A DNA stretch of 64,000 nucleotides from contig PKWU01000045.1 of NCBI GenBank assembly GCA_003132145.1, positions 1,099-65,098 of the forward strand, written 5' to 3'. This document shows positions 1 to 64,000 of the stretch, in pieces. Numbering within the stretch: the stretch's first letter is position 1; each line of letters starts with the position of its first letter. The position numbers and the translations under genes are program-made. The DNA comes from Granulicella sp. (GTDB lineage Bacteria; Acidobacteriota; Terriglobia; Terriglobales; Acidobacteriaceae). The notes beneath the pieces were generated by a model. The model was given only the letters and a program-made list of their open reading frames with translations, ran no database searches and had not been told where the DNA came from.

Positions 1-1369
1 GGGAGTTCTGGAAGGGACGGCTGGTGATGGGGACGCTGTTGAGGATCTCGTTCTGGTGGACGGCGGTGTGGCGGGTGAGGAGGGTCTGGGCGAGAGAGAT
101 TCCGATGGAGCCTCCGATGTTGCGCATGAGGTTGAAGAGGCCACTGGCGCCGCCTATCTGTTCGTTGCGCAGGGTGCCGTAGGCGGCGATGGAGATGGGG
201 ACGAAGACGAAGCTGAGGCCGAAGCCGGTGATCATGATGGGGATGAGCAGCGTGGTGGGGGAGATGTCCAGGGTGACGTTTCCGAAGTAGAGAGTGGTGA
301 GGCCGAAGATGAAGAAGCCGAAGGTGAGGAGATAGCGGGGATCGACCTTGTTGGAGAGGTAGCCGATGGCGGGCAGTCCGCAGATGGTGCCGAGGCCCCG
401 CGGGGCGACGACCAGGCCGGCGGTGAATGCGGTGTAGCCCAGCAGTTCCTGGTAGAAGAGGGGAAGGACGACGATGGTGGAGTAGATGGCGATGCCGAAG
501 AAGAAGATGAGCAGACATCCGACGCCGAAGTTGCGGTTTTTAAGGAGTTTGAGATCGACCATTGGTTCGTGCTTGCGCCAGGAGTGCCAGATGAAGAGAG
601 CAAAGCTGGTGACGAGGAAGAAGAAGGCCCAGCGGATCCAAGTGGCGCCGAACCAGTCTGACTCCTGTCCCTTGTCGAGGATGATCTGAAGCAGGCCTGT
701 CCATACGACGAGTGCTCCGAAGCCGAGGTTGTCGAATGCGGGGACGCGGGCGTTCTTGATGTAAGGCGGGTCGTGGACGAAGCGGTTGATCATGTAGAGG
801 GCGAGCAGGCCGACGGGGATGTTGATGTAGAAGGCGTATCGCCAGGAGTAAGTGTCGGTGAGCCATCCGCCGAGGGTGGGGCCGAGGACGGGGGCGACGA
901 CGACGCCGAAGCCGAAGAGCGCCATGGCGGCCCCGCGCTTGCGTGGCGGGAAAGACTCCAGCATGATGGCCTGGGAGAGCGGCTGAAGAGCGCCCCCGCC
1001 GGCGCCCTGGACGATGCGCGCGATCAGGAGGAAGGCGAGGGTGGGCGCGGAGCCGCAGGCGAAGCTGGCGGCGGTGAAGATGGCGACGCAGCTCATGAGG
1101 AAGCGCTTGCGGCCAAACTTGAGGGAGCACCAATTGCTGGCCGGGAGGACGATGGCGTTGGCGACCAGATAGCTGGTGAGCACCCAGGTTGCCTCGTCAG
1201 TGGTGGCGGAGAGCGAACCGGCGATGTAGGGCAGGGCGACCGAGGCGATGGCGGTGTCCAGCACCTCCATGAAGGTGGCGAGCATGACGGCCGCGGCGAT
1301 GAGCCAGGGATTGACCCCGGCGGTGACCTCGGCTGAGAGGTCGGGCGGTGCTGTAGCGGTTTCAGCCAT
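1..1369 (-). CDS. DHA2 (EmrB/QacA) family MFS efflux transporter, 3' end outside window
   Basis: Manual translation from ATG 1369: MAETATAPPDLSAEVTAGVNPWLIAAAVMLATFMEVLDTAIASVALPYIAGSLSATTDEATWVLTSYLVANAIV, the typical DHA2 N-terminus. Frame stays open to the window edge. Confidence 0.93.
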   Translation of the reverse strand, partial: MAETATAPPDLSAEVTAGVNPWLIAAAVMLATFMEVLDTAIASVALPYIAGSLSATTDEATWVLTSYLVANAIVLPASNWCSLKFGRKRFLMSCVAIFTAASFACGSAPTLAFLLIARIVQGAGGGALQPLSQAIMLESFPPRKRGAAMALFGFGVVVAPVLGPTLGGWLTDTYSWRYAFYINIPVGLLALYMINRFVHDPPYIKNARVPAFDNLGFGALVVWTGLLQIILDKGQESDWFGATWIRWAFFFLVTSFALFIWHSWRKHEPMVDLKLLKNRNFGVGCLLIFFFGIAIYSTIVVLPLFYQELLGYTAFTAGLVVAPRGLGTICGLPAIGYLSNKVDPRYLLTFGFFIFGLTTLYFGNVTLDISPTTLLIPIMITGFGLSFVFVPISIAAYGTLRNEQIGGASGLFNLMRNIGGSIGISLAQTLLTRHTAVHQNEILNSVPITSRPFQNS

Positions 1370-1592
1370 GCGGGGCGGGAGACTCCTTGGTTCAGAGGAT
1401 GCGATTTGGTTGAGTTGGATGGTTCAGTTTGATGCTTCGGACAATTTGATGCGTCACTCTAAGGATATAGAGAAGTGAGGTGGACGTGGGGATGCAATTT
1501 GACGTGGGGGGTGGGGCGGAAGGTGCTGCTGGAGATGCGGCGGAGGGGGGGTGCGGCTGGCGTGGGGCGGGATCTGGGATTTTGAGGCAGGA

Positions 1593-2414
1593 CTATTGGA
1601 GGGTGAGTGTGCCGGTGAATGTAACGATGTCAGATGCCGTCACGGCAAAGGCCAGATTGCTGACGGTGATCTGCGTGGCGGCTGGATTGGTTGAGGCCGT
1701 GAGCGAGACGACGGGGACGATGCCGGGGGTGGGATCGTAGAGGGTGATGCCTTCTCCGCTGATCGTGCCGCTGAGGGTGTCGGTGCTGAGGCCGCTGTTG
1801 CTGGGGAAGGTGACGGTGCCGGTGAGGGAGAATGAGCCGTCGGCGTTGGGGGTGGTGGACTGGGTGAGGGTCAGGCTGCCTGTGCCGCTCATGTTGGGCG
1901 AGGCGCTGTCGGTGAGGGTTCCGGTGTAGGTGCCGTTGAGGGGTGCGATCTCTGCGCCGGCGGCCGGTAATAGTGCGATAACGTTACAGCTGGCCCCACC
2001 CGCAGGTGGAGGTTGGCACCCAACAGTCATATTTCCAGTTGCCAGGTTGGTGGGGTTGGCGGGAAGTGTGAGTTGAACTCCGAGATAGGCTGGCGTGGAG
2101 CTGAGGGCGAGGACCGATGTGGTGGAGTCGAAGGAGCCAGAGAAGTTTACGATACCGGCACCACCGCTAGCAGCGTTGGTTTGGAAGAGGCCGGTAACCT
2201 GAGAGCCCTGGAGCTGCATTGCGCCGACGAGATAGGTGCCTGTGGGCGGGGATGTAAGCGCAGTTGGCGGGACGATGGTGGAGGTACCGGTTTGGATCTG
2301 CCAGTTGCTCCAGTTGCCGGAGAGGGGCGAGGAGGCGTGGGGAGTGTTTGGCAGAGTGCAGCCGAGGAGACAGGCGAGGGGAAGGAGGAGCGCAATGGAA
2401 GCCCGGGTGCGCAT
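1593..2414 (-). CDS. Putative lipoprotein, Thr/Ser/Gly-rich
   Basis: MRTRASIALLLPLACLLGC has a signal peptide with a lipobox-like LLGC. No family recognised. Confidence 0.7.
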   Translation of the reverse strand: MRTRASIALLLPLACLLGCTLPNTPHASSPLSGNWSNWQIQTGTSTIVPPTALTSPPTGTYLVGAMQLQGSQVTGLFQTNAASGGAGIVNFSGSFDSTTSVLALSSTPAYLGVQLTLPANPTNLATGNMTVGCQPPPAGGASCNVIALLPAAGAEIAPLNGTYTGTLTDSASPNMSGTGSLTLTQSTTPNADGSFSLTGTVTFPSNSGLSTDTLSGTISGEGITLYDPTPGIVPVVSLTASTNPAATQITVSNLAFAVTASDIVTFTGTLTLQ

Positions 2415-2503
2415 GGAGGGATGGTACTCCTGGGGGGGTGCTGGGGCAACGTGAAACATCTGTGCGAGTGCGAATCCGAGGCGATATGGAGTGCATCATA
2501 TAA

Positions 2504-2545
2504 GTTGACAATAAGCCACTCATATGTGAGACTGAATGAGTCGAT
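2504..2545 (+). promoter_or_regulatory. dnaK promoter (TTGACA-17-GAGACT) overlapped by two HAIR-like HspR operators
   Basis: gTTGAca-N7-ACTCAta (2504-2524) and tgTGAGa-N7-AgTCgAt (2525-2545) versus HAIR CTTGAGT-N7-ACTCAAG. hspR lies downstream. Confidence 0.5.
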
Positions 2546-2688
2546 AGATGGATTGAGAGCGCGAACCGGCGGGTTTTGAGGGATTTGCGCATCTAACGGA
2601 ATACAGAGATTCTGGCTGCGCCAGAATGACGAGTTTGGGCAGATTTTTAGAGTTTAGAAGTCAATTTGAATTTCAGGAGCGGAAGACA

Positions 2689-4614
2689 ATGGGAAAGACG
2701 ATTGGAATCGATCTGGGAACGACGAACAGCTGCGTTGCGGTGATGGAGGGCGGCGAGCCGAAGGTGATCCCGAATGAAGAGGGCGGACGGACGACGCCGT
2801 CGATTGTGGCGTTTACCAAGAGCGGCGAGCGGCTGGTGGGGGCCGTGGCCAAGCGGCAGGCGATCACCAACCCGGAGAACACGGTCTATTCGATCAAACG
2901 GTTCATGGGGCGGCGGCTGAACGAGGTGGGCGACGAGCTGAAGATGGTGCCGTACAAGGTGGTCGCGAAGGGCGACAACGTGGCCGTGGTGGCGCAGGGC
3001 AAGGAGTACACGGCGCCGGAGATCTCGGCGATGATTTTGCAGAAGCTGAAGAAGGCCGCGGAGGACTATCTGGGCGGCGCGGTGACGGATGCGGTGATTA
3101 CGGTCCCCGCTTACTTCAACGACGCGCAGCGGCAGGCGACCAAGGATGCAGGCAAGATTGCCGGACTTGATGTGAAGCGGATTGTGAATGAGCCGACCGC
3201 GGCGGCGCTGGCCTATGGGCTGGACAGGAAGAAGGACGAGACGATTGCGGTGTACGACTTCGGCGGGGGGACTTTTGATATTTCCATTCTCGAAGTCGGC
3301 GAAGGCGTGATCGAGGTGAAGTCGACCAACGGCGATACGCATTTGGGTGGGGACAATCTTGATCAGCGGATTGTGGACTGGCTGATTGGGGAGTTCAAGA
3401 CGGACACGGGGCTTGACCTGCACGCCAAGGGCAACGAGATGGCGCTGCAACGGCTGCGCGACGCGGCGGAGAAGGCGAAGATCGAGCTTTCGACGGCGCA
3501 GGAGAGCGAGATCAACCTGCCGTTCATTACGGCGGACGCGAGCGGGCCGAAGCATCTGGTGCGGACGCTGAAGCGGCCACAGTTGGAGCAGATGGTCGAT
3601 GATCTGCTGCAGAAGTCGGTTGGGCCATGCAAGCAGGCGCTGAAGGACGCGGGGATCGATGCGTCGAAGATCGACGAGGTGGTTCTGGTTGGTGGACAGA
3701 CGCGAATGCCTGCGATCCAGGAGCTGGTGAAGAAGCTCTTCGGCAAAGAGCCGCACAAGGGTGTGAACCCGGACGAGGTGGTGGCGATCGGCGCGGCGGT
3801 GCAGGCGGGTGTGCTGGCGGGCGATGTGAAGGACCTGCTGCTGCTGGACGTGACTCCGCTGACTCTGTCGATTGAGACGATGGGCGGCGTGGCGACGAGC
3901 ATGATTGCACGCAACACGACGATTCCGACCAAGAAGACGGAGACGTTCTCGACGGCGGCGGACAGCCAGACCGAGGTTGAGGTGCATGTGATGCAGGGCG
4001 AACGGCCGATGGCGGCGCAGAACCGGACGCTGGGCAAGTTCAAGCTGGGCGGGATTCCGCTGGCCCCGCGTGGCGTGCCGCAGATCGAGGTGACGTTCGA
4101 CATCGATGCCAACGGGATCCTGAACGTGACGGCGAAGGACAAGGCCACGGGCAAGGACGCGAAGATCGCGATTACGAGTTCTTCGGGGTTGAGCAAGGAC
4201 GAGATCGAGCGGATGGCGAAGGACGCCGAGGCCCACGCGTCGGAGGACAAGGAGCAGCGCGAGAAGGTGGAGGCACGCAACGGGCTGGACTCGCTGGTGT
4301 ACAACGTGGAGAAGATGATCAAGGACGGCGGCGAGAAGGTAGCGGCGGCGGACAAGGTCGACGTGGAAGCTGCGCTGGCAGAGGCAAAAAAGACCCTGGA
4401 AGGCGAAGCGAGCGCGGCGGAGCTGAACGGCGCGAAGGAGAAGCTGACGGCGGCAAGCCACAAGCTGGCCGAGGCGCTGTACAAGGCGGCGGCAGAGGCC
4501 CCGGCTGCGGGCGCAACCGGCGCAACCGGCGCGGAGGGCGCTCCGGGAACGCAGGAAGAGAAGAAAAAAGACGAAGGTGTTATAGACGCGGAGTATGTGG
4601 ACGTGGATAAGTAA
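2689..4614 (+). CDS. dnaK: Molecular chaperone DnaK
   Basis: [40 protein letters not shown]; RBS CAGGAG upstream of ATG 2689. Confidence 0.99.
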
Positions 4615-4811
4615 AGAACGGCCACGGATGGATGTGGATCGCTGTAGACCGATTCGGCATCCAATCAAGAAGAGAAGCAGGGAAGGGCGCTCTGGTTGAG
4701 TTCGGCTAACTGGCCGGATCGGTTGGGGCGCTCTTCTAGTAGAGGCAGGGAACAGGGGTCAGGGAACAGGGAACAGGAAAGACACATGCTGCGTTGCGGA
4801 GGTGGGTGCGT

Positions 4812-4985
4812 ATGACTGAGTTGACGGTTTGGAAGTGCGAGCAGTGGGTTGGGGGAATTATCAAGGAGCAGAACCTCTTCCGTAGCGAGGAGGCTGCGCG
4901 GGAGTTTGCGCGCGCGCTGGCCGGGGTCTCTCCGGACCTGGTGTTCAAGATTGAGCCGATGCCATTGCAGCATGTGTGGAACTGA
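4812..4985 (+). CDS. 57-aa hypothetical protein (VWN-tail paralog 1)
   Basis: RBS GGAGG; MTELTVWKCEQWVGGIIKEQNLFRSEEAAREFARALAGVSPDLVFKIEPMPLQHVWN; aligns with 5400-5570. Confidence 0.8.
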   Translation: MTELTVWKCEQWVGGIIKEQNLFRSEEAAREFARALAGVSPDLVFKIEPMPLQHVWN

Positions 4986-5002
4986 GGCTGCGCATTGAAA
5001 AA

Positions 5003-5034
5003 GCAGATTCCTCCGCTGCGCTGCGGAATGACAA
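5003..5034. repeat. Palindromic REP-like repeat family A (gcagattcctccgctgcgctgcggaatgacaa)
   Basis: Near-identical copies at 13305, 16950, 17010, 22144, 22200, 46791 and 63630; variants near 2604, 12788, 14057, 16880 and 22258. Hairpin with a TGTC/CGTC tag on the minus strand. Confidence 0.9.
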
Positions 5035-5399
5035 GCAACAGGGCTGCGGAGTGACAAGAGGGAAAGTGCAGGGGGGGATTCAGGATGGTTCCCCACAGGA
5101 ATTTGGCGGGTTGGGCTGTTGCGCGGGGCGAGGACGTGAGACATTGGAGGAGACAAAAGGACGCATGAAGCGGTGGAGATGAAATTTCTGTACAACTGAA
5201 GTGCTGCTGGAAGGTCTGATCTTCTCAAGAAGGAGCAGGGACGCGAACCGGTATGGCTGAGCGGCTGAGCACGAAGAGCGGCACGAATGCTGGACGGAGA
5301 GTTGAACGACAAGGCTAAACAACAAGGCTGGACAACAGGGCTGAACAACAGAGCGGGACAACAGAACCTGGAACTCAATCGGAGCTTGGAGGGTAGGCT

Positions 5400-5570
5400 A
5401 TGACGGAGACCATGTGGCGGTGTGACCAGGTTCGGGCCGGACAGTTGTACAACCGGGTGATGTTCAACACGCGCGAAGAGGCCGAGGAGTTTATGACCCG
5501 GATGCGGCAGATGGAGCCGGACCAGGCGATCTCGGTGGAAGAGATTGAGGCGCGGAAGGTGTGGAACTGA
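5400..5570 (+). CDS. 56-aa hypothetical protein (VWN-tail paralog 2), absent from ORF track
   Basis: RBS GGAGGG; MTETMWRCDQVRAGQLYNRVMFNTREEAEEFMTRMRQMEPDQAISVEEIEARKVWN. Confidence 0.8.
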   Translation: MTETMWRCDQVRAGQLYNRVMFNTREEAEEFMTRMRQMEPDQAISVEEIEARKVWN

Positions 5571-5609
5571 AGGGCTGGCAGGGCCGGAAGCTGAGCTTGA
5601 AGCAAAGGT

Positions 5610-5643
5610 AAAAAAAGGCGCGGCTTCGGCCGCGCTTTTTTTT
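5610..5643. terminator. Intrinsic terminator, possibly bidirectional
   Basis: A-tract, 7-bp stem GCGCGGC/GCCGCGC with TTCG loop, then T8. Confidence 0.88.
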
Positions 5644-5665
5644 GAGCATGAGCAAGGAGAGGATG

Positions 5666-5980
5666 ATGGCTATACCAAGAGACCCGAACCGCATGCCTCC
5701 GCCGATGCATCCCGGAGAGATTCTTCGCGAGGAGTTCATGGTGCCGATGGGCTTATCAGCGAATGCGCTGGCGATGGCGTTGCGCGTTCCGGCGACGCGC
5801 ATCTCGCAGATCGTACATGAGCGGCGCGGGATCACGGCGGACACCGCGTACCGGCTTGCAACCTACTTTGGTACTTCGGCGGAGCTGTGGATGAATCTGC
5901 AGACGACGTATGAGCTATCGACGCTGCAACGCACGACGCTTCCCTCCATACGGAGAGAGGTGCAACGCCAGGTGGCGTAG
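5666..5980 (+). CDS. higA: HigA-family antitoxin (XRE HTH), no adjacent toxin
   Basis: MHPGEILREEF...RISQIVHERRGITADTAYRLATYFGTSAELWMNLQ; RBS AAGGAG. Confidence 0.9.
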   Translation: MAIPRDPNRMPPPMHPGEILREEFMVPMGLSANALAMALRVPATRISQIVHERRGITADTAYRLATYFGTSAELWMNLQTTYELSTLQRTTLPSIRREVQRQVA

Positions 5981-6068
5981 CGGTCGATAGCTTGCAGGGA
6001 GAGACCGTCGTGCGGATGAGGTCCGACGGGAGCATTGAAGGTTGCGCGAAGGCCAGAAGGGTTTCTAG

Positions 6069-7328
6069 ATGGCGACACAGACGAAGGACTACTACAGCAC
6101 GCTGGGAGTGAAGCGGGGGGCGACGGCGGAGGAGATCCGCAAGGCGTTCCGCAAGCTGGCGCGCCGGTACCACCCGGACGTGAACCCGAACGACAAGCGG
6201 GCGGAGGAGAAGTTCAAGGAGATCTCCCAGGCCAACGACGTGTTGAGCGACGAGAAGAAGCGGAAGATCTACGATCAGGTGGGATTTTATTCGGACAATA
6301 TCGATCCGGCGGCGGCGGAGGCGGCGGCGCGGGGAGGGTACGGCGGGGGATTTGCGGGGGGTGGATTTCCGGGCGGAGCGCGGGCCGGCGGTCGAGGCGG
6401 GCAGGAGGTTCCGTTCGACTTTGGGGGATTCGATTTTTCGGACTTTCAGGGCAGCGGTGGACACGCGCGCCCTGGAACTCAGGAGCAGGCGGGCGGCGGG
6501 TTTGGCGGGAGCTTCAAGGACATCTTTGGCGGGATGTTCAGCGGTGGACACAAGGCGGCGCGCGGGCCGCGGCCGGGGACCGACCTGGAATATCAGGTGA
6601 GCGTGGACTTCTGGTCGGCGGTGCGCGGCGGAGTGGCGCGGCTGGAGATTCAGAGGCAGGAGACGTGCCCGGCGTGCAAGGGCAAGTCGGCGACGGGCGG
6701 CGGCAGTGAGTGCCCGGAGTGCCACGGCACGGGCCAGGTGACGCAGATGGGCGGGCGGATGAAGTTCAACATCCAGTGCCCGCGATGCGGCGGGACGGGC
6801 AAGCAGCAGAGCGGCTGCCCGACGTGCAATGGCGAGGGTGTGATGGCGCGACGCGAGCCGCTGGAGTTCCGCATCAAGGCGGGAACGCGCGATGGGCAGA
6901 GGATAAGGCTGGCGGGCAGAGGGAACGCAGGGACGGACGGCGGCGCGGCGGGAGATTTGTTCCTGATTGTGAAGGTGGGGACGCACCCGGTGTTTACGCG
7001 GGTGGCGGACGACATTTATGTGACGGTGCCGGTGACGATGACGGAGGCTGCGCTGGGGGCGAAGATCGACGTGCCGACGATCGATACACATGACGGCGGC
7101 GGGCGGACTCAGTTGAAGATTCCGCCGGGGACGCAGACCGGGCAGAAGCTGCGGTTGAGGGAGAAGGGCGTGCCCAGCGCGTCGCACGAGGGGATGCGCG
7201 GCGACGAGATTGTGGAGGTGAAGATCGTGGTGCCGCATGTGCAGGACGAGCGGTCGAAGGAGATATTGAGGGAGCTGGCGAAGCTGAATCCGGAGGACCC
7301 AAGGGCGGAGCTGCTGGGCGAGGTGTAG
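6069..7328 (+). CDS. dnaJ: Molecular chaperone DnaJ
   Basis: J domain with HPD, G/F-rich linker, four CxxCxGxG-type repeats, C-terminal domain. Confidence 0.97.
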
Positions 7329-7351
7329 AACAAGGCAAAGGCTTAACACCG

Positions 7352-7630
7352 ATGACACCGATGAAACCGATCAATACGAATAAAGCGATGGAAGAAGAAG
7401 ACGACTGCATGAGGGCTGAGTACGACTTCAGCAATGGTGTGCGCGGCAATCACGCGGCGGCTTATGCTAAGGGCATTGAGGTGAGGGTTGACGGCGAGCC
7501 TCGCGTTGTTATGGTGACCCTCGATCCCGATGTGGCTGGCGTTTTTTCTAATTCTCAATCAGTCAACGAGGCTCTGCGGTTACTGATTCAGGTAGCGAAG
7601 AGGGCGCTGGATTTTCAGAAGGCGAGTTAA
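7352..7630 (+). CDS. BrnA-like antitoxin, no adjacent toxin; start uncertain
   Basis: MRAEYDFSNGVRG...VTLDPDVAGVFSNSQSVNEALRLLI resembles BrnA-type antitoxins. Confidence 0.7.
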   Translation: MTPMKPINTNKAMEEEDDCMRAEYDFSNGVRGNHAAAYAKGIEVRVDGEPRVVMVTLDPDVAGVFSNSQSVNEALRLLIQVAKRALDFQKAS

Positions 7631-7638
7631 GGGCGGCG

Positions 7639-8127
7639 ATGGCGACGAAGCGGAAGAAGCAAGGCGCGTACATGATCTCGGCGGTGGCGGAGATGTATGA
7701 GATCCATCCGCAGACGCTGCGGCTGTATGAGCGCGAGGGGCTGCTGCTGCCCAGCCGGAGCGAGGGCAACACGCGGCTGTATACCGACGAGGACCTGGAA
7801 CGGCTGGAGTTCATCCTGAACCTGGCGCGCGACCTGGGTGTGAATATCGCGGGGATCGCGATTGTGCTGCAGATGCGAGAGCGGATGGAGGAGATGAACC
7901 GGCAGATGCAGGGGTTCGTGGACTACGTGCGGACGGAGATGCTGAGCCGGATCCAACAGCAGCAGCCCAGCGCAGGGCTGGTTCCGATGCCGCGGCCGGT
8001 AATTGTGCCGCAGCGAGCGGCGGCGGGGAAGGTTGTGGCTTTGCCGGGGAAGGCCGCGGCGCTGAAGGGCGCGATTGTGGGTGGGAAGAGCGCGGGGAAA
8101 GCGGCGAAGGGGAAGACGAAGGAATAG
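7639..8127 (+). CDS. hspR: HspR, MerR-family heat-shock repressor
   Basis: YMISAVAEMYEIHPQTLRLYEREGLLLPSRSEGNTRLY...GVNIAGI; lies downstream of dnaJ. Confidence 0.9.
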   Translation: MATKRKKQGAYMISAVAEMYEIHPQTLRLYEREGLLLPSRSEGNTRLYTDEDLERLEFILNLARDLGVNIAGIAIVLQMRERMEEMNRQMQGFVDYVRTEMLSRIQQQQPSAGLVPMPRPVIVPQRAAAGKVVALPGKAAALKGAIVGGKSAGKAAKGKTKE

Positions 8128-8129
8128 GC

Positions 8130-8215
8130 CGGGCTTTCAGCCCTCTGTGATTTGTCCGGGCCGTATACCTGGGGCTGCGCCCCAGGCTGGTATTGGTCGC
8201 GCCGTTGGCGCTATT
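8130..8215. repeat. Intergenic composite palindromic repeat
   Basis: gggctttcagccc, cctggggctgcgccccagg and gcgccgttggcgc hairpins in series. Confidence 0.55.
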
Positions 8216-8309
8216 TTTTGATCGGCGGACCTGAAGTTGGCCGTCATCTTTTTCCGCTATGCGGGACGCACTACACTGGATGCGCGGGTGAATACGCCTG
8301 AAGGGTGCG

Positions 8310-9488
8310 ATGAGTTTGTTTTTGCGAATTTTGTACTACGGTGCGCTGGCGGGGACGGGGACGTCGGCGATCTACTGCGCGATGGTGCTGGTGGGGACGC
8401 TGCGATTTGCACGGAGGAAGCGGCGGGAGGAGCGGACGCCGGTGGAGTACATGCCACCGGTGAGCGTGCTGAAGCCGCTGCACGGCGCGGAGCCGGACCT
8501 GGAAGAAAATCTGCGGGGATTTTTCGCGCTGGACTATCCAGAGTATGAGTTGCTGTTCTGCGCGCGACACGCGGACGATGCGGGATTGCAGATGGCGCGG
8601 CGGATTGCTGCGGAGCATCCGGAGGTTCGGGCGCGTTTCCTGACCTGCGGCGAGCCGCAGTTTCCCAATGCGAAGATGTGGTCGATGGCCATGCTGGCGC
8701 GGGCGGCGAGCTACGAGACGCTGGTGACGAGCGATGCGGATGCGCGCGTGTCGCCGGATTACCTGCGGCGGATGGTGCAGGAGCTGGCCGATCCGGGCCG
8801 CGAACTGGCTTCGTGCCTGTATGTGGGACGGACGACCGGCGGGTTGGCCGCGCAACTGGACGCGGTGGGCAAGAGCGTGGAGATGACGGGCGGAATCCTT
8901 GTCGCCGATATGATCGAGGGCGGGACGCGGTTTGCGCTGGGAGTGAGCATGGTGCTGCGGCGGGGCGCGTTCGAGAAGGCCGGAGGGGTCGAGGACCTGG
9001 GGCAGTACTACGCCGAGGACTTTGTGCTGGGACAGCGGCTGGCGGAGGCGGGGTTCGGCGTGAGAATGGCGAACTATGTGGTGCGGCTGATGGTGCTGCC
9101 ACAGGGGCTGAGGGCGTCGTTCCGCGACCAGTTGCGATGGATGAAGAGCACCCGGCGGTCGCGGCCGGCGGGACACCTGGGAACGGGGCTGACGTATGCG
9201 GTGCCGTTCGGACTGCTGGGGCTGGGGTGGGGGTTGCTGGCGGGGCATCCGTTGGCGGGCGCGCTGTGGCTTCTGGGGACGTGCGTGAATCGCTGGGCGA
9301 TGGCTGCGGGAGTGCTCGCGGCGATTGAGGACGAGCAGGCGGCGTGGCCTACGCTGATCTATCCGCTGAGGGACCTGCTGGGATTTTCGGTTTGGGTGGC
9401 GAGCTACATGGGAAGCACGATGGTGTATCACGGAGGATCGTACTCGCTGGGCGTGGGCGGGCGGTTCGAGCCGGTGGAGCGGAAGTAG
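8310..9488 (+). CDS. GT2 glycosyltransferase, HpnI/ceramide glucosyltransferase-like
   Basis: VSVLKPLHG, SDAD, AED and QLRW motifs; N- and C-terminal TM segments. Confidence 0.85.
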   Translation: MSLFLRILYYGALAGTGTSAIYCAMVLVGTLRFARRKRREERTPVEYMPPVSVLKPLHGAEPDLEENLRGFFALDYPEYELLFCARHADDAGLQMARRIAAEHPEVRARFLTCGEPQFPNAKMWSMAMLARAASYETLVTSDADARVSPDYLRRMVQELADPGRELASCLYVGRTTGGLAAQLDAVGKSVEMTGGILVADMIEGGTRFALGVSMVLRRGAFEKAGGVEDLGQYYAEDFVLGQRLAEAGFGVRMANYVVRLMVLPQGLRASFRDQLRWMKSTRRSRPAGHLGTGLTYAVPFGLLGLGWGLLAGHPLAGALWLLGTCVNRWAMAAGVLAAIEDEQAAWPTLIYPLRDLLGFSVWVASYMGSTMVYHGGSYSLGVGGRFEPVERK

Positions 9489-9569
9489 TTGTCAGTTGCA
9501 GGTTGCAGGTTGTGAGTTGTTTGAATTGCTACGCTTAGACAACTGGCAACTAACAACCTGTAACCGTCT

Positions 9570-11750
9570 TTAACGGTTGGTGAGGATGGATTTGCCGCCG
9601 GCGGAGGCGAGGGTGCGGACCGGGCCGAAGGGGCTGAGGCTCATGATGCGGGCCTCGGGGGTGTAGGTGAGGAGGAAGATTCGGCGGGGGCCAGACCAGA
9701 GGCGGTCGAGCGAGGCGTCGTCGTCGAAGACGGCGGGGGCGTCTGGCCAGAAGCTGCCGTACCAGGTGCCATTGACGCGGCCATTGACGAAGTGGACAGG
9801 CTGGCGGGTGTAGAAGAGCAGGGTGGAGCCGGAGGTGAGCTCGCCGTCGATCATAATGAGGTCGGAGGACGAGTTGCAGGTTGCAGGTTGCAGGTTGCAG
9901 GTTGACCGCTGGGCTTGCAGGATAGCTTCCGCGAGACCTTTGGAACCCATGGTGGGATAGAAGCGGACCAGGCCCTCGTGCATGCAGAGTAGGAGGCAGG
10001 CGGCGGCGGCGGCGACTATGAGGTTGGCGGCGTAGGTGCGGGCCGGACCGTTGCGGCGGGGGCGGCGCAGCAGGTAGGCGAGGGGGCCAAGGACGATGCA
10101 ACTGAGGCCGACGAAGACGAGTGGGGCGCGGAAGAGGCCCATGGCGCGGCCGGTGAGGTCGAAGAGATGGGCAAGGGAGAGGTTGTAGTCGCCGCCCTGA
10201 GAGAGGAGGGTCGCGATGTCGGTGTGGGGATCGGCGTGGGGCGCGGTGATGGCGAAGAAGAGCGCGACGGCGGCGAGGAGCGAGCAGAGCGGGCCGAGAA
10301 GCCAGCGGTGAGCGATGAGGGCGCTGCGCGCGGCGGGGCCGGAGGGGTCGCGGTCGGCGCGGGCGAGGAGGCCACCGGCCATCAGCGCGAGGGCGGGGAG
10401 GGCGGGCAGCGAGTAGTACTCCTGGCGCGCGGAGAAGGTGAAGAAGACGAGGACGAGGCCGGCCCAGAGGAGGAGGGTGAGGGCGGCTTCGCGGTCGATC
10501 CCACCCATGTCGCGATGAGACCGCGCCATGGATGGGGCACCCGGTAGACTCTGGTCTCCCACCCATTGCGATGAAGCTGCGATGGATGGGGCACCCGACC
10601 CCACCTTAGCCGCGATGAGACTGCGGCGAAGATGGGGCACCCGGATCTTCGAGTTTCGGAGGTCGCGGATGTGGCCCCGGATTGCGGCGGGGAGGAAGGC
10701 CGTCCAGGGAAAGAGCCAGAGGGCGGCGAGGAGCCAGAAGAGGAGGACGGGGACCTGACCGTAGTCGTGCGGGATGCGGCGCTGCAGGAAACGGGCGATG
10801 TGCTCGTTGTAGAGATAGAACCAGGCCCAGCCTGCGCGGGCGGGCAGGCCGAGGCCGGCGGGCAGCGCGATGGCTGGATTGCGCAGCGCGGCGAGGATGT
10901 GCCAGGGGGCGGCGATCAGGAGGAAGAGAAGCGTGGATGGGATGAGGTGAAGCTTCAAGAGCAGGCGGAGCTGGCGGGTGAGGGCGAGATAGAGCAGGAC
11001 AAAGGCGATGGGGAATAGGACGCCGATGAGTCCCTTGGTGAGGAGGTTGAGGGCGGTGACGGCGGCGAAGATCAAGCAAGGAACCAGGGCGGATCGGGCC
11101 TCTACGATCCCACCCATGTCGCGATGAGACTGCGCCATGGATGGGGCACCCGGGCCTTCGCGGTTGGCGTGGATGCGGTCGAGGGCGATGAGGAAGGCAT
11201 GGACGGCGAGGGTCATCCAGAGGCAGATGACGATGTCCGGGATGAAGAAGCGGGTGTAGAGGAAGGGGCCGATGCAGGTGGCGAGGGCGAGGGCGGAGTA
11301 GAGAGCGCCGCGGTCGGGGTGAGCGGCGGGAGAGACGGCACTGAAGAGGCGGAGGCCGAGGGCGTAGGTGGCGAGCAGAAGGGCGAGGGTGAGGAGAGCG
11401 AGGGGAAGGCGGGCGGCCCAGTCGTAGGGCCCGAAGAGGTGCATGGAGCCGGCGGCGAGCCAGTACATGAGGGGCGGCTTGTCGAAGAAACGGATGCCGT
11501 CGATATACGGGGTGACGTAGTCGTGGCGCAGGAGCATCTGGCGGGCGATCTCGATGTAGATGGAGTCGACGTCGTCGAGCAGGCCGGGGGTAAAGAGACA
11601 GCCGATGTGCAGGATGAACCATGCGAGGACAATCATCGCGATGGAGCGCGGGCGCCAACGGGTGGGCGCGGGCGGGGCGAGCCGATCTGCTAGCGGCTGG
11701 AGCGGCTGGCCGGGGGATGGATTGGCGGATTGGAGCGGGGGCTGAATCAC
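9570..11750 (-). CDS. ArnT/GT39-like membrane glycosyltransferase (paralog 1)
   Basis: FFDKPPLMYW, ARLP, LLTKG, APWH; GTG start overlaps the upstream TGA (GTGA). Confidence 0.88.
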   Translation of the reverse strand: MIQPPLQSANPSPGQPLQPLADRLAPPAPTRWRPRSIAMIVLAWFILHIGCLFTPGLLDDVDSIYIEIARQMLLRHDYVTPYIDGIRFFDKPPLMYWLAAGSMHLFGPYDWAARLPLALLTLALLLATYALGLRLFSAVSPAAHPDRGALYSALALATCIGPFLYTRFFIPDIVICLWMTLAVHAFLIALDRIHANREGPGAPSMAQSHRDMGGIVEARSALVPCLIFAAVTALNLLTKGLIGVLFPIAFVLLYLALTRQLRLLLKLHLIPSTLLFLLIAAPWHILAALRNPAIALPAGLGLPARAGWAWFYLYNEHIARFLQRRIPHDYGQVPVLLFWLLAALWLFPWTAFLPAAIRGHIRDLRNSKIRVPHLRRSLIAAKVGSGAPSIAASSQWVGDQSLPGAPSMARSHRDMGGIDREAALTLLLWAGLVLVFFTFSARQEYYSLPALPALALMAGGLLARADRDPSGPAARSALIAHRWLLGPLCSLLAAVALFFAITAPHADPHTDIATLLSQGGDYNLSLAHLFDLTGRAMGLFRAPLVFVGLSCIVLGPLAYLLRRPRRNGPARTYAANLIVAAAAACLLLCMHEGLVRFYPTMGSKGLAEAILQAQRSTCNLQPATCNSSSDLIMIDGELTSGSTLLFYTRQPVHFVNGRVNGTWYGSFWPDAPAVFDDDASLDRLWSGPRRIFLLTYTPEARIMSLSPFGPVRTLASAGGKSILTNR
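10499..10642. repeat. Three tandem family-B palindromic repeats (cccacc...gatggggcaccc) inside a CDS
   Basis: Units 10499-10542, 10557-10596 and 10599-10642; further copies at 11108-11151, 13263-13295 and 47593-47624. Confidence 0.88.
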
Positions 11751-13912
11751 GGCTGGCTCGGCGGTTCTTTCTGCGGAGTGAGATTGGTTTCGAGCGGACG
11801 GGCTGAATCGATGAACAAAGGGCGATCGGTGAGGAGGGCCTTGCCGGAGGTCTCCTGGAGGAGGATTGCGCGCGGGCCGAGGAGGCGATCGATGTCGTCG
11901 CGGCGTTCCAGCGGGACGAAGAGGAGTTTGCGCGGGCCGGAGCCCCACTGGGCGAGAAGCTGGGCGGGGGTTAGGAAGAGGGACTGCGCGTCGGGGAAGG
12001 AGGAGCCGAAGAGCATGGAGGAGGAGCGGCCATCGACCAGGAGCGCGGGACGGTCGAGGGGGCGATTCAAGTAGAAGGGGATGGATGAGCCGTAGGCCTG
12101 GTCGCCGTAGAGGAGGAGGGTGTTATCGCGGGAGATGGCGCCGGAGGATTCTAGCTGCTGGATCTTTGCGGCGAAGTTCTGCGAGGAGAGCATGGGGGCG
12201 AAGCGGACCAGCGCGATGTGCGCGGCGATGAGGAAGGCTGCGGAGGTGAGCGCGATGGCGGTGGTGGCGGCGACGTGGCGACGGCGGGCGCGGAGGTTCC
12301 ACGCGATGGCTGGGCCGATGGCAAAGGCGGCGAGGGCGAGCGAGGCGGGCAGGCGGAGCGCGGCGAAGCTGGGGGCGGTCAGGTCGAAGAGCGAGGACAT
12401 GGAGAGGGTGTAGTCGCCGACTCCGCGATGGGCGAGGAGTTCTCCGATGTCTGGCACGAAGGCGAGATGGCGCGAGGTATAGAGGCCGTAGGCGAGGGCC
12501 GCGGCGACGGCGAGGCCGATGGCGGTGAAGGCGGCATGGGCGAAGGTGATCCAGCGGCGGGAGGATTTTTCTGCGTCGTAGGTGAGTTCGGCGCGGGCGA
12601 GGGCGGCGGCGAGGAGCATCAGGAGCGGGAGGTACGCGGGGAAGGTGTAGTACTCCTGATTGGTGGAGAGGGAGAAGAAGAGGAGGACGAGGGCTGAGAA
12701 GAGGGTGAGGAGGAGGGTGGTGCGTAGAGATGGGGTGAGGTCATGAAAGCGTCCGCCAAGTTGGGAGATGCCGCGAGCTGAATACGGAGATTCTGACCCT
12801 TTGACAAGCTCAGGGTCAGAATGACGCTTCCATTTATTTCGGAACTCGGCAACGGCCACGGGGAGGAAGAGGCTCATGGGGAAGAGCCAGACGAGGTGGA
12901 GGCTCCAGTAGAGGTAGCTGGGGAGCTTGTTGTAGTCGCGCGGGATGCGGCGGCCGAGGAAGCGGAGGACGTGCTCGTTGATGAAGTAGAACCAGAAGAA
13001 GCCGTGGCCGTCGGCGGCTCCGGTGTTGCGCAGGCCGGCGAGGATGTGCCATGGGGCGGCGATGGCGAGGAAGAGGAGCGCGCCGGTGAAGGGCTTGAGG
13101 CGGCGCCAGTTGCGTAGTTCGCCGGTGAGGGCGAGGAAGAGGGCGGCGGTGGCGACGAGGAAGACGATGGCGACCAGGCCCTTGGTGAGGACGGCGAGGG
13201 CGAGGGCGGTCCACATAGCGTAGGGGTAGAGACGGGACTGCGCGGAGCTTTGTGGCGCTCCATCCCACATCTCAGAATCGAGATGTGGGGCACCCGCAGG
13301 TGAAGCAGATCCCTCCGCTTCGCTACGGGATGACAAACCTGGGGCGCTGCGGGATGACAAACCTGGGGCGCTACGGGATGACAACGACGGGGAAGCTGGA
13401 TTGAGGGATTGGAGGAGGCAGTAGAGGGATGTGGCGAGGAGGAGGGAGAGGAGGACGTCTGGGATGAAGACGCGGGTGAAGAGGAAGACACCGGCGGAGG
13501 TGAGGAGCCCGAGTCCAGTGTAGAGGGCGGCGCGCTCGCCAAAGGACTGACGCGCCCAGCGGACGCCGAGGAGCATCAGGAAGAGGACGCAGAGGGCCTG
13601 GGGAAGGTGCACGGCGAAGGCGTTAACGCCGAATGCGCGCAGGCTGGCGGCGACGATCCAGTAGGGGAGGGGGGCTTTCTCCAGATAGCGGACGTTGTTG
13701 ACGCGCAGGGTGACCCAGTCGCCGGAGAGGGCCATCTGGCGAGCGGCGTTGGCGTGGGTTCCGTCGGCGTCGTCCAGGACGGGCGGGGCGAAGAGCGAGG
13801 CGAAGAAGAGAATGAGCCAGAGCGCTCCCAGAAGAGAGAGGACGCGGGCGTGGCTGGAGGGGGCGGCGGCGCGGTGGGTGGTTGCGGGTTCGGCGGAGGC
13901 GGTGGTTGACAT
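11747..13912 (-). CDS. ArnT/GT39-like membrane glycosyltransferase (paralog 2)
   Basis: YLEKAPLPYW, VLTKG, APWH, QEYY; aligns colinearly with 9570-11750. Confidence 0.88.
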   Translation of the reverse strand: MSTTASAEPATTHRAAAPSSHARVLSLLGALWLILFFASLFAPPVLDDADGTHANAARQMALSGDWVTLRVNNVRYLEKAPLPYWIVAASLRAFGVNAFAVHLPQALCVLFLMLLGVRWARQSFGERAALYTGLGLLTSAGVFLFTRVFIPDVLLSLLLATSLYCLLQSLNPASPSLSSRSAPGLSSRSAPGLSSRSEAEGSASPAGAPHLDSEMWDGAPQSSAQSRLYPYAMWTALALAVLTKGLVAIVFLVATAALFLALTGELRNWRRLKPFTGALLFLAIAAPWHILAGLRNTGAADGHGFFWFYFINEHVLRFLGRRIPRDYNKLPSYLYWSLHLVWLFPMSLFLPVAVAEFRNKWKRHSDPELVKGSESPYSARGISQLGGRFHDLTPSLRTTLLLTLFSALVLLFFSLSTNQEYYTFPAYLPLLMLLAAALARAELTYDAEKSSRRWITFAHAAFTAIGLAVAAALAYGLYTSRHLAFVPDIGELLAHRGVGDYTLSMSSLFDLTAPSFAALRLPASLALAAFAIGPAIAWNLRARRRHVAATTAIALTSAAFLIAAHIALVRFAPMLSSQNFAAKIQQLESSGAISRDNTLLLYGDQAYGSSIPFYLNRPLDRPALLVDGRSSSMLFGSSFPDAQSLFLTPAQLLAQWGSGPRKLLFVPLERRDDIDRLLGPRAILLQETSGKALLTDRPLFIDSARPLETNLTPQKEPPSQP

Positions 13913-14145
13913 GAGAATTACTTGCTCTAACAGCATACGTTGTGGAATGTTGCGGGTGGGGTATTGTGGCAGGGGAAGAGGAATTTTTATTTTGCGGTTT
14001 GGACGTGAATTTGAGCCGGTGCGTTCTGTTGGAATGAACAGACAAAGGAAAATACAGGGGTCCTTCGCTACGCTCAGGATGACGACCTTAAACTGAATGA
14101 TGAACTGAATCGGAATGAGGATAGGCTTGGGGAGAGGGTTGAAGG

Positions 14146-15705
14146 ATGCTGACGTTTGCGGCGATTGACATTGGTTCCAACTCGGTTCGGCTGAAGATTG
14201 CGTCGGTGGAGCAGCACCGGCTGAGGACGCTGCACGAGGACCGCGAGGTGGTGCGGCTGGGGGAGAGCGTCTTTCAGACAGGGGTGATCTCTCCGGAGGC
14301 GATGGCGAACACGATCCGCGCGCTGAAGCGGTTTCAGAAGGCGGTGCAACTGCATGTGGCGGACCGGGTGCGGGTGGTGGCGACCAGCGCGATGCGGGAC
14401 GCGCGGAATGCGGCGGCGTTTACGGCGTGGGTGAAGTCGGCGACAGGATGGAATGTGGAGGTGATCTCGGGGCTGGAGGAGGGCCGGCTGATTCACCTGG
14501 GAGTGGTGACGCACGAGGTGGGAGCGCGGGGGCGGTGTCTGCTGATCGACCTGGGCGGGGGGAGCTGCGAGATTACATTCTCCGATGAGGGACGCATCCG
14601 CGAGATGGTGAGCCTGCCGCTGGGCGCGGTGCGATTGCAGCAGGAGTTTCTGCACGGCGATCCGCCGGCGAAGGAAGATGTGGCGCGGCTGAAGCAATAT
14701 ATCGGCCGCGAGCTTCGGAAGGCGGAGCGCAGGCTGGGGAATCCGCGGGTGGGGCTGGTGATTGCGACCTCGGGGACGGCGGCGGCGCTGGCCGAGGCGA
14801 GCGTGGCGCTGGCACGCAAGCTGCCAGTGCGGAAGGCGGCGCCGAAGAGATTTGTGCGCATCAAGCCGAGCGTGGCGAAGACGGCGGAGGTGCGCCGGCT
14901 GACGGAGCGGCTGGCGAAGATGAACAACGCGCAGCGGGCGTCGATTCCGGGGATCGGGACGCGGCGGTCGGAGATTGTGATTGGCGGGGCGATGGTCTAC
15001 ACGAGCCTGCTGGAGCGGATGGGGCTGAAGGGGTTTCGCTACTCTCCGCTGGGGCTGAAGGACGGGATCCTGGCGCAGATGCTGGCGGATGTGGACCTGC
15101 GCGCGTCGGTGCACAGGAAGATTGAGAGCGAGCGGTGGGAGGGCGTGCTGGAGGTGTGCAAGCGATACGGCGTGGATACGAAGAAGGCCGAGCCGGTGCG
15201 CCAGCACGCGGTGCAACTTTATGACGAGCTGGCGCGGGTGCATGAGCTTCCGGTGGAGTACAGGCTGTGGCTGGAGTCCGCGGCCATGATGCAGGACGTG
15301 GGCAAGTACATGAACCACCAGGGGCACAACAGGCACACACAGTACATTGTGGCGAACTCGGAGATCTTTGGATTCTCGCCGGAGCAGCGGGCGGTGGTGG
15401 GAGCGATTGCGCGCTATATGGGCAAGAGCCGCCCGGATGCGGTGGATCGCGTGATGCGCGCGGTGCCCATCGAGCAGCATGGCAATGTGATGCGTTCGGT
15501 GGTGTTGCTGCGGCTGGCTCTGGCTCTGAACCAGGACCGCGTCAGCGCGGCGGTGCGGATGCGGGCGCGGGTCTACCCCAAGCGGGTGCTGCTGGAGCTG
15601 GCGCCGGGACGCGGCGGAGCGGAGCTGGAGGCGTGGTCGCTGCGCAAAGAGGCGGACTACTTCCGGGAGGTCTTTCGGCGGGACCTGGCGGTGGAGGTGG
15701 CGTAG
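14146..15705 (+). CDS. ppx: Ppx/GppA exopolyphosphatase
   Basis: AAIDIGSNS, ATSAMRDA, EEGRL, DLGGGSCE; C-terminal HD-like domain. Confidence 0.93.
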   Translation: MLTFAAIDIGSNSVRLKIASVEQHRLRTLHEDREVVRLGESVFQTGVISPEAMANTIRALKRFQKAVQLHVADRVRVVATSAMRDARNAAAFTAWVKSATGWNVEVISGLEEGRLIHLGVVTHEVGARGRCLLIDLGGGSCEITFSDEGRIREMVSLPLGAVRLQQEFLHGDPPAKEDVARLKQYIGRELRKAERRLGNPRVGLVIATSGTAAALAEASVALARKLPVRKAAPKRFVRIKPSVAKTAEVRRLTERLAKMNNAQRASIPGIGTRRSEIVIGGAMVYTSLLERMGLKGFRYSPLGLKDGILAQMLADVDLRASVHRKIESERWEGVLEVCKRYGVDTKKAEPVRQHAVQLYDELARVHELPVEYRLWLESAAMMQDVGKYMNHQGHNRHTQYIVANSEIFGFSPEQRAVVGAIARYMGKSRPDAVDRVMRAVPIEQHGNVMRSVVLLRLALALNQDRVSAAVRMRARVYPKRVLLELAPGRGGAELEAWSLRKEADYFREVFRRDLAVEVA

Positions 15706-16220
15706 AGCGCGCGGACGGTGCGCGGATCGAGCAGCCAGTGCAGCGCGGCCGGGCCTCGGGCCAGGTTGACGCGCGCCAGCGAGCCCTTGCGCAGACGCAC
15801 ACAGGCCGCCCCGGCGCAGGCGTCCAGGCCGCTGGCGGGACAGTTCGCGGCGGGAACGAGGAGCGAGCCGAGGAAGGCGTTGAGGTTGGGATTGTGGCCG
15901 ACGACGAGCAGGTTCTCGTGGCCGGAGAGCTCGCGCAGGAGCTTCTGGAACTGGGCGAAGGTGGCGTCGGGCGCGAGCGCGGCGGAGGAGAGGATTTTGG
16001 CCTCGTAGCCCATCTCGGTGCCGACGAGCGAGGCGGTCTGCATGGAACGCTTCAGCGGGCTGGAGACGATGAGGTCGAACTGGAGCTTCATGGTGTTGAG
16101 GACATGGGCGAGCTGTAGGCAGTGGCGCTTGCCGTCCTTGTCCAGGGGACGCTTGTGGTCGAGGACCGGATTGGCGCGCTTTACGCCGGCGCTGGCGTGA
16201 CGCAGGATGTAGAGGTTCAT
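15657..16220 (-). CDS. sixA: Phosphohistidine phosphatase SixA
   Basis: LYILRHA, SSPLKR, LLVVGHNP. Confidence 0.9.
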   Translation of the reverse strand: MNLYILRHASAGVKRANPVLDHKRPLDKDGKRHCLQLAHVLNTMKLQFDLIVSSPLKRSMQTASLVGTEMGYEAKILSSAALAPDATFAQFQKLLRELSGHENLLVVGHNPNLNAFLGSLLVPAANCPASGLDACAGAACVRLRKGSLARVNLARGPAALHWLLDPRTVRALYATSTARSRRKTSRK

Positions 16221-16387
16221 AGGGCTAGCGATATTGTAGGCCAGGTTCAAGGTTCAAGGTTTGAGGTTCAAGGTTCGAGGGGTGACGGGTGAGGGGTGGT
16301 CTGGCCGGAAGGGCAGGGTGCGCTTTGCGTGGGGAGCCGTGGGGATGAGATTGGGGGGAGGGGAATTGCTGTGACGGATGGAAGGAA

Positions 16388-16464
16388 TGGTGCGCCCGGA
16401 GAGATTCGAACTCCCGACCCTTTGGTTCGTAGCCAAATACTCTATCCAACTGAGCTACGGGCGC
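16388..16464 (-). tRNA. tRNA-Arg(ACG)
   Basis: Reverse complement GCGCCCGTAGCTCAGTTGGATAGAG...TTTGG-CTACGAA-CCAAA...GTTCGAATC...GGGCGCACCA. Confidence 0.97.
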
Positions 16465-16697
16465 ACATTGCGGCGAGGAGATGGTCCGGCTGCAACTCTT
16501 CAAGGATAGAGGATTGCAGGCAGGAGAGCAACCCGGCGATGGAGGTTACGGGCAGAGCGCAATCCGGCGATGGAGGGGTACGGGCGTAGAGCAACCCGGC
16601 AATGGAGGGTTGCAGGCATAGAGCGACCCTGCGGCGAGCGGGCCAGGGCATAGAACGACCCTGCGGCGAGCGCGAGCTGCGGTGGCCGGCTGACGGG

Positions 16698-16832
16698 CTA
16701 GCTGCCCTTCTCGGTCGCTTCCTTGACCATGCGGGTGGCGATCTGGCTGAACTCCTCGTGTCGTGGCGCGGGAGGTGTCTTTGGTTTGGGCTGCTTCTTC
16801 TTTTCTTTTCTGCCTTTGTCTTTGTTTCCCAT
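16698..16832 (-). CDS. 44-aa basic hypothetical protein, absent from ORF track
   Basis: MGNKDKGRKEKKKQPKPKTPPAPRHEEFSQIATRMVKEATEKGS. Confidence 0.55.
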   Translation of the reverse strand: MGNKDKGRKEKKKQPKPKTPPAPRHEEFSQIATRMVKEATEKGS

Positions 16833-16879
16833 GGCGACAGTCTAACGCCGATGCACCTTTAAGCAAAACAGGACAAATG

Positions 16880-17095
16880 CAGGGATTCTTCCCCTTCGCA
16901 AGCTCAGGGTCAGAATGACAATCAAAAACAAACAAAGGCAAAGGAAGAAGCAGATTCCTCCGCTACGCTGCGGAATGACAAGCAAAAACAAACAAAGGCA
17001 AAGGAAGAAGCAGATTCCTCCGCTGCGCTGCGGAATGACAAGCAGAGGGGGCTGCGGAATGACAAGCAGAGGGGGCTGCGGAATGACAAACAGAG
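16880..17095. repeat. Composite cluster of family-A repeats with 60-bp and 24-bp tandem units
   Basis: Two 60-bp units (REP copies at 16950 and 17010), then 24-bp units ending gcggaatgacaa. Confidence 0.85.
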
Positions 17096-17214
17096 CAGAC
17101 AACGGCGGGGAGTGGATTCGGAAGTTGGCCGGCTGACGGCGGGAGATGGATGCGTGTAGGATGGAACGGCTTTGGGGTTGCGCTTGTTACGGAATTCGAC
17201 GGAGGAGAAACGCG

Positions 17215-17769
17215 ATGGATGGGATGAATCAGAGTGAGATGAATCGGGATGGAATGAGCCGGCGGGATTTTGCGGGGCTGGTGGCAGGGCTGCTGGCGGT
17301 TGCGGGCGGGTTTTCGGCGCAGGCCGAGGGGCAGGCTGCCGGGGCGGCTGGGCAGGGGAGCGCAGCGGCTGTGGCTGGCTCTGGGCAAGCTGTGGCGGGG
17401 GCGCGGCCGGCGGTGGCGATGCGGGAGCTGGGGTCGGGGGTCTTCAAGCCGCAGGCGGAACACGGGATGCAGGGCGGGCACGAGTCGCACTCATTTTTGA
17501 CCGGGATGCTGAAGGCGGGCAACATCCGCCTGGAGATGCATGAGTCTGTGCAGCAGGCGGGGGCGCCGCATGAGGCGGTTGGGACGCACAAGCACAGCGA
17601 GATATGGCTGATGCAACGGGGCGTGGCGACGCTTTATCTGAACGGAACCGAGCACAGGATGGAGGCAGGCGATGTAGGGCTGTGCTGCGCGGGCGACGAA
17701 CACTGGATCGCCAACGCCGGGGATTCGGAGCTGGCTTACTTTGTGGTGACTGTGGGATCGCCGGAGTAG
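17215..17769 (+). CDS. Cupin-domain protein with Tat signal
   Basis: SRRDF twin-arginine motif; cupin H-x-H-x-E motif (HKHSE) and distal H; RBS GGAGGAG. Confidence 0.8.
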   Translation: MDGMNQSEMNRDGMSRRDFAGLVAGLLAVAGGFSAQAEGQAAGAAGQGSAAAVAGSGQAVAGARPAVAMRELGSGVFKPQAEHGMQGGHESHSFLTGMLKAGNIRLEMHESVQQAGAPHEAVGTHKHSEIWLMQRGVATLYLNGTEHRMEAGDVGLCCAGDEHWIANAGDSELAYFVVTVGSPE

Positions 17770-17775
17770 AGCGGC

Positions 17776-18072
17776 CTACATCATGGACTGGACGCCTTTG
17801 ACGGCGCCGGAGACGGCTTCGGAGGCTTTGTCGACGGCATCGGCGACCTGGCCGCGGGTGCGCTTGAAGGTCTTCTGTGCTTCCTTGCTGAGGGATTCGG
17901 CCTGCTCCTTGAGGTAGGAGGCGGCGTCCTCGAGATAGTCGACGCCGTCGTCGAAGTTGCGGCGCAACTGGCGGCGGGTCTTGACTCCTGGTTGGGGGGC
18001 GTAGAGAAGCGCGACGGCCGCACCGGCGGCAACGCCCAGGCCAAACGCGATCCAGATTCCTTTTGCACTCAT
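17776..18072 (-). CDS. YtxH-domain protein
   Basis: FGLGVAAGAAVALLYAPQPGVKTR followed by a charged helix. Confidence 0.85.
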   Translation of the reverse strand: MSAKGIWIAFGLGVAAGAAVALLYAPQPGVKTRRQLRRNFDDGVDYLEDAASYLKEQAESLSKEAQKTFKRTRGQVADAVDKASEAVSGAVKGVQSMM

Positions 18073-18310
18073 TGCGGTCTCCTCGGCGGGAAGGTTCCGG
18101 TCGCCTGAGGGTAAGATTCGGTGGGGTGCGGATTGGTTGCGTCTTCAAGACAAATGCTAATTGACCCACGATTATTGAAATTGGGGGATAGACGGAAGTG
18201 GCTGTTGGGTGGATAGAATACATCCAAGAAGAGAGAAAGACGGGGCGGGCGACTTGAACGAGCCACAGATGAGCAAGATGTATCTGGCGATGCTGCAGGA
18301 GTGGTGTGCC

Positions 18311-19567
18311 ATGCAGTTTCACAGGGTGTGGCGCAGGGGCGTGATGCGGTCGGGGATGGTGACGGGGCTGATTCTAGCCGTGCTGGTGGGAGGATTAAGC
18401 TTTGCCTACCGCGAACGGGGACGGGGGAACCTGCACAAACTGGAGGAAAAGATTGCGACCGACCGGCAGATTGTTCCGGTGGCCCTGCCGGGCGGGCAGG
18501 AGGCAATCGAGCTGACGCGGATGCGGCTGATGGGGGGCACGATGCCGGAGTTCCTGTCGGTGACGATGCTGCCGGGCCGGGGGATGAACGTGCTGCAGAT
18601 CGAGGCGTATATCCCGGGCAAGGGCGAGGTGAACCTGCTGGCATCGCCGCCGGTTGAGGGCGCGGAGAGCGCGATGACGGGGACGGGCGAGGATGCGGAC
18701 GGAAAGGCGAGCCTGACGATGGGCGGAGCTTTCGAGGTGCCGTGGGCGGGGCGGATCGAGGGAGTGGCGTCGCAGGTTGCGGGGGGACGGGTGAGCGCGG
18801 TGTGGCGCGGGCATACGATGACGCTGCCCGGCAGCGCGGAAGCGGTGGCGCATGACGGGCTGCTGCTGGCCAACGCGGCGGACTCCGCGGACACGACGGC
18901 GCTACCCGATGGAGGACAGGCGCAGGCGGTCTTCCATGCGGGGGACTTTAGGGCGCACTGGCCGTCGAAGACGGACGTTACGGTGACTGTGCTGCTGGGC
19001 AGCCAGTGGATTGAGTTGACGGTGGTGATGCGCAACACGGGCGATGCAGCCGAGCCGGTGGGCATCGGATGGCATCCCCGGTTTGCAATCTTCGACGGAA
19101 ACCGGGAACAGTTGCGGCTTCGGCTTCCGGGCGAGATGCGGGAGGAGGTGCGCGACCGAGAGAGCGGGTTGCCCACGGGCGTTCTTCTGCCTGTGAACGG
19201 AACGCCGTACGACTTTACCGGGCGCGGCGGGGCGGCGCTGGGGAAGATGGACCTGGATGACAGCTTCGTGGCGCTGCACAGGGACTTGATGGACAACTCG
19301 GCGGTGGCAGAGCTGAGCGACCCGGCGAACGACTACGGAGTGCGGCTGACGGCCCTGAGCCCTACGATCAAGGCGTTTCGGGTGATTGCGCCGGCGGACG
19401 CGGACTATGTGTCGATTGGACCGCAGTTCAACTACGACGATCCTTTCGGGCGGGAGTGGTCGAAGGACACGGACACGGGGATGGTGGTGCTGCAACCGGG
19501 GCAGTCGACGCAGTGGGAGGTGCGGCTTGAGCTGTACTCGCTGGCGGGCAACCAGAACGCGAAGTAG
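18311..19567 (+). CDS. Aldose 1-epimerase family protein with N-terminal membrane anchor
   Basis: PWAGRI, HDG, GWHPRF, DLDDSF, LQPGQS. Confidence 0.8.
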   Translation: MQFHRVWRRGVMRSGMVTGLILAVLVGGLSFAYRERGRGNLHKLEEKIATDRQIVPVALPGGQEAIELTRMRLMGGTMPEFLSVTMLPGRGMNVLQIEAYIPGKGEVNLLASPPVEGAESAMTGTGEDADGKASLTMGGAFEVPWAGRIEGVASQVAGGRVSAVWRGHTMTLPGSAEAVAHDGLLLANAADSADTTALPDGGQAQAVFHAGDFRAHWPSKTDVTVTVLLGSQWIELTVVMRNTGDAAEPVGIGWHPRFAIFDGNREQLRLRLPGEMREEVRDRESGLPTGVLLPVNGTPYDFTGRGGAALGKMDLDDSFVALHRDLMDNSAVAELSDPANDYGVRLTALSPTIKAFRVIAPADADYVSIGPQFNYDDPFGREWSKDTDTGMVVLQPGQSTQWEVRLELYSLAGNQNAK

Positions 19568-19752
19568 GGGGTGGACGCGCGGGCGATGGAGTGGGCGCGG
19601 CGGTTTGACCCTTCGCAAACAAGACCCGTAGAGTGGAAGAGGGGCGCCTGCGCTTGCGTGATAGCGGGTGCGGTGAAACTGATCGAGTGGAAGGGATTGA
19701 ATTGAATTCGACTGAGAGTGCGGGAACGAACGAGACCGAGACAAAAGAGACG

Positions 19753-21231
19753 GTGACAGACCAGACGGCGCCGGAGAAGACGGCAGCGGAGAATGCTGGG
19801 GACGGGCAGACGGAGGCCGGAGTTGTTGCGGGCCATACGCATGAGCACGAGCACGATCATGAACACGAGCATGATCATGAACACGAGCATGATCATGAAC
19901 ACGAGCACAGCCATGAGCACGGGCCATCGCTGAATCCGCTGTTAACGCGCGAGATTGCGGTGGAGGTTCCGGCGGACGAGGTCTCGAAGGCCTACCGGAC
20001 ATCGATCAAGCGGTATCAGAAGCTGGCGAGGGTTCCGGGCTTCCGCGCGGGCAAGGTGCCGGAGTCACTGGTGCGGTCGAAGTTCGCGCGGGAGCTGCGC
20101 GAGGAGGTGCTGCAGGCGCTGGTGTCGGAGCGCTTCCGGAAGGCGATTACGGAGCAGAAGCTGCGGCCGATCTCGGAGCCGCAACTGCTGGACCTGCAAC
20201 TGAATGATGGCGAGCCGCTGCGCTTCAAGGCGGCGTTCGAGGTGCTGCCGGAGTTCGACGTGGCGGGATACGAGACGGTGCGCGTGGAGCGGCCCAAGAG
20301 CGAGCTGACGGAGGAGGAGTACGAGGGCGAGCTGGATTACATCCTGGACAGCCAGGCAACGGTGGAGACGGTGGAGGAGGAGCGCGCGCTGGTGGAAGGG
20401 GACTGGGCGGAGATCCAATTCCGCGGCGAGATCAAGCCACTGGCCGAGACGGTGACCGAGGAGGGCGTGACGGCGACCACTCCGGCGGAAGCGCCGATCA
20501 CGGGCGAGGACGTGCTGATCGAGATTGGCGGCAAGAACACGCTGGCGGCGTTCAACGATGCGTTGCGCGGGTCGAAGGTTGGGCAGGAGCTGAAGTTCGA
20601 GGTGGAGTATCCCGCGGATTTCGACGAGAAGAAGCTGGCGGGGCAGACCGTGGGCTACGACGTGACGGTGAAGGCGATCAAGCGCAAGACGTATCCGGAG
20701 CGCGACGCGGAGCTGGCCAAGCAGCTCGGCAACAGCGAGAGCTGGGAGGAGTTCGAGCGGCAGTTGCGGGAGCGCGTGGGGCGGCGCAAGCGCGAGTCGA
20801 TGGAGACGGGCGCGAGGAACAAGATGATCGATGAGGTGATTGCGCGAACCAGCTTCCCGGTGCCGGAGTCGCTTGTGCAGCAGCGGGTGGACGCGCGGCT
20901 GGAGCGCGGATTGCGCGCGCTGGCACAGCAGGGGATGAAGGCGGAAGACATGCGCAAGCTGGACTTTGTGCGCCTGCGCGCGGCGCAGCGGGACGAAGCG
21001 GAGCGCGAGGTGAGGGCTTCGCTGATTGTGGACCGGATCGCCGAGGCAGAGAATGTCTCGGTGAGCGATGAGGAGCTGAACGGCGAGGTGATGGCGCTCG
21101 CGATGCAGACGCGCGAGCCGTACGAGACGCTGCGCGAGCGGCTGGCGAAGGACGGCGGGATAGAGCGGCTGCGCGAGGAGATGCGGCGGGAGAAGACGAG
21201 CCGCGTGCTCTACGAAAAGCTGGCGAGCTGA
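19753..21231 (+). CDS. tig: Trigger factor with His-rich N-terminal extension; start uncertain
   Basis: VPGFRAGKVP ribosome-binding motif, FKBP-type domain, C-terminal domain. Confidence 0.95.
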   Translation: MTDQTAPEKTAAENAGDGQTEAGVVAGHTHEHEHDHEHEHDHEHEHDHEHEHSHEHGPSLNPLLTREIAVEVPADEVSKAYRTSIKRYQKLARVPGFRAGKVPESLVRSKFARELREEVLQALVSERFRKAITEQKLRPISEPQLLDLQLNDGEPLRFKAAFEVLPEFDVAGYETVRVERPKSELTEEEYEGELDYILDSQATVETVEEERALVEGDWAEIQFRGEIKPLAETVTEEGVTATTPAEAPITGEDVLIEIGGKNTLAAFNDALRGSKVGQELKFEVEYPADFDEKKLAGQTVGYDVTVKAIKRKTYPERDAELAKQLGNSESWEEFERQLRERVGRRKRESMETGARNKMIDEVIARTSFPVPESLVQQRVDARLERGLRALAQQGMKAEDMRKLDFVRLRAAQRDEAEREVRASLIVDRIAEAENVSVSDEELNGEVMALAMQTREPYETLRERLAKDGGIERLREEMRREKTSRVLYEKLAS

Positions 21232-21257
21232 GCAATCCGGTGGCGAGGTAGTTCGGG

Positions 21258-22106
21258 ATGAAGCTGGTGACGTTTGTGGAGGGCGGCAAGGAACCGAGGC
21301 CGGGGTTGGTGGTCGAGGGCGGAGTCGTCGATCTGGGCGCGGAGGGGTTCGAGGACGCGATTGCGTTTCTTGGCGCTTCGAGGAGCGTGCAGGCGGATGT
21401 GGCGCGGGCTGCCGTTCAATCGAGAGCGAGGATTGCGCTGGATGGGGTGCGGCTGCTGGCTCCGGTGCCGAATCCGCCTCGCATCTTCGGCATTGGGGTG
21501 AACTACGCCGAGCACGCGGCCGAATCGGGGACAAAGATGCGCGATGTGCCGACGGTGTTTATTGTGCTGTCGTCGGCAGTAGTGGGGCCGGGCGCGGATG
21601 TGGTGTTGCCGCCGAACAGCTCGATGGTGGACTACGAGGCGGAGCTGGCGGTGGTGATCGGGAAGGCGGGGCACAGGATCGCGGCGAGCCAGTGGGAGGA
21701 ACACGTCTTCGGGTACACGATGATGAACGATGTGAGCGCGCGCGACGTGCAGCGGGCGACGAGTCAGTGGTCGCTGGGAAAGAGCTTCCCGACGTTTGCG
21801 CCGATGGGGCCGTGGGTGGTGAGCAGAGACGAGATTACCGATCCGCATCGGTTGGGGATTTCGTTGACGATTGGCGGGGAGCGGTTGCAGGACTCGAACA
21901 CGAGCCAGATGATCTACAAGATTCCGGCGCTGATCGAGTACCTGTCGGGGATTGTGCCGCTCGAGGTTGGGGACGTGATCAGCACGGGAACGCCCGCCGG
22001 GGTGGGGATGGGACGGACACCGCAGCGCTGGCTGAAGGCTGGGGAAGAGATGATACTTGCGATTGATGGGATTGGGGAGCTGCGGAATCCGGTGGTGGGG
22101 GAGTAG
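21258..22106 (+). CDS. Fumarylacetoacetate hydrolase family protein
   Basis: GVNYAEH, DYEAEL, NDVSARD, GKSF, GDVISTGTPAGVG. Confidence 0.93.
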   Translation: MKLVTFVEGGKEPRPGLVVEGGVVDLGAEGFEDAIAFLGASRSVQADVARAAVQSRARIALDGVRLLAPVPNPPRIFGIGVNYAEHAAESGTKMRDVPTVFIVLSSAVVGPGADVVLPPNSSMVDYEAELAVVIGKAGHRIAASQWEEHVFGYTMMNDVSARDVQRATSQWSLGKSFPTFAPMGPWVVSRDEITDPHRLGISLTIGGERLQDSNTSQMIYKIPALIEYLSGIVPLEVGDVISTGTPAGVGMGRTPQRWLKAGEEMILAIDGIGELRNPVVGE

Positions 22107-22329
22107 AGGGCTCGGCGTTGGGGTAGAACAGACAACGGCAGAAGCAGATTCCTCCGCTGCGCTGCGGAATGACAAACAAGAGAGCAGACAGCGGCAGAAG
22201 CAGATTCCTCCGCTGCGCTGCGGAATGACAAACAAGAGAACAGACAGCGGCGAAATACGGAGATTCTGGGTGCGCCAGAATGACGACTCCTGGGGTTTCG
22301 CCGGGACGACGAACTTCAGTGGATTGCGT

Positions 22330-23604
22330 TCAGGACGATGGGCGCGTGCGCGGCCAGCGGGTGGCGAGTTGGGTGACGGCGTAGGCGGCCAGGAGGGTGA
22401 GGAGCGGATCGATGTTGAGTCGGTAACGGAACTCGGCGTGGGTGATGTAGTAGGGAAGCGGGAAGAGAAGCAGGGGGAGGGCCATGAGGACGGCAAAGGC
22501 CCTCATGCGGTTGCGGTAGAGGAAGACAAGGCCGGTGAAGCCGAGGATGGTGGTGAGGAGCGCGTGAAGTTCATAGATGCGCGGGCCGCCCACGCTGCCC
22601 GTTCCCGACCAGAAGCGGAAACAGCGGCGGAGGCTGAGACGAAGGAAGACTGCGGGGTGGGTGCGTATGTATTGCAAGGCCTGGGCGGATTTATCGCGGG
22701 TGTAGGCGACCTCACCCTTGGCGACGTAGCTGGCCAATTCGGACTTGTTGTACATGGGGAAGAGCGACTCGTCGAGGAAGCCGGTTGCGCCGGGGCGATT
22801 TCCCATCCATAGCTCAAAGCCGGCGGTGCTGCGCAGGGGAATGAATGCGTGGAAGCGGCAGGCGTTGCGGATGGGCCAGACAGAAAAGAGCAGAAGAAGC
22901 GCGAGCAGGCCGACGAGCGGAGCTACGCGAGCGACGCGGCGCGTCTGCCAGGCTGCCCATGCCATGATGGCCAGGAGCGTGGGCAGAAGGGCGGGATTGA
23001 TGAGGGCGATGATTGCGGCGGACGATCCGAGGAGGAGCCAGGCGGCGATGGTGGGGCTGCGGCGGCAGCGGAGCGCGAGCAGGATGATGGCGGGAAGCGC
23101 GCAGGCGGAGAGGCTGGTCTCCCAGAAGATGGCGGGAATCCAGAGCAGGGGAAGCGAGACGGCCCAGAATGCGCCGGCGAGGATGGCTGTGCGGTCGTCG
23201 AGCGACTGGCGACAGATGCGCATCATCAGCCAGATGGTGACGAGGCTGACGAGAATCTGCAGGGCGATGATGGCGATCTCGGAGGCGAAGGAGTATGTGC
23301 CGAAGACGAAAAATACGGCGGCGATGAGGAGGGGATAGCCGGGCGCGACCAATGCCGTGGGGCCGGTGGGGACGCCGAAGGGAGAGCTGAAGCCGTGGCC
23401 GTGGAGGAGCGAGCTGGCCAGCAGGCCCATCTCGTAGGGGTGGGAGAAGAGCCAGTTGTGGGGACGGGTGAAGGCGACATTCGCCAGAACCAGGAGGCGG
23501 CCAAGCAACGCCACGCAAAGGATGACAATGAGGGAACGGAGGCGCGCGCGCGAGTCTGGAGTGGAAGATGCTGCGCGGAGGTTCAGAGGCGGGTGATCTG
23601 TCAT
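22330..23604 (-). CDS. Polytopic membrane protein, GT39-like
   Basis: APGYP motif, multiple TM helices, C-terminal RYR. Confidence 0.65.
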   Translation of the reverse strand: MTDHPPLNLRAASSTPDSRARLRSLIVILCVALLGRLLVLANVAFTRPHNWLFSHPYEMGLLASSLLHGHGFSSPFGVPTGPTALVAPGYPLLIAAVFFVFGTYSFASEIAIIALQILVSLVTIWLMMRICRQSLDDRTAILAGAFWAVSLPLLWIPAIFWETSLSACALPAIILLALRCRRSPTIAAWLLLGSSAAIIALINPALLPTLLAIMAWAAWQTRRVARVAPLVGLLALLLLFSVWPIRNACRFHAFIPLRSTAGFELWMGNRPGATGFLDESLFPMYNKSELASYVAKGEVAYTRDKSAQALQYIRTHPAVFLRLSLRRCFRFWSGTGSVGGPRIYELHALLTTILGFTGLVFLYRNRMRAFAVLMALPLLLFPLPYYITHAEFRYRLNIDPLLTLLAAYAVTQLATRWPRTRPSS

Positions 23605-23738
23605 GGCATGGAGGGGCGCTGGAGCGACAGAGCGATGGTATCAGACAGAAACTCTCCCAGGACCTAGGATGCGGGCCTGGGAGAGTCGATGGAGGTTGAC
23701 GCGACGATTTGTGAGCCGGGTTCCCGGCGATCTGGCTG

Positions 23739-25232
23739 TCAGGTGGTGCTGTTGGAGATGAGGTGGGCGACGGTGAGGTCGCCAGCGATTATGGTGAAGA
23801 TCTGGGCGATGCTGCTGGTTGGCCGCGAGGCAGAGACGCAGGCGCTGGTGCCGCCGGTCGCGGTGTAGTCGGAGAAGAAGTTCTGCGGCGCGGATGCGAT
23901 GCCCTGCATGGTCTGGCATGGGGTGATGGTTGGGCTGGTGTCCTGGCCGCAACCCGACGACTCCGCGCCATAGGCGACCGAGTAGACCCTGGTTGGAATG
24001 GCCCCATTGCCATACAAATTGGCCGTCGCCACATTCTTGCCGGCGGTGACTGCCTGGGCGCATTGCTGCTTGGTGGAAGGGTAGGTCCCGCCAGTCCCAG
24101 CCGAGCCCATTGCTCCGCTGTCCGTGGTTCCTGCATCGCCATCGCTGATGATGATCAGCACGTTCTGGGAGCCGGGAAAGGCAGCCTGTTCGGCGACGAG
24201 CGCGGACTGCGCGGCATAGATTGCGCCAGCGTAGTAGGTTCCCTCGCCGCCCGGGTCGCCCATCGCGGTGCAACCGCTCTTGCCGCCCACGGCCTTTACC
24301 AAGTTGTTGTTGGTGGAGGAGGTGTTCAAGGTCGTCGCGGTGTCGGAGGTCTTGTAATCGCTGGAGAAGCCCACGTCCTCATAGGTAGAGCTGGACAATG
24401 GGGTGTATGTGGTCGCGCCCGCGGTGGGGAAGGTGTAGGGTTCTTTTGTGGCGTTGGTGCTGCTGCAGTCGTAAGCATCCGCGACGTTAGATGTTGACAC
24501 GTTTGGGAACTGGAAGAGTGCGATCCTGTCCACCGAGCCGGCCACGTTGCCGGCGCCGAGGGTGCCGGCGGTGACCGTGCCGCAGGATGACAAGGCGCCG
24601 CTGCATGGCGAGAGGGCCTGAATGAGGACGCGGACGCCTTGCAAGGCGCAGGCCATTCTTGAGGTGCTGCATTGACTGTCGGAGTCGGTATCGGTCATGG
24701 ATGACGTGGCGTCGACGATGATGGCGACATTATATGGGGAGACCGAGGAGCCTGTACCCCTGGCGGCGGCGGTGGCGGTTGCGGTGAGAGTCGTCGACGA
24801 CTTACCGCCGAAGAGCCCGCCGAAGAGGATGGGCACGGTGATCTGCTGCTTGACCTGGATGGCGTTCGCGTTGGCAGGAGCGACACACACGATCCCCTCG
24901 TTAGTCAGGGTGGTGAGGCACTCCAGCTTGGGCCAGCCGGAGACCATGGACACGTTTTTCAAAGTGCCATTGATGTTCTCATCTCCGGACGATGAGGCGT
25001 AGCTTGCCGCGGCGGTTGCCGCAGTGGCGTTGGGCAGGGCCTGGGCCCCGGCCAGCGCGGCCGCATTGGTGGCAGACTGGAGCGCGTGTTGCTGAGAATA
25101 GGTACTGCCCACACTGAGCGCGAGCGCGACTATCCCCATGAAGACGATCACCATGAGAGCCATGACCGGGAGCATCTGCGCGCGTTGGTCCTGAATCAAG
25201 CGGACGATAAAAGAATGGTTGTTGCGTTTCAT
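23739..25232 (-). CDS. TadG-like pilus protein with VWA domain
   Basis: Pseudopilin N-terminus, LQSATNAAALAGA, MIDAS-like DATSS. Confidence 0.8.
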   Translation of the reverse strand: MKRNNHSFIVRLIQDQRAQMLPVMALMVIVFMGIVALALSVGSTYSQQHALQSATNAAALAGAQALPNATAATAAASYASSSGDENINGTLKNVSMVSGWPKLECLTTLTNEGIVCVAPANANAIQVKQQITVPILFGGLFGGKSSTTLTATATAAARGTGSSVSPYNVAIIVDATSSMTDTDSDSQCSTSRMACALQGVRVLIQALSPCSGALSSCGTVTAGTLGAGNVAGSVDRIALFQFPNVSTSNVADAYDCSSTNATKEPYTFPTAGATTYTPLSSSTYEDVGFSSDYKTSDTATTLNTSSTNNNLVKAVGGKSGCTAMGDPGGEGTYYAGAIYAAQSALVAEQAAFPGSQNVLIIISDGDAGTTDSGAMGSAGTGGTYPSTKQQCAQAVTAGKNVATANLYGNGAIPTRVYSVAYGAESSGCGQDTSPTITPCQTMQGIASAPQNFFSDYTATGGTSACVSASRPTSSIAQIFTIIAGDLTVAHLISNSTT

Positions 25233-25792
25233 TGGACAACCTCCGTCATGGATGCGGTGAGGGTACAGTTGAGAAGGGCGTTGGACCCGTAAAACTTAGC
25301 CGTGAGCTCACAGGGATATGTGAGGGTGACCGTAACGGGTTTGGTAAAAGCAGTCGCCAGAGAACCAGCCGCCCCGGTGGATTGCGAGGTGCTGGAGCAG
25401 GACGTTCCTGAATATGTGGTGCCATTGATCACCGTGGAGAAGGTCAGGCTGGCCGGCTTGAGGGTGGGCGCCGTTGCTTCCACCTGCGTGACCACCAGGG
25501 CGCAGGGGTCGTAGTTGGGAGCGGCGAGCGCCGCCCTGCTGAGGGAGAGCAGCGTGGATGCGCTGTTGGCAGCATTGTTCAACTGGTTATAGTTGATGAA
25601 GGCGATCCCTAAGGCAACGAAGCCGGTCAATAAGATAAACAGCGGCGGCAGACACAGGGCGAACTCGACGAGCGACTGGCCACCCTCGTTGCCGAAGCGA
25701 AGGCGGACGCGGATGCGCCTGCGTTTGGAGCAGGCATCCTGCGCGACTTCCGGCGACGCTGCGGAATGGTTGGATAACTGCAAACAGACCAC
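25229..25792 (-). CDS. TadE-like pseudopilin; start uncertain
   Basis: GQSLVEFAL cleavage motif plus TM helix. Confidence 0.82.
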   Translation of the reverse strand: MVCLQLSNHSAASPEVAQDACSKRRRIRVRLRFGNEGGQSLVEFALCLPPLFILLTGFVALGIAFINYNQLNNAANSASTLLSLSRAALAAPNYDPCALVVTQVEATAPTLKPASLTFSTVINGTTYSGTSCSSTSQSTGAAGSLATAFTKPVTVTLTYPCELTAKFYGSNALLNCTLTASMTEVVQ

Positions 25793-25897
25793 CTCGTTAG
25801 GGGCATCATACGAAGGGGGTATGGCCCCGATAATCCCTATTTAGTGTTATTAACCAAACGGTCAACATGGCCGTGCGGATGCAGATGCGGCCTGAGC

Positions 25898-26034
25898 GGC
25901 TGCGAAAAAAATTGGTTTTGGCATGACGAGCAAAAGGCCCGGGGCTAAAGCCCCTTGATTCTACGAGACTTATTCAGGGGGGCTGAAGCCCCCTGCTCCC
26001 TCCGAAAAGCAAAAACGGGAGTTTTTCCGCAGCC
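25898..26034. mobile_element. MITE-like element with nested palindromes
   Basis: Imperfect terminal inverted repeats ggctgcgaaaaaa / tttttccgcagcc enclosing ggggctaaagcccc and ggggggctgaagccccc. Confidence 0.55.
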
Positions 26035-26250
26035 TGCTATGCGGGAGATTTCTTTGGTGGAAGGAGTCTTCCTGGCAGGGCAAACGCCCGATATAGTGTG
26101 TGGGGCCTTGTGCGAAGCGGCGCATCCATCCCGCTGAGCGCGGGAGCGAGGAGGCGGGCTGCGTTCGGGGGCGCACTGCCGGTCCGCCGACCGACGATGC
26201 GGCGAAGAGCGGGCGATGAGCGTGGAACCCAAGGGGAGAGCGAGACGAGG

Positions 26251-27558
26251 ATGAAGAACCTGAGAGACGAGAGCGGACAGACGGTGGTGTTCGTTGCCTT
26301 CTTCATGGCGGCGCTTGCGCTGGGCTTCGTTGCGTTCGCTCTGGACGTGGGGGCGTTGTTCCGGGAGAAGAGGATGGCGCAGTCGGCGGCGCAGGCGGCC
26401 GCAGTGGCCGCGGCGGAAGAGGCCGGCTACGGCAATACCACGAATGAACAGGCTGTGGCCAATGCGATGGCCACGCTGAACGGCTTCAACACGACGCTGG
26501 CGACGAATCCCGCGACGGTGACGCTGACGAAACCGACGACGGGGAACTTTACCGGGAGCTATGTGCAGGCAACGGTCAGAATGCCGATCCATACCACCTT
26601 TCTGGGCGCGATCTCTCACGGGATGATTACGGTGCCGGTGTCCGCCACGGCGATCGCGGGCGGTGGAATATCCACACAGACGTGTGTATGCGTAACAGGC
26701 AATTTCAGCATTTCAGGCGGCTCGACGCTGAGCGCGCCGGGCTGCGGGGTCTTCGACAACTCATCCAGCTCCAGCTCGATTGAGATGAGCGGCGGCTCGA
26801 CGCTGAATGCTTCATCGCTGGGCGGCGCGGCGACAGGGTGGTACCCCTGCAACCTCGGCATCAGCGGCGGCTGCGACGATAGCGGCGACACCATCAATGT
26901 GCCAACAGCCGGCATTGTGCAGGGGGTCAGCACGTCCTGCACTCCGACGCTGCCTGCGGCACCCAGCTATTCCAGTTGCGCGACGGACCCCGGCGGCAGT
27001 TACGGCACCTTTACCTGGGGCCCAGCGACGGCCAGCAGCACGATCTGTTACAAGGCGCTGACGGTGGGGGCGAACGGCTCGACGTGCACGCTGAAGCCAG
27101 GCATCTACGTGATCACGACCGGGGCGTTGCACTTTGAAAGCGGGGCCGGCGGCTATTCCAACCAGGGAGGGAACGGGGTTTTTTTCTATCTGACGGGGAC
27201 GGCGTCGCTGGTGATCGACAACGGTGCGAATGTGAACCTGGTATCGGGCGGGGCCACGGAGAGCGGAGGAGGGACGGCGCCGGTGGTCGGAGCGTACGAC
27301 GGGGTGGTGGTGTTTCAGGACCCGAGCGACACGTCGGCGATGACGCTCTCCGGAGGATCCAGCTCCTACATGAACGGGGCAGTCATCGCGCCCAGTGCGG
27401 CGCTGACGATCAGCGGAGGAAGTGGCGTGACGGTGATGCAAGGGGGAATCTCGGCGAGTTCGCTGACCATCAGCGGAGGCGGGACGGTGAAAGCGATTCT
27501 GGACACGAATGAGGGCAGTTTGGCGGTGTACTCGTCAAAGCCCAAGTTGGTGCAGTAA
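26251..27558 (+). CDS. TadG-like pilus protein with Gly/Ser/Thr-rich beta domain
   Basis: MKNLRDESGQTVVFVA, ALDVG, AQSAAQAAAVAAA. Confidence 0.8.
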   Translation: MKNLRDESGQTVVFVAFFMAALALGFVAFALDVGALFREKRMAQSAAQAAAVAAAEEAGYGNTTNEQAVANAMATLNGFNTTLATNPATVTLTKPTTGNFTGSYVQATVRMPIHTTFLGAISHGMITVPVSATAIAGGGISTQTCVCVTGNFSISGGSTLSAPGCGVFDNSSSSSSIEMSGGSTLNASSLGGAATGWYPCNLGISGGCDDSGDTINVPTAGIVQGVSTSCTPTLPAAPSYSSCATDPGGSYGTFTWGPATASSTICYKALTVGANGSTCTLKPGIYVITTGALHFESGAGGYSNQGGNGVFFYLTGTASLVIDNGANVNLVSGGATESGGGTAPVVGAYDGVVVFQDPSDTSAMTLSGGSSSYMNGAVIAPSAALTISGGSGVTVMQGGISASSLTISGGGTVKAILDTNEGSLAVYSSKPKLVQ

Positions 27559-27561
27559 GAG

Positions 27562-28107
27562 ATGAGAGAGATGAGCCAAGCCAAAGCAGGCTGTTTGCGG
27601 GGACGGTGGAGACCGATGGCGGCGCGATGCCGCGGCCTGGGCGGCGAGAGCGGAAACGCACTGGTGGAACTGGCCCTTGTGTTTGCGCTGCTCGGGATCC
27701 CGATGCTGCTGGGGACCGTCGAGATGGGATATGTGGTTTACGATTCGATGGAGATATCCAATGCAGCGAACGCAGGCGCACTCTACGGGATGCAGAACGC
27801 AACCGACGCGGCGAGCAGCGCCGGGATCACAACGGCAGCGCAGGCCGAAGCGCCGGAGTTCGGCAGCAGCCTGACGGTGACTCCGACGACGTTTTATGTG
27901 TGCACCAGCGCGGTGGGCGGGATCGAATACAGCACCGGCAGTTATACCCAGGCGCAGGCTTCGGCGAAGTGCACCGGGACGGGTAATCACGCTCTGGAGT
28001 TCATCCAGGTGCTGACCAGCGCCGCGGCGACGCCTCCGGTGCATTGCCCTGGACTGGCCAAGACATTCACGCTGGGCGGGACGTCGGTGATGGAAGTGGA
28101 GCAGTAG
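27562..28107 (+). CDS. TadE-like pseudopilin
   Basis: GNALVELAL; AANAGALYG. Confidence 0.82.
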   Translation: MREMSQAKAGCLRGRWRPMAARCRGLGGESGNALVELALVFALLGIPMLLGTVEMGYVVYDSMEISNAANAGALYGMQNATDAASSAGITTAAQAEAPEFGSSLTVTPTTFYVCTSAVGGIEYSTGSYTQAQASAKCTGTGNHALEFIQVLTSAAATPPVHCPGLAKTFTLGGTSVMEVEQ

Positions 28108-28109
28108 CC

Positions 28110-28667
28110 ATGGTCATCAAGAATGCATTTCGGCGGCAGGCGAATGAGGCAGGGAGACGCTGTGCCGCGCGATTGCGAACCTTGTTGCGGCGCGGCCGTC
28201 AACTGCCCGCGGCGGAGGACGGAAGCAGAGACGCGGCGGGAGGCGCGGAGGGGTCGGCGTTGATTGAGACGGCAGCGAGCCTTCCAGTGCTGTTCGTGTT
28301 CCTCTTCTGCTTCATGGAACTCTGCATGGCGTTTTACTCGTACGACACAATCAGCGAATCGGCGCGGGAAGGGACGCGCTATGCGATGCTGCTGAGTTCC
28401 ACCTGCACAAACTCCAGCGGGGCCTCCTGCACGGCCACGGCAGCACAGATCAATACCTATGTGTCTGGGCTTGGCTGGCCGAACCTGGCAGGCGGAACGA
28501 TGACCGTGAGTACAACCTATAAGACACCCGCCGGCGGGGTGGGCACGAACATTGTGAGCGACTTCGTGGTGGTGCAGATCACGTATGTCTTCCCGATCAC
28601 GATGCCGTTCGTGCCGAAGAACTCCATCACCCTGAAGAGCGCATCACAGATGCCGATCATCCAATAG
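28110..28667 (+). CDS. TadE-like pseudopilin
   Basis: GSALIETA; AREGTRYA. Confidence 0.82.
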   Translation: MVIKNAFRRQANEAGRRCAARLRTLLRRGRQLPAAEDGSRDAAGGAEGSALIETAASLPVLFVFLFCFMELCMAFYSYDTISESAREGTRYAMLLSSTCTNSSGASCTATAAQINTYVSGLGWPNLAGGTMTVSTTYKTPAGGVGTNIVSDFVVVQITYVFPITMPFVPKNSITLKSASQMPIIQ

Positions 28668-28779
28668 AGCATTTCTCCTGATCCTACCCCCCGGATGAGT
28701 TCCTCGAAAGCCGTTTTTCTTGAGGAAAAACGGCACAAGATGCTCGTCTTCGGCGTACACCATCAGGAGAAATGCTCTA
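28665..28779. mobile_element. 115-bp TA-flanked MITE, copy 1
   Basis: TA-GAGCATTTCTCCTGA...TCAGGAGAAATGCTC-TA; internal ccgtttttcttgaggaaaaacgg. Confidence 0.85.
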
Positions 28780-29124
28780 GGCGCGACAAGACCGTGCGGT
28801 CTACCGCGCCTCCATAAGCAACCAGACAAACCATCCAGTGCAGTGACTGCTGCGTTCCTTTCTGTTTGAGAAAGGAAGCGGCGGGATTGCGCGCGGTGGA
28901 CGGGGATGCAATGGCGCAGGACGGGGGGGGATTTGTTTTCATCTCGACGGTTTAGATAAATGCCCTAGATACAAATAGATACGAAGATGCCTGGCGAACT
29001 TAAGTGTTACCTGATGACACTTCTTGGGGATTTCATATCTTGCATGACGGCCCTACTCTCGGCTTATCCCCAGGGACTCGCAAGGCCGGAGTGCCGCGGA
29101 AAACCGAACGAGGAGAAAGAACGA

Positions 29125-29310
29125 ATGACGAACATGAAGCAGCTTCTGAAGAACCTGATGACGGAAGATTCGGGTCAGGATCTGATTGAGTATGCGTTGG
29201 TCGCGGCCCTGGTAGGACTGGGTGCTGTTGCCTCCATCACTGCTCTGAAGAACTCGATCTCGAACACGTTCAACAGCGTGGGCAGCCAGCTGACGAACGC
29301 CACCGCCTAA
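29125..29310 (+). CDS. flp: Flp family pilin 1
   Basis: EDSG/QDLIEYALVAALV prepilin motif; RBS GAGGAG. Confidence 0.95.
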   Translation: MTNMKQLLKNLMTEDSGQDLIEYALVAALVGLGAVASITALKNSISNTFNSVGSQLTNATA

Positions 29311-29471
29311 AACCGGACAGGGCTTATGTGAGCGTTAGACGTCGACGCTCACATAAGCTGCTTTCCACCAAAAAAACGGTTTCCGTCAGACAGGCGAAAC
29401 GAAATCAACCGGCGATGGACGCCGCCTTCGCAAGCCGGAAGTTCGACGGAACACAAACTGAAAGGGAAAAA

Positions 29472-29657
29472 ATGAAAAACATCAAACAGCTTCTGAAGAA
29501 CTTGATGACGGAAGATTCGGGCCAGGACCTGATCGAGTACGCGTTGGTAGCGGCCTTGGTCGGATTGGGCGCGGTCGCCTCCATCACCGCCCTCAAGAAC
29601 TCGATTTCAAACACCTTCAACAGCGTGGGCAGCCAACTCACCAACGCCACCGCTTAA
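29472..29657 (+). CDS. flp: Flp family pilin 2
   Basis: Same motif; mature peptide identical to pilin 1. Confidence 0.95.
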   Translation: MKNIKQLLKNLMTEDSGQDLIEYALVAALVGLGAVASITALKNSISNTFNSVGSQLTNATA

Positions 29658-29814
29658 CCGGACACAGCTTGTGAGAGTGTTTGACGTCGACGCTCCAACA
29701 AGCAACCTCACACGCAATAGGACCCGTCGTCAGATTGGCTCAACGAGATTGTCCTGCGATTGGCGTCGCACTCGCAGGAAAGAGATCGACAAAATAAACA
29801 GAAAGGGCAAAAAC

Positions 29815-30000
29815 ATGGCAAACGTAAAGCAGCTTATCAAAGAGCTGGTGAAGGAGGATTCAGGACAGGACTTGATCGAGTACGCGTTGGTATCGGCCCT
29901 GGTCGGGCTTGGCTCGGTCGCCGCAATCAGCGGACTCGACAACTCCCTGAAGAACACCTTCAACGGGATCGGCAGCGCGCTCACCAACTCCACCGCCTAA
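29815..30000 (+). CDS. flp: Flp family pilin 3
   Basis: EDSG/QDLIEYALVSALV. Confidence 0.95.
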   Translation: MANVKQLIKELVKEDSGQDLIEYALVSALVGLGSVAAISGLDNSLKNTFNGIGSALTNSTA

Positions 30001-30179
30001 ACCTGGAGCCGGCTTATGTGAGCGGTCGATGCCGAGTGCTCACATAAGCTGCTTCCGACTCAATCGGGCCTGCCATCCGATTGACACAACGATCATGTAT
30101 TGCGAGTCCATTGGGAACGCCGCACTCGCAGCAATAAAGAGAAAGCCAACAGAGAACCGGGCAAAGAGGGGAAAAACAG

Positions 30180-30365
30180 ATGAAGAATGTGAAGCAGTTG
30201 CTCATGAGGCTGGTTGCAGAGGACTCCGGTCAGGACCTGATCGAGTACGCGTTGGTAGCGGCCCTGGTCGGACTTGGATCCGTGGCCTCGATCGGCAGTC
30301 TCACCAATTCTCTGCAGAACACGTTTAACGGGATTGGCAGCGCGCTGACCAACGCGGTCGCCTAA
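30180..30365 (+). CDS. flp: Flp family pilin 4
   Basis: EDSG/QDLIEYALVAALV. Confidence 0.95.
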   Translation: MKNVKQLLMRLVAEDSGQDLIEYALVAALVGLGSVASIGSLTNSLQNTFNGIGSALTNAVA

Positions 30366-30515
30366 GCTCGGCAACGCAAAGGGGAATGCGCCGGGAAAGC
30401 CGGAATCGAAGGAATGCACGGTACCAACGAAACTTAGCGCATGACCCATAACGAATTTTGCAGTTGGATATTGAACCGATCTGGACCTATTCAGGGACGA
30501 CTTATTCAGGAACGC

Positions 30516-31055
30516 ATGATGACACTTTTTCAATCGGGACTGACATATCCGGCAACCGCCAGCGCTTGCGCCATCGTGGGCTCCGTCTTCGATGTGAAGA
30601 GCCGGCGTGTGCCCAACGTTGTCACGTTCCCGGCATTCCTGATTGGACTATTTCTTCATCTGCTATTGGGCGGATGGCGGCAGATGCTGAGCGCCCTGGC
30701 CGCGGGAGTGATCTGCGGGCTGGTGTTTCTGGTGTTCTATCTGGCGGGCGGCATGGGCGCCGGGGACGTGAAGCTGATCATGGCGGTGGGATGCATCGCG
30801 GGCATGACGCACATTGCGACCATCCTGGCGCTGACGGCGATCTCCGGAGGAGTGATGGCGGTTTGCCTGGCCCTGTACCGCGGAAAGCTGCAAGAGACTC
30901 TATTGAATGTTGGCGAGCTGTTTACGCACCACCGGAGCAAGGGGTTGCAACCGCATCCGGACCTCAACATCTCGAATGCGCAGACCCTGCGGCTGCCCTA
31001 TGCGTTGGCGATCGCCGGCGGGTGCATATTAACGCTGTATTTTCAGGTTGCATAA
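30516..31055 (+). CDS. cpaA: A24 prepilin peptidase (CpaA/TadV)
   Basis: FDVKSRRVPN, GMGAGDVKL, LPYALAI. Confidence 0.92.
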   Translation: MMTLFQSGLTYPATASACAIVGSVFDVKSRRVPNVVTFPAFLIGLFLHLLLGGWRQMLSALAAGVICGLVFLVFYLAGGMGAGDVKLIMAVGCIAGMTHIATILALTAISGGVMAVCLALYRGKLQETLLNVGELFTHHRSKGLQPHPDLNISNAQTLRLPYALAIAGGCILTLYFQVA

Positions 31056-31070
31056 GAGGGATGCAGTGAA

Positions 31071-31880
31071 ATGAACCGTCGACTCACGTCCGCATTCATC
31101 ATCGCGCTACTGGTCTCGGGCGTCTTTACGCTGTGGTTGAGCGCGAAGTTCTCGAAGAAAAGCGGACCTGCGCCCCCGCCGGCGAAGAGCCAGTATGTAG
31201 CGGCGGCGGCGAACCTGGAGGCGGACCAGGTGATACGCGCGGAGAACCTGCGTTTGATCGACTGGCCGGTATCGGTGCCGTTGAACGGTGCATTCACCGC
31301 GCCAAGCTCTCTGATTGGGCGCATCGTGCTGTATCCGCTGTCGGAAGGGGAACCGATACTGGAGCGGCAGTTGTCCAGTCCCGGATCCGGCATCGGCATC
31401 ACGGCGAAGATCCCGAACGGGATGCGGCTGATCGCTCTGCGCACCGACGAGGTAGTTGGGGTGGCGGGATTTCTGCTTCCCGGCACGCACGTCGACGTTC
31501 TGGTGACGCTGCACACGACCAGCTCGCCGGACCCATTGACGTTCACGGTGCTGCAGGACGCGGAGGTGCTGTCGGCCGGGCAGAAGACCGAGCCCGATCC
31601 CGAAGGCAAAGCGACCGTTTCGACGGTGGTGACACTGCTAGTAAAGCCGGAAGACGCGGAACGCGTGGTACTGGCAAGCAACCAGGGCACGGTGCATTTT
31701 GTGCTGAGAAACGGGGTTGACCGCGAGGAGTTCAAGGGGCCACCTGCGCTGCTGGCGCAACTGTCCGGAATCGCGCCCCCAGTGGTGAAGGAAGCCCCCA
31801 AGCCGGAACTACTGGTGGTGAAGACGTATTCGGTTGAGACGATTATGGGCAAATCACAGAGGATGGACGATTTCCAGTGA
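31071..31880 (+). CDS. cpaB: Flp pilus assembly protein CpaB/RcpC
   Basis: SAF domain; GVAGFLLPGTHVDVL. Confidence 0.93.
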   Translation: MNRRLTSAFIIALLVSGVFTLWLSAKFSKKSGPAPPPAKSQYVAAAANLEADQVIRAENLRLIDWPVSVPLNGAFTAPSSLIGRIVLYPLSEGEPILERQLSSPGSGIGITAKIPNGMRLIALRTDEVVGVAGFLLPGTHVDVLVTLHTTSSPDPLTFTVLQDAEVLSAGQKTEPDPEGKATVSTVVTLLVKPEDAERVVLASNQGTVHFVLRNGVDREEFKGPPALLAQLSGIAPPVVKEAPKPELLVVKTYSVETIMGKSQRMDDFQ

Positions 31881-33952
31881 GACTGCAAATGTTCAAGGAC
31901 AAAAAAAATCCGGCATTCTGGATTGCGCGAGCAGGAGTTGCGGCGGCGGTCGCACTGTCGACGGTGGCGCTGTCTGCGGTCTGCGGCGCGCAATCCGCGA
32001 CGGTCTCCGAGGTGGCTGCTGTCTCCAACATCGCGGGGTCGCCCATTCCGGGCGCGTCGGGCAGCATCAGCCGGGTCACGTCCGGGGCCGAGATGCTTCA
32101 TGTGACGGTGGGGCACTCCCTGTTTCTGAATACAAAGAGCCGGCTGCGCCGGGTGTATGTTTCCGATCCCAGCATACTGAACTCGGTGACGCTGAGTCCG
32201 AACCAGATTGTAGTGACGGCGATGACCTCCGGGACCAGTTCGCTGGTGATTCTCGACGAGGTAGGTCAGGCTCAGTCCTATGTTGTCTCCTCCGACCTGG
32301 ATGTCGCGGGGCTGCGCACAGCCATGTCCGAGGCGATGCACGGCGACACGGTGAACATCGAGGGAAGCGGGGACCGCGTAACCCTGAGCGGCAAGGTGGG
32401 CAGCGACGCGCAAGCCGATACTGCGTACAAGCTGGCCGGGCTGTATTCAAAAGAAGTGGCGAATGCGCTGACGGTAGCGCCCGAGCATCCGAAACAGGTG
32501 CGGCTGAAGGTGCGGATCCTGGAAGTGGACCGCAGCAAGGCCAACCAATACGGCATCAATCTATTCAACCCTGGCGGCAACACCAGCTTCCTGGCATCGA
32601 CAACGACAACGCAGTACGCCTCGACCGCAACGTATGCCGCAAATGGCACCAGCAGCGGCGTGCTGACGACCTCGAATCCGCTGAATTTCATGCTGTATAG
32701 CACAAAATTAAACCTCGGCGCGACCGTGCAGGACCTCGAAAGCAAACAGATACTGCAGATACTCGCTGAACCCACGATCACAACCATCAGCGGCGTGAAG
32801 GCCGATTTTCTCTCCGGCGGCGAGTTCCCCTTCCCGGTCATACAGCCCGGCGGAGCCGGCAGCTCGCCCGTCGTCACGATCATGTTCCGTGAGTACGGGG
32901 TGAAGGTGGAATTCACGCCTACCGTGAACGCCGACGGAACAATTCGACTGAAGGTGGCCCCGGAAGTCAGTTCTCTGGACTATACCAACTCCGTTACGAT
33001 CGGCGGATTCACGATACCGGCACTGGCCACGCGCAGGGCCGAGACCGAGGTGGAGCTGCACAGCGACCAGAGCTTTGCCATCTCCGGGCTGCTGGACCAG
33101 CGGACCACGGACATCATGAGCAAGACGCCGGGTGCTGCCAACATACCTATTCTGGGAGCTCTCTTCAAATCGAAGAATGTCAGCCACTCAAACACTGAGC
33201 TGGTGGTGATCGTTACACCAACACTGGTGAACCCGCTGACCGACACGGTGGAACCCATCCAGCCGGACCTTCCGATACCGCCCCTGAATTCGGGTAAATT
33301 CGACAAGTCGCTGGGGAAGGACCTGAATCATCATCCAACGGCGCCGCCGATCAATCCAGAGCAGCCCGCTGTGAGCTACCCGGCGCCGGCAGCTACTCCA
33401 TCGCCGGCACCAGCAGCAACACCATCGCCCGCTGCGGTAGCGGCGCCCGTGGCCGATACGGCCCAGAATGCCCCGCCAACGCAGGCCCCGCACGGACCAG
33501 CAGCGTCCCCTGCGGCCAAACCGGCGAATGGCAGTGCAGGGAGCACGGCATCGAAGGGTGCTAGCGGGCAACCTGCCACGCGTGAGAGTGGCGTCGGCGT
33601 TGCAGGCGCGCCAGCCTCCGGCCTTGCCGCGCCGCCGGTGGTCGCCTCCTCCGAGATGCCTCGGAGATATGTCTTCGACAACCCCGCAGCAATACCGTCA
33701 ACAAGCGGGAAGCCGGCTGCGGCGCCGGATGCAGTGTCGCGGTCGATGGTGCAGGTGATGACGCTTTCAAACACGGACGACGCTGAATCCATGGCTGCCG
33801 CACTGAAGCGCCACGGATATAACGTCGCAGTCAATCACGATCCCCAGGACTCACTTCTGCACCTGGAAGTGGGGCCCTTCACAAGCAGGAGCGATGCCGA
33901 AGCAATGCGTCAACGGCTACTGAGCGACGGCTACAATGCGACGGTGCGATAG
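31877..33952 (+). CDS. cpaC: CpaC/RcpA secretin with Pro/Ala linker and C-terminal SPOR domain
   Basis: QVRLKVRILEV, FLSGGEFP, IPILGALFKS, ELVVIVTP; C-terminal LEVGPFTSRSDAEAMRQRL. Confidence 0.9.
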   Translation: MRLQMFKDKKNPAFWIARAGVAAAVALSTVALSAVCGAQSATVSEVAAVSNIAGSPIPGASGSISRVTSGAEMLHVTVGHSLFLNTKSRLRRVYVSDPSILNSVTLSPNQIVVTAMTSGTSSLVILDEVGQAQSYVVSSDLDVAGLRTAMSEAMHGDTVNIEGSGDRVTLSGKVGSDAQADTAYKLAGLYSKEVANALTVAPEHPKQVRLKVRILEVDRSKANQYGINLFNPGGNTSFLASTTTTQYASTATYAANGTSSGVLTTSNPLNFMLYSTKLNLGATVQDLESKQILQILAEPTITTISGVKADFLSGGEFPFPVIQPGGAGSSPVVTIMFREYGVKVEFTPTVNADGTIRLKVAPEVSSLDYTNSVTIGGFTIPALATRRAETEVELHSDQSFAISGLLDQRTTDIMSKTPGAANIPILGALFKSKNVSHSNTELVVIVTPTLVNPLTDTVEPIQPDLPIPPLNSGKFDKSLGKDLNHHPTAPPINPEQPAVSYPAPAATPSPAPAATPSPAAVAAPVADTAQNAPPTQAPHGPAASPAAKPANGSAGSTASKGASGQPATRESGVGVAGAPASGLAAPPVVASSEMPRRYVFDNPAAIPSTSGKPAAAPDAVSRSMVQVMTLSNTDDAESMAAALKRHGYNVAVNHDPQDSLLHLEVGPFTSRSDAEAMRQRLLSDGYNATVR

Positions 33953-34009
33953 GTTGCAACGGCAGTAATTCGCGGCACTTTGTCGCGCAAACAGAAGTAC
34001 CGAACGGCA

Positions 34010-35254
34010 ATGAGGAACCAGGCAGTGACACCAGTTCAATACAATTCCGGGCTACTGAGCGTAGCGCTGATCAGCGTCAGTCTCGACACGCAACTGGCCG
34101 ATGAGATTGCCGAATCCGTATTGAAGATGTCGTGGGCCGTGCATCGCGCGGATTGCGAGGGGTACATCTCGGCGGTGAAGCGCCCACCGTTTTCGCAGCA
34201 AGTGAAGTCTTCACCTGCCTGCATCGCGGTGATCGACTTCGACAAGGACGTCGAACAGGCGGTCGCGTCCGCGGCGTATATACAGGAAATATTCTCAGGC
34301 AAGGCGGCGATCGTGGCCCTGTCGGAAAGCCGGGACCCGGATTTACTGTTGCGCGCGATGCGCGCCGGGTGCGGCGAATTCATTGACGGGGAATTCGACG
34401 AAGCTACATTTTCCGAGATGCTGGTGCGACTGTATCAGCAGTGGTCCGCGAAGTCCGCGCGGAACACCGTGCAGGGAGACGTTGTGACATTTTTCGGGGC
34501 CAAAGGCGGAGTGGGGACGACTACGCTGGCCGTGCATCTGGCCATGTATCTGGTGCTGTGCCATCAGAAGAAGACCTTATTGATCGACAACCATCCGCAG
34601 CTTGGCCACGCATGCATCTATCTAGGCATCGATGGCAGCCGGTACCACTTCAATGAGCTGGTGCGGAACCTGAGCCGGTTGGACAGCGATCTGTTGCGCG
34701 GCTACATTGCGACCCATTCCAGCGGCCTCGAGGTGCTGGCCTCGCCCGACGTATGCGGCGGCCAGAAGACACTGGACCCCAGCTCGATCGCCCAAACGCT
34801 CGACTTTCTGCGCGGGGAATACGACTACGTCATCGTGGACGGCCCGTCATTGCTGGACGAAACAAATCTCGCGGTGATCGACGCCTCCAACCATCTCTAC
34901 CTGGTGGCCACGCCTGAGATCGCAGCGATCCGCGACCTGTCGCGATATGTGGACAGCCTGTCGCAGGGCGAGCACGACATAGATAAGGTGAAGGTGGTGA
35001 TCAACCGGTTCTCCGCCCAGCACGCGTTGACGGTGGAGCAGATCGAGAAAGCGATCCGTCTGCCGGTCACCATCAAGCTGCCCAACGGTTACGCGGAGGT
35101 GACGCGGTCGGCGATTCTGGGCGAGCCGATCAACCCGAAGCAGAAGTCAGACTTTTCGGGGCAGATCGTGAAGTGGGCCAATACCCTGGTGGGCAGTGAC
35201 ATGCCGGTGGAAGAAGCCGCGCCCAAGAAGTCCATGTTCTCTCTTTGGAAGTGA
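34010..35254 (+). CDS. cpaE: CpaE/TadZ receiver-like plus MinD-like ATPase
   Basis: GAKGGVGTTT deviant Walker A; N-terminal pseudo-receiver domain. Confidence 0.9.
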   Translation: MRNQAVTPVQYNSGLLSVALISVSLDTQLADEIAESVLKMSWAVHRADCEGYISAVKRPPFSQQVKSSPACIAVIDFDKDVEQAVASAAYIQEIFSGKAAIVALSESRDPDLLLRAMRAGCGEFIDGEFDEATFSEMLVRLYQQWSAKSARNTVQGDVVTFFGAKGGVGTTTLAVHLAMYLVLCHQKKTLLIDNHPQLGHACIYLGIDGSRYHFNELVRNLSRLDSDLLRGYIATHSSGLEVLASPDVCGGQKTLDPSSIAQTLDFLRGEYDYVIVDGPSLLDETNLAVIDASNHLYLVATPEIAAIRDLSRYVDSLSQGEHDIDKVKVVINRFSAQHALTVEQIEKAIRLPVTIKLPNGYAEVTRSAILGEPINPKQKSDFSGQIVKWANTLVGSDMPVEEAAPKKSMFSLWK

Positions 35255-35295
35255 TTGTCAACCAGCGTTCCACGTAGAACCAGGGTGTAGCCGAT

Positions 35296-36648
35296 ATGTC
35301 CGATGCAAATGCAGTTTCGTCGAGTTCGAGCCAATCCAATGAGCGCACAGGGCGCATTGTGCGAACGGTGGGCGACAGCGTACAGCAGCAGATCAAGACG
35401 TCGGTCCACAAGGAACTGATCAAGCGAGTCGACCTGGACAAACTGGCCGGGATGCAGGAGACGCTGGCCGCGCAGCAACAGTTATTCCTCGTCATCCAGC
35501 AGATCATCGGCGAGCAGGGCGTACCGCTCAGCGCCAGCGAGCGGGACCACCTGGCGCAGGAGGTGGTGGACGAAGTATTCGGGCTGGGGCCACTGGAACC
35601 GCTTCTGAAGGACGACAGCATCAGCGATATTCTGGTGAACACCTATAACTCGATCTACGTCGAGCGGCGCGGAGTGCTGGAGAAGACGACCCTCACATTC
35701 CAGGACGACCGGCATCTGTTACATATCATCGACAAGATCGTGTCCGCGGTGGGGCGCCGGGTGGACGAATCGTCACCCATGGTGGATGCGCGCCTGCCCG
35801 ATGGGTCCCGCGTGAACGCAATCATTCCTCCGCTGGCTGTGGACGGGCCGATCCTGTCCATCCGGCGTTTTGGCAGCCACCCCCTGGAAGCGGAGGACCT
35901 TCTGCGCAACCAGATGTTGACCCCGCCCATGCTGGAGCTGCTGCGCGGGGCGGTGAAAGCCAGAATGAATATCGTGGTTTCTGGAGGGACGGGCTCTGGC
36001 AAGACGACGCTGCTGAATGTACTCTCCGGGTTCATCTCCGATCGGGAACGGATCATCACCATCGAAGACTCGGCTGAATTGCAGATGAAGCAGGACCATG
36101 TGGTGCGGCTGGAGACCAAGCCACCCAACGTCGAGGGGAAGGGCGGGGTGAAGCAGAGAGAGCTGGTGATCAACGCGTTGCGCATGCGTCCCGACCGGGT
36201 GGTGATCGGCGAGGTGCGCGGGGCCGAGGCTCTGGACATGCTGCAGGCGATGAATACCGGCCACGACGGATCGCTCACAACGATCCACGCAAACACGCCA
36301 CGGGACGCGCTGGCCCGTCTTGAGACGATGGCCATGATGAGCGAAGTGCGACTGGCGGAGAAGGCGGTGCGGTCTCAGATCGCCTCGGCCGTGCACCTGA
36401 TTGTGCAGGCGTCGCGCATGAGCGACGGCACGCGGCGGATCACACATATTACGGAGCTGACGGGATCGTTCTCCGACGTCATCAGCATGCAGGACATCTT
36501 TCTCTTCGAGAAAAAAGGGATCGGCCCGAACGGAAAGGTCAAGGGGCGGTTTATCTCGACGGGAATCGTTCCCAAGTGCGTCGAGAAGATGACCGCCGCA
36601 GGAATACCCGCACCCACAGGCATGAACGATCATTTAGTTGAAATCTAG
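35296..36648 (+). CDS. cpaF: CpaF/TadA secretion ATPase
   Basis: [32 protein letters not shown]. Confidence 0.96.
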
Positions 36649-36687
36649 AGTGGGAGGGCCGTTGAGCAATAGAGAGGAAGGAGGCCA

Positions 36688-37659
36688 ATGATTCTATTTA
36701 TCGCATTTGTTGTGATGTTGACGATCAGTTTTGCAGTCATGGCCGTCCTTTCGGGCTCTTCGCAGAGCGAGAAAGCGGCCGAGAAGCGGCTTGCAACTAT
36801 CACTGCGCCCAAAGCTGGAGCAAGTGCAAACGAGGTGCAGATGCAAGAGATTCTGAAGGCGAACCCGGCGAACAAGTTTGGCTGGCTGGATGACATTCTG
36901 GAAAAATACCCGATCGTGCACAAACTGGAAGCCAGGATCGTTCAATCGAACAGCACGATGTCCGTGGGCACGCTTCTGGTGACCAGCGTGGGCATGGCCG
37001 TCGTGGGATTTATCGTTGCCTGCCTGATTTTTTCCCTTTTTGCCATTCAGGTTCTGGCGGCATTAGTGATTGGCTATATCCCGTTTGCGGTGATCTCGAT
37101 CAAGCGCTCGCGCCGGATGGCTGCGTTCAATGCGGGGCTGCCGGATGCGATCGACATGATGGGGCGCGCGCTGCGCGCGGGACACTCGATGGTGGCATCC
37201 ATCAACACGGTCGCCGAGCAAAGCGCGGAACCGGTAAAAACGGAGTTTCGCGAGGTCTTCAAGCAGCAGAACTTCGGAATGCCATTACGCGATGCATTGA
37301 ACCAGATGCTGGACCACGTGCCCTCGCAAGATCTGAAGGTGCTGGTCACCGGCATCCTGGTGCAGAAGGAGACGGGCGGAAATCTGGCGGAAATCCTGGA
37401 CCGCACGGCATCCGTGATCCGCGAGCGACTGCGCATCCAGGGCGAGATCCGAACGCATACCGCGCAGGGCCGGCTGACGGGATGGATTCTGTGCTCGCTT
37501 CCGATTGTGATGCTGTTCATGATCAATTTCATCAATCCGGGCTACTCGAACATTCTGATCGACACACCCATCGGTCATAAGCTGATTTATCTGGGAGTGG
37601 GGCTACTGTTCACCGGAGCCATGGCGATTCGACAGATCATCAACGGGATTGAGGTATAG
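36688..37659 (+). CDS. tadB: TadB inner-membrane platform protein
   Basis: LPDAIDMMGRALRAGHS, GGNLAEIL. Confidence 0.92.
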   Translation: MILFIAFVVMLTISFAVMAVLSGSSQSEKAAEKRLATITAPKAGASANEVQMQEILKANPANKFGWLDDILEKYPIVHKLEARIVQSNSTMSVGTLLVTSVGMAVVGFIVACLIFSLFAIQVLAALVIGYIPFAVISIKRSRRMAAFNAGLPDAIDMMGRALRAGHSMVASINTVAEQSAEPVKTEFREVFKQQNFGMPLRDALNQMLDHVPSQDLKVLVTGILVQKETGGNLAEILDRTASVIRERLRIQGEIRTHTAQGRLTGWILCSLPIVMLFMINFINPGYSNILIDTPIGHKLIYLGVGLLFTGAMAIRQIINGIEV

Positions 37660-37664
37660 GGACA

Positions 37665-38576
37665 ATGAATGTCATCCTCTATGTACTGTTGGCGCTGATC
37701 ACGTTTTGCGTGGTTGCGCTTCTGCTGACTCCGGATCTGTTCCGTCCGTCGCCCGAGGCGCAGCGCATCCTGGACATTGTGACGAGCACGCGGGAGGATC
37801 GGCGCACGATCGGCGACAAAGAGCGGATCCAGGACAAACTGGTCGGGATCGCGACCAAATTGCGTGTTCGCGTGGGGCTGGCCGAAGACCCAAAGCTGAA
37901 GGAAAGGCTGGTTGCGGCCGGCATCCACTCCAGCAACAGTGTCGACATATTTTTTGCGGCCCAGTTTCTAGTGCCTCTGGTTGGAGCGGTACTGGGCAGT
38001 CTTCTGCACTCTGCCTCGCTCTTTTGGGTTGTGGCGCTCGGAGCGGTGGGCTATCTGGTGCCGGACATGTGGCTGAAGCGGAAGACGGCGAGCCGGAGAA
38101 ACCGCATCCGCAAGAGCCTTCCGGACGCGCTGGACCTGATGGTGATCTGTGTCGATGCGGGGCTGGGACTGGACCAGGCGCTGCTTCGTATCGGGGAGGA
38201 GCTAGGCGCGAGCCATCCGGACATCGCCGAGGAGTTCGTGCAGGTGAACCTGGAACAGCGAGCCGGCCGGCCGAGGCTGGAAGCCTGGAAGAACCTGGCC
38301 GACCGGTCGGAGATCGAGGAGTTTACCTCCTTTGTGAGCATGCTTACGCAGACGGACCGGTTCGGTACGCCGATCATCCGTGCGTTGAGCCGCTTCTCCG
38401 AAGACATACGATCGAAGCGGAGGCAGCGGGCGGAAGAGGCCGCGGCCAAGACCAAGATCAAGATCATATTTCCGCTGGTGTTGTGTATCTTCCCCTGCAT
38501 CTTTATCGTGCTGCTGGCCCCGGCTCTGTTGAGCATCTCGAGCGGACTGGGCGGGGGCGCAGGGATTGGCCAATAA
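37665..38576 (+). CDS. tadC: TadC inner-membrane platform protein
   Basis: LPDALDLMVICVDAGLGL, AEEAAAKTKIKIIFPL. Confidence 0.92.
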   Translation: MNVILYVLLALITFCVVALLLTPDLFRPSPEAQRILDIVTSTREDRRTIGDKERIQDKLVGIATKLRVRVGLAEDPKLKERLVAAGIHSSNSVDIFFAAQFLVPLVGAVLGSLLHSASLFWVVALGAVGYLVPDMWLKRKTASRRNRIRKSLPDALDLMVICVDAGLGLDQALLRIGEELGASHPDIAEEFVQVNLEQRAGRPRLEAWKNLADRSEIEEFTSFVSMLTQTDRFGTPIIRALSRFSEDIRSKRRQRAEEAAAKTKIKIIFPLVLCIFPCIFIVLLAPALLSISSGLGGGAGIGQ

Positions 38577-38874
38577 CCCAGAATGAATCCCCATTCCTTT
38601 CCGTCATGAACTGATGGAGGAGCTGGTTCTTATGGAAGCGAAGACCTGCGTTGGAGGGGCGGTCCGCATACGGAAACAATGTGCCGGGGGAGGGTTTGAG
38701 ACGATGGCTTCCGGCGTAGCCAGAGTAGTAAACACGATTGTGGTTGATTGGGAACATGGTAAGTCGTAGAGTTTTCTAGGAACGGCGGGATTATTCTGTC
38801 GGGATACAGCGTGCATGGATCGAGACATTGCGGTGCGCCTGGGATGCCGAAGGTCAACGGAAAGGAGGAACTGT

Positions 38875-38961
38875 ATGAATCCGATTCAAATCGCAGCTAT
38901 CGTGCTGGCGGTCATCGTATTGGGAATCATTATCTACCGCAGGAAGAAGAGATCCAGCTAG
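38875..38961 (+). CDS. 28-aa single-pass membrane microprotein, absent from ORF track
   Basis: RBS AAGGAGG; MNPIQIAAIVLAVIVLGIIIYRRKKRSS. Confidence 0.65.
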   Translation: MNPIQIAAIVLAVIVLGIIIYRRKKRSS

Positions 38962-39104
38962 TTGACGACCGGCGAGGCCGTACGATTTCTAGAACCGGTC
39001 TCATAAACTATCTGCATCACCACACAGAGTTCATGAGCCTCGCCTTGTTGGCGGGTCTCCTATTCGGCTCAATAAGCTCGTGGGCACATTATGAGACCAG
39101 TTCC

Positions 39105-39491
39105 ATGCTCAGAGTGATGAATACAACTCGGAGCTGCATAGTGGGCGATGCCGTCGAGCTGGCGGACACAAGCTTGAAGCGGATGTTCGGCCTTCTGGGA
39201 AGGCGCGGACTGGACGCTGGGGGGGGGTTGTGGATCAAACCCTCTTCCGGTGTTCATACTTTTGGCATGGCCTTCACAATCGATGTGGTGGGTTTGGACA
39301 GCGATCTGCGGGTGATCAAGCTGTGGCGCAGCCTGGCGCCTTTCCGGCTGACCTCGGTGAGCTTCAAGCTGAGGAGCGTGCTGGAGTTGCCGAGCGGAGT
39401 GATCTCGCATTCGCAGATGCAACTGGGCGATCAACTGCAATTTTCTTCCTCCTCCGAAGCAGTCTCCGCGGTGGGCAACGAAATAACCTAG
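39105..39491 (+). CDS. DUF192-family protein; start uncertain
   Basis: RMFGLLGR, GGLWIKPSSGVHTFGMAFTIDVV, SVLELP. Confidence 0.8.
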   Translation: MLRVMNTTRSCIVGDAVELADTSLKRMFGLLGRRGLDAGGGLWIKPSSGVHTFGMAFTIDVVGLDSDLRVIKLWRSLAPFRLTSVSFKLRSVLELPSGVISHSQMQLGDQLQFSSSSEAVSAVGNEIT

Positions 39492-39677
39492 GAAAAACCT
39501 TCCGTAGAGCATTCAGCAAAATCAAAATATCCTCAGGAACGAAAGCCTCTTTTATGCAGGGCGCGCTTTCGGCATCCATTCGTCTACGCTCGGGACAGGC
39601 TCTGAAGCCGTGCCTTCAATCAAGGCAAGCGGGATACGGAGATCCCGATTGCGCCAGGATGAGATGCGAGCGGGAGA

Positions 39678-39718
39678 TCTGCATATAGATGCAGCCTGGA
39701 TCTGCATGAATATGCAAC
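39678..39718. promoter_or_regulatory. Two ARG-box-like palindromes upstream of rocD
   Basis: TGCAT-atag-ATGCA (39680-39693) and TGCAT-gaat-ATGCA (39703-39716). Confidence 0.6.
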
Positions 39719-39805
39719 CTTGTAGCATGGATAGGTGAGTTGGTCTTCGATGGGTCTGCGTATGGTACGCGGCCAGGCCAACAACTGCTTGCCAAGGTGT
39801 TTGCG

Positions 39806-41056
39806 ATGCTACCCGCTGAACTGATTTCTCTTGAAGACCGTTATGGCGCCCACAACTATGCACCGCTGGACGTGGTGATCGAGCGCGCCTCTGGGGCCTG
39901 GGTGTACGACACAGAAGGCCGCCGCTACCTGGATTTTCTGGCTGCCTACTCCGCGGTGAACCAGGGACACTGCCATCCTGCGATCTTTGCGGCGATGCTT
40001 GCGCAGGCGAAGAAGGTGACGCTGACCTCGCGCGCGTTCCGCAACGACCAGCTTCCACTGCTCTATCGCGACCTGCATGAGATGACCGGCTACGAGATGG
40101 CGCTGCCGATGAACTCCGGCGCGGAGGCGGTGGAGACGGCGCTGAAGGCCGCGCGCAAGTGGGGCGAGGTGGTGAAAGGCATTGCGGCGGGCGAGGCGGA
40201 GATCGTGGTTGCCGCCAACAACTTTCATGGGCGCACGATCGCCATCGTCGGATTCTCATCCGACGAGCAGTATCGCCGCGGCTTTGGGCCGTTCCCGGCG
40301 GGCTTCCGCGAGGTGCCGTTCGGCGACATCGAGGCGCTGCGGGGCGCGATTACGGCGAATACCTGCGCATTTCTGGTGGAGCCGATCCAGGGCGAGGCGG
40401 GGATTCTTGTTCCGCCGGAGGGCTACCTGAGGGAGGCTGCGGCGATCTGCCGCGAGCGGAATGTGCTGCTGATGGCCGACGAGATCCAGTCCGGCCTGGG
40501 GCGCACGGGCAAGCTGTTCGCCTCGATGCACGAGGGAGTCACGCCCGACGTTATGATCATCGGCAAGGCGCTCTCCGGCGGCTTCTATCCGGTGTCGGCG
40601 GTGCTCAGCTCGCGTGAGGTGCTGGGCGTCTTCTCTCCCGGCGACCACGGAAGCACCTTCGGGGGCAACCCACTGGCCTGCGCCATTGCGCGCGCCGCAT
40701 TGCGCGTGATCGTCGATGAGGACCTGCCCGGGCGCTCGGCTGAGCTGGGCGAGTTCGCGCTGAATTATATGAGAGGGCTGCGCAGCCCGTACATCGTCGA
40801 GGTGCGCGGCAAAGGGCTATGGATCGGGATCGAACTGAACCGCCCGGCGCGTCCATTCTGCGAGGCGCTGAAGCAGCGCGGCGTGCTGTGCAAGGAGACG
40901 CACGAATGCGTCATTCGCCTGGCGCCGCCGCTGATCATCTCGAAGGCGGACCTGGAATGGGGACTGGAACAGATTCGCGCAGTTCTGGAAGAGGGCACGG
41001 ATGCGCACAGCGAAGCGGTCGCTGAACTGGCCGGGACAACTGCATCGGGCAAATAG
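39806..41056 (+). CDS. rocD: Ornithine--oxo-acid transaminase
   Basis: GAHNYAPL, AYSAVNQGHCHP, DEIQSGLGRTG, GKALSGG, HGSTFGGNPLA. Confidence 0.95.
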   Translation: MLPAELISLEDRYGAHNYAPLDVVIERASGAWVYDTEGRRYLDFLAAYSAVNQGHCHPAIFAAMLAQAKKVTLTSRAFRNDQLPLLYRDLHEMTGYEMALPMNSGAEAVETALKAARKWGEVVKGIAAGEAEIVVAANNFHGRTIAIVGFSSDEQYRRGFGPFPAGFREVPFGDIEALRGAITANTCAFLVEPIQGEAGILVPPEGYLREAAAICRERNVLLMADEIQSGLGRTGKLFASMHEGVTPDVMIIGKALSGGFYPVSAVLSSREVLGVFSPGDHGSTFGGNPLACAIARAALRVIVDEDLPGRSAELGEFALNYMRGLRSPYIVEVRGKGLWIGIELNRPARPFCEALKQRGVLCKETHECVIRLAPPLIISKADLEWGLEQIRAVLEEGTDAHSEAVAELAGTTASGK

Positions 41057-41168
41057 AGCATTTCTCCTGACACTACGCATCGGGGATGTTCTATGAGTTC
41101 CGTTTTTCTTGAGGAAAAACGGCGCGATCCGTTCGGCTTCGCTATGCCTCATCAGGAGAAATGCTCTA
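41054..41168. mobile_element. 115-bp TA-flanked MITE, copy 2
   Basis: Same terminal inverted repeats, length and internal palindrome as 28665-28779. Confidence 0.85.
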
Positions 41169-41285
41169 ACGCGACCGGGCGCGCAGCCCGCGGCCGTTGA
41201 CCCCGCGCAGCGCGCACAAGTACACTCTAAAAGGCAGTCAGCGGAACACTCCGCCGGCTCGCGCCGGGTGAGCGTGCATCGCCGC

Positions 41286-41359
41286 TGCCCCCTCGTTCAA
41301 TGGTAGGACAGTCGGCTCTGAACCGATCAATCGGGGTTCGAATCCCTGGGGGGCAACCA
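41286..41359 (+). tRNA. tRNA-Gln(CTG)
   Basis: TGCCCCC acceptor stem, GTCGG-CTCTGAA-CCGAT anticodon arm, GTTCGAATC, ACCA. Confidence 0.96.
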
Positions 41360-41523
41360 ATCTGAAGGGATAGCTGAATGGGTTGGGTTGCGGGACGGGT
41401 GCGTGCGGTGGTGGTGGGGCGGGGGACTTTGGCGGGCAGTTCCCATGGAACGAGAGCCTGTGTGGCGCATTGCGCGGCGCAGCCCGGTTGAGGCTATATC
41501 TTTTGCGGGAACAAAAAAAATTG

Positions 41524-41557
41524 TTGACGCGTCGAGTGTACTAGCTGTTATAGTACA
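41524..41557 (+). promoter_or_regulatory. Promoter with YtrA-type operator
   Basis: TTGACG, TGn-TATAGT, and palindrome TGTACTA-N7-TAGTACA directly before the gntR start. Confidence 0.7.
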
Positions 41558-41560
41558 GGT

Positions 41561-41992
41561 GTGATTCCGTTCCGAGTCCAGTTTCGCGGTGGCATTTCGC
41601 TGTTCGAGCAGATCGTCTACGCCTCGAAGAAGGCGATGGTCTCTGGACAGATGCGTCCGGGCGATGCGTTTCCCTCGGTGCGCACGCTGAGCAAAGAGCT
41701 GAAGATCAATCCCAACACAGCGCACAAGATAGTGGCGCACCTGGTGAGCGAGGGACTGCTGGAGACGCGGCCGGGAATCGGGACGGTGGTGGCTGCGCTG
41801 CCGGATTCGACGAGGAAAGAGCGCGCGAAACTGTTGGGGCACGAGATTGAAGAACTGGTGGTGGAGGCCAAGCGGCTGGGAATCGGGAGCGAAGAGATGC
41901 TGGCGTCGATCTCCGCGCATTGGCAACGACTGAGCGGCAAGGACACGGAAACAGCAGGCAGGCCCACCGATGGAGGACGCAGAGAGCGATGA
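41561..41992 (+). CDS. GntR-family regulator, YtrA subfamily
   Basis: LFEQIV, FPSVRTLSKELKINPNT; short protein directly upstream of an ABC ATPase. Confidence 0.92.
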   Translation: MIPFRVQFRGGISLFEQIVYASKKAMVSGQMRPGDAFPSVRTLSKELKINPNTAHKIVAHLVSEGLLETRPGIGTVVAALPDSTRKERAKLLGHEIEELVVEAKRLGIGSEEMLASISAHWQRLSGKDTETAGRPTDGGRRER

Positions 41993-42930
41993 GCACAACG
42001 ATCCAGACGCACGATCTCTCGATGAGATATGGCCAGACCGAGGCTCTGCACGAGATCAACCTCACGGTGCCGGAGGGAGCGATCTACGCGCTGGTCGGGC
42101 CCAACGGCGCGGGCAAGACCACGATGATTAAGCTGCTGATGAACATTCTTCGTCCCACGGTGGGAGGCGCAGAGGCGCTGGGCGTCGACACGCAGAGGCT
42201 GGCGGGCGAGGTCTTCAATCGCATTGGATACGTCTCGGAGAACCAGGAGATGCCCGACGCAATGACGGTCGAGGCGCTGATGGATTTCATGCGGCCGTTC
42301 TATCCGCGGTGGGACCGCGAGCTGGAGCGACAACTGGTGCGGCAGTTCGATCTACCGATGAAGCGCAAGCTCAAGCATCTGTCGCGCGGGATGCGGATGA
42401 AGGCGGCGTTCGCAAGCTCGCTGGCCTACCGGCCGGAGCTGATTGTGCTGGATGAGCCGTTCACGGGGCTCGATCCGCTGGTTCGCGATGAGCTGATCGA
42501 GAGCCTGCTGGAGCGCGCGCCGGAGACGACGATTTTTTTGTCGTCCCATGATTTGGCGGAGATTGAGAGCTTCGCCAGCCATGTGGGCTACCTGGAAGAC
42601 GGGCGAATGCTTTTTTCGGAGGAGATGACGGTGCTTGCGGGGCGGTTTCGCGAGGTGACGATTACGCTGTCCGCTCCGGCGCCGCTGCCGCCGAAGCTGC
42701 CGAGCGCGTGGCTGCTGGCGGAGACGGTGGATTGCGTGGTGCGGTTTGTACACAGCGAATACTGGGGCGAGGCCAGCGAACGCGAGGTGGCGGACTTGTT
42801 CCCCGGGGCGCGCGATGTGGAGTGGGAGTCGATGCCGCTGAGGTCGATCTTCCTGGCGATTGCGAAGACGGGACGAACACAGAACCACGCGGCGCAGACG
42901 ACGGCAGGCGATGGGAGGCCGAAGGCATGA
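41989..42930 (+). CDS. ABC transporter ATP-binding protein
   Basis: GPNGAGKTT, LSRGM, LDEP, SSH. Confidence 0.95.
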   Translation: MSTTIQTHDLSMRYGQTEALHEINLTVPEGAIYALVGPNGAGKTTMIKLLMNILRPTVGGAEALGVDTQRLAGEVFNRIGYVSENQEMPDAMTVEALMDFMRPFYPRWDRELERQLVRQFDLPMKRKLKHLSRGMRMKAAFASSLAYRPELIVLDEPFTGLDPLVRDELIESLLERAPETTIFLSSHDLAEIESFASHVGYLEDGRMLFSEEMTVLAGRFREVTITLSAPAPLPPKLPSAWLLAETVDCVVRFVHSEYWGEASEREVADLFPGARDVEWESMPLRSIFLAIAKTGRTQNHAAQTTAGDGRPKA

Positions 42931-44528
42931 AGCAGATTCTGCATATATTTCGCAAGGACACGCGGCGGTTCTGGCTGGAGATTCTTCTCTCGCTGGCCAT
43001 AATGACGGCGTTGGTTTGCGTGTATCCACTGCAATGGTCGGGGCCGCCAGTCACGGTCTGGGCATCGGACAATGCGCGCAACATAGAGCTTGAAGTGCTG
43101 GTACGCGGTCTGGTTGCGCTTGTCATGGCGAGTTGGGCGATTCTGATCGCGCGCGTCATTCACGCGGAGAGTCTGGTGGGCGAACGCCAGTTCTGGCTCA
43201 CGCGTCCGTATGAATGGAAGAAGCTGCTTGCGGCGAAGCTGCTATTTTTGCTGATGTTTCTTTATCTTCCTCTGCTAGCGGCGCAGTACGTTCTGCTTGC
43301 AGAGGCTGGATTGGCTTCGTTTGCTTCGCTGTCTGGGCTGTTCTTCAATCTGTTTCTGATCACGGGAATTATCGTACTGCCGCTGATTGCGATTGCCACG
43401 GTTACGGCCAACTTCTTCGCCATGGCAATCACGCTCTTCGGTGTCGTTCTTGCTCTGTTCGGGGCGATCGTCGCTCTGTTTATTCACACTGAATTCGGCA
43501 ATACTGCCTGGGCACTGATGTTTCTCGCAATCGGCGATCCGTTCTCCTCCAGGCAGGCAGCGACGATTGGCTCGCATCACGCGCAGCCGTGGATTGCACT
43601 GCTGTTGCTGACGATCTGCGGTGCGGTCGTGATGCTGCAGTACTCTCTGCGCCGGACGAGAGTGAGCCGAGCGATTCTGCTTGCGCTACCTGTCGTGCTG
43701 GGAGTTGCCGCAGTGGTTGCGCATCAGCGAACACTCTCGGGTCAGGCTTTGATGGATCGCATGTATCCGGCGTTGGCCGCTGGGAATATGGCTCCGGTGC
43801 AGTTTTCATTTGCGCCGATTGAGAACCATACATTCTATGTATCGCGTGGAGAGAACCCGGTGGGGATAACACTCCCGATTCGCGTATCTGGTATTGCGGA
43901 TGGGGTTGCGGTCTTTGCCGAGAACGAGCGGGTCACAATCGAGGCTGTCGACGGATATAGCTGGAGCACAGAGGTGACCGATTACAACCCGCAGAGGCTC
44001 GGTGCTGCCAATAGGGGAATGCGCGTCGGATTCTTCATGCCACACACAATCTATGACCGGTTCAAGAGCAGCCCGGTGACGCTGCGAGTGACGTTCGGGA
44101 TTACGCAGTTGCAGGCGACGGGGTCTGAGCACATAGCGATGCCGACGCATGACGTTGCGGTGCCCGGCTTCGGCGTCTGTGGCGGGCCTTATGTCGGATA
44201 CGGCTTGATCAAATGCAGATCCGCTCTGCGTAAGCCACCGCTGACCTACGTCAGTGCAGACTGGTCGTCTACGCCCTGCCCCGCGTCGCAGACTGCGATG
44301 GAAGAGGTGCGAGGCGAATTCTGGGTGGGGGAGATTGGGCGGAATGCGGCTGAGTTTGGGGTCTCTCCCATCGCGTTTTCGGGAGTCACTTTCATGCCGG
44401 ATCTGAACAATGCGACTGGGGGAAAGTACCTGTGCCCGGGCGCGCCGATCACGTTTACGCAGTACAGACTCGCAGGTCGAATGCAGACGAGCCTTGTCGT
44501 TGCGAATCTGCAATTGCCTGAAGATTAG
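42927..44528 (+). CDS. ABC-2-type permease with large extracytoplasmic C-terminal domain
   Basis: About seven TM helices, FWLTRP; translationally coupled to the ATPase. Confidence 0.7.
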   Translation: MKQILHIFRKDTRRFWLEILLSLAIMTALVCVYPLQWSGPPVTVWASDNARNIELEVLVRGLVALVMASWAILIARVIHAESLVGERQFWLTRPYEWKKLLAAKLLFLLMFLYLPLLAAQYVLLAEAGLASFASLSGLFFNLFLITGIIVLPLIAIATVTANFFAMAITLFGVVLALFGAIVALFIHTEFGNTAWALMFLAIGDPFSSRQAATIGSHHAQPWIALLLLTICGAVVMLQYSLRRTRVSRAILLALPVVLGVAAVVAHQRTLSGQALMDRMYPALAAGNMAPVQFSFAPIENHTFYVSRGENPVGITLPIRVSGIADGVAVFAENERVTIEAVDGYSWSTEVTDYNPQRLGAANRGMRVGFFMPHTIYDRFKSSPVTLRVTFGITQLQATGSEHIAMPTHDVAVPGFGVCGGPYVGYGLIKCRSALRKPPLTYVSADWSSTPCPASQTAMEEVRGEFWVGEIGRNAAEFGVSPIAFSGVTFMPDLNNATGGKYLCPGAPITFTQYRLAGRMQTSLVVANLQLPED

Positions 44529-44562
44529 GATTCATTCGGGATTGGCGAAGGAAATTATAACT

Positions 44563-45567
44563 ATGTCTGTTGCAAAGGATGAAATCATGTTGAAGCGTAT
44601 CCATATTGAAGAGGCGCTCGTCTTCGCCGCAAAACCGAATCGCCGCAGCAAGCTTCTGCTGCTAGCCGTTGCATGCGCGTGTGCATGGATGACTTTCGTT
44701 CCCACAGTGCTTGCGCAGGCCGGCGCGCCAACCCCGCCGCCAACGGCTACGGACCACAACGCGGCGCCGGGCAGAGTTCTGGCGTTCGATGTGGTTTCCA
44801 TCAAGCCGATTGCGCCGGGCGGGCGTCCCACCCACGGGATTATAGGCGTTATGAACCATCCCGACGGACTTGAGGCCGACTATGTGGGCTTGCGCAGCCT
44901 CATCCAGTATGCCTACGGGTACAAGCGCTTTCCCCATCCAGATGACCAGATAACGGGGGTGCCGGATTGGGCAAAATCGCAGGTCTACGACATCAACGCG
45001 AAGATGAGCGCAGACGATTTTGCCGAGTTCCAAAAGCTGGATAAGGACGGGCAGGAGCAGTGGCTAAAGGCAATGATGCAGGCGATGCTGGCCGACCGCT
45101 TCCAACTCAAGATTCACCAGGGGACCAAGCAGGCCCCCATCTTCAATCTGGTCGTCGCCAAGAGCAGCTCGAAACTGAGAGACGCAGCCACCGACTCGAG
45201 TACCGAACTGGAGAAGGACAAAGACGGCAAGCCAAGGACCGGCTTGCACTGGTTGAAAGACACCAGCGTAGCGCAGAGCTATTCCATGGCGTCGCTGGCG
45301 GACCTTCTGTCCGAGCCCTTTGCCGGGATCGGACGGCCCGTGGTGGACAAAACCGGACTGACCGGCACCTACAACTTCACGCTCAACTGGTCGGTCTATT
45401 CGGCCCGGCCGCCGATGCCAAGTCCGGCATCCGGGGAAGCGGCCGCGCCGGACGACTCACCCTCCATCTTCACCGCGTTGGGAGAGCTTGGGCTGAAGCT
45501 CCAGCCGGCTACGGGCATGGTCGACACGATCGTAATCGACCACGTCGAAAAGCCTTCGGAGAATTAA
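44563..45567 (+). CDS. TIGR03435-like exported protein
   Basis: AFDVVSIKP, QAMLADRFQLK, GRPVVDKTGLTGTYNFTL, SIFTAL, VIDHVEKPSEN. Confidence 0.88.
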   Translation: MSVAKDEIMLKRIHIEEALVFAAKPNRRSKLLLLAVACACAWMTFVPTVLAQAGAPTPPPTATDHNAAPGRVLAFDVVSIKPIAPGGRPTHGIIGVMNHPDGLEADYVGLRSLIQYAYGYKRFPHPDDQITGVPDWAKSQVYDINAKMSADDFAEFQKLDKDGQEQWLKAMMQAMLADRFQLKIHQGTKQAPIFNLVVAKSSSKLRDAATDSSTELEKDKDGKPRTGLHWLKDTSVAQSYSMASLADLLSEPFAGIGRPVVDKTGLTGTYNFTLNWSVYSARPPMPSPASGEAAAPDDSPSIFTALGELGLKLQPATGMVDTIVIDHVEKPSEN

Positions 45568-45812
45568 GGAGATGGTTGCGATGGAGAGAGGACGCGATGC
45601 GGAGCGCGGGCTTGCACTGGTTGTCTGCGGGAAGGATTGTTGACGTACGATGTCCATCGTACTAAGGTGTTGGAGTGACGGAAAGAAAAAATATATGCGA
45701 TGTAGACCTATCCATTTGCTGGGGTTGAACGTCTCAACTGAGGATCTTCCTTCGAGTCCAAAGAATGGACAAATTGCATTGCCGACAGTCAGCAAGATAG
45801 AGAAAGCACAAA

Positions 45813-46778
45813 ATGGCGAACGGGAACCGCGTAGTCAGACTGAATTGTTGTAGGGAGTTGGCGCTGCTCACGGTTGCATGGGGGACGCTGGGCGTGCCGA
45901 TGGCTTTCTCGCAGACGAGTGCGTCTCCATCCCCCGCCACCCTACCTGCCACACCCCCTACGTCAGCCACACCAGCCGCAGCCGATCCCACGCTGGGCAT
46001 TACTTTTGATGTTGTCTCCATCAAGCACACAGAGCAAGGACCTAGCCGCGTCACGAATCCTGGCGATGGAGATGGCATCACCATCACAAACTCCACTCTC
46101 TTGGAGATTATTCGCTGGAACTTCAATGTAGGCACGCTGCGTGGTGACCAGATTCAAGGCGCTCCCGGATGGTTTTCCAGCCCCGACGAAAACTACGAGA
46201 TCCAGGCCAAGATCGCCGAGTCCGACATCGCCACTTGGCAGAAGCTCGACGACGAAGCCCGCCGGCTGGTCTTCCGCAAGGTGCTGGCCGATCGCTTCAA
46301 GTTCGCCAGCCACTTTGTGGATGTAGAGGTGCCCGTCTACAACCTGGTGATCGCCAAAGGCGGACTGAAGATGAAGGAGGCCAAGCCGGGCGAGATCAGC
46401 CCCTGGAAGTTCCATGAAGCCGGCGACCCCAGCACGCCCTACTCGGGTCGCGGCATGACGCAGCGCCAGACACCGGACGGCTGGATCACCGTCTATCAGC
46501 GGTTTGACATGGAGACCTTCGCAACATCCGACACATTCGCCTACACGGTCGGTCGCCCGGTGATCAACAAGACCGGCCTTACCGGGGTCTACAACTTTTC
46601 GCTGGATTTCTCTTACCAGCCGCTCTCCGCCTCTCCCTCAGCAGAGGGTGGCGCACCCGAACCGAGCAGCCCCGACATCTTCACCGCGCTGAAGACGATC
46701 GGGCTCAAGCTCGAACCCGGCCGAGGTAAGGTAAGCCATCTCGTTGTCGATCACCTCGAGCGGCCTTCGGAGGATTGA
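45813..46778 (+). CDS. TIGR03435-like exported protein
   Basis: FDVVSIK, LADRFK, GRPVINKTGLTGVYNFSL, DIFTAL, VVDHLERPSED. Confidence 0.88.
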   Translation: MANGNRVVRLNCCRELALLTVAWGTLGVPMAFSQTSASPSPATLPATPPTSATPAAADPTLGITFDVVSIKHTEQGPSRVTNPGDGDGITITNSTLLEIIRWNFNVGTLRGDQIQGAPGWFSSPDENYEIQAKIAESDIATWQKLDDEARRLVFRKVLADRFKFASHFVDVEVPVYNLVIAKGGLKMKEAKPGEISPWKFHEAGDPSTPYSGRGMTQRQTPDGWITVYQRFDMETFATSDTFAYTVGRPVINKTGLTGVYNFSLDFSYQPLSASPSAEGGAPEPSSPDIFTALKTIGLKLEPGRGKVSHLVVDHLERPSED

Positions 46779-46790
46779 GCAAAGAGAGAA

Positions 46791-46926
46791 GCAGATTCCT
46801 CCGCTGCGCTGCGGAATGACAAACAAAAAAGCGGAATGACAAACAAAAAAGCGGAATGACAAACAAAAAAACGGAATGACAAACAAAAAAACAGAATGAT
46901 AAACAAAAAAGCGTAATGGCAACAAA
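46791..46926. repeat. Family-A repeat followed by a 20-bp tandem array
   Basis: gcggaatgacaaacaaaaaa x3, then progressively degenerate units. Confidence 0.88.
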
Positions 46927-47060
46927 GGGAGCTGCAGGGCGCAGAGAACGAAGACGACGAGGAATAAATCAGTATCGATTCAAACGAAGCTGGATTGGCA
47001 AACGTCTGAGAATAGAACTCTAACTTTCACCGTGATTTTTCTTTCATAACGAACTTTTGT

Positions 47061-47086
47061 GGAACCTTCCGGGCTGTCTGTGCGTA
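47061..47086 (+). promoter_or_regulatory. Possible ECF sigma promoter
   Basis: GGAACC-N16-CGTA upstream of the receptor gene. Confidence 0.3.
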
Positions 47087-47153
47087 CTTGCAGAGAGCGA
47101 TCTCAATACAACAACTCAATACAACAACTCAATACAGCGACTCTGGACAAGGA

Positions 47154-50100
47154 ATGGTGCGAGCAATGACCGAGCGCAAACCGCGCAGGCCTGGAACCGG
47201 TGGAAGACTACTGCTTTTCTGCGCGATCGCGTGGCTGAGCGGACTGGCTCTGGCGATGGTTTCGGAGTACCACGGACAGGTCACCTTCGGAGGGCTGCCG
47301 CTTCCAGGCTCGACGGTGACGGTGACAGCCACGCAGGGAGACAAGACGGCGGTTGCGATCACGGACTCGCAGGGCTTCTATTCCTTTCCCGACCTCGCCG
47401 ATGGGAAGTGGACAATCGCGATCGAGATGACGGGGTTTGCGCCGGTGAAGCAGGAGGTGACGGTGGCGCCCAATGCGGCGGCCGGCGCGTTCGAGATGAA
47501 GCTGCTGTCGCTGGAGCAGATGCGGGCATCGGCCAAGCCGGTGAAGGAAGAGGGGGCGCCGGCGGCGAGCACGAGTGTCGCGGCGTCGTCAACCCAGGTC
47601 TCAGAATCGAGACCTGGGGCACCCGCGAGCCAGAGCGCGCCAACAGCGAATACGGCTGCGGCCGCGGCCGCGGGTACGGCGGCAACGACGAAGAAGAAGG
47701 GTGCGGCTGCAACGACGCAGGAGGCGAATGCGGATGCACCGGCGGCCCCGATGGCGTCTCCCGAGCCGGACGCTACTGCGCAACAGGCCAACGATGGGTT
47801 GCTCATCAATGGAAGCCAGAGCAATGCGGCCACATCGCAGTACTCGATGTCGCAGGCATTCGGCAATAACCGCAACGGCGGACGGTCGCTGTACAACGGC
47901 GGACTGAGCCTGGTGCTGAGCAACTCGGCGCTGGATGCCAAGCCATACTCCCTGACCGGGCTGGACATGCCGCAGCAGTCGTTCAACAACTTCACGGCGG
48001 GGGCGAGCTTTGGCGGGCCGCTGAATATTAAACACCTGATGCCGCGCGGGCCCTACTTCAACATCTTGTACAGCCGGACGCAGAACAGCACGAATACGGC
48101 GCAGCCAGCGCTGGTGCCGACCGCGGCCGAGCGGGCGGGGAATTTTTCCGGTTTGGCGATCTTCAATCCGGCCACGGGAACTCAATACACGGGCAATGTG
48201 CCGATCAGCGCGCAGGCGCAGGCGCTGCTGAATTTCTATCCGCTTCCACTGCCCAGCCTGGCGGGAAATACGCAGTACAACTACCAGGTCCCGCTGACCA
48301 GCGACAGCCATCAGGATACGGTGCAGACCACCCTGAGCAGGTCGATCGGAAATAAGAATTACATATATGGAGGGTTCAACTTCACAAGCTCCAGGTCTGG
48401 CAACACAAACCTGTTCGGCTTTCACGATTCGACCGACCTGCTGAACCTCGGCGTCAATGCCACTTGGTACCATCGCTTCACGCAGCGGGTGTGGATGACT
48501 ACTACCTATTCGTTCAGCCGATCGCGGAGCCAGGTGACTCCCTTCTTTGCCAACCGGGAGAATGTGGAGGGCAATGCCGGGATTGCGAATGGTGCGAACA
48601 ACACTGCGACGAATTGGGGGCCACCGAGTCTGAGCTTTTCCAGCAGCATTGCGGGCCTGTCCGATGCGACGAGTTCCTACAATCGCCCTGAGACGAATTC
48701 ACTCTCCTACAACGTGGAGTGGTACCACCAGCGCCACGACATCAAGTTCGGCGGGGACTTTCGCAGGCAGGAGTTTAATTACCTGATGCAGGCGAACCCG
48801 GAGGGATCGCTTGGCTTTACCGGAACGGCGACGCAGTCGAGCACAGGCGCGGGCGGCTCCGATTTTGCGGACTTCCTGTTGGGGATTCCCGACACCAGCA
48901 ACATCGCGTATGGCAACGCGGACAAGTACCTTCGCCAATCGGTCTACGATCTATATGCGCGCGACGACTTCCGTGTGAACTCGGAGTTCAGCGTGAACTG
49001 GGGGATTCGCTGGGAGTATGGAGCGCCGGTTACGGAGTTGAAGGGACGGCTGGTGAATCTGGACATTGGGCCGGGATTTACCGCGGAGCAGGCGGTGTTG
49101 GGCAGCAGTCCGACAGGTCCGCTGACCGGGCAAAGCTATCCAACCTCGCTGGTCCGTCCAGACAAGACAGGAGTCGCGCCGAATATCGGGATTGCGTGGC
49201 GGCCAATCTCTGGGTCGTCGTTGCTGGTGCGAGCGGGCTACCAGATCAACCACGACACGTCGGTGTATCAGTCAGCCGCGTTGTTGATGGCGGAGCAGCA
49301 CGGTACCACGCAGACGCCTCTTTCGACCAGCCTGAGCGTCTCCAACAGCGCAGCCTGCCGGTTTACGATGGCTAACCCGTTTTCCGTTCCGTGTTCCACC
49401 ACGACGCCGGACACGTTTGCGATGGACCCGAACATCCGCGTGGGCTATGTGCAGATCTGGAACCTGTCGGTGCAGCGCGACCTGCCGGGCTCGCTGCAGA
49501 TGGTGGCGAGCTATCTGGGCAACAAGGGGACGCGGGGCGTGCAGGAGTTTATGCCGAATACGGCCCCGGCTGGGGGAACGGACCCGTACGCTGCGTATCC
49601 ATCGGGCTATCTCTATCGCACGTCCAATGGAAACTCGACGCGCGAGGCGGGGAGCATCGAGCTGCGGCGGCGACTGCGCAGCGGGCTGCAGGCGGGCGTG
49701 CGATACACCTATTCAAAGTCGCTGGATGACGTTTACTCGCTGGGCGGGCAGGGAGGCGTTGGCGGAGGGGCCGGCGTGGCGCAGAACTGGCTCGACCTGA
49801 GCGGTCAGCGGGGGTTGTCGAGCAGCGACCAGCGCCATGTGCTGAACGCGAATGTGCAGTACACCACAGGCATGGGGCTGGGCGGAAAGACGCTGATGAG
49901 CGGATGGAAGGGGCTGGCCTACAAAGAATGGACGGTGAGCACGACGATCACGTTGGCCAGCGGGTTGCCGGAGACGCCGATCTACGGTGGAGCGGTTGTG
50001 TCCGGTACGGGATTTACCGGGTCTATCCGGCCAAATGTCACCGGGGTGTCGCCTTATGCGGGCCTGCTTCCGGGCTACCATTTGAATCCAACTGCGTACT

Positions 50101-50366
50101 CTGTACCATCCGGGCAATGGGGAGATGCGCGGAGAGACTCGATCACCGGGCCAAACCAGTTCAGCCTGAATGCGACGATGGCGCGCACGTTCCGGCTGAC
50201 GAAACGGTACAACCTGTCTGCGCAGATCGATGCCACGAATATACTCAACCACGTTACATATACCGGATGGAACACGACCTACATTCCCGGCAGCACGCAA
50301 TTCGGCGAGCCGCTGAATACCAATTTAATGCGACAAATGTCCATCACGATGCGACTGAGGTTCTGA
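47154..50366 (+). CDS. TonB-dependent-receptor-like outer-membrane protein with carboxypeptidase-regulatory-like domain
   Basis: N-terminal beta-sandwich (GFYSFPDLADGKWTI), barrel-type repeats, C-terminal aromatic residue (LRF). Confidence 0.8.
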   Translation: MVRAMTERKPRRPGTGGRLLLFCAIAWLSGLALAMVSEYHGQVTFGGLPLPGSTVTVTATQGDKTAVAITDSQGFYSFPDLADGKWTIAIEMTGFAPVKQEVTVAPNAAAGAFEMKLLSLEQMRASAKPVKEEGAPAASTSVAASSTQVSESRPGAPASQSAPTANTAAAAAAGTAATTKKKGAAATTQEANADAPAAPMASPEPDATAQQANDGLLINGSQSNAATSQYSMSQAFGNNRNGGRSLYNGGLSLVLSNSALDAKPYSLTGLDMPQQSFNNFTAGASFGGPLNIKHLMPRGPYFNILYSRTQNSTNTAQPALVPTAAERAGNFSGLAIFNPATGTQYTGNVPISAQAQALLNFYPLPLPSLAGNTQYNYQVPLTSDSHQDTVQTTLSRSIGNKNYIYGGFNFTSSRSGNTNLFGFHDSTDLLNLGVNATWYHRFTQRVWMTTTYSFSRSRSQVTPFFANRENVEGNAGIANGANNTATNWGPPSLSFSSSIAGLSDATSSYNRPETNSLSYNVEWYHQRHDIKFGGDFRRQEFNYLMQANPEGSLGFTGTATQSSTGAGGSDFADFLLGIPDTSNIAYGNADKYLRQSVYDLYARDDFRVNSEFSVNWGIRWEYGAPVTELKGRLVNLDIGPGFTAEQAVLGSSPTGPLTGQSYPTSLVRPDKTGVAPNIGIAWRPISGSSLLVRAGYQINHDTSVYQSAALLMAEQHGTTQTPLSTSLSVSNSAACRFTMANPFSVPCSTTTPDTFAMDPNIRVGYVQIWNLSVQRDLPGSLQMVASYLGNKGTRGVQEFMPNTAPAGGTDPYAAYPSGYLYRTSNGNSTREAGSIELRRRLRSGLQAGVRYTYSKSLDDVYSLGGQGGVGGGAGVAQNWLDLSGQRGLSSSDQRHVLNANVQYTTGMGLGGKTLMSGWKGLAYKEWTVSTTITLASGLPETPIYGGAVVSGTGFTGSIRPNVTGVSPYAGLLPGYHLNPTAYSVPSGQWGDARRDSITGPNQFSLNATMARTFRLTKRYNLSAQIDATNILNHVTYTGWNTTYIPGSTQFGEPLNTNLMRQMSITMRLRF

Positions 50367-50369
50367 AGA

Positions 50370-52526
50370 ATGCGAATGCTCTATTCCAAGCTGCTCCGAT
50401 CGACTCTCGCCATTTGCTCTGTTGCACTGGCCGCGGGGGCTGGAACGCTATGTTGCGGTGCGCAGTTGACGGGGCAGAACAAGCCGGTCGGCAGCGCGGA
50501 CCAGGCAGCCACAATCAAGGTGACGTCGCGGCTGATCATCGAGACCGTGGGGGTGAAGGACAAGAAGGGGAATCCCATCGGCGGGTTGAGCGCGAAGGAC
50601 TTCTCGATCACCGAAGACGGCGTGGCGCAGAAGATCAGCTTCTGCGAACACCAGGTGTTGACGGAGGATGCCACGCCGCTGGGGGTAACTCCTGCCGGCG
50701 AAGAGAACGTCAAGATCTACAACCGGCTGGCGCGGACCCAGATTGCGCCGGAGTCGGCGGGGGAGATCCGATACAAGGACCACCGACTGCTGGCGCTGTA
50801 CTTCGATATGACGACGATGCCACAGTCGGACCAGATGCGCGCGCTGGAGGCCGCGCAGAAGTTCATCCGGACGCAGATGACATCGGCGGACCTTGTGGCT
50901 ATATTGCGATACTCCGGAAGCTCCGTCGATATACTGCAGGACTTCACAGCCGACCGAAACCATTTGCTGAGCATTCTGGAGACGATGGTGGTGGGAGAAG
51001 GCCAGGAGGGCGCGGAGGTGGCCAACGACGACAGCTCCTCCGATACCGGCGCGGCCTTCGGGCAGGACGACAGCGAGTTCAACATCTTTACCACGGACCG
51101 CCAACTGGCCGCGTTGCAGACGGCTGCCGAGGCGCTGGGACGGTTGAATGAGAAGAAGTCGCTGATCTACTTTGCCAGCGGCCTGAACCTGAATGGGCTG
51201 GACAACCAGGCGCAACTGGTGGCCACCGAGCAGGCGGCGATCCGCGCAGGCGTGTCGTTCTGGCCGATCGACGCTCGCGGGCTGGTGGCGTCGGGGCCGC
51301 TGGGCGATGCGACGCAAGGCTCGCAGGGCGGCTCGGCGATGTATACCGGGGGAGCCGCGTCGGCGATGATGAGCCGCTTTGCGCGCTCGCAGGACACGCT
51401 GTTTGCGCTGGCCGGAGATACCGGGGGAAAGGCGCTGCTGGACAACAACGACCTGGGCCGGGGGATTGTGAATGCGCAGCACGCGCAATCGGATTACTAC
51501 ATTCTGGGCTACTACACGAGCAATACGGCGGTGAACGGGAAGTTCCGCAAGGTGAAGGTTACGTTGAACTCGGAGATGGCCGCCAATCTGGACTTCCGGC
51601 AGGGGTACTTCGGAGAGAAGGAGTGGGGCAAGTTTACGACCGCGGACAAAGAGCGCCAACTGGAGGATGCGCTGATGCAGGGTGATCCGTGGACGGAACT
51701 CACGATTGCGGTGGAGATCAATTACTTCCAGTTGAACAAAGCGGAGTATTTCGTTCCGGTGTTTGTGAAGGTTCCCGGGCGTGAGCTTGCGCTGGCGAAA
51801 CGAGGGGGCGCCGACCGGACGCATATCGACCTTGTGGGGGAGATCAAGGACGACTACGGCGGGACGACGCAGACCAATATCCGCGACCACTTCGATGCAA
51901 AGCTGAGCGACGCCACGGCGACGGAGTGGGCCAAGCGCCCGGTTGTGTTCTCGTCCGGATATACGCTGTTGCCGGGCAAGTACACGATCAAAGTGCTTGC
52001 GCGGGATGACGAGACGGGCAGGATTGGGACGTTCCAGACCAGCTTTGTGGTTCCCAACCTGAGTAAGGAGACGAAGCGTGTGCCGATCAGCTCGGTTGTG
52101 CTGTCGGGCCAGCGGCAGCCGTATGCAAACGCGATTTATAACGTTGCCAATGGGAAGGAGCAAGCCAAGCAGACAGCCGTGGACCCGCTGGTGCAGAACG
52201 GGCAGCAGCTGGTGCCGAGCGTGACCCGTGTGTTCAGCAAGGGGCGCAGCCTGTATGTGTTCCTGCAGGCCTACGAGCAAGGGGCGGCGACCGCTCAGCC
52301 GCTGATGGGTTATGTGAGCTTCTATCAGGGGCAGACGAAGGTGTACGAGACGCAGCTCGTGGAGGTGTCGCCCAATCCGAATACACGACTGGAGACTGCG
52401 CCACTCAATTTCACGGTTGATCTGAGCCAGCTTCAGCCGGGCAAGTACGACTGTCAGGTGACCGTACTCGATCCAACCGGAGCGAAGGGAGCATTCTGGC
52501 AGGCGCCGATCCTGCTGGTGCCGTAA
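50370..52526 (+). CDS. Acidobacterial VWA-related domain protein
   Basis: LYFDMTTM, KKSLIYFASG, WPIDARGL, LAGDTGGKA, YYILGYY, R.GY. Confidence 0.88.
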   Translation: MRMLYSKLLRSTLAICSVALAAGAGTLCCGAQLTGQNKPVGSADQAATIKVTSRLIIETVGVKDKKGNPIGGLSAKDFSITEDGVAQKISFCEHQVLTEDATPLGVTPAGEENVKIYNRLARTQIAPESAGEIRYKDHRLLALYFDMTTMPQSDQMRALEAAQKFIRTQMTSADLVAILRYSGSSVDILQDFTADRNHLLSILETMVVGEGQEGAEVANDDSSSDTGAAFGQDDSEFNIFTTDRQLAALQTAAEALGRLNEKKSLIYFASGLNLNGLDNQAQLVATEQAAIRAGVSFWPIDARGLVASGPLGDATQGSQGGSAMYTGGAASAMMSRFARSQDTLFALAGDTGGKALLDNNDLGRGIVNAQHAQSDYYILGYYTSNTAVNGKFRKVKVTLNSEMAANLDFRQGYFGEKEWGKFTTADKERQLEDALMQGDPWTELTIAVEINYFQLNKAEYFVPVFVKVPGRELALAKRGGADRTHIDLVGEIKDDYGGTTQTNIRDHFDAKLSDATATEWAKRPVVFSSGYTLLPGKYTIKVLARDDETGRIGTFQTSFVVPNLSKETKRVPISSVVLSGQRQPYANAIYNVANGKEQAKQTAVDPLVQNGQQLVPSVTRVFSKGRSLYVFLQAYEQGAATAQPLMGYVSFYQGQTKVYETQLVEVSPNPNTRLETAPLNFTVDLSQLQPGKYDCQVTVLDPTGAKGAFWQAPILLVP

Positions 52527-53095
52527 TGCCATATCTACTTGCGCTGTAAGCCCGACCCCATAAAACTGCGCTGGGCCCTTGCTCTGGATCTGCTAGGCGT
52601 ACTCTGTGGCGTCAGCGGATAGAGCAGGGCGGGAACCATCCTGCTGGCAACGAGCGCCGTTGCGATTGTGCTCGCGCTGCACCTTGCGCAGCGGTCACAC
52701 GGCCTCGCTAAAGTTCAGGGCATTCACCCCAGCTTTCCGTCGTTCATCCGAATCGCTTACGCATGGCTGGCGGTAGCAGGTGGCATGGGCATCTGGGCGG
52801 CCTTTGCGGACCAACATGGCGGAATCTGGGGCGCATCGCGCCATGCCCTAACGGTCGGCTTCGCAGCGACCATGGTTTTCTCCATCGGGCCACGCATCCT
52901 GCCCCACTTTGCCGGTGTCCGCGCCATCTTCAGCAATACGAAGGCATCCTTCCGTTTGCGTGGAAGGTGCTGCCCCTCTCCGGCATCTTGGAACTCAGCG
53001 CCGTTCTCTTATTCGCGGCCAATATCACTCTCGCCCTCCTGCTCGGCCACTCCGTATTTGCAGCAGATGGTCCGCACGAACATGTTGTGGCGTAG
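52527..53095 (+). pseudogene. NnrS-like membrane protein remnant
   Basis: GASRHALTVGF...RILP. No start codon, in-frame TAG at 52620, frame switch between ...AIFS and YEGILPFAW near 52935. Confidence 0.7.
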
Positions 53096-53208
53096 CGCCA
53101 TCCAGAAATCTACAGCCAGAAAGCAACTTTCACTGCACCAGATGTGTAATTCTCAATCCGAACAGAGTTTCCAGCTTGACCGTGCATATTGACTGGCAAA
53201 TCCATTCG

Positions 53209-53223
53209 TATCGTGTCACGATA
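53209..53223. promoter_or_regulatory. Putative MarR operator TATCGT-N3-ACGATA
   Basis: Matches the palindrome in front of the marR start (58731-58749). Confidence 0.55.
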
Positions 53224-53303
53224 TAGTTGAATCAGGATTTGCCGAGCGTGTCGCGTGCCAAGCATTGCAGATCTATAAATAAGTCGATGAGGCAGGATCT
53301 TTC

Positions 53304-53319
53304 TGTGACTAAAGTCCCT
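53304..53319 (+). promoter_or_regulatory. CRP-type box upstream of qNor
   Basis: TGTGA-ctaaag-TCCCT; -10 TATCTT at 53341. Confidence 0.8.
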
Positions 53320-53411
53320 GCATTGCTTTTGACAGCACGCTATCTTGGTTCTGCCGCATCTCCCCAATGGGATCGATCAATGCACTTCACCTTCTTCAAC
53401 GAGGACAAATT

Positions 53412-55691
53412 ATGAACTACAAGCGGTATTGGTGGGCGCTGGCGATTGTCATCGTCGGTTCGTTTATGGTTCTGGGCGGCGAGGGCCGCAAGATGATCGG
53501 CGGAGCGCCGCCCCTTGCCGATGTCTACACCACGGACGGACAGCTTCTCTTCACCGGCAGTTCCATCACGGATGGACAGGGCGTGTGGCAGTCCATCGGC
53601 GGGCAGGAGATCGGCACCGTCTGGGGCCATGGGGCGTACGTTGCTCCCGACTGGAGCGCCGATTGGCTGCATCGCGAATCCGAGTTCCTACTCAACAGAT
53701 GGGCGATCCGCGACGGCGCGCCCGACTTTGCCGCGCTCAATCTGGATCAGCAGGCCATACTCAAGGCGCGGCTGATTCGCGATATGCGAACCAATACCTA
53801 CGACGCATCGACCAATCGCGTCACCATCGACGCCGATCGCGCGGCTTCTTTCACGCAGCTTGCAGCCTATTATTCCAATGTCTTCGCCAGCGGACGCTCC
53901 GAGTATGCCATTCCGCGCGGCGCTTTGACCAACCTTCAGAAGCAGCGCCAGCTTGCGGCATTCTTCTGGTGGACATCATGGGCGGCCAGCACCCAGCGGC
54001 CCGACTCGACCACCACCTATACCAACAACTGGCCACATGAGCCACTGATTGCCAATGAACTCACCTCTGGCGCGTTGCTCTGGAGCATTCTTAGCATTGT
54101 CGGTCTGCTGGCCGGAATCGGCGGCATGGTCTGGTGGTACGCATCGCAGGAGAAGGCCCTTGTTCACGGCCCCTATCCGGCAACAGATCCCTTCCTGGCA
54201 GTGAAGGCGACACCCTCGCAACGCGCCACGATGAAGTACTTCTTCGTGGTCGTGATCCTGTGGGGCGTGCAGATTGCGATGGGCATCCTGACCGCTCACT
54301 ATGCAGTTGAAGGGAGCGGATTTTATGGCTTCCCACTGGACCGCTATCTGCCCTATGCAGTGACCCGAACGTGGCATCTACAACTCGCTATCTTTTGGAT
54401 CGCCACATCGTGGCTGGCAACGGGCCTCTATGTTGGTCCGGCAGTGACCGGACACGAGCCGAAGTATCAACGGCTCGGCGTCAATGTGCTCTTTGGCGCA
54501 TTGATTCTTGTAGTCGGCGGCTCACTCGCCGGCGAGTGGATGGGCATCCAGCAGCGACTGGGCAATATGTGGTTCTGGTTCGGAAGCCAGGGGTACGAAT
54601 ACGTCGATCTTGGAAGATTCTGGCAGATATTACTCTTCATCGGTCTGGTTCTCTGGCTGGCGTTGATGGTGGCTGCGCTCAAGCCTGCGCTGGTTCGCAA
54701 GAGCGAGGACCGCGCCCTGCTCACACTCTTTCTCATCTCCAGCATCGCGATCCCGCTCTTCTATGCCGCTGGCCTCATGTACGGGCAACGCAGCAATCTC
54801 GTCACCGCCGAGTACTGGCGCTGGTGGGTTGTTCATCTCTGGGTCGAAGGCTTCTTTGAAGTATTTGCAACCGTGGTGATCGCGTTTCTCTTCACGCGAC
54901 TCAAGCTGATCGAGATTCGCACTGCAACCAAGGCCGCTCTTTTTTCGACGACGATATTCCTTTCCGGCGGAATCATCGGCACCTTCCATCACCTGTACTT
55001 TGCAGGCGCAACTCCGGCGGTGATCGCTCTGGGCGCAATCTTCAGCGCGTTCGAGGTTGTGCCGCTCACGCTGGTCGGGTACGAGGCGTGGGAGAACATT
55101 CGTCTTGCACAGCCGATGCAGAAGGCGCCATGGATCGCGAACTACAAGTGGCCGATCTATTTCTTCGTCTCGGTCGCCTTCTGGAACCTGGTTGGAGCGG
55201 GCCTCTTCGGCTTCCTCATCAATCCACCGGTCGCGCTTTACTATGTGCAGGGGTTGAACCTCACTCCCCTTCACGGGCACACTGCGCTCTTCGGCGTGTA
55301 CGGAATGCTCGGGCTGGGGCTCACGCTCTTCTGCATGAGGGCGATGGGGCCGGAACGACCGTGGAAGGAGGGGGCGCTCAAGTTTTCCTTCTGGTCTCTC
55401 AATATCGGCTTGAGCCTCATGGTTCTCCTCAGCCTGTTGCCGGTCGGCCTTCTCCAGGCGTGGGCATCGATCCAGTACGGCACCTGGTACGCGCGTTCTG
55501 CGGAGTTTCTGCAAACGGGACACATGCAGGCTCTACGCTGGATGCGTGTCCCCGGCGATGTTCTGTTTGCCGCTGGAGCCGCGCTCTTCGCTTGGTTCAT
55601 CCTCGGCTTGCTGACCGGCCATTCCTACGACGATACAAAGTCCACTGAAGGAGATACATCGTTGCACGATATGAACAATCGGCTCGCGTAG
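53412..55691 (+). CDS. norB: Quinol-dependent nitric oxide reductase (qNor)
   Basis: GTVWGHGAYVAPDW, RTWHLQ, WVVHLWVEGFFE, GTFHH, HGHTALFGVYG, WMRVPGD. Confidence 0.96.
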   Translation: MNYKRYWWALAIVIVGSFMVLGGEGRKMIGGAPPLADVYTTDGQLLFTGSSITDGQGVWQSIGGQEIGTVWGHGAYVAPDWSADWLHRESEFLLNRWAIRDGAPDFAALNLDQQAILKARLIRDMRTNTYDASTNRVTIDADRAASFTQLAAYYSNVFASGRSEYAIPRGALTNLQKQRQLAAFFWWTSWAASTQRPDSTTTYTNNWPHEPLIANELTSGALLWSILSIVGLLAGIGGMVWWYASQEKALVHGPYPATDPFLAVKATPSQRATMKYFFVVVILWGVQIAMGILTAHYAVEGSGFYGFPLDRYLPYAVTRTWHLQLAIFWIATSWLATGLYVGPAVTGHEPKYQRLGVNVLFGALILVVGGSLAGEWMGIQQRLGNMWFWFGSQGYEYVDLGRFWQILLFIGLVLWLALMVAALKPALVRKSEDRALLTLFLISSIAIPLFYAAGLMYGQRSNLVTAEYWRWWVVHLWVEGFFEVFATVVIAFLFTRLKLIEIRTATKAALFSTTIFLSGGIIGTFHHLYFAGATPAVIALGAIFSAFEVVPLTLVGYEAWENIRLAQPMQKAPWIANYKWPIYFFVSVAFWNLVGAGLFGFLINPPVALYYVQGLNLTPLHGHTALFGVYGMLGLGLTLFCMRAMGPERPWKEGALKFSFWSLNIGLSLMVLLSLLPVGLLQAWASIQYGTWYARSAEFLQTGHMQALRWMRVPGDVLFAAGAALFAWFILGLLTGHSYDDTKSTEGDTSLHDMNNRLA

Positions 55692-55790
55692 GCAGCATAT
55701 AGCCGTAATGCACCTGTACCAGCGCGGCGCCTTTCATGGAACACTCCCCACGAAGGCGCCGCGTGCAACCGCATCGACAAGGAGAGCCAA

Positions 55791-56213
55791 ATGAAACGCT
55801 ACTATAGTGAAGGTGAGGCACTTACCAGGCTTCCCGAATTGGATCAGCCATTGCTTCAATCCAATCTACCCGCAGAGATCGAGAATCTACGACTCGCAGA
55901 CTCGTGGCAACGAGGGACAGGGCGGAGCTCCAAGACACTGTTGAATTCTCCAGCTTGTGGCATTTTGCTAATCGCCATGAAGCAGAACACGGAGACGAAA
56001 GAACATCGCGTAGATGGAAGGATCACGATTCACACCCTCGTCGGCCATATAAGGTTGAGGTTGCCCAATCAAATGGTTGAACTTCCTGCAGGCCATCTGC
56101 TGATGCTCGATCGCGGTATTGCGCATGACGTTCAGGCGGTGGATGAGAGTGTCTTCCTGCTCACTATGTGCTGGCATGGTGGCGCCGCCAGAACAGCTCC
56201 TGACAACGTATAG
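55791..56213 (+). CDS. Cupin-fold protein
   Basis: EHRVDGRITIHTLVG, HDVQAVDESVFLLT. Confidence 0.75.
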   Translation: MKRYYSEGEALTRLPELDQPLLQSNLPAEIENLRLADSWQRGTGRSSKTLLNSPACGILLIAMKQNTETKEHRVDGRITIHTLVGHIRLRLPNQMVELPAGHLLMLDRGIAHDVQAVDESVFLLTMCWHGGAARTAPDNV

Positions 56214-56283
56214 GAGGCGCGCGCATTGCGGCTTGCCGCGTGCAACAGAATCCAACAAGTAGCTTCACTCAAAGGAGAAGTTC

Positions 56284-56607
56284 ATGGACTACACATTCCT
56301 GGCCAACCTGCAGACGGAGTTTGCGCTGCCTGAAAAAGGCATCCTGAGCCGCGTGCTGCACAAGGACGAACACGCCAACGTCACGCTCTTCGGATTCTCC
56401 GCTGGAGAGGAACTCTCTGGGCACTCATCGCCGACTCCGGCTGTTCTCTACTTCATCGAAGGAGAGGCAGAAGTCCAGTTGGGAGAGGATAAGGTCAACG
56501 CCCAGCCAGGCTCATTCGTCTACATGCCTCCCATGCTACCTCACGGCATCTCCGCTAAAACGGCGGTTCGAATGCTGCTCGTTCAGATGAAGGCTCCTGC
56601 GCGCTAA
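56284..56607 (+). CDS. Cupin-domain protein
   Basis: FSAGEELSGH, LPHGISA. Confidence 0.8.
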   Translation: MDYTFLANLQTEFALPEKGILSRVLHKDEHANVTLFGFSAGEELSGHSSPTPAVLYFIEGEAEVQLGEDKVNAQPGSFVYMPPMLPHGISAKTAVRMLLVQMKAPAR

Positions 56608-56631
56608 CCTGAGCGCGTCGTTCGCCGCGCC

Positions 56632-58275
56632 TCACGAGTCTTGCCGTGGCGCGCGTTGAAAGCTGCGGCTCCGCTCCGATTCTCGCTCGACCGCACGCCT
56701 CCGTCCCGACAATAACTCCTGCGCGCTGATGCTCCCGCAGATGCGTCCGCTCTCGCGATCGATCACAGGCATGTTCATCACCCGCGTGGTTGCCATCTCC
56801 TCTGCAACGGCGCGGCAGGTCTCATCCGCATAGGCGAAGATGTCGGGCAGCGTCGCTTGCAGGAGGCTCATCGCGAAGTCTTCGATGGACCCTGGCAGTT
56901 CCGTCATCACCTCCGCAACGATCACCGTTTCTAACGGGTCAACACCATACTCGCGCGACAGGTGATAGCCACGACGGCTGAGCTTTTCCGTCAGGATCGA
57001 TCGCGGCATAATCAGCGACGTCACAAGATAGGACGCAGTACACGCAAGCGCCAGCGGCAGCAGGGCCGGCAAAGCATGGGTCAACTCCAGCGAGAACAGA
57101 ATTGCCGTCAGCGGCACGCCCAGCGAGCCGGAGAGCATCGCCCCCATCGCCATCAACGCCCACAGAGCCTGTGTCTCGCCCGACATGTGCGCCAGCCGCG
57201 CCAGCGTCTCGCCAATGGCCGCGCCGATCATCAGCAACGGTGCCAGCACGCCGCCCGACGTTCCCGAACTCAGCGAAAAGGCCCACATCAGCGACTTGGC
57301 TACCAACAGTCCGAGTAGTAGACCCAGTGGCGCATTTCCGCGCAGCAGTTCTGCGATATTGTCGTACCCAACGCCGAGTCCGCGCGGAAAGAAGAATCCC
57401 CCCACTCCGATCCCGATCCCACCGATCGCAGGCCACCACATCCAATGCACACGCAGCCGACCGCAGAGATGCTCGAATGCGTCCTCGAAGCCATACATCA
57501 TGCGGCTCAGCCCAGCCGCCGCGAAGCCGACCAGTATCCCCAATGGGCCAGCAACCAGCATCGTCGGCCATAAGTGAATCGCCGTGTGCATCTCCACCGG
57601 GAAGAGCGGGCCAGCTCCAAGCCAACTGATGCGCAACGCGCCCGCCATGATGCTGGCCACCGCCACCGGAATCAGCGAGCGCGGTCGCCACTCGAAGAGC
57701 AGCAGCTCGACGGCCAGAAGAATTGCAGCCATCGGTGCCGCAAACGTCGCCGACATTCCCGCCGCCGCGCCTGCTACCAGTAGCGTAGTTCGTTCTGCAT
57801 CGGTCAGATGAAGCCACTGCGCCACCAGCGAGCCGAACGCTCCGCCGGTCATAATGATCGGCCCTTCCGCGCCAAACGGACCACCTGAGCCAATCGCGAT
57901 CGCGGCCGAAAGAGGCTTTAATATCGCGACCAAGGGGTCTATACGCGCGCCTCGTAGCAGGATCGCCTCAATTGCCTCTGGGATTCCGTGACCGCGAATC
58001 TTGTCCGATCCATAGTGCGCGATGAATCCCACCAGAAGCCCGCCAATAATGGGAACCAGCGGCATGATCCATGGAGAGAGGGGCGAACCGGCAGGCCCAA
58101 CCATCGCCAGGCTCAGCCGATGGTAGTAGAACAGGTTTGTCATGAGAGCAATCGCCCTCAGGAGCAGGACAGCCAAAGCTGCCGCGCCTATACCAATAAA
58201 GAGCGCTACCCCACTCAGCAGCCATACCCTGCGATTCACCGTAAAGTCGCACAGTGCGGATGGTTGTGATCTCAT
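56632..58275 (-). CDS. CLC-family chloride/proton channel with CBS-like tail
   Basis: GHGIPE, GSGGPFGAEGP, FEW, GTSGGVLAP. Confidence 0.92.
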   Translation of the reverse strand: MRSQPSALCDFTVNRRVWLLSGVALFIGIGAAALAVLLLRAIALMTNLFYYHRLSLAMVGPAGSPLSPWIMPLVPIIGGLLVGFIAHYGSDKIRGHGIPEAIEAILLRGARIDPLVAILKPLSAAIAIGSGGPFGAEGPIIMTGGAFGSLVAQWLHLTDAERTTLLVAGAAAGMSATFAAPMAAILLAVELLLFEWRPRSLIPVAVASIMAGALRISWLGAGPLFPVEMHTAIHLWPTMLVAGPLGILVGFAAAGLSRMMYGFEDAFEHLCGRLRVHWMWWPAIGGIGIGVGGFFFPRGLGVGYDNIAELLRGNAPLGLLLGLLVAKSLMWAFSLSSGTSGGVLAPLLMIGAAIGETLARLAHMSGETQALWALMAMGAMLSGSLGVPLTAILFSLELTHALPALLPLALACTASYLVTSLIMPRSILTEKLSRRGYHLSREYGVDPLETVIVAEVMTELPGSIEDFAMSLLQATLPDIFAYADETCRAVAEEMATTRVMNMPVIDRESGRICGSISAQELLSGRRRAVERESERSRSFQRAPRQDS

Positions 58276-58727
58276 CGAGTCTTCGAACCAGCAGAATCTT
58301 GCGCGGACATCCCGATGCGCTTCAACGCCTTCGCTAGGCGCGGTGCCATCTCTTTCAGCTCCCGTGCATGATCTCCAGCAAGCCTGTCCAGAAGCCGCTC
58401 GCCCTTGCGCGTCACTTGTAATATTGCCCGTCGCCGGTCTCTCGTATCCACAGTTCGTGTCAGCAGCCCTTCGCGTTCCGACCGGTTGACCAGCTCCACC
58501 ACGCTGTGGTGCCGCAGACTGAGCCGTTCTGCTGCATACGCGATCGTCACAGCCTCGCCCTCTGGCGCGCCCGCCACTTGCAACAGGAGCTGGTGCTGCT
58601 GCGGCTGTAGTCCTACAGCTACCGCCGCGCGTTCGCTGAAGTGAAGAAACTGACGCAATTCATAACGAAACTCAGCCAGAGTCCTAAACAGCAATTGCGG
58701 ATCGGGTGCCTTTGATCGGGTCCTCAT
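58272..58727 (-). CDS. MarR-family regulator
   Basis: LAEFRYELRQF, LRHHSVVELVNR, DRRR. Confidence 0.9.
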   Translation of the reverse strand: MRTRSKAPDPQLLFRTLAEFRYELRQFLHFSERAAVAVGLQPQQHQLLLQVAGAPEGEAVTIAYAAERLSLRHHSVVELVNRSEREGLLTRTVDTRDRRRAILQVTRKGERLLDRLAGDHARELKEMAPRLAKALKRIGMSAQDSAGSKTR

Positions 58728-58730
58728 ATA

Positions 58731-58749
58731 TATATCGTTACACGATATA
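58731..58749. promoter_or_regulatory. Perfect palindrome TATATCGT-N3-ACGATATA, probable MarR autoregulatory operator
   Basis: Located 3 bp upstream of the marR ATG. Confidence 0.7.
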
Positions 58750-58862
58750 GAAGCTCCTGCAAACTCCTTGTACATCCCGATCGCCGGTAAACACCATGAA
58801 CTTCGCTTTCGGTCTACTGCATGTTCGATAGGATGCCTGAGTGGCCATCGCTCTCCGCCCGC

Positions 58863-58878
58863 AGTGACTTAAGTCCTA
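58863..58878 (+). promoter_or_regulatory. CRP-type box upstream of the membrane ferredoxin
   Basis: AGTGA-cttaag-TCCTA; -10 TATCGT at 58901. Confidence 0.78.
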
Positions 58879-58924
58879 CACGGAGCTTCTCTCTTTTGGG
58901 TATCGTGGACAGTAGAAGGATGCC

Positions 58925-60055
58925 ATGTCTACCGGAACCGCGTTTCCACTCGCAGCAACCACATCCGAAAGACTCCCCGCGAAACAGAGAAAGCCTCTCG
59001 TACGCCGCATTTTGCGTGACCGCTCGCAGCAGGTCCGCCGCTCGGTGCAGCTCGCGTTTCTTATGTTGAATGCGTGGATCGCGGTGGAGTTCCTGATGTG
59101 GGTGCGCTACTTTGAGAGTCAGGGCCAGACTCGCTATGTTGAACGCCCGGCGGGGGTGGATGGATGGCTTCCCATTGCAGGCCTGATGAATCTGAAGTAC
59201 TTTATTGTGACCCATCATGTCCCGGCGGTCCATCCCGCGGCGATGGTACTGGTCGCCATATTTCTGCTATCGAGCCTGCTGCTGAAAAAGACGTTCTGCT
59301 CCTGGCTCTGCCCCGTGGGCACGATCTCCGAGGGCCTGTGGAAGCTCGGCCGCAAACTTTTTTACCGCAACTTCACTGTGCCCCGTTGGCTCGATCTCCC
59401 CCTGCGCAGCCTGAAATATCTGCTGATGGCCTTCTTCGTCTTCATTGTGATCAGCATGTCGGCAGAGGCCCTGAACGACTTCCTGATTGCGCCCTTTGGC
59501 ATCATTGCAGACGTCAAGATGCTCAACTTCTTCCGCGAAATTAGCCTGCTTGGGATGGCAGTCCTTGCGTTGCTAATGTTGCTCTCTGTCGTTATCCAGA
59601 ACTTCTGGTGCCGGTTTCTCTGTCCCTATGGGGCGTTGATGGGCATCGTCTCCACGTTGAGTCCGGTGAAGATTCGTCGCGATGCGCAGGCCTGCATCGA
59701 CTGCGGCAAGTGCAATAAGGCCTGCCCATCCAGCCTTCCGGTGGACCAGCTGCTACAGATTCGGTCCGTGGAGTGCACCAGTTGCATGGAGTGCGTCGCG
59801 GTCTGTCCGGCAGAGAACGCGCTGCAGCTCTCCCTGCCGCCGCGCAGGCACAACGACCGCGCTGAGTCTGTGAGAAGTGCATCTGCCGCTCGCTGGCGAT
59901 ATCGCGCGCTCGATCCACGGCAAGTTGCGGCGATTCTGGCGATCATCTTCTTCGGACTGATCGGGATGGCTCGCGCAACCGGACACTGGCAAACCCATGT
60001 TTCGCGCGATATGTATATGCAATTGGTGCCCCATGCGGATGAATACGGCCATTAG
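58925..60055 (+). CDS. Membrane 4Fe-4S binding protein (NapH/MauN-like)
   Basis: FCSWLCPVG, WCRFLCPYG, CIDCGKCNKACP, CTSCMECVAVCP. Confidence 0.9.
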   Translation: MSTGTAFPLAATTSERLPAKQRKPLVRRILRDRSQQVRRSVQLAFLMLNAWIAVEFLMWVRYFESQGQTRYVERPAGVDGWLPIAGLMNLKYFIVTHHVPAVHPAAMVLVAIFLLSSLLLKKTFCSWLCPVGTISEGLWKLGRKLFYRNFTVPRWLDLPLRSLKYLLMAFFVFIVISMSAEALNDFLIAPFGIIADVKMLNFFREISLLGMAVLALLMLLSVVIQNFWCRFLCPYGALMGIVSTLSPVKIRRDAQACIDCGKCNKACPSSLPVDQLLQIRSVECTSCMECVAVCPAENALQLSLPPRRHNDRAESVRSASAARWRYRALDPRQVAAILAIIFFGLIGMARATGHWQTHVSRDMYMQLVPHADEYGH

Positions 60056-60065
60056 ATCCATCCAG

Positions 60066-60770
60066 CTAAGGCATTGGCGTCAGAAGCGCACTGAGACCCT
60101 TCTTGTCCTTCACTACAATTTCGCGGGCATCCACATCCAGCAGGCCTTCAGCCTGCAGCCGCATCAGGTTGCGCGAGATTAGTTCGCGCACGGTTCCAAG
60201 CTGGTTGGCCAACTCCTGGTGGCTGGCGGGCAGCAGGAATTCGATGCCGCGCCCGGTCTGCTTGCCTTCGCTCTCCGCGAGACGCAGCAGGGTAGAAATA
60301 AGCCGCTGACGGATGGTGGTGAATGAAAGCTCCTCGATGATGCCGACCAGCCGCCGCAGGCGAGCACCCACTACGGCCAACACCTTGAGCGCAACTGCGG
60401 GGTGCTCCATGCAGTAAGCCTGAAAGTCGCGCCGCGGGATGAAGGCAATCTCAGCGTCTTCAACGGCCATCGCGGACGCGGGGTATGGCCCGCCGTCAAA
60501 GACTGGCAACTCGGCGACAGACTCGCCGGGATGGTTTATGGCCAACACCTGTTCGCGGCCGCCAAGCGATGTCTTGAAGATGCGAATCTTGCCACGCGCG
60601 ATGATGTGCAGGCCATGGCAGAGCTCACCCTCGGTGAAGAGCAGTTCCCCGGCGCGAAACGGCTTGCGCACGGTGCGGGCAGCCAGCAGTTGTATCTCTG
60701 CCGGGGTCAGGTTTGACAGTAGCGCGGTCTTTCCCAGGACAGCCGCCAGACCCATGCGTTCAGTGCTCAT
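60066..60770 (-). CDS. Crp/Fnr-family regulator (HcpR/DNR-like context)
   Basis: cNMP-binding fold; HTH SHQELANQLGTVRELISR; no FNR Cys cluster. Confidence 0.93.
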   Translation of the reverse strand: MSTERMGLAAVLGKTALLSNLTPAEIQLLAARTVRKPFRAGELLFTEGELCHGLHIIARGKIRIFKTSLGGREQVLAINHPGESVAELPVFDGGPYPASAMAVEDAEIAFIPRRDFQAYCMEHPAVALKVLAVVGARLRRLVGIIEELSFTTIRQRLISTLLRLAESEGKQTGRGIEFLLPASHQELANQLGTVRELISRNLMRLQAEGLLDVDAREIVVKDKKGLSALLTPMP

Positions 60771-60879
60771 GTAGGAAAGTCTAGCAGCGCGCGTTGGTGT
60801 GTGTTGAGACAACGAGGCTAATGACGCGATGCCCGGAGAGGCAATCTACTCCGGGCATCGACGATCATGCATCGCACCA

Positions 60880-62523
60880 TTACGCAAGCATCGCGGCAAG
60901 GTCTGCATCCGCCGTAGTGATGGCCATCAGGTTGAACTTCTCATTCAGCAGCGCAAGCACGCCAGGCGAGAGGAACGCAGGAAGCGTTGGCCCGATGCGC
61001 ATGTTGCGCACGCCCAGGTGGAGCAGCGTAAGCAGCACAGCGACGGCCTTCTGCTCGTACCACGACAGCACCAGCGACAGCGGTAGATCATTCACGCCAC
61101 AATCGAAGGCCTTGGCCAGCGCGAGTGCAATCTGTAGCGCCGAGTAGGTATCGTTGCATTGTCCAACGTCGAGCAGCCGAGGCAGTCCGCCGATCTCGCC
61201 AAAGTCAAGCTTGTTGAAGCGGAACTTGCCGCATGCCAGGGTCAGGATGAGGCAGTCCTTCGGAATCGACTCAGCCAGCTCCGTATAGTAGCTACGCCCG
61301 GGACGTGCCCCGTCGCAACCGCCAATGAGGAAGAAGTGGCGAATCGCACCGGCCTTCACCGCATCGATCACGCGGTTGGCCACGCTGAGCACTGCATTGT
61401 GTCCGAAGCCGACCGTAATCTCCTCGCCAGAGCCGTCTTCCGCGTAGCCCGGAGCAAGCAGGGCCGCCGCAATCACCGCGCTGTAGTCCTGATCCGCGAT
61501 GTGCTGCACCCCCGGCCATGCCACCGCACCCGAAGTAAAGATGCGCTGCTTGTAGGCAATCGCAGGCTGCTGAATGCAGTTGGAGGTCATCAGTATTGCG
61601 CCGGGAAATTCGGCAAACTCATCGGCCTGATCGGTCCATGCACCACCGTAGTTCCCCGCCAGATGCTCATATGCCTTGAGCTTCGGATAGCCGTGTGCGG
61701 GCAGCATCTCGCCGTGCGTGTAAACCTGAATGCCGAGCCCCTTCGTCTGTTCCAGCAACGCATAAAGATCGTGCAGATCGTGCCCCGAGACCAGAATCGC
61801 CTTTCCCTTGCGCGCATGAAGCCGAACCTTCGTTGGCTGTGGATGGCCAAACGTTTCAGTATGCGCCTTGTCCAGAATCTCCATAACGCGGTAGTTCAAT
61901 TCGCCGACAGCGAGCGCAGTGGCAAGAAGCTCTTCGACCGTGGGTGCAGAATGGGTGAGGAAGTCGAGGATCTCGTGAATCTTCGCAAACGTCAGCGGAT
62001 CGCCCGCGCCCAGCGCCAGTGCATGCACTGCGTAAGCCGCCACTCCCTTGATTCCGTAGAGCACCAGTTCCTGCAGGTTGGATATCTCTTTTCCATCTGT
62101 CAGAAACCGCGCGGGAAGAAGAACCTGCTTGCCCTGTGCGAGTAATCCATCCAGCGTTGAAGCAGGGATCCATGCAGCCGCACCACCAAGCTCGACCGGC
62201 ACAACGCCCGCCTCGACCGCCGCGCGCTCATACAGATCGCGCGCCGCATCGCGCGTCGCAATCGCCTTAGCAATCAGCCCCACCAGCCGCTCTGGATCGA
62301 AGTTGACGTTGGTCATCGTAGCGAAGACCGCCTGAATCGTAAACGCATCGATCTCTGGGTCGGATGCGCCCTGCTGTCGCGCGCGATACGCGTACATGGA
62401 GATACCCTTGACGGCATGAATCAACAGATCCTGAAGTGTTGCCGTGGTCTCGTCTTTGCCACAGACACCAATCGTCTGACAGCCTACGCCCTGGGAAGTC
62501 TGTTCACACTGGTAGCAAAACAT
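60880..62523 (-). CDS. hcp: Hybrid cluster protein (hydroxylamine/NO reductase)
   Basis: MFCYQCEQT...C...GVCGK, THGEMLPAH, GQCND, SWYEQKA. Confidence 0.97.
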   Translation of the reverse strand: MFCYQCEQTSQGVGCQTIGVCGKDETTATLQDLLIHAVKGISMYAYRARQQGASDPEIDAFTIQAVFATMTNVNFDPERLVGLIAKAIATRDAARDLYERAAVEAGVVPVELGGAAAWIPASTLDGLLAQGKQVLLPARFLTDGKEISNLQELVLYGIKGVAAYAVHALALGAGDPLTFAKIHEILDFLTHSAPTVEELLATALAVGELNYRVMEILDKAHTETFGHPQPTKVRLHARKGKAILVSGHDLHDLYALLEQTKGLGIQVYTHGEMLPAHGYPKLKAYEHLAGNYGGAWTDQADEFAEFPGAILMTSNCIQQPAIAYKQRIFTSGAVAWPGVQHIADQDYSAVIAAALLAPGYAEDGSGEEITVGFGHNAVLSVANRVIDAVKAGAIRHFFLIGGCDGARPGRSYYTELAESIPKDCLILTLACGKFRFNKLDFGEIGGLPRLLDVGQCNDTYSALQIALALAKAFDCGVNDLPLSLVLSWYEQKAVAVLLTLLHLGVRNMRIGPTLPAFLSPGVLALLNEKFNLMAITTADADLAAMLA

Positions 62524-62588
62524 CGTGTATACCGTCCTGATCTAAATTGAGCAGCAACCCGATCCTATGGACGGCATGGTGCGATTAC

Positions 62589-62604
62589 AGCGACTTAAGT
62601 CACT
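62589..62604 (-). promoter_or_regulatory. CRP-type box upstream of hcp
   Basis: Minus strand AGTGA-cttaag-TCGCT; -10 TAGGAT at 62567-62562. Confidence 0.82.
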
Positions 62605-62645
62605 CGGAAGCATGGGAACAGCGATTCCATTTCAACTTTGCACGG

Positions 62646-62661
62646 AGTGACTAAAGTCGCT
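62646..62661 (+). promoter_or_regulatory. CRP-type box upstream of ric
   Basis: AGTGA-ctaaag-TCGCT; -10 TATGGT at 62683. Confidence 0.82.
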
Positions 62662-62707
62662 GCAATCCAAACCGGTGCTCTCTATGGTGATTACAAGGGA
62701 GACCATC

Positions 62708-63496
62708 ATGACAGACCCCACACAGACCGTTCGCGAGATTGCACTGGAACAACCGACCTCGATCCGGGTATTCGAGCACTATGGGATTGGCTACTGCTGC
62801 GGTGGGCGCAAGCCGCTCGCCGAGGCATGCGCAGCCAGCAATCTTGAAGTGGAGGCGGTGCTTGCCGCATTGGAGAATGCAGCCAAGAGTTCAGTTTCAA
62901 CAACGGAAGAGTGGTCGCAAGTCTCACTGGAGAAGCTGAGCGGGCACATCGTAGCCACGCATCACGCGTACGTGAAGAGCGAACTGCCCCGGCTGGCTGT
63001 TTTGGCACAGAAGGTGGTTCTTCGCCACGGCGATACGCAGGCCGAGCTTCCGCTGATCCAGACCAAACTCGCGCAACTGGACGAGGAACTGAGTCAGCAC
63101 CTGTTGAAGGAAGAGGCCGTTCTGTTTCCCTACGTGGTCAAGCTGGAGCGTGCATTAAAGACCGGCAGCGCGATGCCGCATGGATGCTTTGGCACAGTGG
63201 CCAACCCGATCGCCATGATGACGGCGGAGCACGATGCGGCCCACGCGCTCATCGCCGACATTCACCAGCTCAGCAATCATTACGTCACCCCAGTCGGCGC
63301 ATGCCCCACATATCACGCGTTCTACGACGGCCTGAAGGAGTTCGAGCAGGATCTTTGCCAGCACATTCACCTGGAAAACGACATTCTGTTTCCCCGTGCG
63401 ATTCAACTGGAGACAGGGCCCCCCAAACCAACAGATAGCTGGAAAACCGCCTGTGGTAGTTCGATCCCAGCGGAAGTCGTGAATAAGTTGAGCTAA
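62708..63496 (+). CDS. ric: Iron-sulfur cluster repair di-iron protein (RIC/ScdA/YtfE)
   Basis: YCCGG, HHAY, HLLKEEAVLFP, EH, HIHLENDILFP. Confidence 0.95.
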   Translation: MTDPTQTVREIALEQPTSIRVFEHYGIGYCCGGRKPLAEACAASNLEVEAVLAALENAAKSSVSTTEEWSQVSLEKLSGHIVATHHAYVKSELPRLAVLAQKVVLRHGDTQAELPLIQTKLAQLDEELSQHLLKEEAVLFPYVVKLERALKTGSAMPHGCFGTVANPIAMMTAEHDAAHALIADIHQLSNHYVTPVGACPTYHAFYDGLKEFEQDLCQHIHLENDILFPRAIQLETGPPKPTDSWKTACGSSIPAEVVNKLS

Positions 63497-63583
63497 TAGT
63501 GCAGTGAATCAGCCCCCGAGCGATTTCGCAGGGAATTGAATAAGCTCAGTCCAATACGCGGGAAGAGGCACTGGTGAGACGAT

Positions 63584-63697
63584 TAGAGCATTTTCGGTAA
63601 TGGTGTAGTCCGTTGTGGAGCGAGCAACAGCAGATTCCTCCGCTTCGCTACGGAATGACAAACAAAATTGGTCTATAGCAATTCCGAAAATGCTCTA
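63584..63697. mobile_element. 114-bp TA-flanked MITE variant containing a family-A repeat
   Basis: TA-GAGCATTTTCGG...CCGAAAATGCTC-TA. Confidence 0.75.
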
Positions 63698-63716
63698 GTG
63701 CAAACACGCCAAAAAA

Positions 63717-63776
63717 GGACTTAAAATCCGCAGACCGTAACAGGTCGTGGGAGTTCAAGTCTCCCTCCGGGCACCA
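63717..63776 (+). pseudogene. 3' fragment of tRNA-Leu(TAA), probable att site
   Basis: GGA-CTTAAAA-TCCGC, variable arm GACC/GGTC, T arm GGGAG-TTCAAGT-CTCCC, TCCGGGC-ACCA. No 5' acceptor strand or D arm upstream. Confidence 0.85.
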
Positions 63777-63827
63777 TGGGACCATCGTTCAACGACAGCT
63801 TACTGCCACAAAACAAAACCATCGGGC

Positions 63828-64000
63828 CTAGATCCACTTCTTCCACAGCAGCCAGACCTTCACGGTCTGGGTAAGGCCTGCGTAGGCAAGCAGCGTCAGC
63901 AGCAGGAGGGGCCAGTAGAGCGCAGGCAGGTGTATGAGGCCCAGCGAAGAGGCCAGCGGGGAGAACGGAAGCCACGCTCCGAAGGCCATGATGGCCACTG
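63828..64000 (-). CDS. mgtA: C-terminus of a Mg2+-translocating P-type ATPase, partial
   Basis: VAIMAFGAWLPFSPLASSLGLIHLPALYWPLLLLTLLAYAGLTQTVKVWLLWKKWI*. Confidence 0.8.
   Translation of the reverse strand, partial: VAIMAFGAWLPFSPLASSLGLIHLPALYWPLLLLTLLAYAGLTQTVKVWLLWKKWI

What the first reader, a model, noticed from the sequence alone, without database searches (positions are those of the whole stretch)
52527..63776. Compact NO-defence block that looks like the remnant of an integrated island
Seen: qNor, Hcp, RIC, an NnrS-like remnant, a membrane ferredoxin and a Crp/Fnr regulator lie within about 11 kb, bounded by a truncated gene on the left and a tRNA fragment on the right. By eye the DNA is less GC3-biased than the flanks (not computed). 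Established: qNor reduces NO to N2O, Hcp is a high-affinity NO reductase/S-nitrosylase, RIC repairs Fe-S centres. No nitrate, nitrite or N2O reductase is in the window. Inference: a horizontally acquired detox kit that could make this organism an N2O source.
Basis: partly seen in the sequence, partly recalled or inferred. Interest (0 to 1): 0.65.

Follow-up and report, generated by a model that had tools for sequence, protein, structure and literature searches.

The report
NO-detox island remnant at tRNA-Leu
An 11-kb cluster of nitric-oxide defence genes in a peat-soil Acidobacteriaceae genome sits at the far end of DNA that was once inserted into a leucine tRNA gene, so this N2O-producing detox capacity looks like a mobile trait shared among related soil bacteria, though every part is of a known kind.

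Summary
Window 52527-63776 carries an NnrS-like pseudogene, qNor, two small cupins, a ClC/CBS transporter, MarR, a NapH-like membrane ferredoxin, a Crp/Fnr regulator, Hcp and RIC. GC3 is 0.55-0.72 against a genome median of 0.81, which puts the block in the lowest 2-3% of 8-gene runs.

The tRNA piece at 63717-63776 is a genuine attR. It is 97-98% identical to the intact tRNA-Leu(UAA) of the nearest relatives but only 85% to this genome's own gene on contig C63. That gene is a chimera (native 5' half, shared 20-nt core, foreign 3' part) followed by a truncated tyrosine integrase (attL). Relative G066 shows the empty site: intact tRNA-Leu directly beside the same ATPase.

Orthologous qNor occurs in 6 and Hcp in 2 of 200 sampled genus members. 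The cluster type itself is common across Acidobacteriaceae, with a conserved Crp-type box upstream of qNor in 75 of 79 loci. The donor was therefore a relative, not a distant phylum.

No nosZ, nirK, nirS, Nar/Nap or NrfA was found in the 96%-complete genome.

Independent assemblies reproduce both junctions. What lies between attL and attR is unresolved. All components are of known kinds.

The parts
50370..52526 (+). Left flank: 718-aa hypothetical protein, last gene of a conserved TIGR03435-like / outer-membrane barrel / hyp718 cassette. GC3 is 0.81, like the host.
   Evidence: orthologues at 62-68% identity in many genus members, with different downstream DNA in each.
52527..53100 (+). NnrS-like (COG3213-type) membrane-protein pseudogene. 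It is truncated at the 5' end, has a TAG at 52620 and a 73-bp deletion at 52936/52937. It marks the left breakpoint of the block.
   Evidence: No Pfam or NCBIfam hit, even at E<=1. Some JGI homologues are named 'uncharacterized protein involved in response to NO'. The N-terminal half is found nowhere in the genome.
53305..53318 (+). Crp/Fnr-type box GTGACTAAAGTCCC upstream of qNor.
   Evidence: 4 sites in the window, all in the block, against 0.26 expected; box present upstream of qNor in 75 of 79 Acidobacteriaceae loci.
53412..55691 (+). Quinol-dependent nitric oxide reductase (qNor/NorZ). The longest ORF starts at 53367; other assemblies aa starting at MNYKRYWW.
55791..56213 (+). Small cupin A (140 aa), weak cupin signal, GC3 0.55.
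   Evidence: Conserved next to qNor in 9 of 80 loci.
56284..56607 (+). Small cupin B (107 aa, Cupin_2), probably co-transcribed with qNor.
   Evidence: Present in 31 of 80 loci downstream of qNor. No box of its own in 0 of 31 loci.
56632..58275 (-). ClC-family anion channel/antiporter with a C-terminal CBS domain.
   Evidence: Adjacent to the qNor cluster in 16 of 80 loci.
58272..58775 (-). MarR-family regulator, overlapping the ClC start.
58864..58877 (+). Crp/Fnr-type box upstream of the ferredoxin gene.
   Evidence: 9 of 12 loci.
58925..60055 (+). NapH/MauN-like membrane polyferredoxin (Fer4_5 plus a 2x[4Fe-4S] domain). Proposed electron donor to Hcp.
   Evidence: TIGR02163 at 92.6 bits, below its cut-off. 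It lies directly downstream of hcp in L031, L043 and L050.
60066..60812 (-). Crp/Fnr-family regulator without an N-terminal Cys cluster, so HcpR/DNR/NnrR-like rather than FNR-like.
   Evidence: sequence printed.
60880..62523 (-). Hybrid cluster protein Hcp with N-terminal CX2CX8CX5C spacing. It is an indel relative to the nearest cluster (G165/L012), which lacks it.
62590..62660 (.). Divergent hcp/RIC promoter region with two Crp/Fnr-type boxes (62590-62603 and 62647-62660).
   Evidence: RIC: 23 of 24 loci.
62675..63496 (+). RIC/YtfE/ScdA di-iron protein for repair of iron-sulfur centres.
63583..63700 (.). MITE-like repeat of about 115 bp with inverted ends, inserted between RIC and attR.
   Evidence: about 9 near-full copies at 87-96% identity on other contigs, and more than 100 partial core copies.
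63717..63776 (+). attR: the displaced native 3' part of tRNA-Leu(UAA), from the anticodon stem to CCA. The first 20 nt, GGACTTAAAATCCGCAGACC, are the core shared with attL.
63821..64000 (-). 3' end of the MgtA-like P-type ATPase gene, the native neighbour of tRNA-Leu(UAA) in relatives. GC3 is 0.83. It continues beyond the window.

Best explanation
**What it is.** The block is a co-regulated nitrosative-stress gene cluster of a type that is widespread in Acidobacteriaceae.

**How it most likely works (inferred).**
- qNor reduces membrane-dissolved NO to N2O with quinol electrons.
- Hcp reduces NO or hydroxylamine in the cytoplasm, probably fed by the NapH-like membrane ferredoxin.
- RIC repairs nitrosylated Fe-S centres.
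- A Crp/Fnr-family activator of the HcpR/DNR kind binds GTGAYT-N-AAGTC boxes in front of qNor, the ferredoxin gene, hcp and RIC.
- The ClC-MarR pair and the cupins are accessory genes of unknown role.

**How it got here.** In this genome the cluster is the surviving distal end of DNA that a tyrosine-integrase element inserted into tRNA-Leu(UAA).
- The crossover lay in the anticodon stem-loop.
- The complete gene on contig C63 now carries a foreign 3' part and is followed by the integrase remnant (attL).
- The native 3' half was pushed to window 63717-63776 (attR), still beside its native ATPase neighbour.
- The donor was another Acidobacteriaceae lineage with lower GC3.
- Afterwards the element decayed: integrase and NnrS-like gene truncated, a MITE inserted, and at least one rearrangement separating attL from attR.

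**Consequence.** With no nosZ, the N2O made is an end product.

**Shown versus inferred.** Gene identities, the att chimera, the empty site, the sparse distribution, the composition and the box conservation are shown. Enzyme roles, the electron path, the regulator-box pairing and the block being cargo of that element are inferred.
For: **Gene identities:**

**att structure**
- The fragment is 97-98% identical to the tRNA-Leu(UAA) of G066, G171, G205, G165 and G055, but 85% to the genome's own C63 gene.
- The 5' half of the C63 tRNA is identical to G066's. The 20-nt core is shared. The variable and T arms differ by paired changes.
- A 152-aa PF00589 integrase C-terminus with GC3 0.67 follows it.

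**Empty site**
- G066 reads TpiA .. tRNA-Leu - ATPase - SLT.
- Collinearity with the window begins exactly at 63717.

**Composition**
- GC3 runs at 0.69-0.70 up to attR and then steps to 0.83.

**Sparse distribution**
- qNor orthologues in 6 of 200 sampled genus members and Hcp in 2 of 200.
- The nearest relatives G205, G055, G154 and G130 lack qNor.

**Different genomic contexts**
- The cluster sits in different contexts in G165, G205, G094, G059 and G103.

**Synonymous sites**
- Against G165, fourfold-site identity is 0.73-0.90 in all 8 shared cluster genes. The median of 31 background genes is 0.60 (Mann-Whitney p=0.002).
- Cluster GC3 (0.69) matches G165's genome (0.67), not this genome's background (0.78).

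**Regulon:**

**Real junctions**
- At least 6 independent assemblies reproduce hyp718-remnant-qNor...RIC-ATPase. Several reproduce TpiA-integrase fragment-rpsL.

**No other N-oxide reductases:**
Against: - attL and attR lie on different contigs. Core genes abut both: rpsL-rpsG-fusA after the integrase remnant, and hyp718 before the block. A further rearrangement must be assumed, and the block could have been brought next to attR secondarily.
- No mobility gene lies inside the window.
- Fer4_5-Crp-RIC is present in most near relatives at identities like housekeeping genes (G205: 82-89% against a median of 79%). The NnrS-like remnant is closest to G205's gene (84% nt). Part of the cluster may therefore be old in the lineage.
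- The qNor tree places the window in a 5-species clade whose order follows the housekeeping ranking.
- 23% of background genes reach the cluster's synonymous identity.
- Total GC and tetranucleotide usage are not outliers.
- Absence of qNor in G066 rests on a search in which only 2 of 4 candidates were scored.
- Function was not measured.
Confidence: 0.68

Rival explanations
1. The NO cluster is an old, vertically inherited feature of this lineage that most relatives have lost. The tRNA-Leu att scars come from an unrelated element that has since been deleted. The block lies beside attR only because of later rearrangement, by deletion at 52526/52527 or recombination at the MITE.
For: - The cluster type is family-wide: at least 50 of 80 species have Crp, NnrS-like and RIC genes near qNor.
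- The qNor clade order follows the housekeeping ranking.
- G205 keeps NnrS-like, cupinB, MarR, Fer4_5, Crp and RIC with a gap where qNor would be.
- Identities to G205 are like the background.
- Core genes lie next to both att sites.
Against: - GC3 is uniformly about 0.1 below the host right up to attR and matches the integrase remnant.
- Synonymous divergence to G165 is lower than the background.
- At 1-3% prevalence in 200 genus genomes, many independent losses would be needed.
- The cluster sits in a different context in every relative examined.
Confidence: 0.22
2. The block is an assembly or binning chimera. DNA of a different Acidobacteriaceae population was joined to contig C22 at the composition steps.
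For: - The source is a MAG with 3.7% estimated contamination.
- There are sharp GC3 steps at both ends.
- An NN scaffold gap lies about 285 bp right of attR.
Against: - The exact Hcp protein lies on contigs of up to 155 kb from at least 6 independent assemblies (ENA, JGI, NCBI GCA_003161035.1). All share one gene order, SLT-ATPase-RIC-Hcp-Crp-Fer4_5-MarR-ClC-cupin-qNor-(remnant)-hyp718, and an intact 901-aa ATPase.
- The attL side is likewise reproduced.
Confidence: 0.02
3. The block serves energy conservation rather than defence. qNor would act as a terminal reductase, with NO coming from neighbours or from chemodenitrification in acid peat.
For: - qNor draws on the quinol pool.
- The genome has several multihaem cytochromes.
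- NO-reducing 'truncated denitrifier' MAGs are common in tundra and peat (PMC9188126).
Against: - From general knowledge, qNOR is usually regarded as non-electrogenic or weakly so.
- Its partners here are the classic stress genes hcp, RIC and NnrS-like under one Crp-type regulon (PMC1274295).
- No nirK, nirS, Nar or Nap was found.
- Published genome surveys read norZ in nitrate- and nitrite-reductase-free Acidobacteria as detoxification (PMC5900883).
Confidence: 0.08

Closest known systems
NO-responsive Crp/Fnr regulons (HcpR, DNR, NnrR) with hcp, dnrN (RIC), nnrS and norB as core members (Rodionov et al. 2005, PMC1274295)
   Same: The gene set matches: hcp, a ferredoxin-like partner, dnrN/RIC, an nnrS-like gene and norB. 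A Crp/Fnr-family regulator is encoded in the cluster, and palindromic TGA-N6-TCA-type boxes lie in front of the target genes.
   Different: - The host family is Acidobacteriaceae, and the box variant is GTGAYT-N-AAGTC.
- The ferredoxin is a NapH-like membrane protein rather than FrdX or Hcr.
- The cluster also holds ClC-MarR and small cupins.
- Which subfamily the regulator belongs to, and what it senses, were not tested.
tRNA-gene-targeted genomic islands integrated by tyrosine recombinases (attL = tRNA with element-derived 3' part plus integrase; attR = displaced 3' fragment)
   Same: - A chimeric complete tRNA and a displaced native 3' half share a 20-nt core.
- An integrase remnant lies next to attL.
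- The cargo-side DNA has atypical GC3.
- The empty site is seen in a relative, and the cargo is sporadic in the genus.
   Different: - The integrase is reduced to 152 C-terminal residues.
- attL and attR are no longer linked on one contig, and core genes abut both.
- No other mobility genes remain.
- The cargo comes from the same bacterial family.
Non-denitrifying Acidobacteria that carry norB alone (Eichorst et al. 2018, PMC5900883; Pessi et al. 2022, PMC9188126)
   Same: A subdivision-1 genome with qNor (norZ) and no dissimilatory nitrate or nitrite reductase and no nosZ. The proposed role is detoxification, with N2O as end product.
   Different: This case additionally resolves the gene neighbourhood, its regulon, its sparse distribution within one genus and an integration scar.
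Solved qNOR enzymes (Alcaligenes xylosoxidans 6qq5/6t6v, Neisseria meningitidis 6fwf/6l1x, Geobacillus stearothermophilus 3ayf)
   Same: Full-length alignment of residues 18-752 at 549-806 bits. A single polypeptide with an N-terminal cytochrome-c-like fold and a haem-copper-oxidase core.
   Different: Active-site and quinol-site residues were not inspected one by one. Activity was not measured.

Membership tests
qNOR (quinol-dependent nitric oxide reductase) | Single NorB-type polypeptide with an N-terminal cytochrome-c-like domain fused to the haem-copper-oxidase core | tested here: met
   PF22085 at 215 bits plus PF00115 at 198 bits. Full-length match at 806 bits to solved qNOR chains, against only 90 bits to cNOR NorB.
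qNOR (quinol-dependent nitric oxide reductase) | No haem-c attachment motif in the N-terminal domain and no adjacent norC | tested here: met
   The sequence printed has no CxxCH. The neighbouring genes are the NnrS-like remnant and a cupin.
qNOR (quinol-dependent nitric oxide reductase) | NO-to-N2O activity with quinol | not testable with these tools
   Needs an enzyme or whole-cell assay.
Hybrid cluster protein (Hcp) | Full-length match to the equivalog model above its cut-off | tested here: met
   NF003658 at 780.6 bits (cut-off 367) and TIGR01703 at 738.8 bits (cut-off 360.8).
RIC / YtfE / ScdA | ScdA_N plus hemerythrin-like di-iron domain, above the equivalog cut-off | tested here: met
   PF04405 plus PF01814. 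TIGR03652 at 218.6 bits against a cut-off of 204.7.
NnrS (PF05940 / COG3213) | Significant match of an intact homologue to the NnrS profile | tested here: not met
   - The intact G015 homologue has no Pfam or NCBIfam hit, even at E<=1.
- None of the 120 best database homologues listed carries a Pfam domain.
- Some JGI records name it 'uncharacterized protein involved in response to NO', a COG-level label.
- It is therefore treated as NnrS-like only.
HcpR/DNR/NnrR-type NO-responsive Crp/Fnr regulator | cNMP-binding-like sensor plus Crp-type HTH, no FNR Cys cluster, palindromic boxes before the NO genes | tested here: met
   Domains. Four boxes in the window, all in the block, against 0.26 expected. 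The boxes are conserved across 75 of 79 qNor promoters and 23 of 24 RIC promoters.
HcpR/DNR/NnrR-type NO-responsive Crp/Fnr regulator | NO (haem) sensing and binding of this regulator to these boxes | not testable with these tools
   Needs EMSA, reporter assays and spectroscopy. No equivalog model reached its cut-off.
tRNA-integrated genomic island | attL/attR: a complete tRNA with a replaced 3' part, plus a displaced native 3' fragment sharing a core | tested here: met
tRNA-integrated genomic island | Tyrosine integrase next to the tRNA | tested here: met
   A 152-aa PF00589 C-terminal fragment lies 211 bp downstream of the C63 tRNA. It is truncated.
tRNA-integrated genomic island | Uninterrupted site in a close relative | tested here: met
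   G066 has tRNA-Leu directly beside the orthologous ATPase (92.6% nt). Homology to the window starts at 63717.
tRNA-integrated genomic island | Contiguity of attL, cargo and attR | tested here: not met
   attL is on C63 followed by rpsL-rpsG-fusA. attR is on C22 preceded by the block and then core genes. No contig joins them.
tRNA-integrated genomic island | Atypical composition and sporadic distribution of the cargo | tested here: met
   - GC3 lies in the lowest 2-3% of runs.
- qNor is in 6 of 200 and Hcp in 2 of 200 sampled genus genomes.
- Tetranucleotide usage is not atypical.

The most novel reading that the evidence does not exclude
Acidobacteriaceae may share a modular, mobile 'nitrosative-stress island': qNor, Hcp, RIC, a Crp-type regulator, a Pfam-less NnrS-like protein, small cupins, and ClC or HPP transporters. 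It would move between lineages by integration at tRNA genes such as tRNA-Leu(UAA). N2O-forming NO reduction in peat and permafrost soils would then be a transferable trait rather than a lineage property. The conserved cupins and the NnrS-like family would be unrecognised working partners of qNor.
Probability: 0.2. Interest if true: 0.55.

Novelty: new member of a known kind. Interest (0 to 1): 0.4.

Why it matters
This case shows a widely assembled peat population whose only N-oxide enzymes are NO reducers. Its exact Hcp protein is listed in 67 blocks of the public assembly collection. The NO reducers are carried on DNA with an integration scar and are rare among its congeners. Gene-based predictions of which Acidobacteria emit N2O therefore cannot be extrapolated from taxonomy. 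The conserved box and gene set also give a ready-made regulon to test in cultivated carriers such as Telmatobacter bradus.

Tried and rejected
1. **Empty-site test with the left flank.** hyp718 orthologues exist in many genus members, but the downstream DNA differs in every one. The right-flank ATPase had no orthologue in the first 24 genus genomes. The test was therefore uninformative. The site was found only later through the tRNA fragment.
2. **MITE splitting an intact tRNA.** There is no tRNA 5' half upstream of the MITE or anywhere on C22.
3. **Local inversion splitting the tRNA, with the 5' half left between ATPase and SLT.** No match was found there.
4. **Single inversion with a breakpoint inside the NnrS-like gene.** The N-terminal half is not in the genome. 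rpsL is not downstream of hyp718 in 10 distant relatives. This stays unresolved rather than excluded.
5. **Intrinsically low GC3 of these genes.** In 51 other loci the cluster's GC3 equals that of its flanks (mean difference -0.006, p=0.26).
6. **tRNA genes enriched next to qNor clusters.** About 15 of 80 loci of 22 kb hold a tRNA, roughly the chance rate.
7. **nosZ search with PF18764.** The control did not ring. I replaced it with a tblastn using a NosZ sequence recalled from memory and then validated at 1048 bits against TIGR04244.
8. **Concatenated query over 200 genomes.** Only 2 candidates per genome were scored, so it cannot be used for per-genome absence of RIC or Hcp. I redid it on 15 genomes and for Hcp alone.
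9. **Read support.** Independent assemblies were used instead.
10. **Assembly chimera.** Rejected.

Full report
**1. Source and setting**

- The window is contig C22:1099-65098 of an 89-contig, 3.17-Mb MAG with 61.8% GC, estimated 96% complete and 3.7% contaminated.
- All close homologues of its genes come from Acidobacteriaceae. Its GTDB genus includes 'Edaphobacter sp. SMAG_U13992' (G015, which is L064).

**2. What is in 52527-63776**

Pfam, NCBIfam and PDB searches identify the following genes:

| Coordinates | Strand | Gene | Evidence |
|---|---|---|---|
| 53367/53412-55691 | + | qNor | 806 bits, full length, to solved qNOR |
| 55791-56213, 56284-56607 | + | two small cupins | Pfam |
| 56632-58275 | - | ClC transporter with CBS domain | Pfam, NCBIfam |
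| 58272-58775 | - | MarR regulator | Pfam |
| 58925-60055 | + | NapH/MauN-like membrane ferredoxin | Fer4_5 |
| 60066-60812 | - | Crp/Fnr regulator | Pfam |
| 60880-62523 | - | Hcp | NF003658, 780 bits |
| 62675-63496 | + | RIC | TIGR03652, above cut-off |

The stretch 52527-53100 is a pseudogene.
- It aligns to the C-terminal 200 residues of intact 385-470-aa membrane proteins that precede qNor in relatives.
- It starts right after the stop codon of the left-flank gene.
- It has a TAG at 52620 and a 73-bp deletion at 52936/52937.
- The intact family has no Pfam or NCBIfam match, even at E<=1. Some JGI records give it the COG-style name 'uncharacterized protein involved in response to NO'. 'NnrS-like' is therefore a resemblance, not a tested membership.

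**3. Composition**

- Block genes have GC3 of 0.55-0.72. The genome median is 0.808, and each block gene lies below the 18th percentile.
- The length-weighted 8-gene run (0.69-0.70) is in the lowest 2-3% of 1705 runs.
- The flanking genes are at 0.81 (left) and 0.83-0.87 (right).
- Total GC (8th-18th percentile) and tetranucleotide distance (50th-88th percentile) of 5-kb windows are unremarkable. Much of window 25-47 kb is also moderately low.
- The low GC3 is not a property of these genes as such. In 51 other Acidobacteriaceae loci the cluster's GC3 equals that of its flanks.

**4. The cluster type is family-wide and forms a regulon**

- A scan of species-representative genomes returned 80 loci with qNor at 77-96% identity, all from Acidobacteriaceae/Acidobacteriota.
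- Neighbours of qNor in these 80 loci:

| Neighbour | Loci of 80 |
|---|---|
| NnrS-like gene | 53-56 |
| Crp/Fnr | 52 |
| RIC or RIC-like | 55 |
| cupin B | 31 |
| the ferredoxin | 17 |
| ClC | 16 |
| MarR | 12 |
| Hcp | 3 (directly upstream of the ferredoxin gene) |

- The motif GTGACTNAAGTCNC with at most 1 mismatch occurs at four places in the window. All lie in the promoters of qNor, the ferredoxin gene, hcp and RIC. Chance would give 0.26.
- Its core is found upstream of qNor in 75 of 79 loci, RIC in 23 of 24 and the ferredoxin gene in 9 of 12. It is absent upstream of cupin B (0 of 31) and ClC (0 of 9).
- A similar palindrome, GGGACTNAAGTCCC, is a common intergenic repeat in this genome, so genome-wide counts of the loose motif are not specific.
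- The gene set matches the published core of NO-responsive regulons: hcp, a ferredoxin-like partner, dnrN (RIC), nnrS and norB (PMC1274295).

**5. Distribution in the genus**

- Among 200 evenly drawn genomes of the genus, an orthologous qNor (83-95% identity) was found in six: G056, G165, G059, G219, G103 and G015.
- Hcp was found in two: G094 at about 90% and G146 at 60%.
- A targeted search of the 15 most relevant genomes gave:
  - G205, G055, G154 and G130, the nearest relatives by Ppx and trigger-factor identity, lack qNor and Hcp.
  - Fer4_5-Crp-RIC is present in most of them.
  - G094 has Fer4_5-Crp-Hcp-RIC arranged as in the window.
- The nearest cluster (L012, which is G165) is collinear at 90% nt from qNor to Crp and again over RIC. 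It lacks hcp, and its right flank differs.
- G205 has NnrS-like, a cytochrome-b561/molybdopterin oxidoreductase, an HPP protein, cupin B, MarR, Fer4_5, Crp and RIC. Transposase genes lie beside RIC and there is no qNor.
- The cluster lies in a different genomic context in every relative examined.

**6. Phylogeny and divergence**

- In a qNor tree the window groups with L012, L014, L013 and L015 (SH-aLRT 95-99). This order follows the housekeeping ranking of those genomes.
- This clade nests among sequences labelled Terracidiphilus, while the genus member G015 falls elsewhere.
- Identity at fourfold-degenerate sites:

| Compared with | Cluster genes | Background genes |
|---|---|---|
| G165 | 0.73-0.90 (all 8 shared genes) | median 0.60, IQR 0.49-0.71 (31 genes); Mann-Whitney p=0.002; 23% reach the cluster's minimum |
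| G205 | 0.47-0.75 | pooled 0.67 |

- The same background orthologues have GC3 of 0.78 in this genome and 0.67 in G165, whereas the cluster has about 0.69 in both.
- Hcp's nearest relative (G094, about 90% aa) is at 0.52, which is background level.
- Taken together, the qNor-to-Crp segment shares a more recent ancestor with G165's cluster than the two genomes do. It carries the composition of a lower-GC3 Acidobacteriaceae genome.

**7. The tRNA fragment is a genuine attR**

- The 60 nt at 63717-63776 are 97-98% identical to the corresponding part of the intact tRNA-Leu(UAA) of G066, G171, G205, G165 and G055, and 90-93% to most of the genus. They are only 85% identical to this genome's own complete gene at C63:1985-2073.
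- The alignment shows that the C63 gene is a chimera:
  - Its 5' half is identical to G066's.
  - A 20-nt stretch, GGACTTAAAATCCGCAGACC (anticodon stem-loop), is shared with the fragment.
  - The variable and T arms differ by paired, structure-keeping changes.
- 211 bp downstream of the C63 tRNA lies a 152-aa C-terminal piece of a PF00589 tyrosine integrase with GC3 0.67. Next come a tRNA on the other strand and rpsL-rpsG-fusA.
- In G165, G055, G205 and G130 the intact tRNA-Leu lies beside orthologues of the SLT transglycosylase. In G165 and G055 orthologues of the P-type ATPase lie there too. Both genes flank the fragment in the window.
- G066 shows TpiA(-) .. tRNA-Leu(+) - ATPase(-) .. SLT. 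Collinearity with the window begins exactly at 63717 (84.6% over 63717-64059, then 92.6% over the ATPase and SLT). C63 is collinear with G066 over TpiA and the tRNA upstream region.
- This is the standard signature of integration by a tyrosine recombinase, with crossover in the anticodon stem-loop. The window side left of 63717 is the element side.

**8. Not an assembly artefact**

- The exact Hcp protein is listed in 67 blocks of the public collection.
- Six independent contigs of up to 155 kb share the order SLT-ATPase (901 aa, intact)-RIC-Hcp-Crp-Fer4_5-MarR-ClC-cupin-qNor-(remnant)-hyp718. One is from NCBI GCA_003161035.1.
- The TpiA-integrase fragment-rpsL arrangement is likewise reproduced in several assemblies.
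- The NN at window-equivalent 64060-64061 is only a scaffold gap inside the ATPase gene.

**9. What remains open**

- attL and attR lie on different contigs, and core genes abut both. At least one rearrangement after integration has to be assumed.
- The N-terminal half of the NnrS-like gene is nowhere in the genome, so a simple inversion through that gene is not shown.
- The block being the cargo of that element rests on three things: position (immediately element-side of attR), shared low GC3 with the integrase remnant, and sparse distribution. It does not rest on contiguity.
- The Fer4_5-Crp-RIC core may be older in the lineage than the qNor segment or hcp.

**10. Other nitrogen-oxide enzymes in the genome**

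| Enzyme | Result |
|---|---|
| nirK (TIGR02376) | no match; controls responded |
| nirS (PF02239) | no match; controls responded |
| nosZ (PF18764) | control did not respond, so not used |
| nosZ (recalled sequence, validated at 1048 bits to TIGR04244 and 478 bits to the clade II model) | only a CoxB-type cupredoxin at E=0.001 |
| Nar/Nap/Nas (molybdopterin, PF00384) | single hit, a NuoG-like protein |
| NrfA | none among ORFs with three or more CxxCH motifs |

Within the limits of a 96%-complete MAG, the organism has NO reduction (qNor, Hcp) and nothing to consume N2O. Published surveys already describe norZ-only subdivision-1 Acidobacteria and norB-only tundra MAGs, and read them as detoxifiers or truncated denitrifiers (PMC4885859, PMC5900883, PMC9188126).

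**11. Verdict**

- The island-remnant and horizontal-acquisition reading is supported, with the donor inside the family and the element heavily decayed.
- The mechanism is ordinary nitrosative-stress defence.
- Novelty is modest: a new, well-documented member of known kinds.

Noticed in passing
window 63583-63700, and many other contigs of the genome: A MITE-like repeat of about 115 bp with inverted ends (AGAGCATTTTCGG...CCGAAAATGCTCT). It has about 9 near-full copies at 87-96% identity. A 35-45-nt core (CAGATTCCTCCGCTTCGCTACGGAATGACAA) is scattered more than 100 times, often in tandem.
   Followed up: partly
genome-wide, e.g. C7:13538, C16:3708, C29:29287: The palindrome GGGACT(A/G)AAGTCCC recurs in about 18 mostly intergenic places. 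It resembles the Crp-type box of the NO block, so loose motif scans overcount regulon sites.
   Followed up: no
G205 locus L102:16732-19049: In the closest near-complete relative the place of qNor is taken by two genes: a cytochrome-b561/molybdopterin-oxidoreductase fusion (555 aa) and an HPP-family membrane protein. They lie between the NnrS-like gene and cupin B. IS-type transposase genes sit beside RIC.
   Followed up: partly
G015 contig L009 (15.3 kb): This genus member carries a second, 45%-identical qNor paralogue, a DDE-transposase fragment and a radical-SAM/SPASM gene in the same neighbourhood as its NO cluster.
   Followed up: no
relatives' tRNA-Leu(UAA) loci L125, L127, L130: The 3' side of tRNA-Leu(UAA) is variable in the clade. 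G055 has about 6 kb inserted between the tRNA and the ATPase. G205 has 8.4 kb before TpiA. G066 has 6.7 kb between TpiA and the tRNA, and this genome lacks that stretch.
   Followed up: partly
window 44410-52526: A cassette of TIGR03435-like protein(s), a CarboxypepD_reg/OMP beta-barrel protein and a 718-aa hypothetical protein is conserved at 50-68% identity across the genus. It sits in a different context in each genome and has paralogues on C89 and C74.
   Followed up: partly
window-equivalent 64060-64061 (just past the window end): Two Ns interrupt the P-type ATPase reading frame. Other assemblies show an intact 901-aa gene, so this is a scaffold gap and not a pseudogene.
   Followed up: yes
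window about 23700-39500: A Tad/Flp pilus locus (three tandem flp genes, CpaA-F, TadB/C, TadE/G-like genes) has GC3 of 0.68-0.80, also below the genome median.
   Followed up: no
genome contigs C73:17809-26479, C3, C30, C57, C59: Several multihaem c-type cytochromes (5-11 CxxCH motifs), including a NapC/NirT-like protein. None matched NrfA.
   Followed up: partly
L024:3501-4100 (Terracidiphilus sp. bin_61): In one other species an intact tRNA-Leu(UAA) lies about 500 bp upstream of the ferredoxin gene that opens its NO cluster. AT-rich DNA lies between them. This could be a second case of the cluster beside this tRNA, or chance.
   Followed up: partly

Follow-up and report, generated by a model that had tools for sequence, protein, structure and literature searches.

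A Crp/Fnr-family regulator and its predicted nitric oxide-defence regulon in a soil bacterium of the Acidobacteriaceae

The window, the whole 64,000-nucleotide stretch of Granulicella sp. DNA that was analysed, carries genes for nitric oxide (NO) defence together with a gene for a Crp/Fnr-family regulator. On the forward strand, a gene at 53412..55691 encodes a quinol-dependent nitric oxide reductase (qNor) of 759 aa (Pfam NorB_cytochrome_c-like, 1.1e-63; COX1, 3.5e-58). Its ATG at 53412 has a GAGGA ribosome-binding site ahead of it, and the orthologues align from residue 1. Two small forward-strand genes follow (55791..56607), one of 140 aa that belongs to no family and one for a 107-aa cupin; neither has a box of its own of the kind described below, and both are probably part of the qNor operon. 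The cupin gene also lies after qNor in several relatives, where it has no box in 8 of 10 cases. The gene at 58925..60055 (forward strand) codes for a 376-aa membrane polyferredoxin whose type is NapH/MauN/NosR C-terminal (Pfam Fer4_5 and Fer4_10). This protein, which matches the NCBIfam NapH/MauN models at 2.8e-26, under the curated cut-off, is a candidate quinol-linked electron donor. The reverse strand carries the regulator gene (234 aa; 60066..60770; cNMP_binding and HTH_Crp_2) and, adjoining it, hcp, which encodes the hybrid cluster protein (547 aa; 60880..62523; NF003658, 8e-235, 781 bits). Back on the forward strand, ric (62708..63496) encodes a 262-aa RIC/YtfE di-iron protein of iron-sulfur centre repair (TIGR03652, 7e-65, 219 bits, above cut-off). 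The profile matches uphold the assignments of qNor, ferredoxin, hcp, ric and the Crp/Fnr regulator made in a preliminary description of this DNA.

Four of these genes are preceded by a similar 16-bp box: TGTGACTAAAGTCCCT before qNor (53304-53319, forward strand, centre 53311.5), AGTGACTTAAGTCCTA before the NapH-like ferredoxin gene (58863-58878, forward strand, centre 58870.5), AGTGACTTAAGTCGCT before hcp (62604-62589, reverse strand, centre 62596.5) and AGTGACTAAAGTCGCT before ric (62646-62661, forward strand, centre 62653.5). The centres of the hcp and ric boxes are 57 bp apart. All four 16-mers lie exactly where the preliminary description had placed them, and they are not expected by chance: the pattern WGTGACTWAAGTCNNW matches four times in the window, whereas 100 dinucleotide-preserving shuffles give an expectation of 0.00, and a search for a perfect palindrome with at most three mismatches found the same four boxes against 0.07 expected in window shuffles.

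Each box is followed by a -10-like hexamer at a nearly fixed distance from its centre. The hexamers are TATCTT for qNor (53341-53346, forward strand, 29.5 bp), TATCGT for the ferredoxin gene (58901-58906, forward strand, 30.5 bp), TAGGAT for hcp (62567-62562, reverse strand, 29.5 bp) and TATGGT for ric (62683-62688, forward strand, 29.5 bp), just as had been claimed for a TAnnnT element. The same spacing was found in the relatives, where 114 of 120 unique promoters have TAnnnT either at +29.5 (95 promoters) or at +30.5 (19 promoters). In these 120 promoters the stretch between box and -10 shows only 0-0.3 bits of conservation, and a C-T-G is conserved at +6.5 to +8.5 from the box centre, which is the position of the TTG of a -35 element given a 17-bp spacer. 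The target promoters are weak, with poor -35 regions and -10 hexamers that match at 3-4 of 6 positions. With the -10 spacing as proxy, four of four promoters here, and most of those in the relatives, agree with the class II geometry proposed earlier. Transcription is predicted to start near 53353 (qNor), 58913 (ferredoxin gene), 62555 (hcp) and 62695 (ric), which would centre the boxes about 41.5 bp upstream of the start, the class II position.

The regulator combines an N-terminal cNMP-binding-type beta-roll with a C-terminal Crp-type helix-turn-helix, the arrangement of the Crp/Fnr superfamily, and its domains PF00027 (1.5e-22), PF13545 (1.9e-16) and PF00325 (3.5e-06) are all over their cut-offs. 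The recognition helix is R195-E196-L-I-S-R200, and GTVRELISRNL of the regulator aligns with GTSRETVSRVL of Thermus CRP, confirming that the RELISR helix keeps Arg180, Glu181 and Arg185 (E. coli numbering), as found in CRP-type readers of TGTGA; the boxes carry the GTGA. According to a known covariation rule, R180 pairs with the G and E181 with the A of a GTGA half-site (PMC1274295). The helix GTVRE(L/V)(I/V)SRN is invariant among the regulator orthologues. A tblastn search returned no paralogue, but a Pfam HTH_Crp_2 search revealed six proteins in the genome, and the idea of a sole Crp/Fnr protein was rejected. Only the box-linked regulator has an R-E-x-x-x-R helix; its five paralogues have RSRVSF or RPTITT. 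The Arg82-Ser83 pair of cAMP-dependent CRPs is absent: the position that binds the cAMP phosphate is occupied by Tyr-Pro, with PYPAS opposite ERSAS of Thermus CRP, and GGPYPAS is invariant among the orthologues. The regulator also differs from FNR proper, in which four cysteines (three N-terminal and one central) bind an oxygen-labile 4Fe-4S cluster, since its only conserved cysteines are C51 and C120 (invariant in the orthologues, together with H123), the N-terminal cysteine cluster is absent, and the box is GTGAC-N4-GTC and not TTGAT-N4-ATCAA.

The promoter of the regulator gene itself has, in this genome, no box. Unlike the weak target promoters, it has a strong extended -10, TGCTAGACT (60778..60786, reverse strand), and the closeness of this element to the start codon (ATG at 60770), only 7 nt away, suggests that the regulator mRNA is leaderless; in the relatives, too, a TGCTAGAAT element stands immediately ahead of the regulator start codon. 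In most relatives the regulator's own promoter carries the box at about -26.5, the geometry of a repressor site, which makes it probable that the protein is able to repress. This finding, and the overlap of the target boxes with the -35 position, could mean that the four boxes are repression operators at which the protein blocks RNA polymerase until a signal frees the promoter. We regard this as quite improbable, because weak -10 and -35 elements with an exact 29.5-bp phasing are the signature of class II activation, occlusion does not need such phasing, and the characterised relatives DNR, NnrR, NssR, HcpR and DnrT activate targets of this type.

To explore the conservation of the boxes, we analysed the upstream regions of linked genes in 80 Acidobacteriaceae genomes with an orthologous regulator. 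The box is present upstream of hcp in 12/12, of ric in 77/77, of qNor in 24/26 and of the NapH-like ferredoxin gene in 29/30 cases, and it is mostly absent from the marR, CLC channel and cupin genes of these loci. Across 914 kb we counted 159 pairs of box and -10, at least 122 of them directly upstream of the four gene families or the cupin gene. The regulator is linked to target genes in all 80 loci, in shuffled gene orders, with hcp adjoining it in 12 of the 80 as it does here; this linkage and the unique helix among the six paralogues support the earlier proposal that the adjacent regulator reads the boxes. Within the genus, ric occurs in only three genomes, and two of these are the sole genomes with the regulator orthologue. 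In relatives the predicted regulon also takes in a molybdoenzyme and a cytochrome c of multihaem type, and cultured carriers of the regulon are Telmatobacter bradus DSM 23630, Acidipila rosea DSM 103428 and Occallatibacter savannae AB23. The preliminary description had called the spacer unusually conserved, which is correct for the AA before GTC (112/120 and 118/120) and for the base preceding it, always A or T, and incorrect for the base after GTGAC, which is T, A or C in the 120 promoters of relatives. The proximal half-site, GTC(G/C)C, shows systematic degeneracy. The description of the motif as lineage-specific did not hold, as it is family-wide and reaches a sister family with a GTCAT proximal half.

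The whole 3.17-Mb genome (about 6.3 million positions) was scanned with a matrix built from the relatives' sites, the window's own sites being left out. The four boxes rank 1, 2, 5 and 6 genome-wide and most other high scorers are intracoding, in agreement with the regulon first proposed; hits on contigs C60, C20, C7, C71, C53 and C13 lie within coding frames and were set aside. A matrix made from a distant family alone was dropped as a test: it over-fits the shared CCGAAGTCATA and ranked window sites 7th and 38th. The exact core GTGACTWAAGTC occurs seven times in the 3.17 Mb, where base composition predicts about 0.3 occurrences. The seven copies lie in the four window boxes, once upstream of the L-lactate dehydrogenase gene (ldh) and twice in a tandem repeat, so that five of seven copies are at promoters of the regulon gene set. 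The ldh promoter, on another contig (C29) and outside the window, is the fifth with a box, and its transcription is predicted to start at about position 2483 of that contig. Its box has the reversed orientation, with the strong half-site promoter-proximal, unlike at the other promoters, and this counts against class II activation as the explanation. An NO-inducible ldh is known from Staphylococcus aureus and parallels the ldh predicted to be inducible here. Intergenic CRP-like palindromes on contigs C3, C9, C11 and C73 have different spacers.

Sequences resembling the box were also detected in repeats. A family of REP-like hairpins, GGGACTAAAGTCCC, with at least 10 copies, is one base off the box core, and contig C12 has a tandem array of four 46-bp units with a box-like core; both were counted against the proposed explanation. 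With near-identical cores in these repeats and five other Crp-type proteins in the genome, the 16-mers might be a dispersed REP- or MITE-like hairpin with no regulatory role, or sites of another factor. The repeats, however, have GGGAC/GTCCC arms, conserved flanks of their own and no -10 at +29.5, the boxes persist at the orthologous promoters of 80 genomes amid diverged surroundings, and the paralogues lack the R-E-x-x-x-R helix. The hairpin family and the array were therefore rejected, on conservation and spacing, as origin or equivalent of the four promoter boxes, and we consider this explanation most improbable.

Since the scan, the conservation, the geometry and the assignment of the regulator are all favourable, a class II activator of NO defence is computationally well supported. 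As judged from sequence, the neighbouring regulator very probably switches on the four NO-defence genes through the boxes, and this probably happens by class II activation, in an NO-defence regulon made up of the four window promoters and ldh. In this mechanism, the 234-aa protein would bind as a dimer to (A/T)GTGAC-N-W-A-A-GTC(G/C)C(T) boxes and recruit RNA polymerase from the class II position to the weak promoters of qNor (with the 140-aa and cupin genes), the NapH-like membrane ferredoxin gene, hcp, ric and, on its separate contig, ldh. The gene set points to NO or nitrosative stress as the likely inducing signal, and its sensor would be the N-terminal beta-roll, where the cAMP-binding arginine is lost. 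The regulator gene would be transcribed from its box-less, probably leaderless promoter and may receive read-through from hcp.

The closest characterised relative that we found is DnrT of Thermus thermophilus (37% identity over 222 residues, E 2e-35), which recruits RNA polymerase, activates nitrogen-oxide respiration genes and represses other operons, and which is reported to be insensitive to oxygen and to have no known ligand (PMC5748679). The reported oxygen insensitivity of DnrT and its lack of a known ligand count against the NO-sensing activator. DnrT acts in an oxygen-responsive circuit (PMC5748679), ldh is a typical anaerobic gene, and the invariant C51, C120 and H123 could form a redox-sensitive site; the same protein, sites and architecture might then constitute a general low-oxygen or redox switch, resembling FNR or the DnrS-controlled DnrT, by which NO-handling and fermentative genes are armed in advance. 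This alternative appears unlikely, since four of the five promoters serve hallmark genes of nitrosative stress (qNor, hcp, ric and the hcp-type ferredoxin partner), a set that matches the HcpR and NsrR regulons (PMC1274295), the four-cysteine motif of FNR is absent, and the genome matrix scan revealed no regulon of respiration or fermentation other than ldh.

A more far-reaching reading, which we offer as speculative and hold to be rather doubtful, is that the regulator represents an undescribed DnrT-related subfamily. Its sensor pocket (invariant DGGPYPAS, Cys51, Cys120 and His123) would sense NO or a nitrogen-oxide signal by a chemistry unlike the heme of DNR and of Porphyromonas HcpR. The same dimer would activate at -41.5 and autorepress at about -26.5, on an asymmetric site with a strong distal GTGAC, a degenerate proximal half and an invariant spacer AA, and the REP-like hairpins and the four-unit tandem array could be decoys that titrate it.

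The activator of NO defence that we favour can also be compared with RNA from the environment. In public peat metatranscriptomes, covered as assembled contigs, hcp is expressed: some RNA contigs are identical to the gene, and of the three that cover its 5' part two stop at 62546 and 62528, which is 9-27 nt downstream of the start predicted at 62555. Contig X26 from an RNA library (62398-62622, depth 3.7) extends 67 nt past this start and across the hcp box, which counts against the proposed explanation; carried-over DNA or a different transcript might account for it. One internal RNA piece was found for the ferredoxin gene, and these metatranscriptome contigs included no usable one for qNor.

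The Acidobacteriaceae are among the most abundant bacteria of acidic peat and forest soils, and their transcriptional regulation is almost unstudied. Our analysis provides a concrete pair of regulator and operator, a binding motif shared across the family, predictions of start sites and a small regulon, together a clean and well-conserved case of a known type of switch from a soil phylum that has received little study. Through qNor, which converts NO to N2O, the switch is relevant to the N2O that non-denitrifying soil bacteria release.

This regulon adds to the HcpR/DNR paradigm without altering it. A search for an hcp or nor regulator of Acidobacteria returned nothing in the literature collection searched. 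By the operational definition of HcpR (Rodionov 2005), the regulator qualifies through co-localisation with hcp and the boxes. Phylogenetically, HcpR proteins form two clades, HcpR1 with the Desulfovibrio and Geobacter proteins and HcpR2 with those of Clostridium, Bacteroides and Porphyromonas; there is no HcpR-named chain among the best 60 of its 73 PDB matches, and no NCBIfam equivalog reached its cut-off. It shares with HcpR1 of Desulfovibrio, Geobacter/Desulfuromonas and cyanobacteria the Crp/Fnr type lacking the FNR cysteine motif, the place beside hcp, and palindromes that precede hcp, a ferredoxin-like gene and, in cyanobacteria, norB as well (PMC545781, PMC1274295). The box follows the same R180-G and E181-A rule, and its GTGAC-N4-GTCAC-like form is a hybrid of the HcpR1 consensuses TGTGA-N6-TCACA and TTGAC-N4-GTCAA. 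The present regulon differs in adding qNor, ric and ldh, in the degenerate proximal half with a near-invariant spacer AA, and in its host, an Acidobacteriaceae soil bacterium outside the groups of Rodionov et al. (2004, 2005). DnrT, of the DNR subgroup, likewise has P-YPASA in place of the cAMP-binding Arg-Ser and lacks the FNR cysteines, whereas its helix is P-E-A-V-S-R against R-E-L-I-S-R here; it works with a GAF/BTAD partner, DnrS, for which no similar gene adjoins the regulator here, and it controls nar, nrc, nir and nor respiration genes instead of detoxification genes. DNR of Pseudomonas and NnrR of alpha-proteobacteria respond to NO by activating nor and nir from a class II box near -41.5, as the proposed switch would, and have a dnrN/ric-type gene in their regulon, but they read TTGAT-N4-ATCAA through an E-x-x-S-R helix without R180. 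P. aeruginosa DNR is among the PDB matches (E 2.8e-19, 73 bits), and the regulator is closer by score to the cAMP-type CRPs (Thermus CRP, 102 bits); heme binding is a feature of DNR. The NsrR regulon of enterobacteria (hmp, ytfE, hcp-hcr) has near-identical targets, namely hcp, ytfE/ric and an NO-consuming enzyme, but NsrR is an iron-sulfur repressor of the Rrf2 family, so that both family and logic differ. Finally, the class II promoters of E. coli CRP (-41.5) have the recognition residues R180/E181/R185 in common with the present system, along with a GTGA core and 29.5 bp between box centre and -10, while the present regulator has Tyr-Pro in place of the cAMP-binding arginine and a small dedicated regulon instead of a global one.

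The four 16-mers that the preliminary description had placed before nitric oxide (NO)-defence genes were all found at those positions: TGTGACTAAAGTCCCT at 53304-53319 (+), upstream of the quinol-type NO reductase gene (qNor, 53412-55691); AGTGACTTAAGTCCTA at 58863-58878 (+), upstream of the gene for a membrane polyferredoxin of NapH/MauN type (58925-60055); AGTGACTTAAGTCGCT at 62604-62589 (-), upstream of the gene for the hybrid cluster protein Hcp (hcp, 60880-62523, -); and AGTGACTAAAGTCGCT at 62646-62661 (+), upstream of the gene for the di-iron repair protein RIC/YtfE (ric, 62708-63496). The degenerate pattern WGTGACTWAAGTCNNW occurs only at these four places in the 64-kb window (0.00 expected from shuffles), and an ideal palindrome with up to 3 mismatches recovered the same four boxes (0.07 expected). 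The TAnnnT hexamers also showed the spacing claimed, starting 29.5 bp from the box centre for qNor (TATCTT), hcp (TAGGAT) and ric (TATGGT) and 30.5 bp for the ferredoxin gene (TATCGT), each on the strand of its downstream gene. The locus further contains the Crp/Fnr regulator gene (60066-60770, -), genes for a 140-aa protein without family and a cupin downstream of qNor, and genes for a MarR regulator and a CLC channel between the cupin and ferredoxin genes. A second palindrome, unrelated to the box, precedes the qNor box by about 95 bp (TATCGTGTCACGATAT, 53209-53224) and also lies just upstream of marR (TATCGTTACACGATAT, 58733-58748), with 0 expected in shuffles; it probably serves as the MarR operator and, if so, would add a second input to the qNor region.

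A profile search with the regulator retrieved 80 loci (70–88% identity) from Acidobacteriaceae genomes, including the cultured Telmatobacter bradus, Acidipila rosea and Occallatibacter savannae, in which its neighbours are always some mix of ric, qNor, the ferredoxin gene, hcp, cupin and marR-CLC, in many orders and orientations. When a box was defined as GTGAC-N4-GTC with at most 1 mismatch within 300 bp upstream, it was kept before hcp in 12/12 loci, ric in 77/77, qNor in 24/26 and the ferredoxin gene in 29/30. The counts were 2/10 for cupin, 3/8 for marR (mostly weak or divergent-promoter matches) and 3/8 for CLC (weak). Across 914 kb, 159 boxes are paired with a -10 at the proper spacing; at least 122 of these pairs stand directly before the four gene families or cupin, and the rest are mostly the same promoters with the reading frame mis-called. 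In a more distant family from the same taxonomic order, regulators (42–54% identical) adjoin ric and the boxes are of the TGTGACCGAAGTCATA type.

Alignment of 120 unique promoters on the box gave a TAnnnT start of +29.5 for 95 promoters and +30.5 for 19. The T, A and T positions carry 1.1–1.25 bits of information, and the 17 positions between box and -10 carry 0–0.3 bits; spacer divergence has reached saturation, with the phase of box and -10 kept. Taking the -10 as -12 to -7 puts the box centre at -41.5 from the predicted start, the class II position. C-T-G is conserved at +6.5 to +8.5 (109, 112 and 110 of 120 promoters), the position that the TTG of a -35 hexamer would take at a spacing of 17 bp. 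Seen from the promoter, the motif is asymmetric: its distal half is invariantly GTGAC and its proximal half reads GTC(G/C/A)C or GTTAC, with a near-invariant AA before GTC; the conservation claimed for the box spacer thus holds for W-A-A but not for its first base among these 120 promoters. The target promoters in the window look activator-dependent, since their -35 regions are poor and their -10 elements match at 3–4/6 positions; repression rather than activation is a possible alternative.

The source assembly (3.17 Mb, 89 contigs, 96% complete) has Acidobacteriaceae such as Terracidiphilus and Telmatobacter as nearest named relatives, and the window matches peat metagenome runs. The genome has seven copies of the exact core GTGACTWAAGTC, where base composition would give about 0.3: four in the boxes, one ahead of a lactate dehydrogenase gene (contig C29) and two in a 46-bp tandem array (contig C12). 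In a scan with a weight matrix built from relatives' sites only, the window boxes rank 1, 2, 5 and 6 of about 6.3 million positions and the remaining high scorers lie mostly within coding frames; similar matches are therefore not frequent at random. The C29 site, CCCGACTTAAGTCACA (2434-2449), has its strong half-site promoter-proximal and belongs to a predicted fifth promoter of this type (C29:2434-2502): TAATCT starts exactly 29.5 bp from the centre, and a GGAGGA ribosome-binding site and then the start codon ATG of the L-lactate dehydrogenase gene come after it. Three relatives carry this gene inside the cluster, preceded by a box and -10 of its own. In relatives (L037:10009-11289, from T. 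bradus, and L073), boxes also precede genes for a multihaem cytochrome c, which in T. bradus is transcribed divergently from qNor, and for a cytochrome b561-molybdopterin oxidoreductase fusion; neither gene is in the window.

The boxes could alternatively belong to a dispersed repeat, since the core GACTWWAGTC is shared with the hairpin family gcggcGGGACTAAAGTCCCGCC and the C12 array. The array (C12:10056-10208) has four tandem 46-bp units, each with TGTGACTA(A/G)AGTCC(A/C)G, immediately behind the stop codon of a gene for a 511-aa membrane protein, and the REP-like hairpins, gcggcGGGACTAAAGTCCCGCCctttcaaaac, have at least 10 copies genome-wide (e.g. C7:13538, C16:3710, C29:29289, C76:5434 and C86:67384) with a core one base different from that of the qNor box. 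However, arms and flanks differ in both and neither has a phased -10, none lying at +29.5 in the array, and a repeat origin is unable to account for box conservation at orthologous promoters. The array itself could be repeat-derived or a cluster of decoy sites. Further intergenic CRP-like palindromes with different spacers (C3:15656, C9:5164, C11:9388 and C73:25661/25856), e.g. TGTGATCTAGGTCACA before a Rieske/cytochrome b cluster, may be sites of five other Crp-type paralogues.

The adjacent regulator very probably reads the boxes, as judged from its helix, the family covariation rule, the paralogue helices, co-occurrence with ric and universal linkage. As described, its helix, GTVRELISRN, keeps the three residues (Arg, Glu and Arg) with which CRP contacts the bases of GTGA, and the helix is kept in orthologues too; the rule pairs R180 with G and E181 with A (PMC1274295) and predicts GTGA as the half-site. 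The genome's five further HTH_Crp_2 proteins have helices RSRVSF or RPTITT. Within the GTDB genus, regulator orthologues (at least 80% identical) occur only in the source genome and one other, G015, and ric only in these and a third, 63% complete genome. The regulator, ric and qNor are patchy (2–3 of 25 genomes), and no intact tRNA gene was found at 63300-64000 with ARAGORN; on these grounds the locus fits an accessory, horizontally mobile block. The ARAGORN result fits a tRNA fragment only, at 63717-63776.

The regulator's own promoter in the window is without a box. An extended -10, TGCTAGACT (60786-60778, -), sits 7 nt ahead of the start codon (ATG, 60770), which suggests a leaderless mRNA. 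Most relatives have the same element, TGCTAGAAT, directly before the start codon, together with a box whose centre is 14.5 bp farther upstream than the element, near -26.5, in the geometry of autorepression. This box is absent in 9/9 loci that share the window's arrangement, with the regulator gene immediately behind hcp and co-directional with it, and one RNA contig bridges the hcp-regulator gap; we infer from both that read-through from the hcp promoter may replace autoregulation.

Peat metatranscriptomes hold contigs identical to hcp, which is therefore expressed in situ. Their ends at 62546 and 62528, those of assembled contigs rather than mapped 5' ends, are compatible with the predicted start at 62555; one low-depth contig reaches 62622, past that start. 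Contigs of several runs also cover 63596-63700 (depths 10–218), with many loose ends that run into unrelated sequence. The stretch is a short repeat common to many organisms rather than a locally expressed gene.

Every computational test run supports the NO-defence regulon, with predicted start sites and putative activation. In the literature searched, we found no description of such a regulon for Acidobacteria; it is not surprising, and it offers a clean, experimentally ready system in an understudied, ecologically important family. The target set (hcp, ytfE/ric, NO reductase and hcp-linked ferredoxin) is the classical nitrosative-stress set, as in HcpR and NsrR regulons, and the inner C....G of the box agrees with HcpR boxes of the TTGAC-N4-GTCAA type. 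The sensor domain has Tyr-Pro in place of the Arg-Ser of cAMP-binding CRPs, the FNR cysteine cluster is absent, and DGGPYPAS, C51, C120 and H123 are invariant in orthologues. The closest characterised relative found, Thermus thermophilus DnrT (37% identity, E 2e-35), shares P-YPASA, and its gene neighbours dnrS and narCGH on the plasmid NAR1; DnrT is described as an activator of the DNR subgroup that works by recruiting RNA polymerase (PMC5748679). Our best guess is that the regulator would sense NO, perhaps through heme, as in DNR, another signal being possible. The system belongs to a known kind: Cys-less Crp/Fnr regulators that control nitrogen-oxide stress genes have been widely predicted since 2005.
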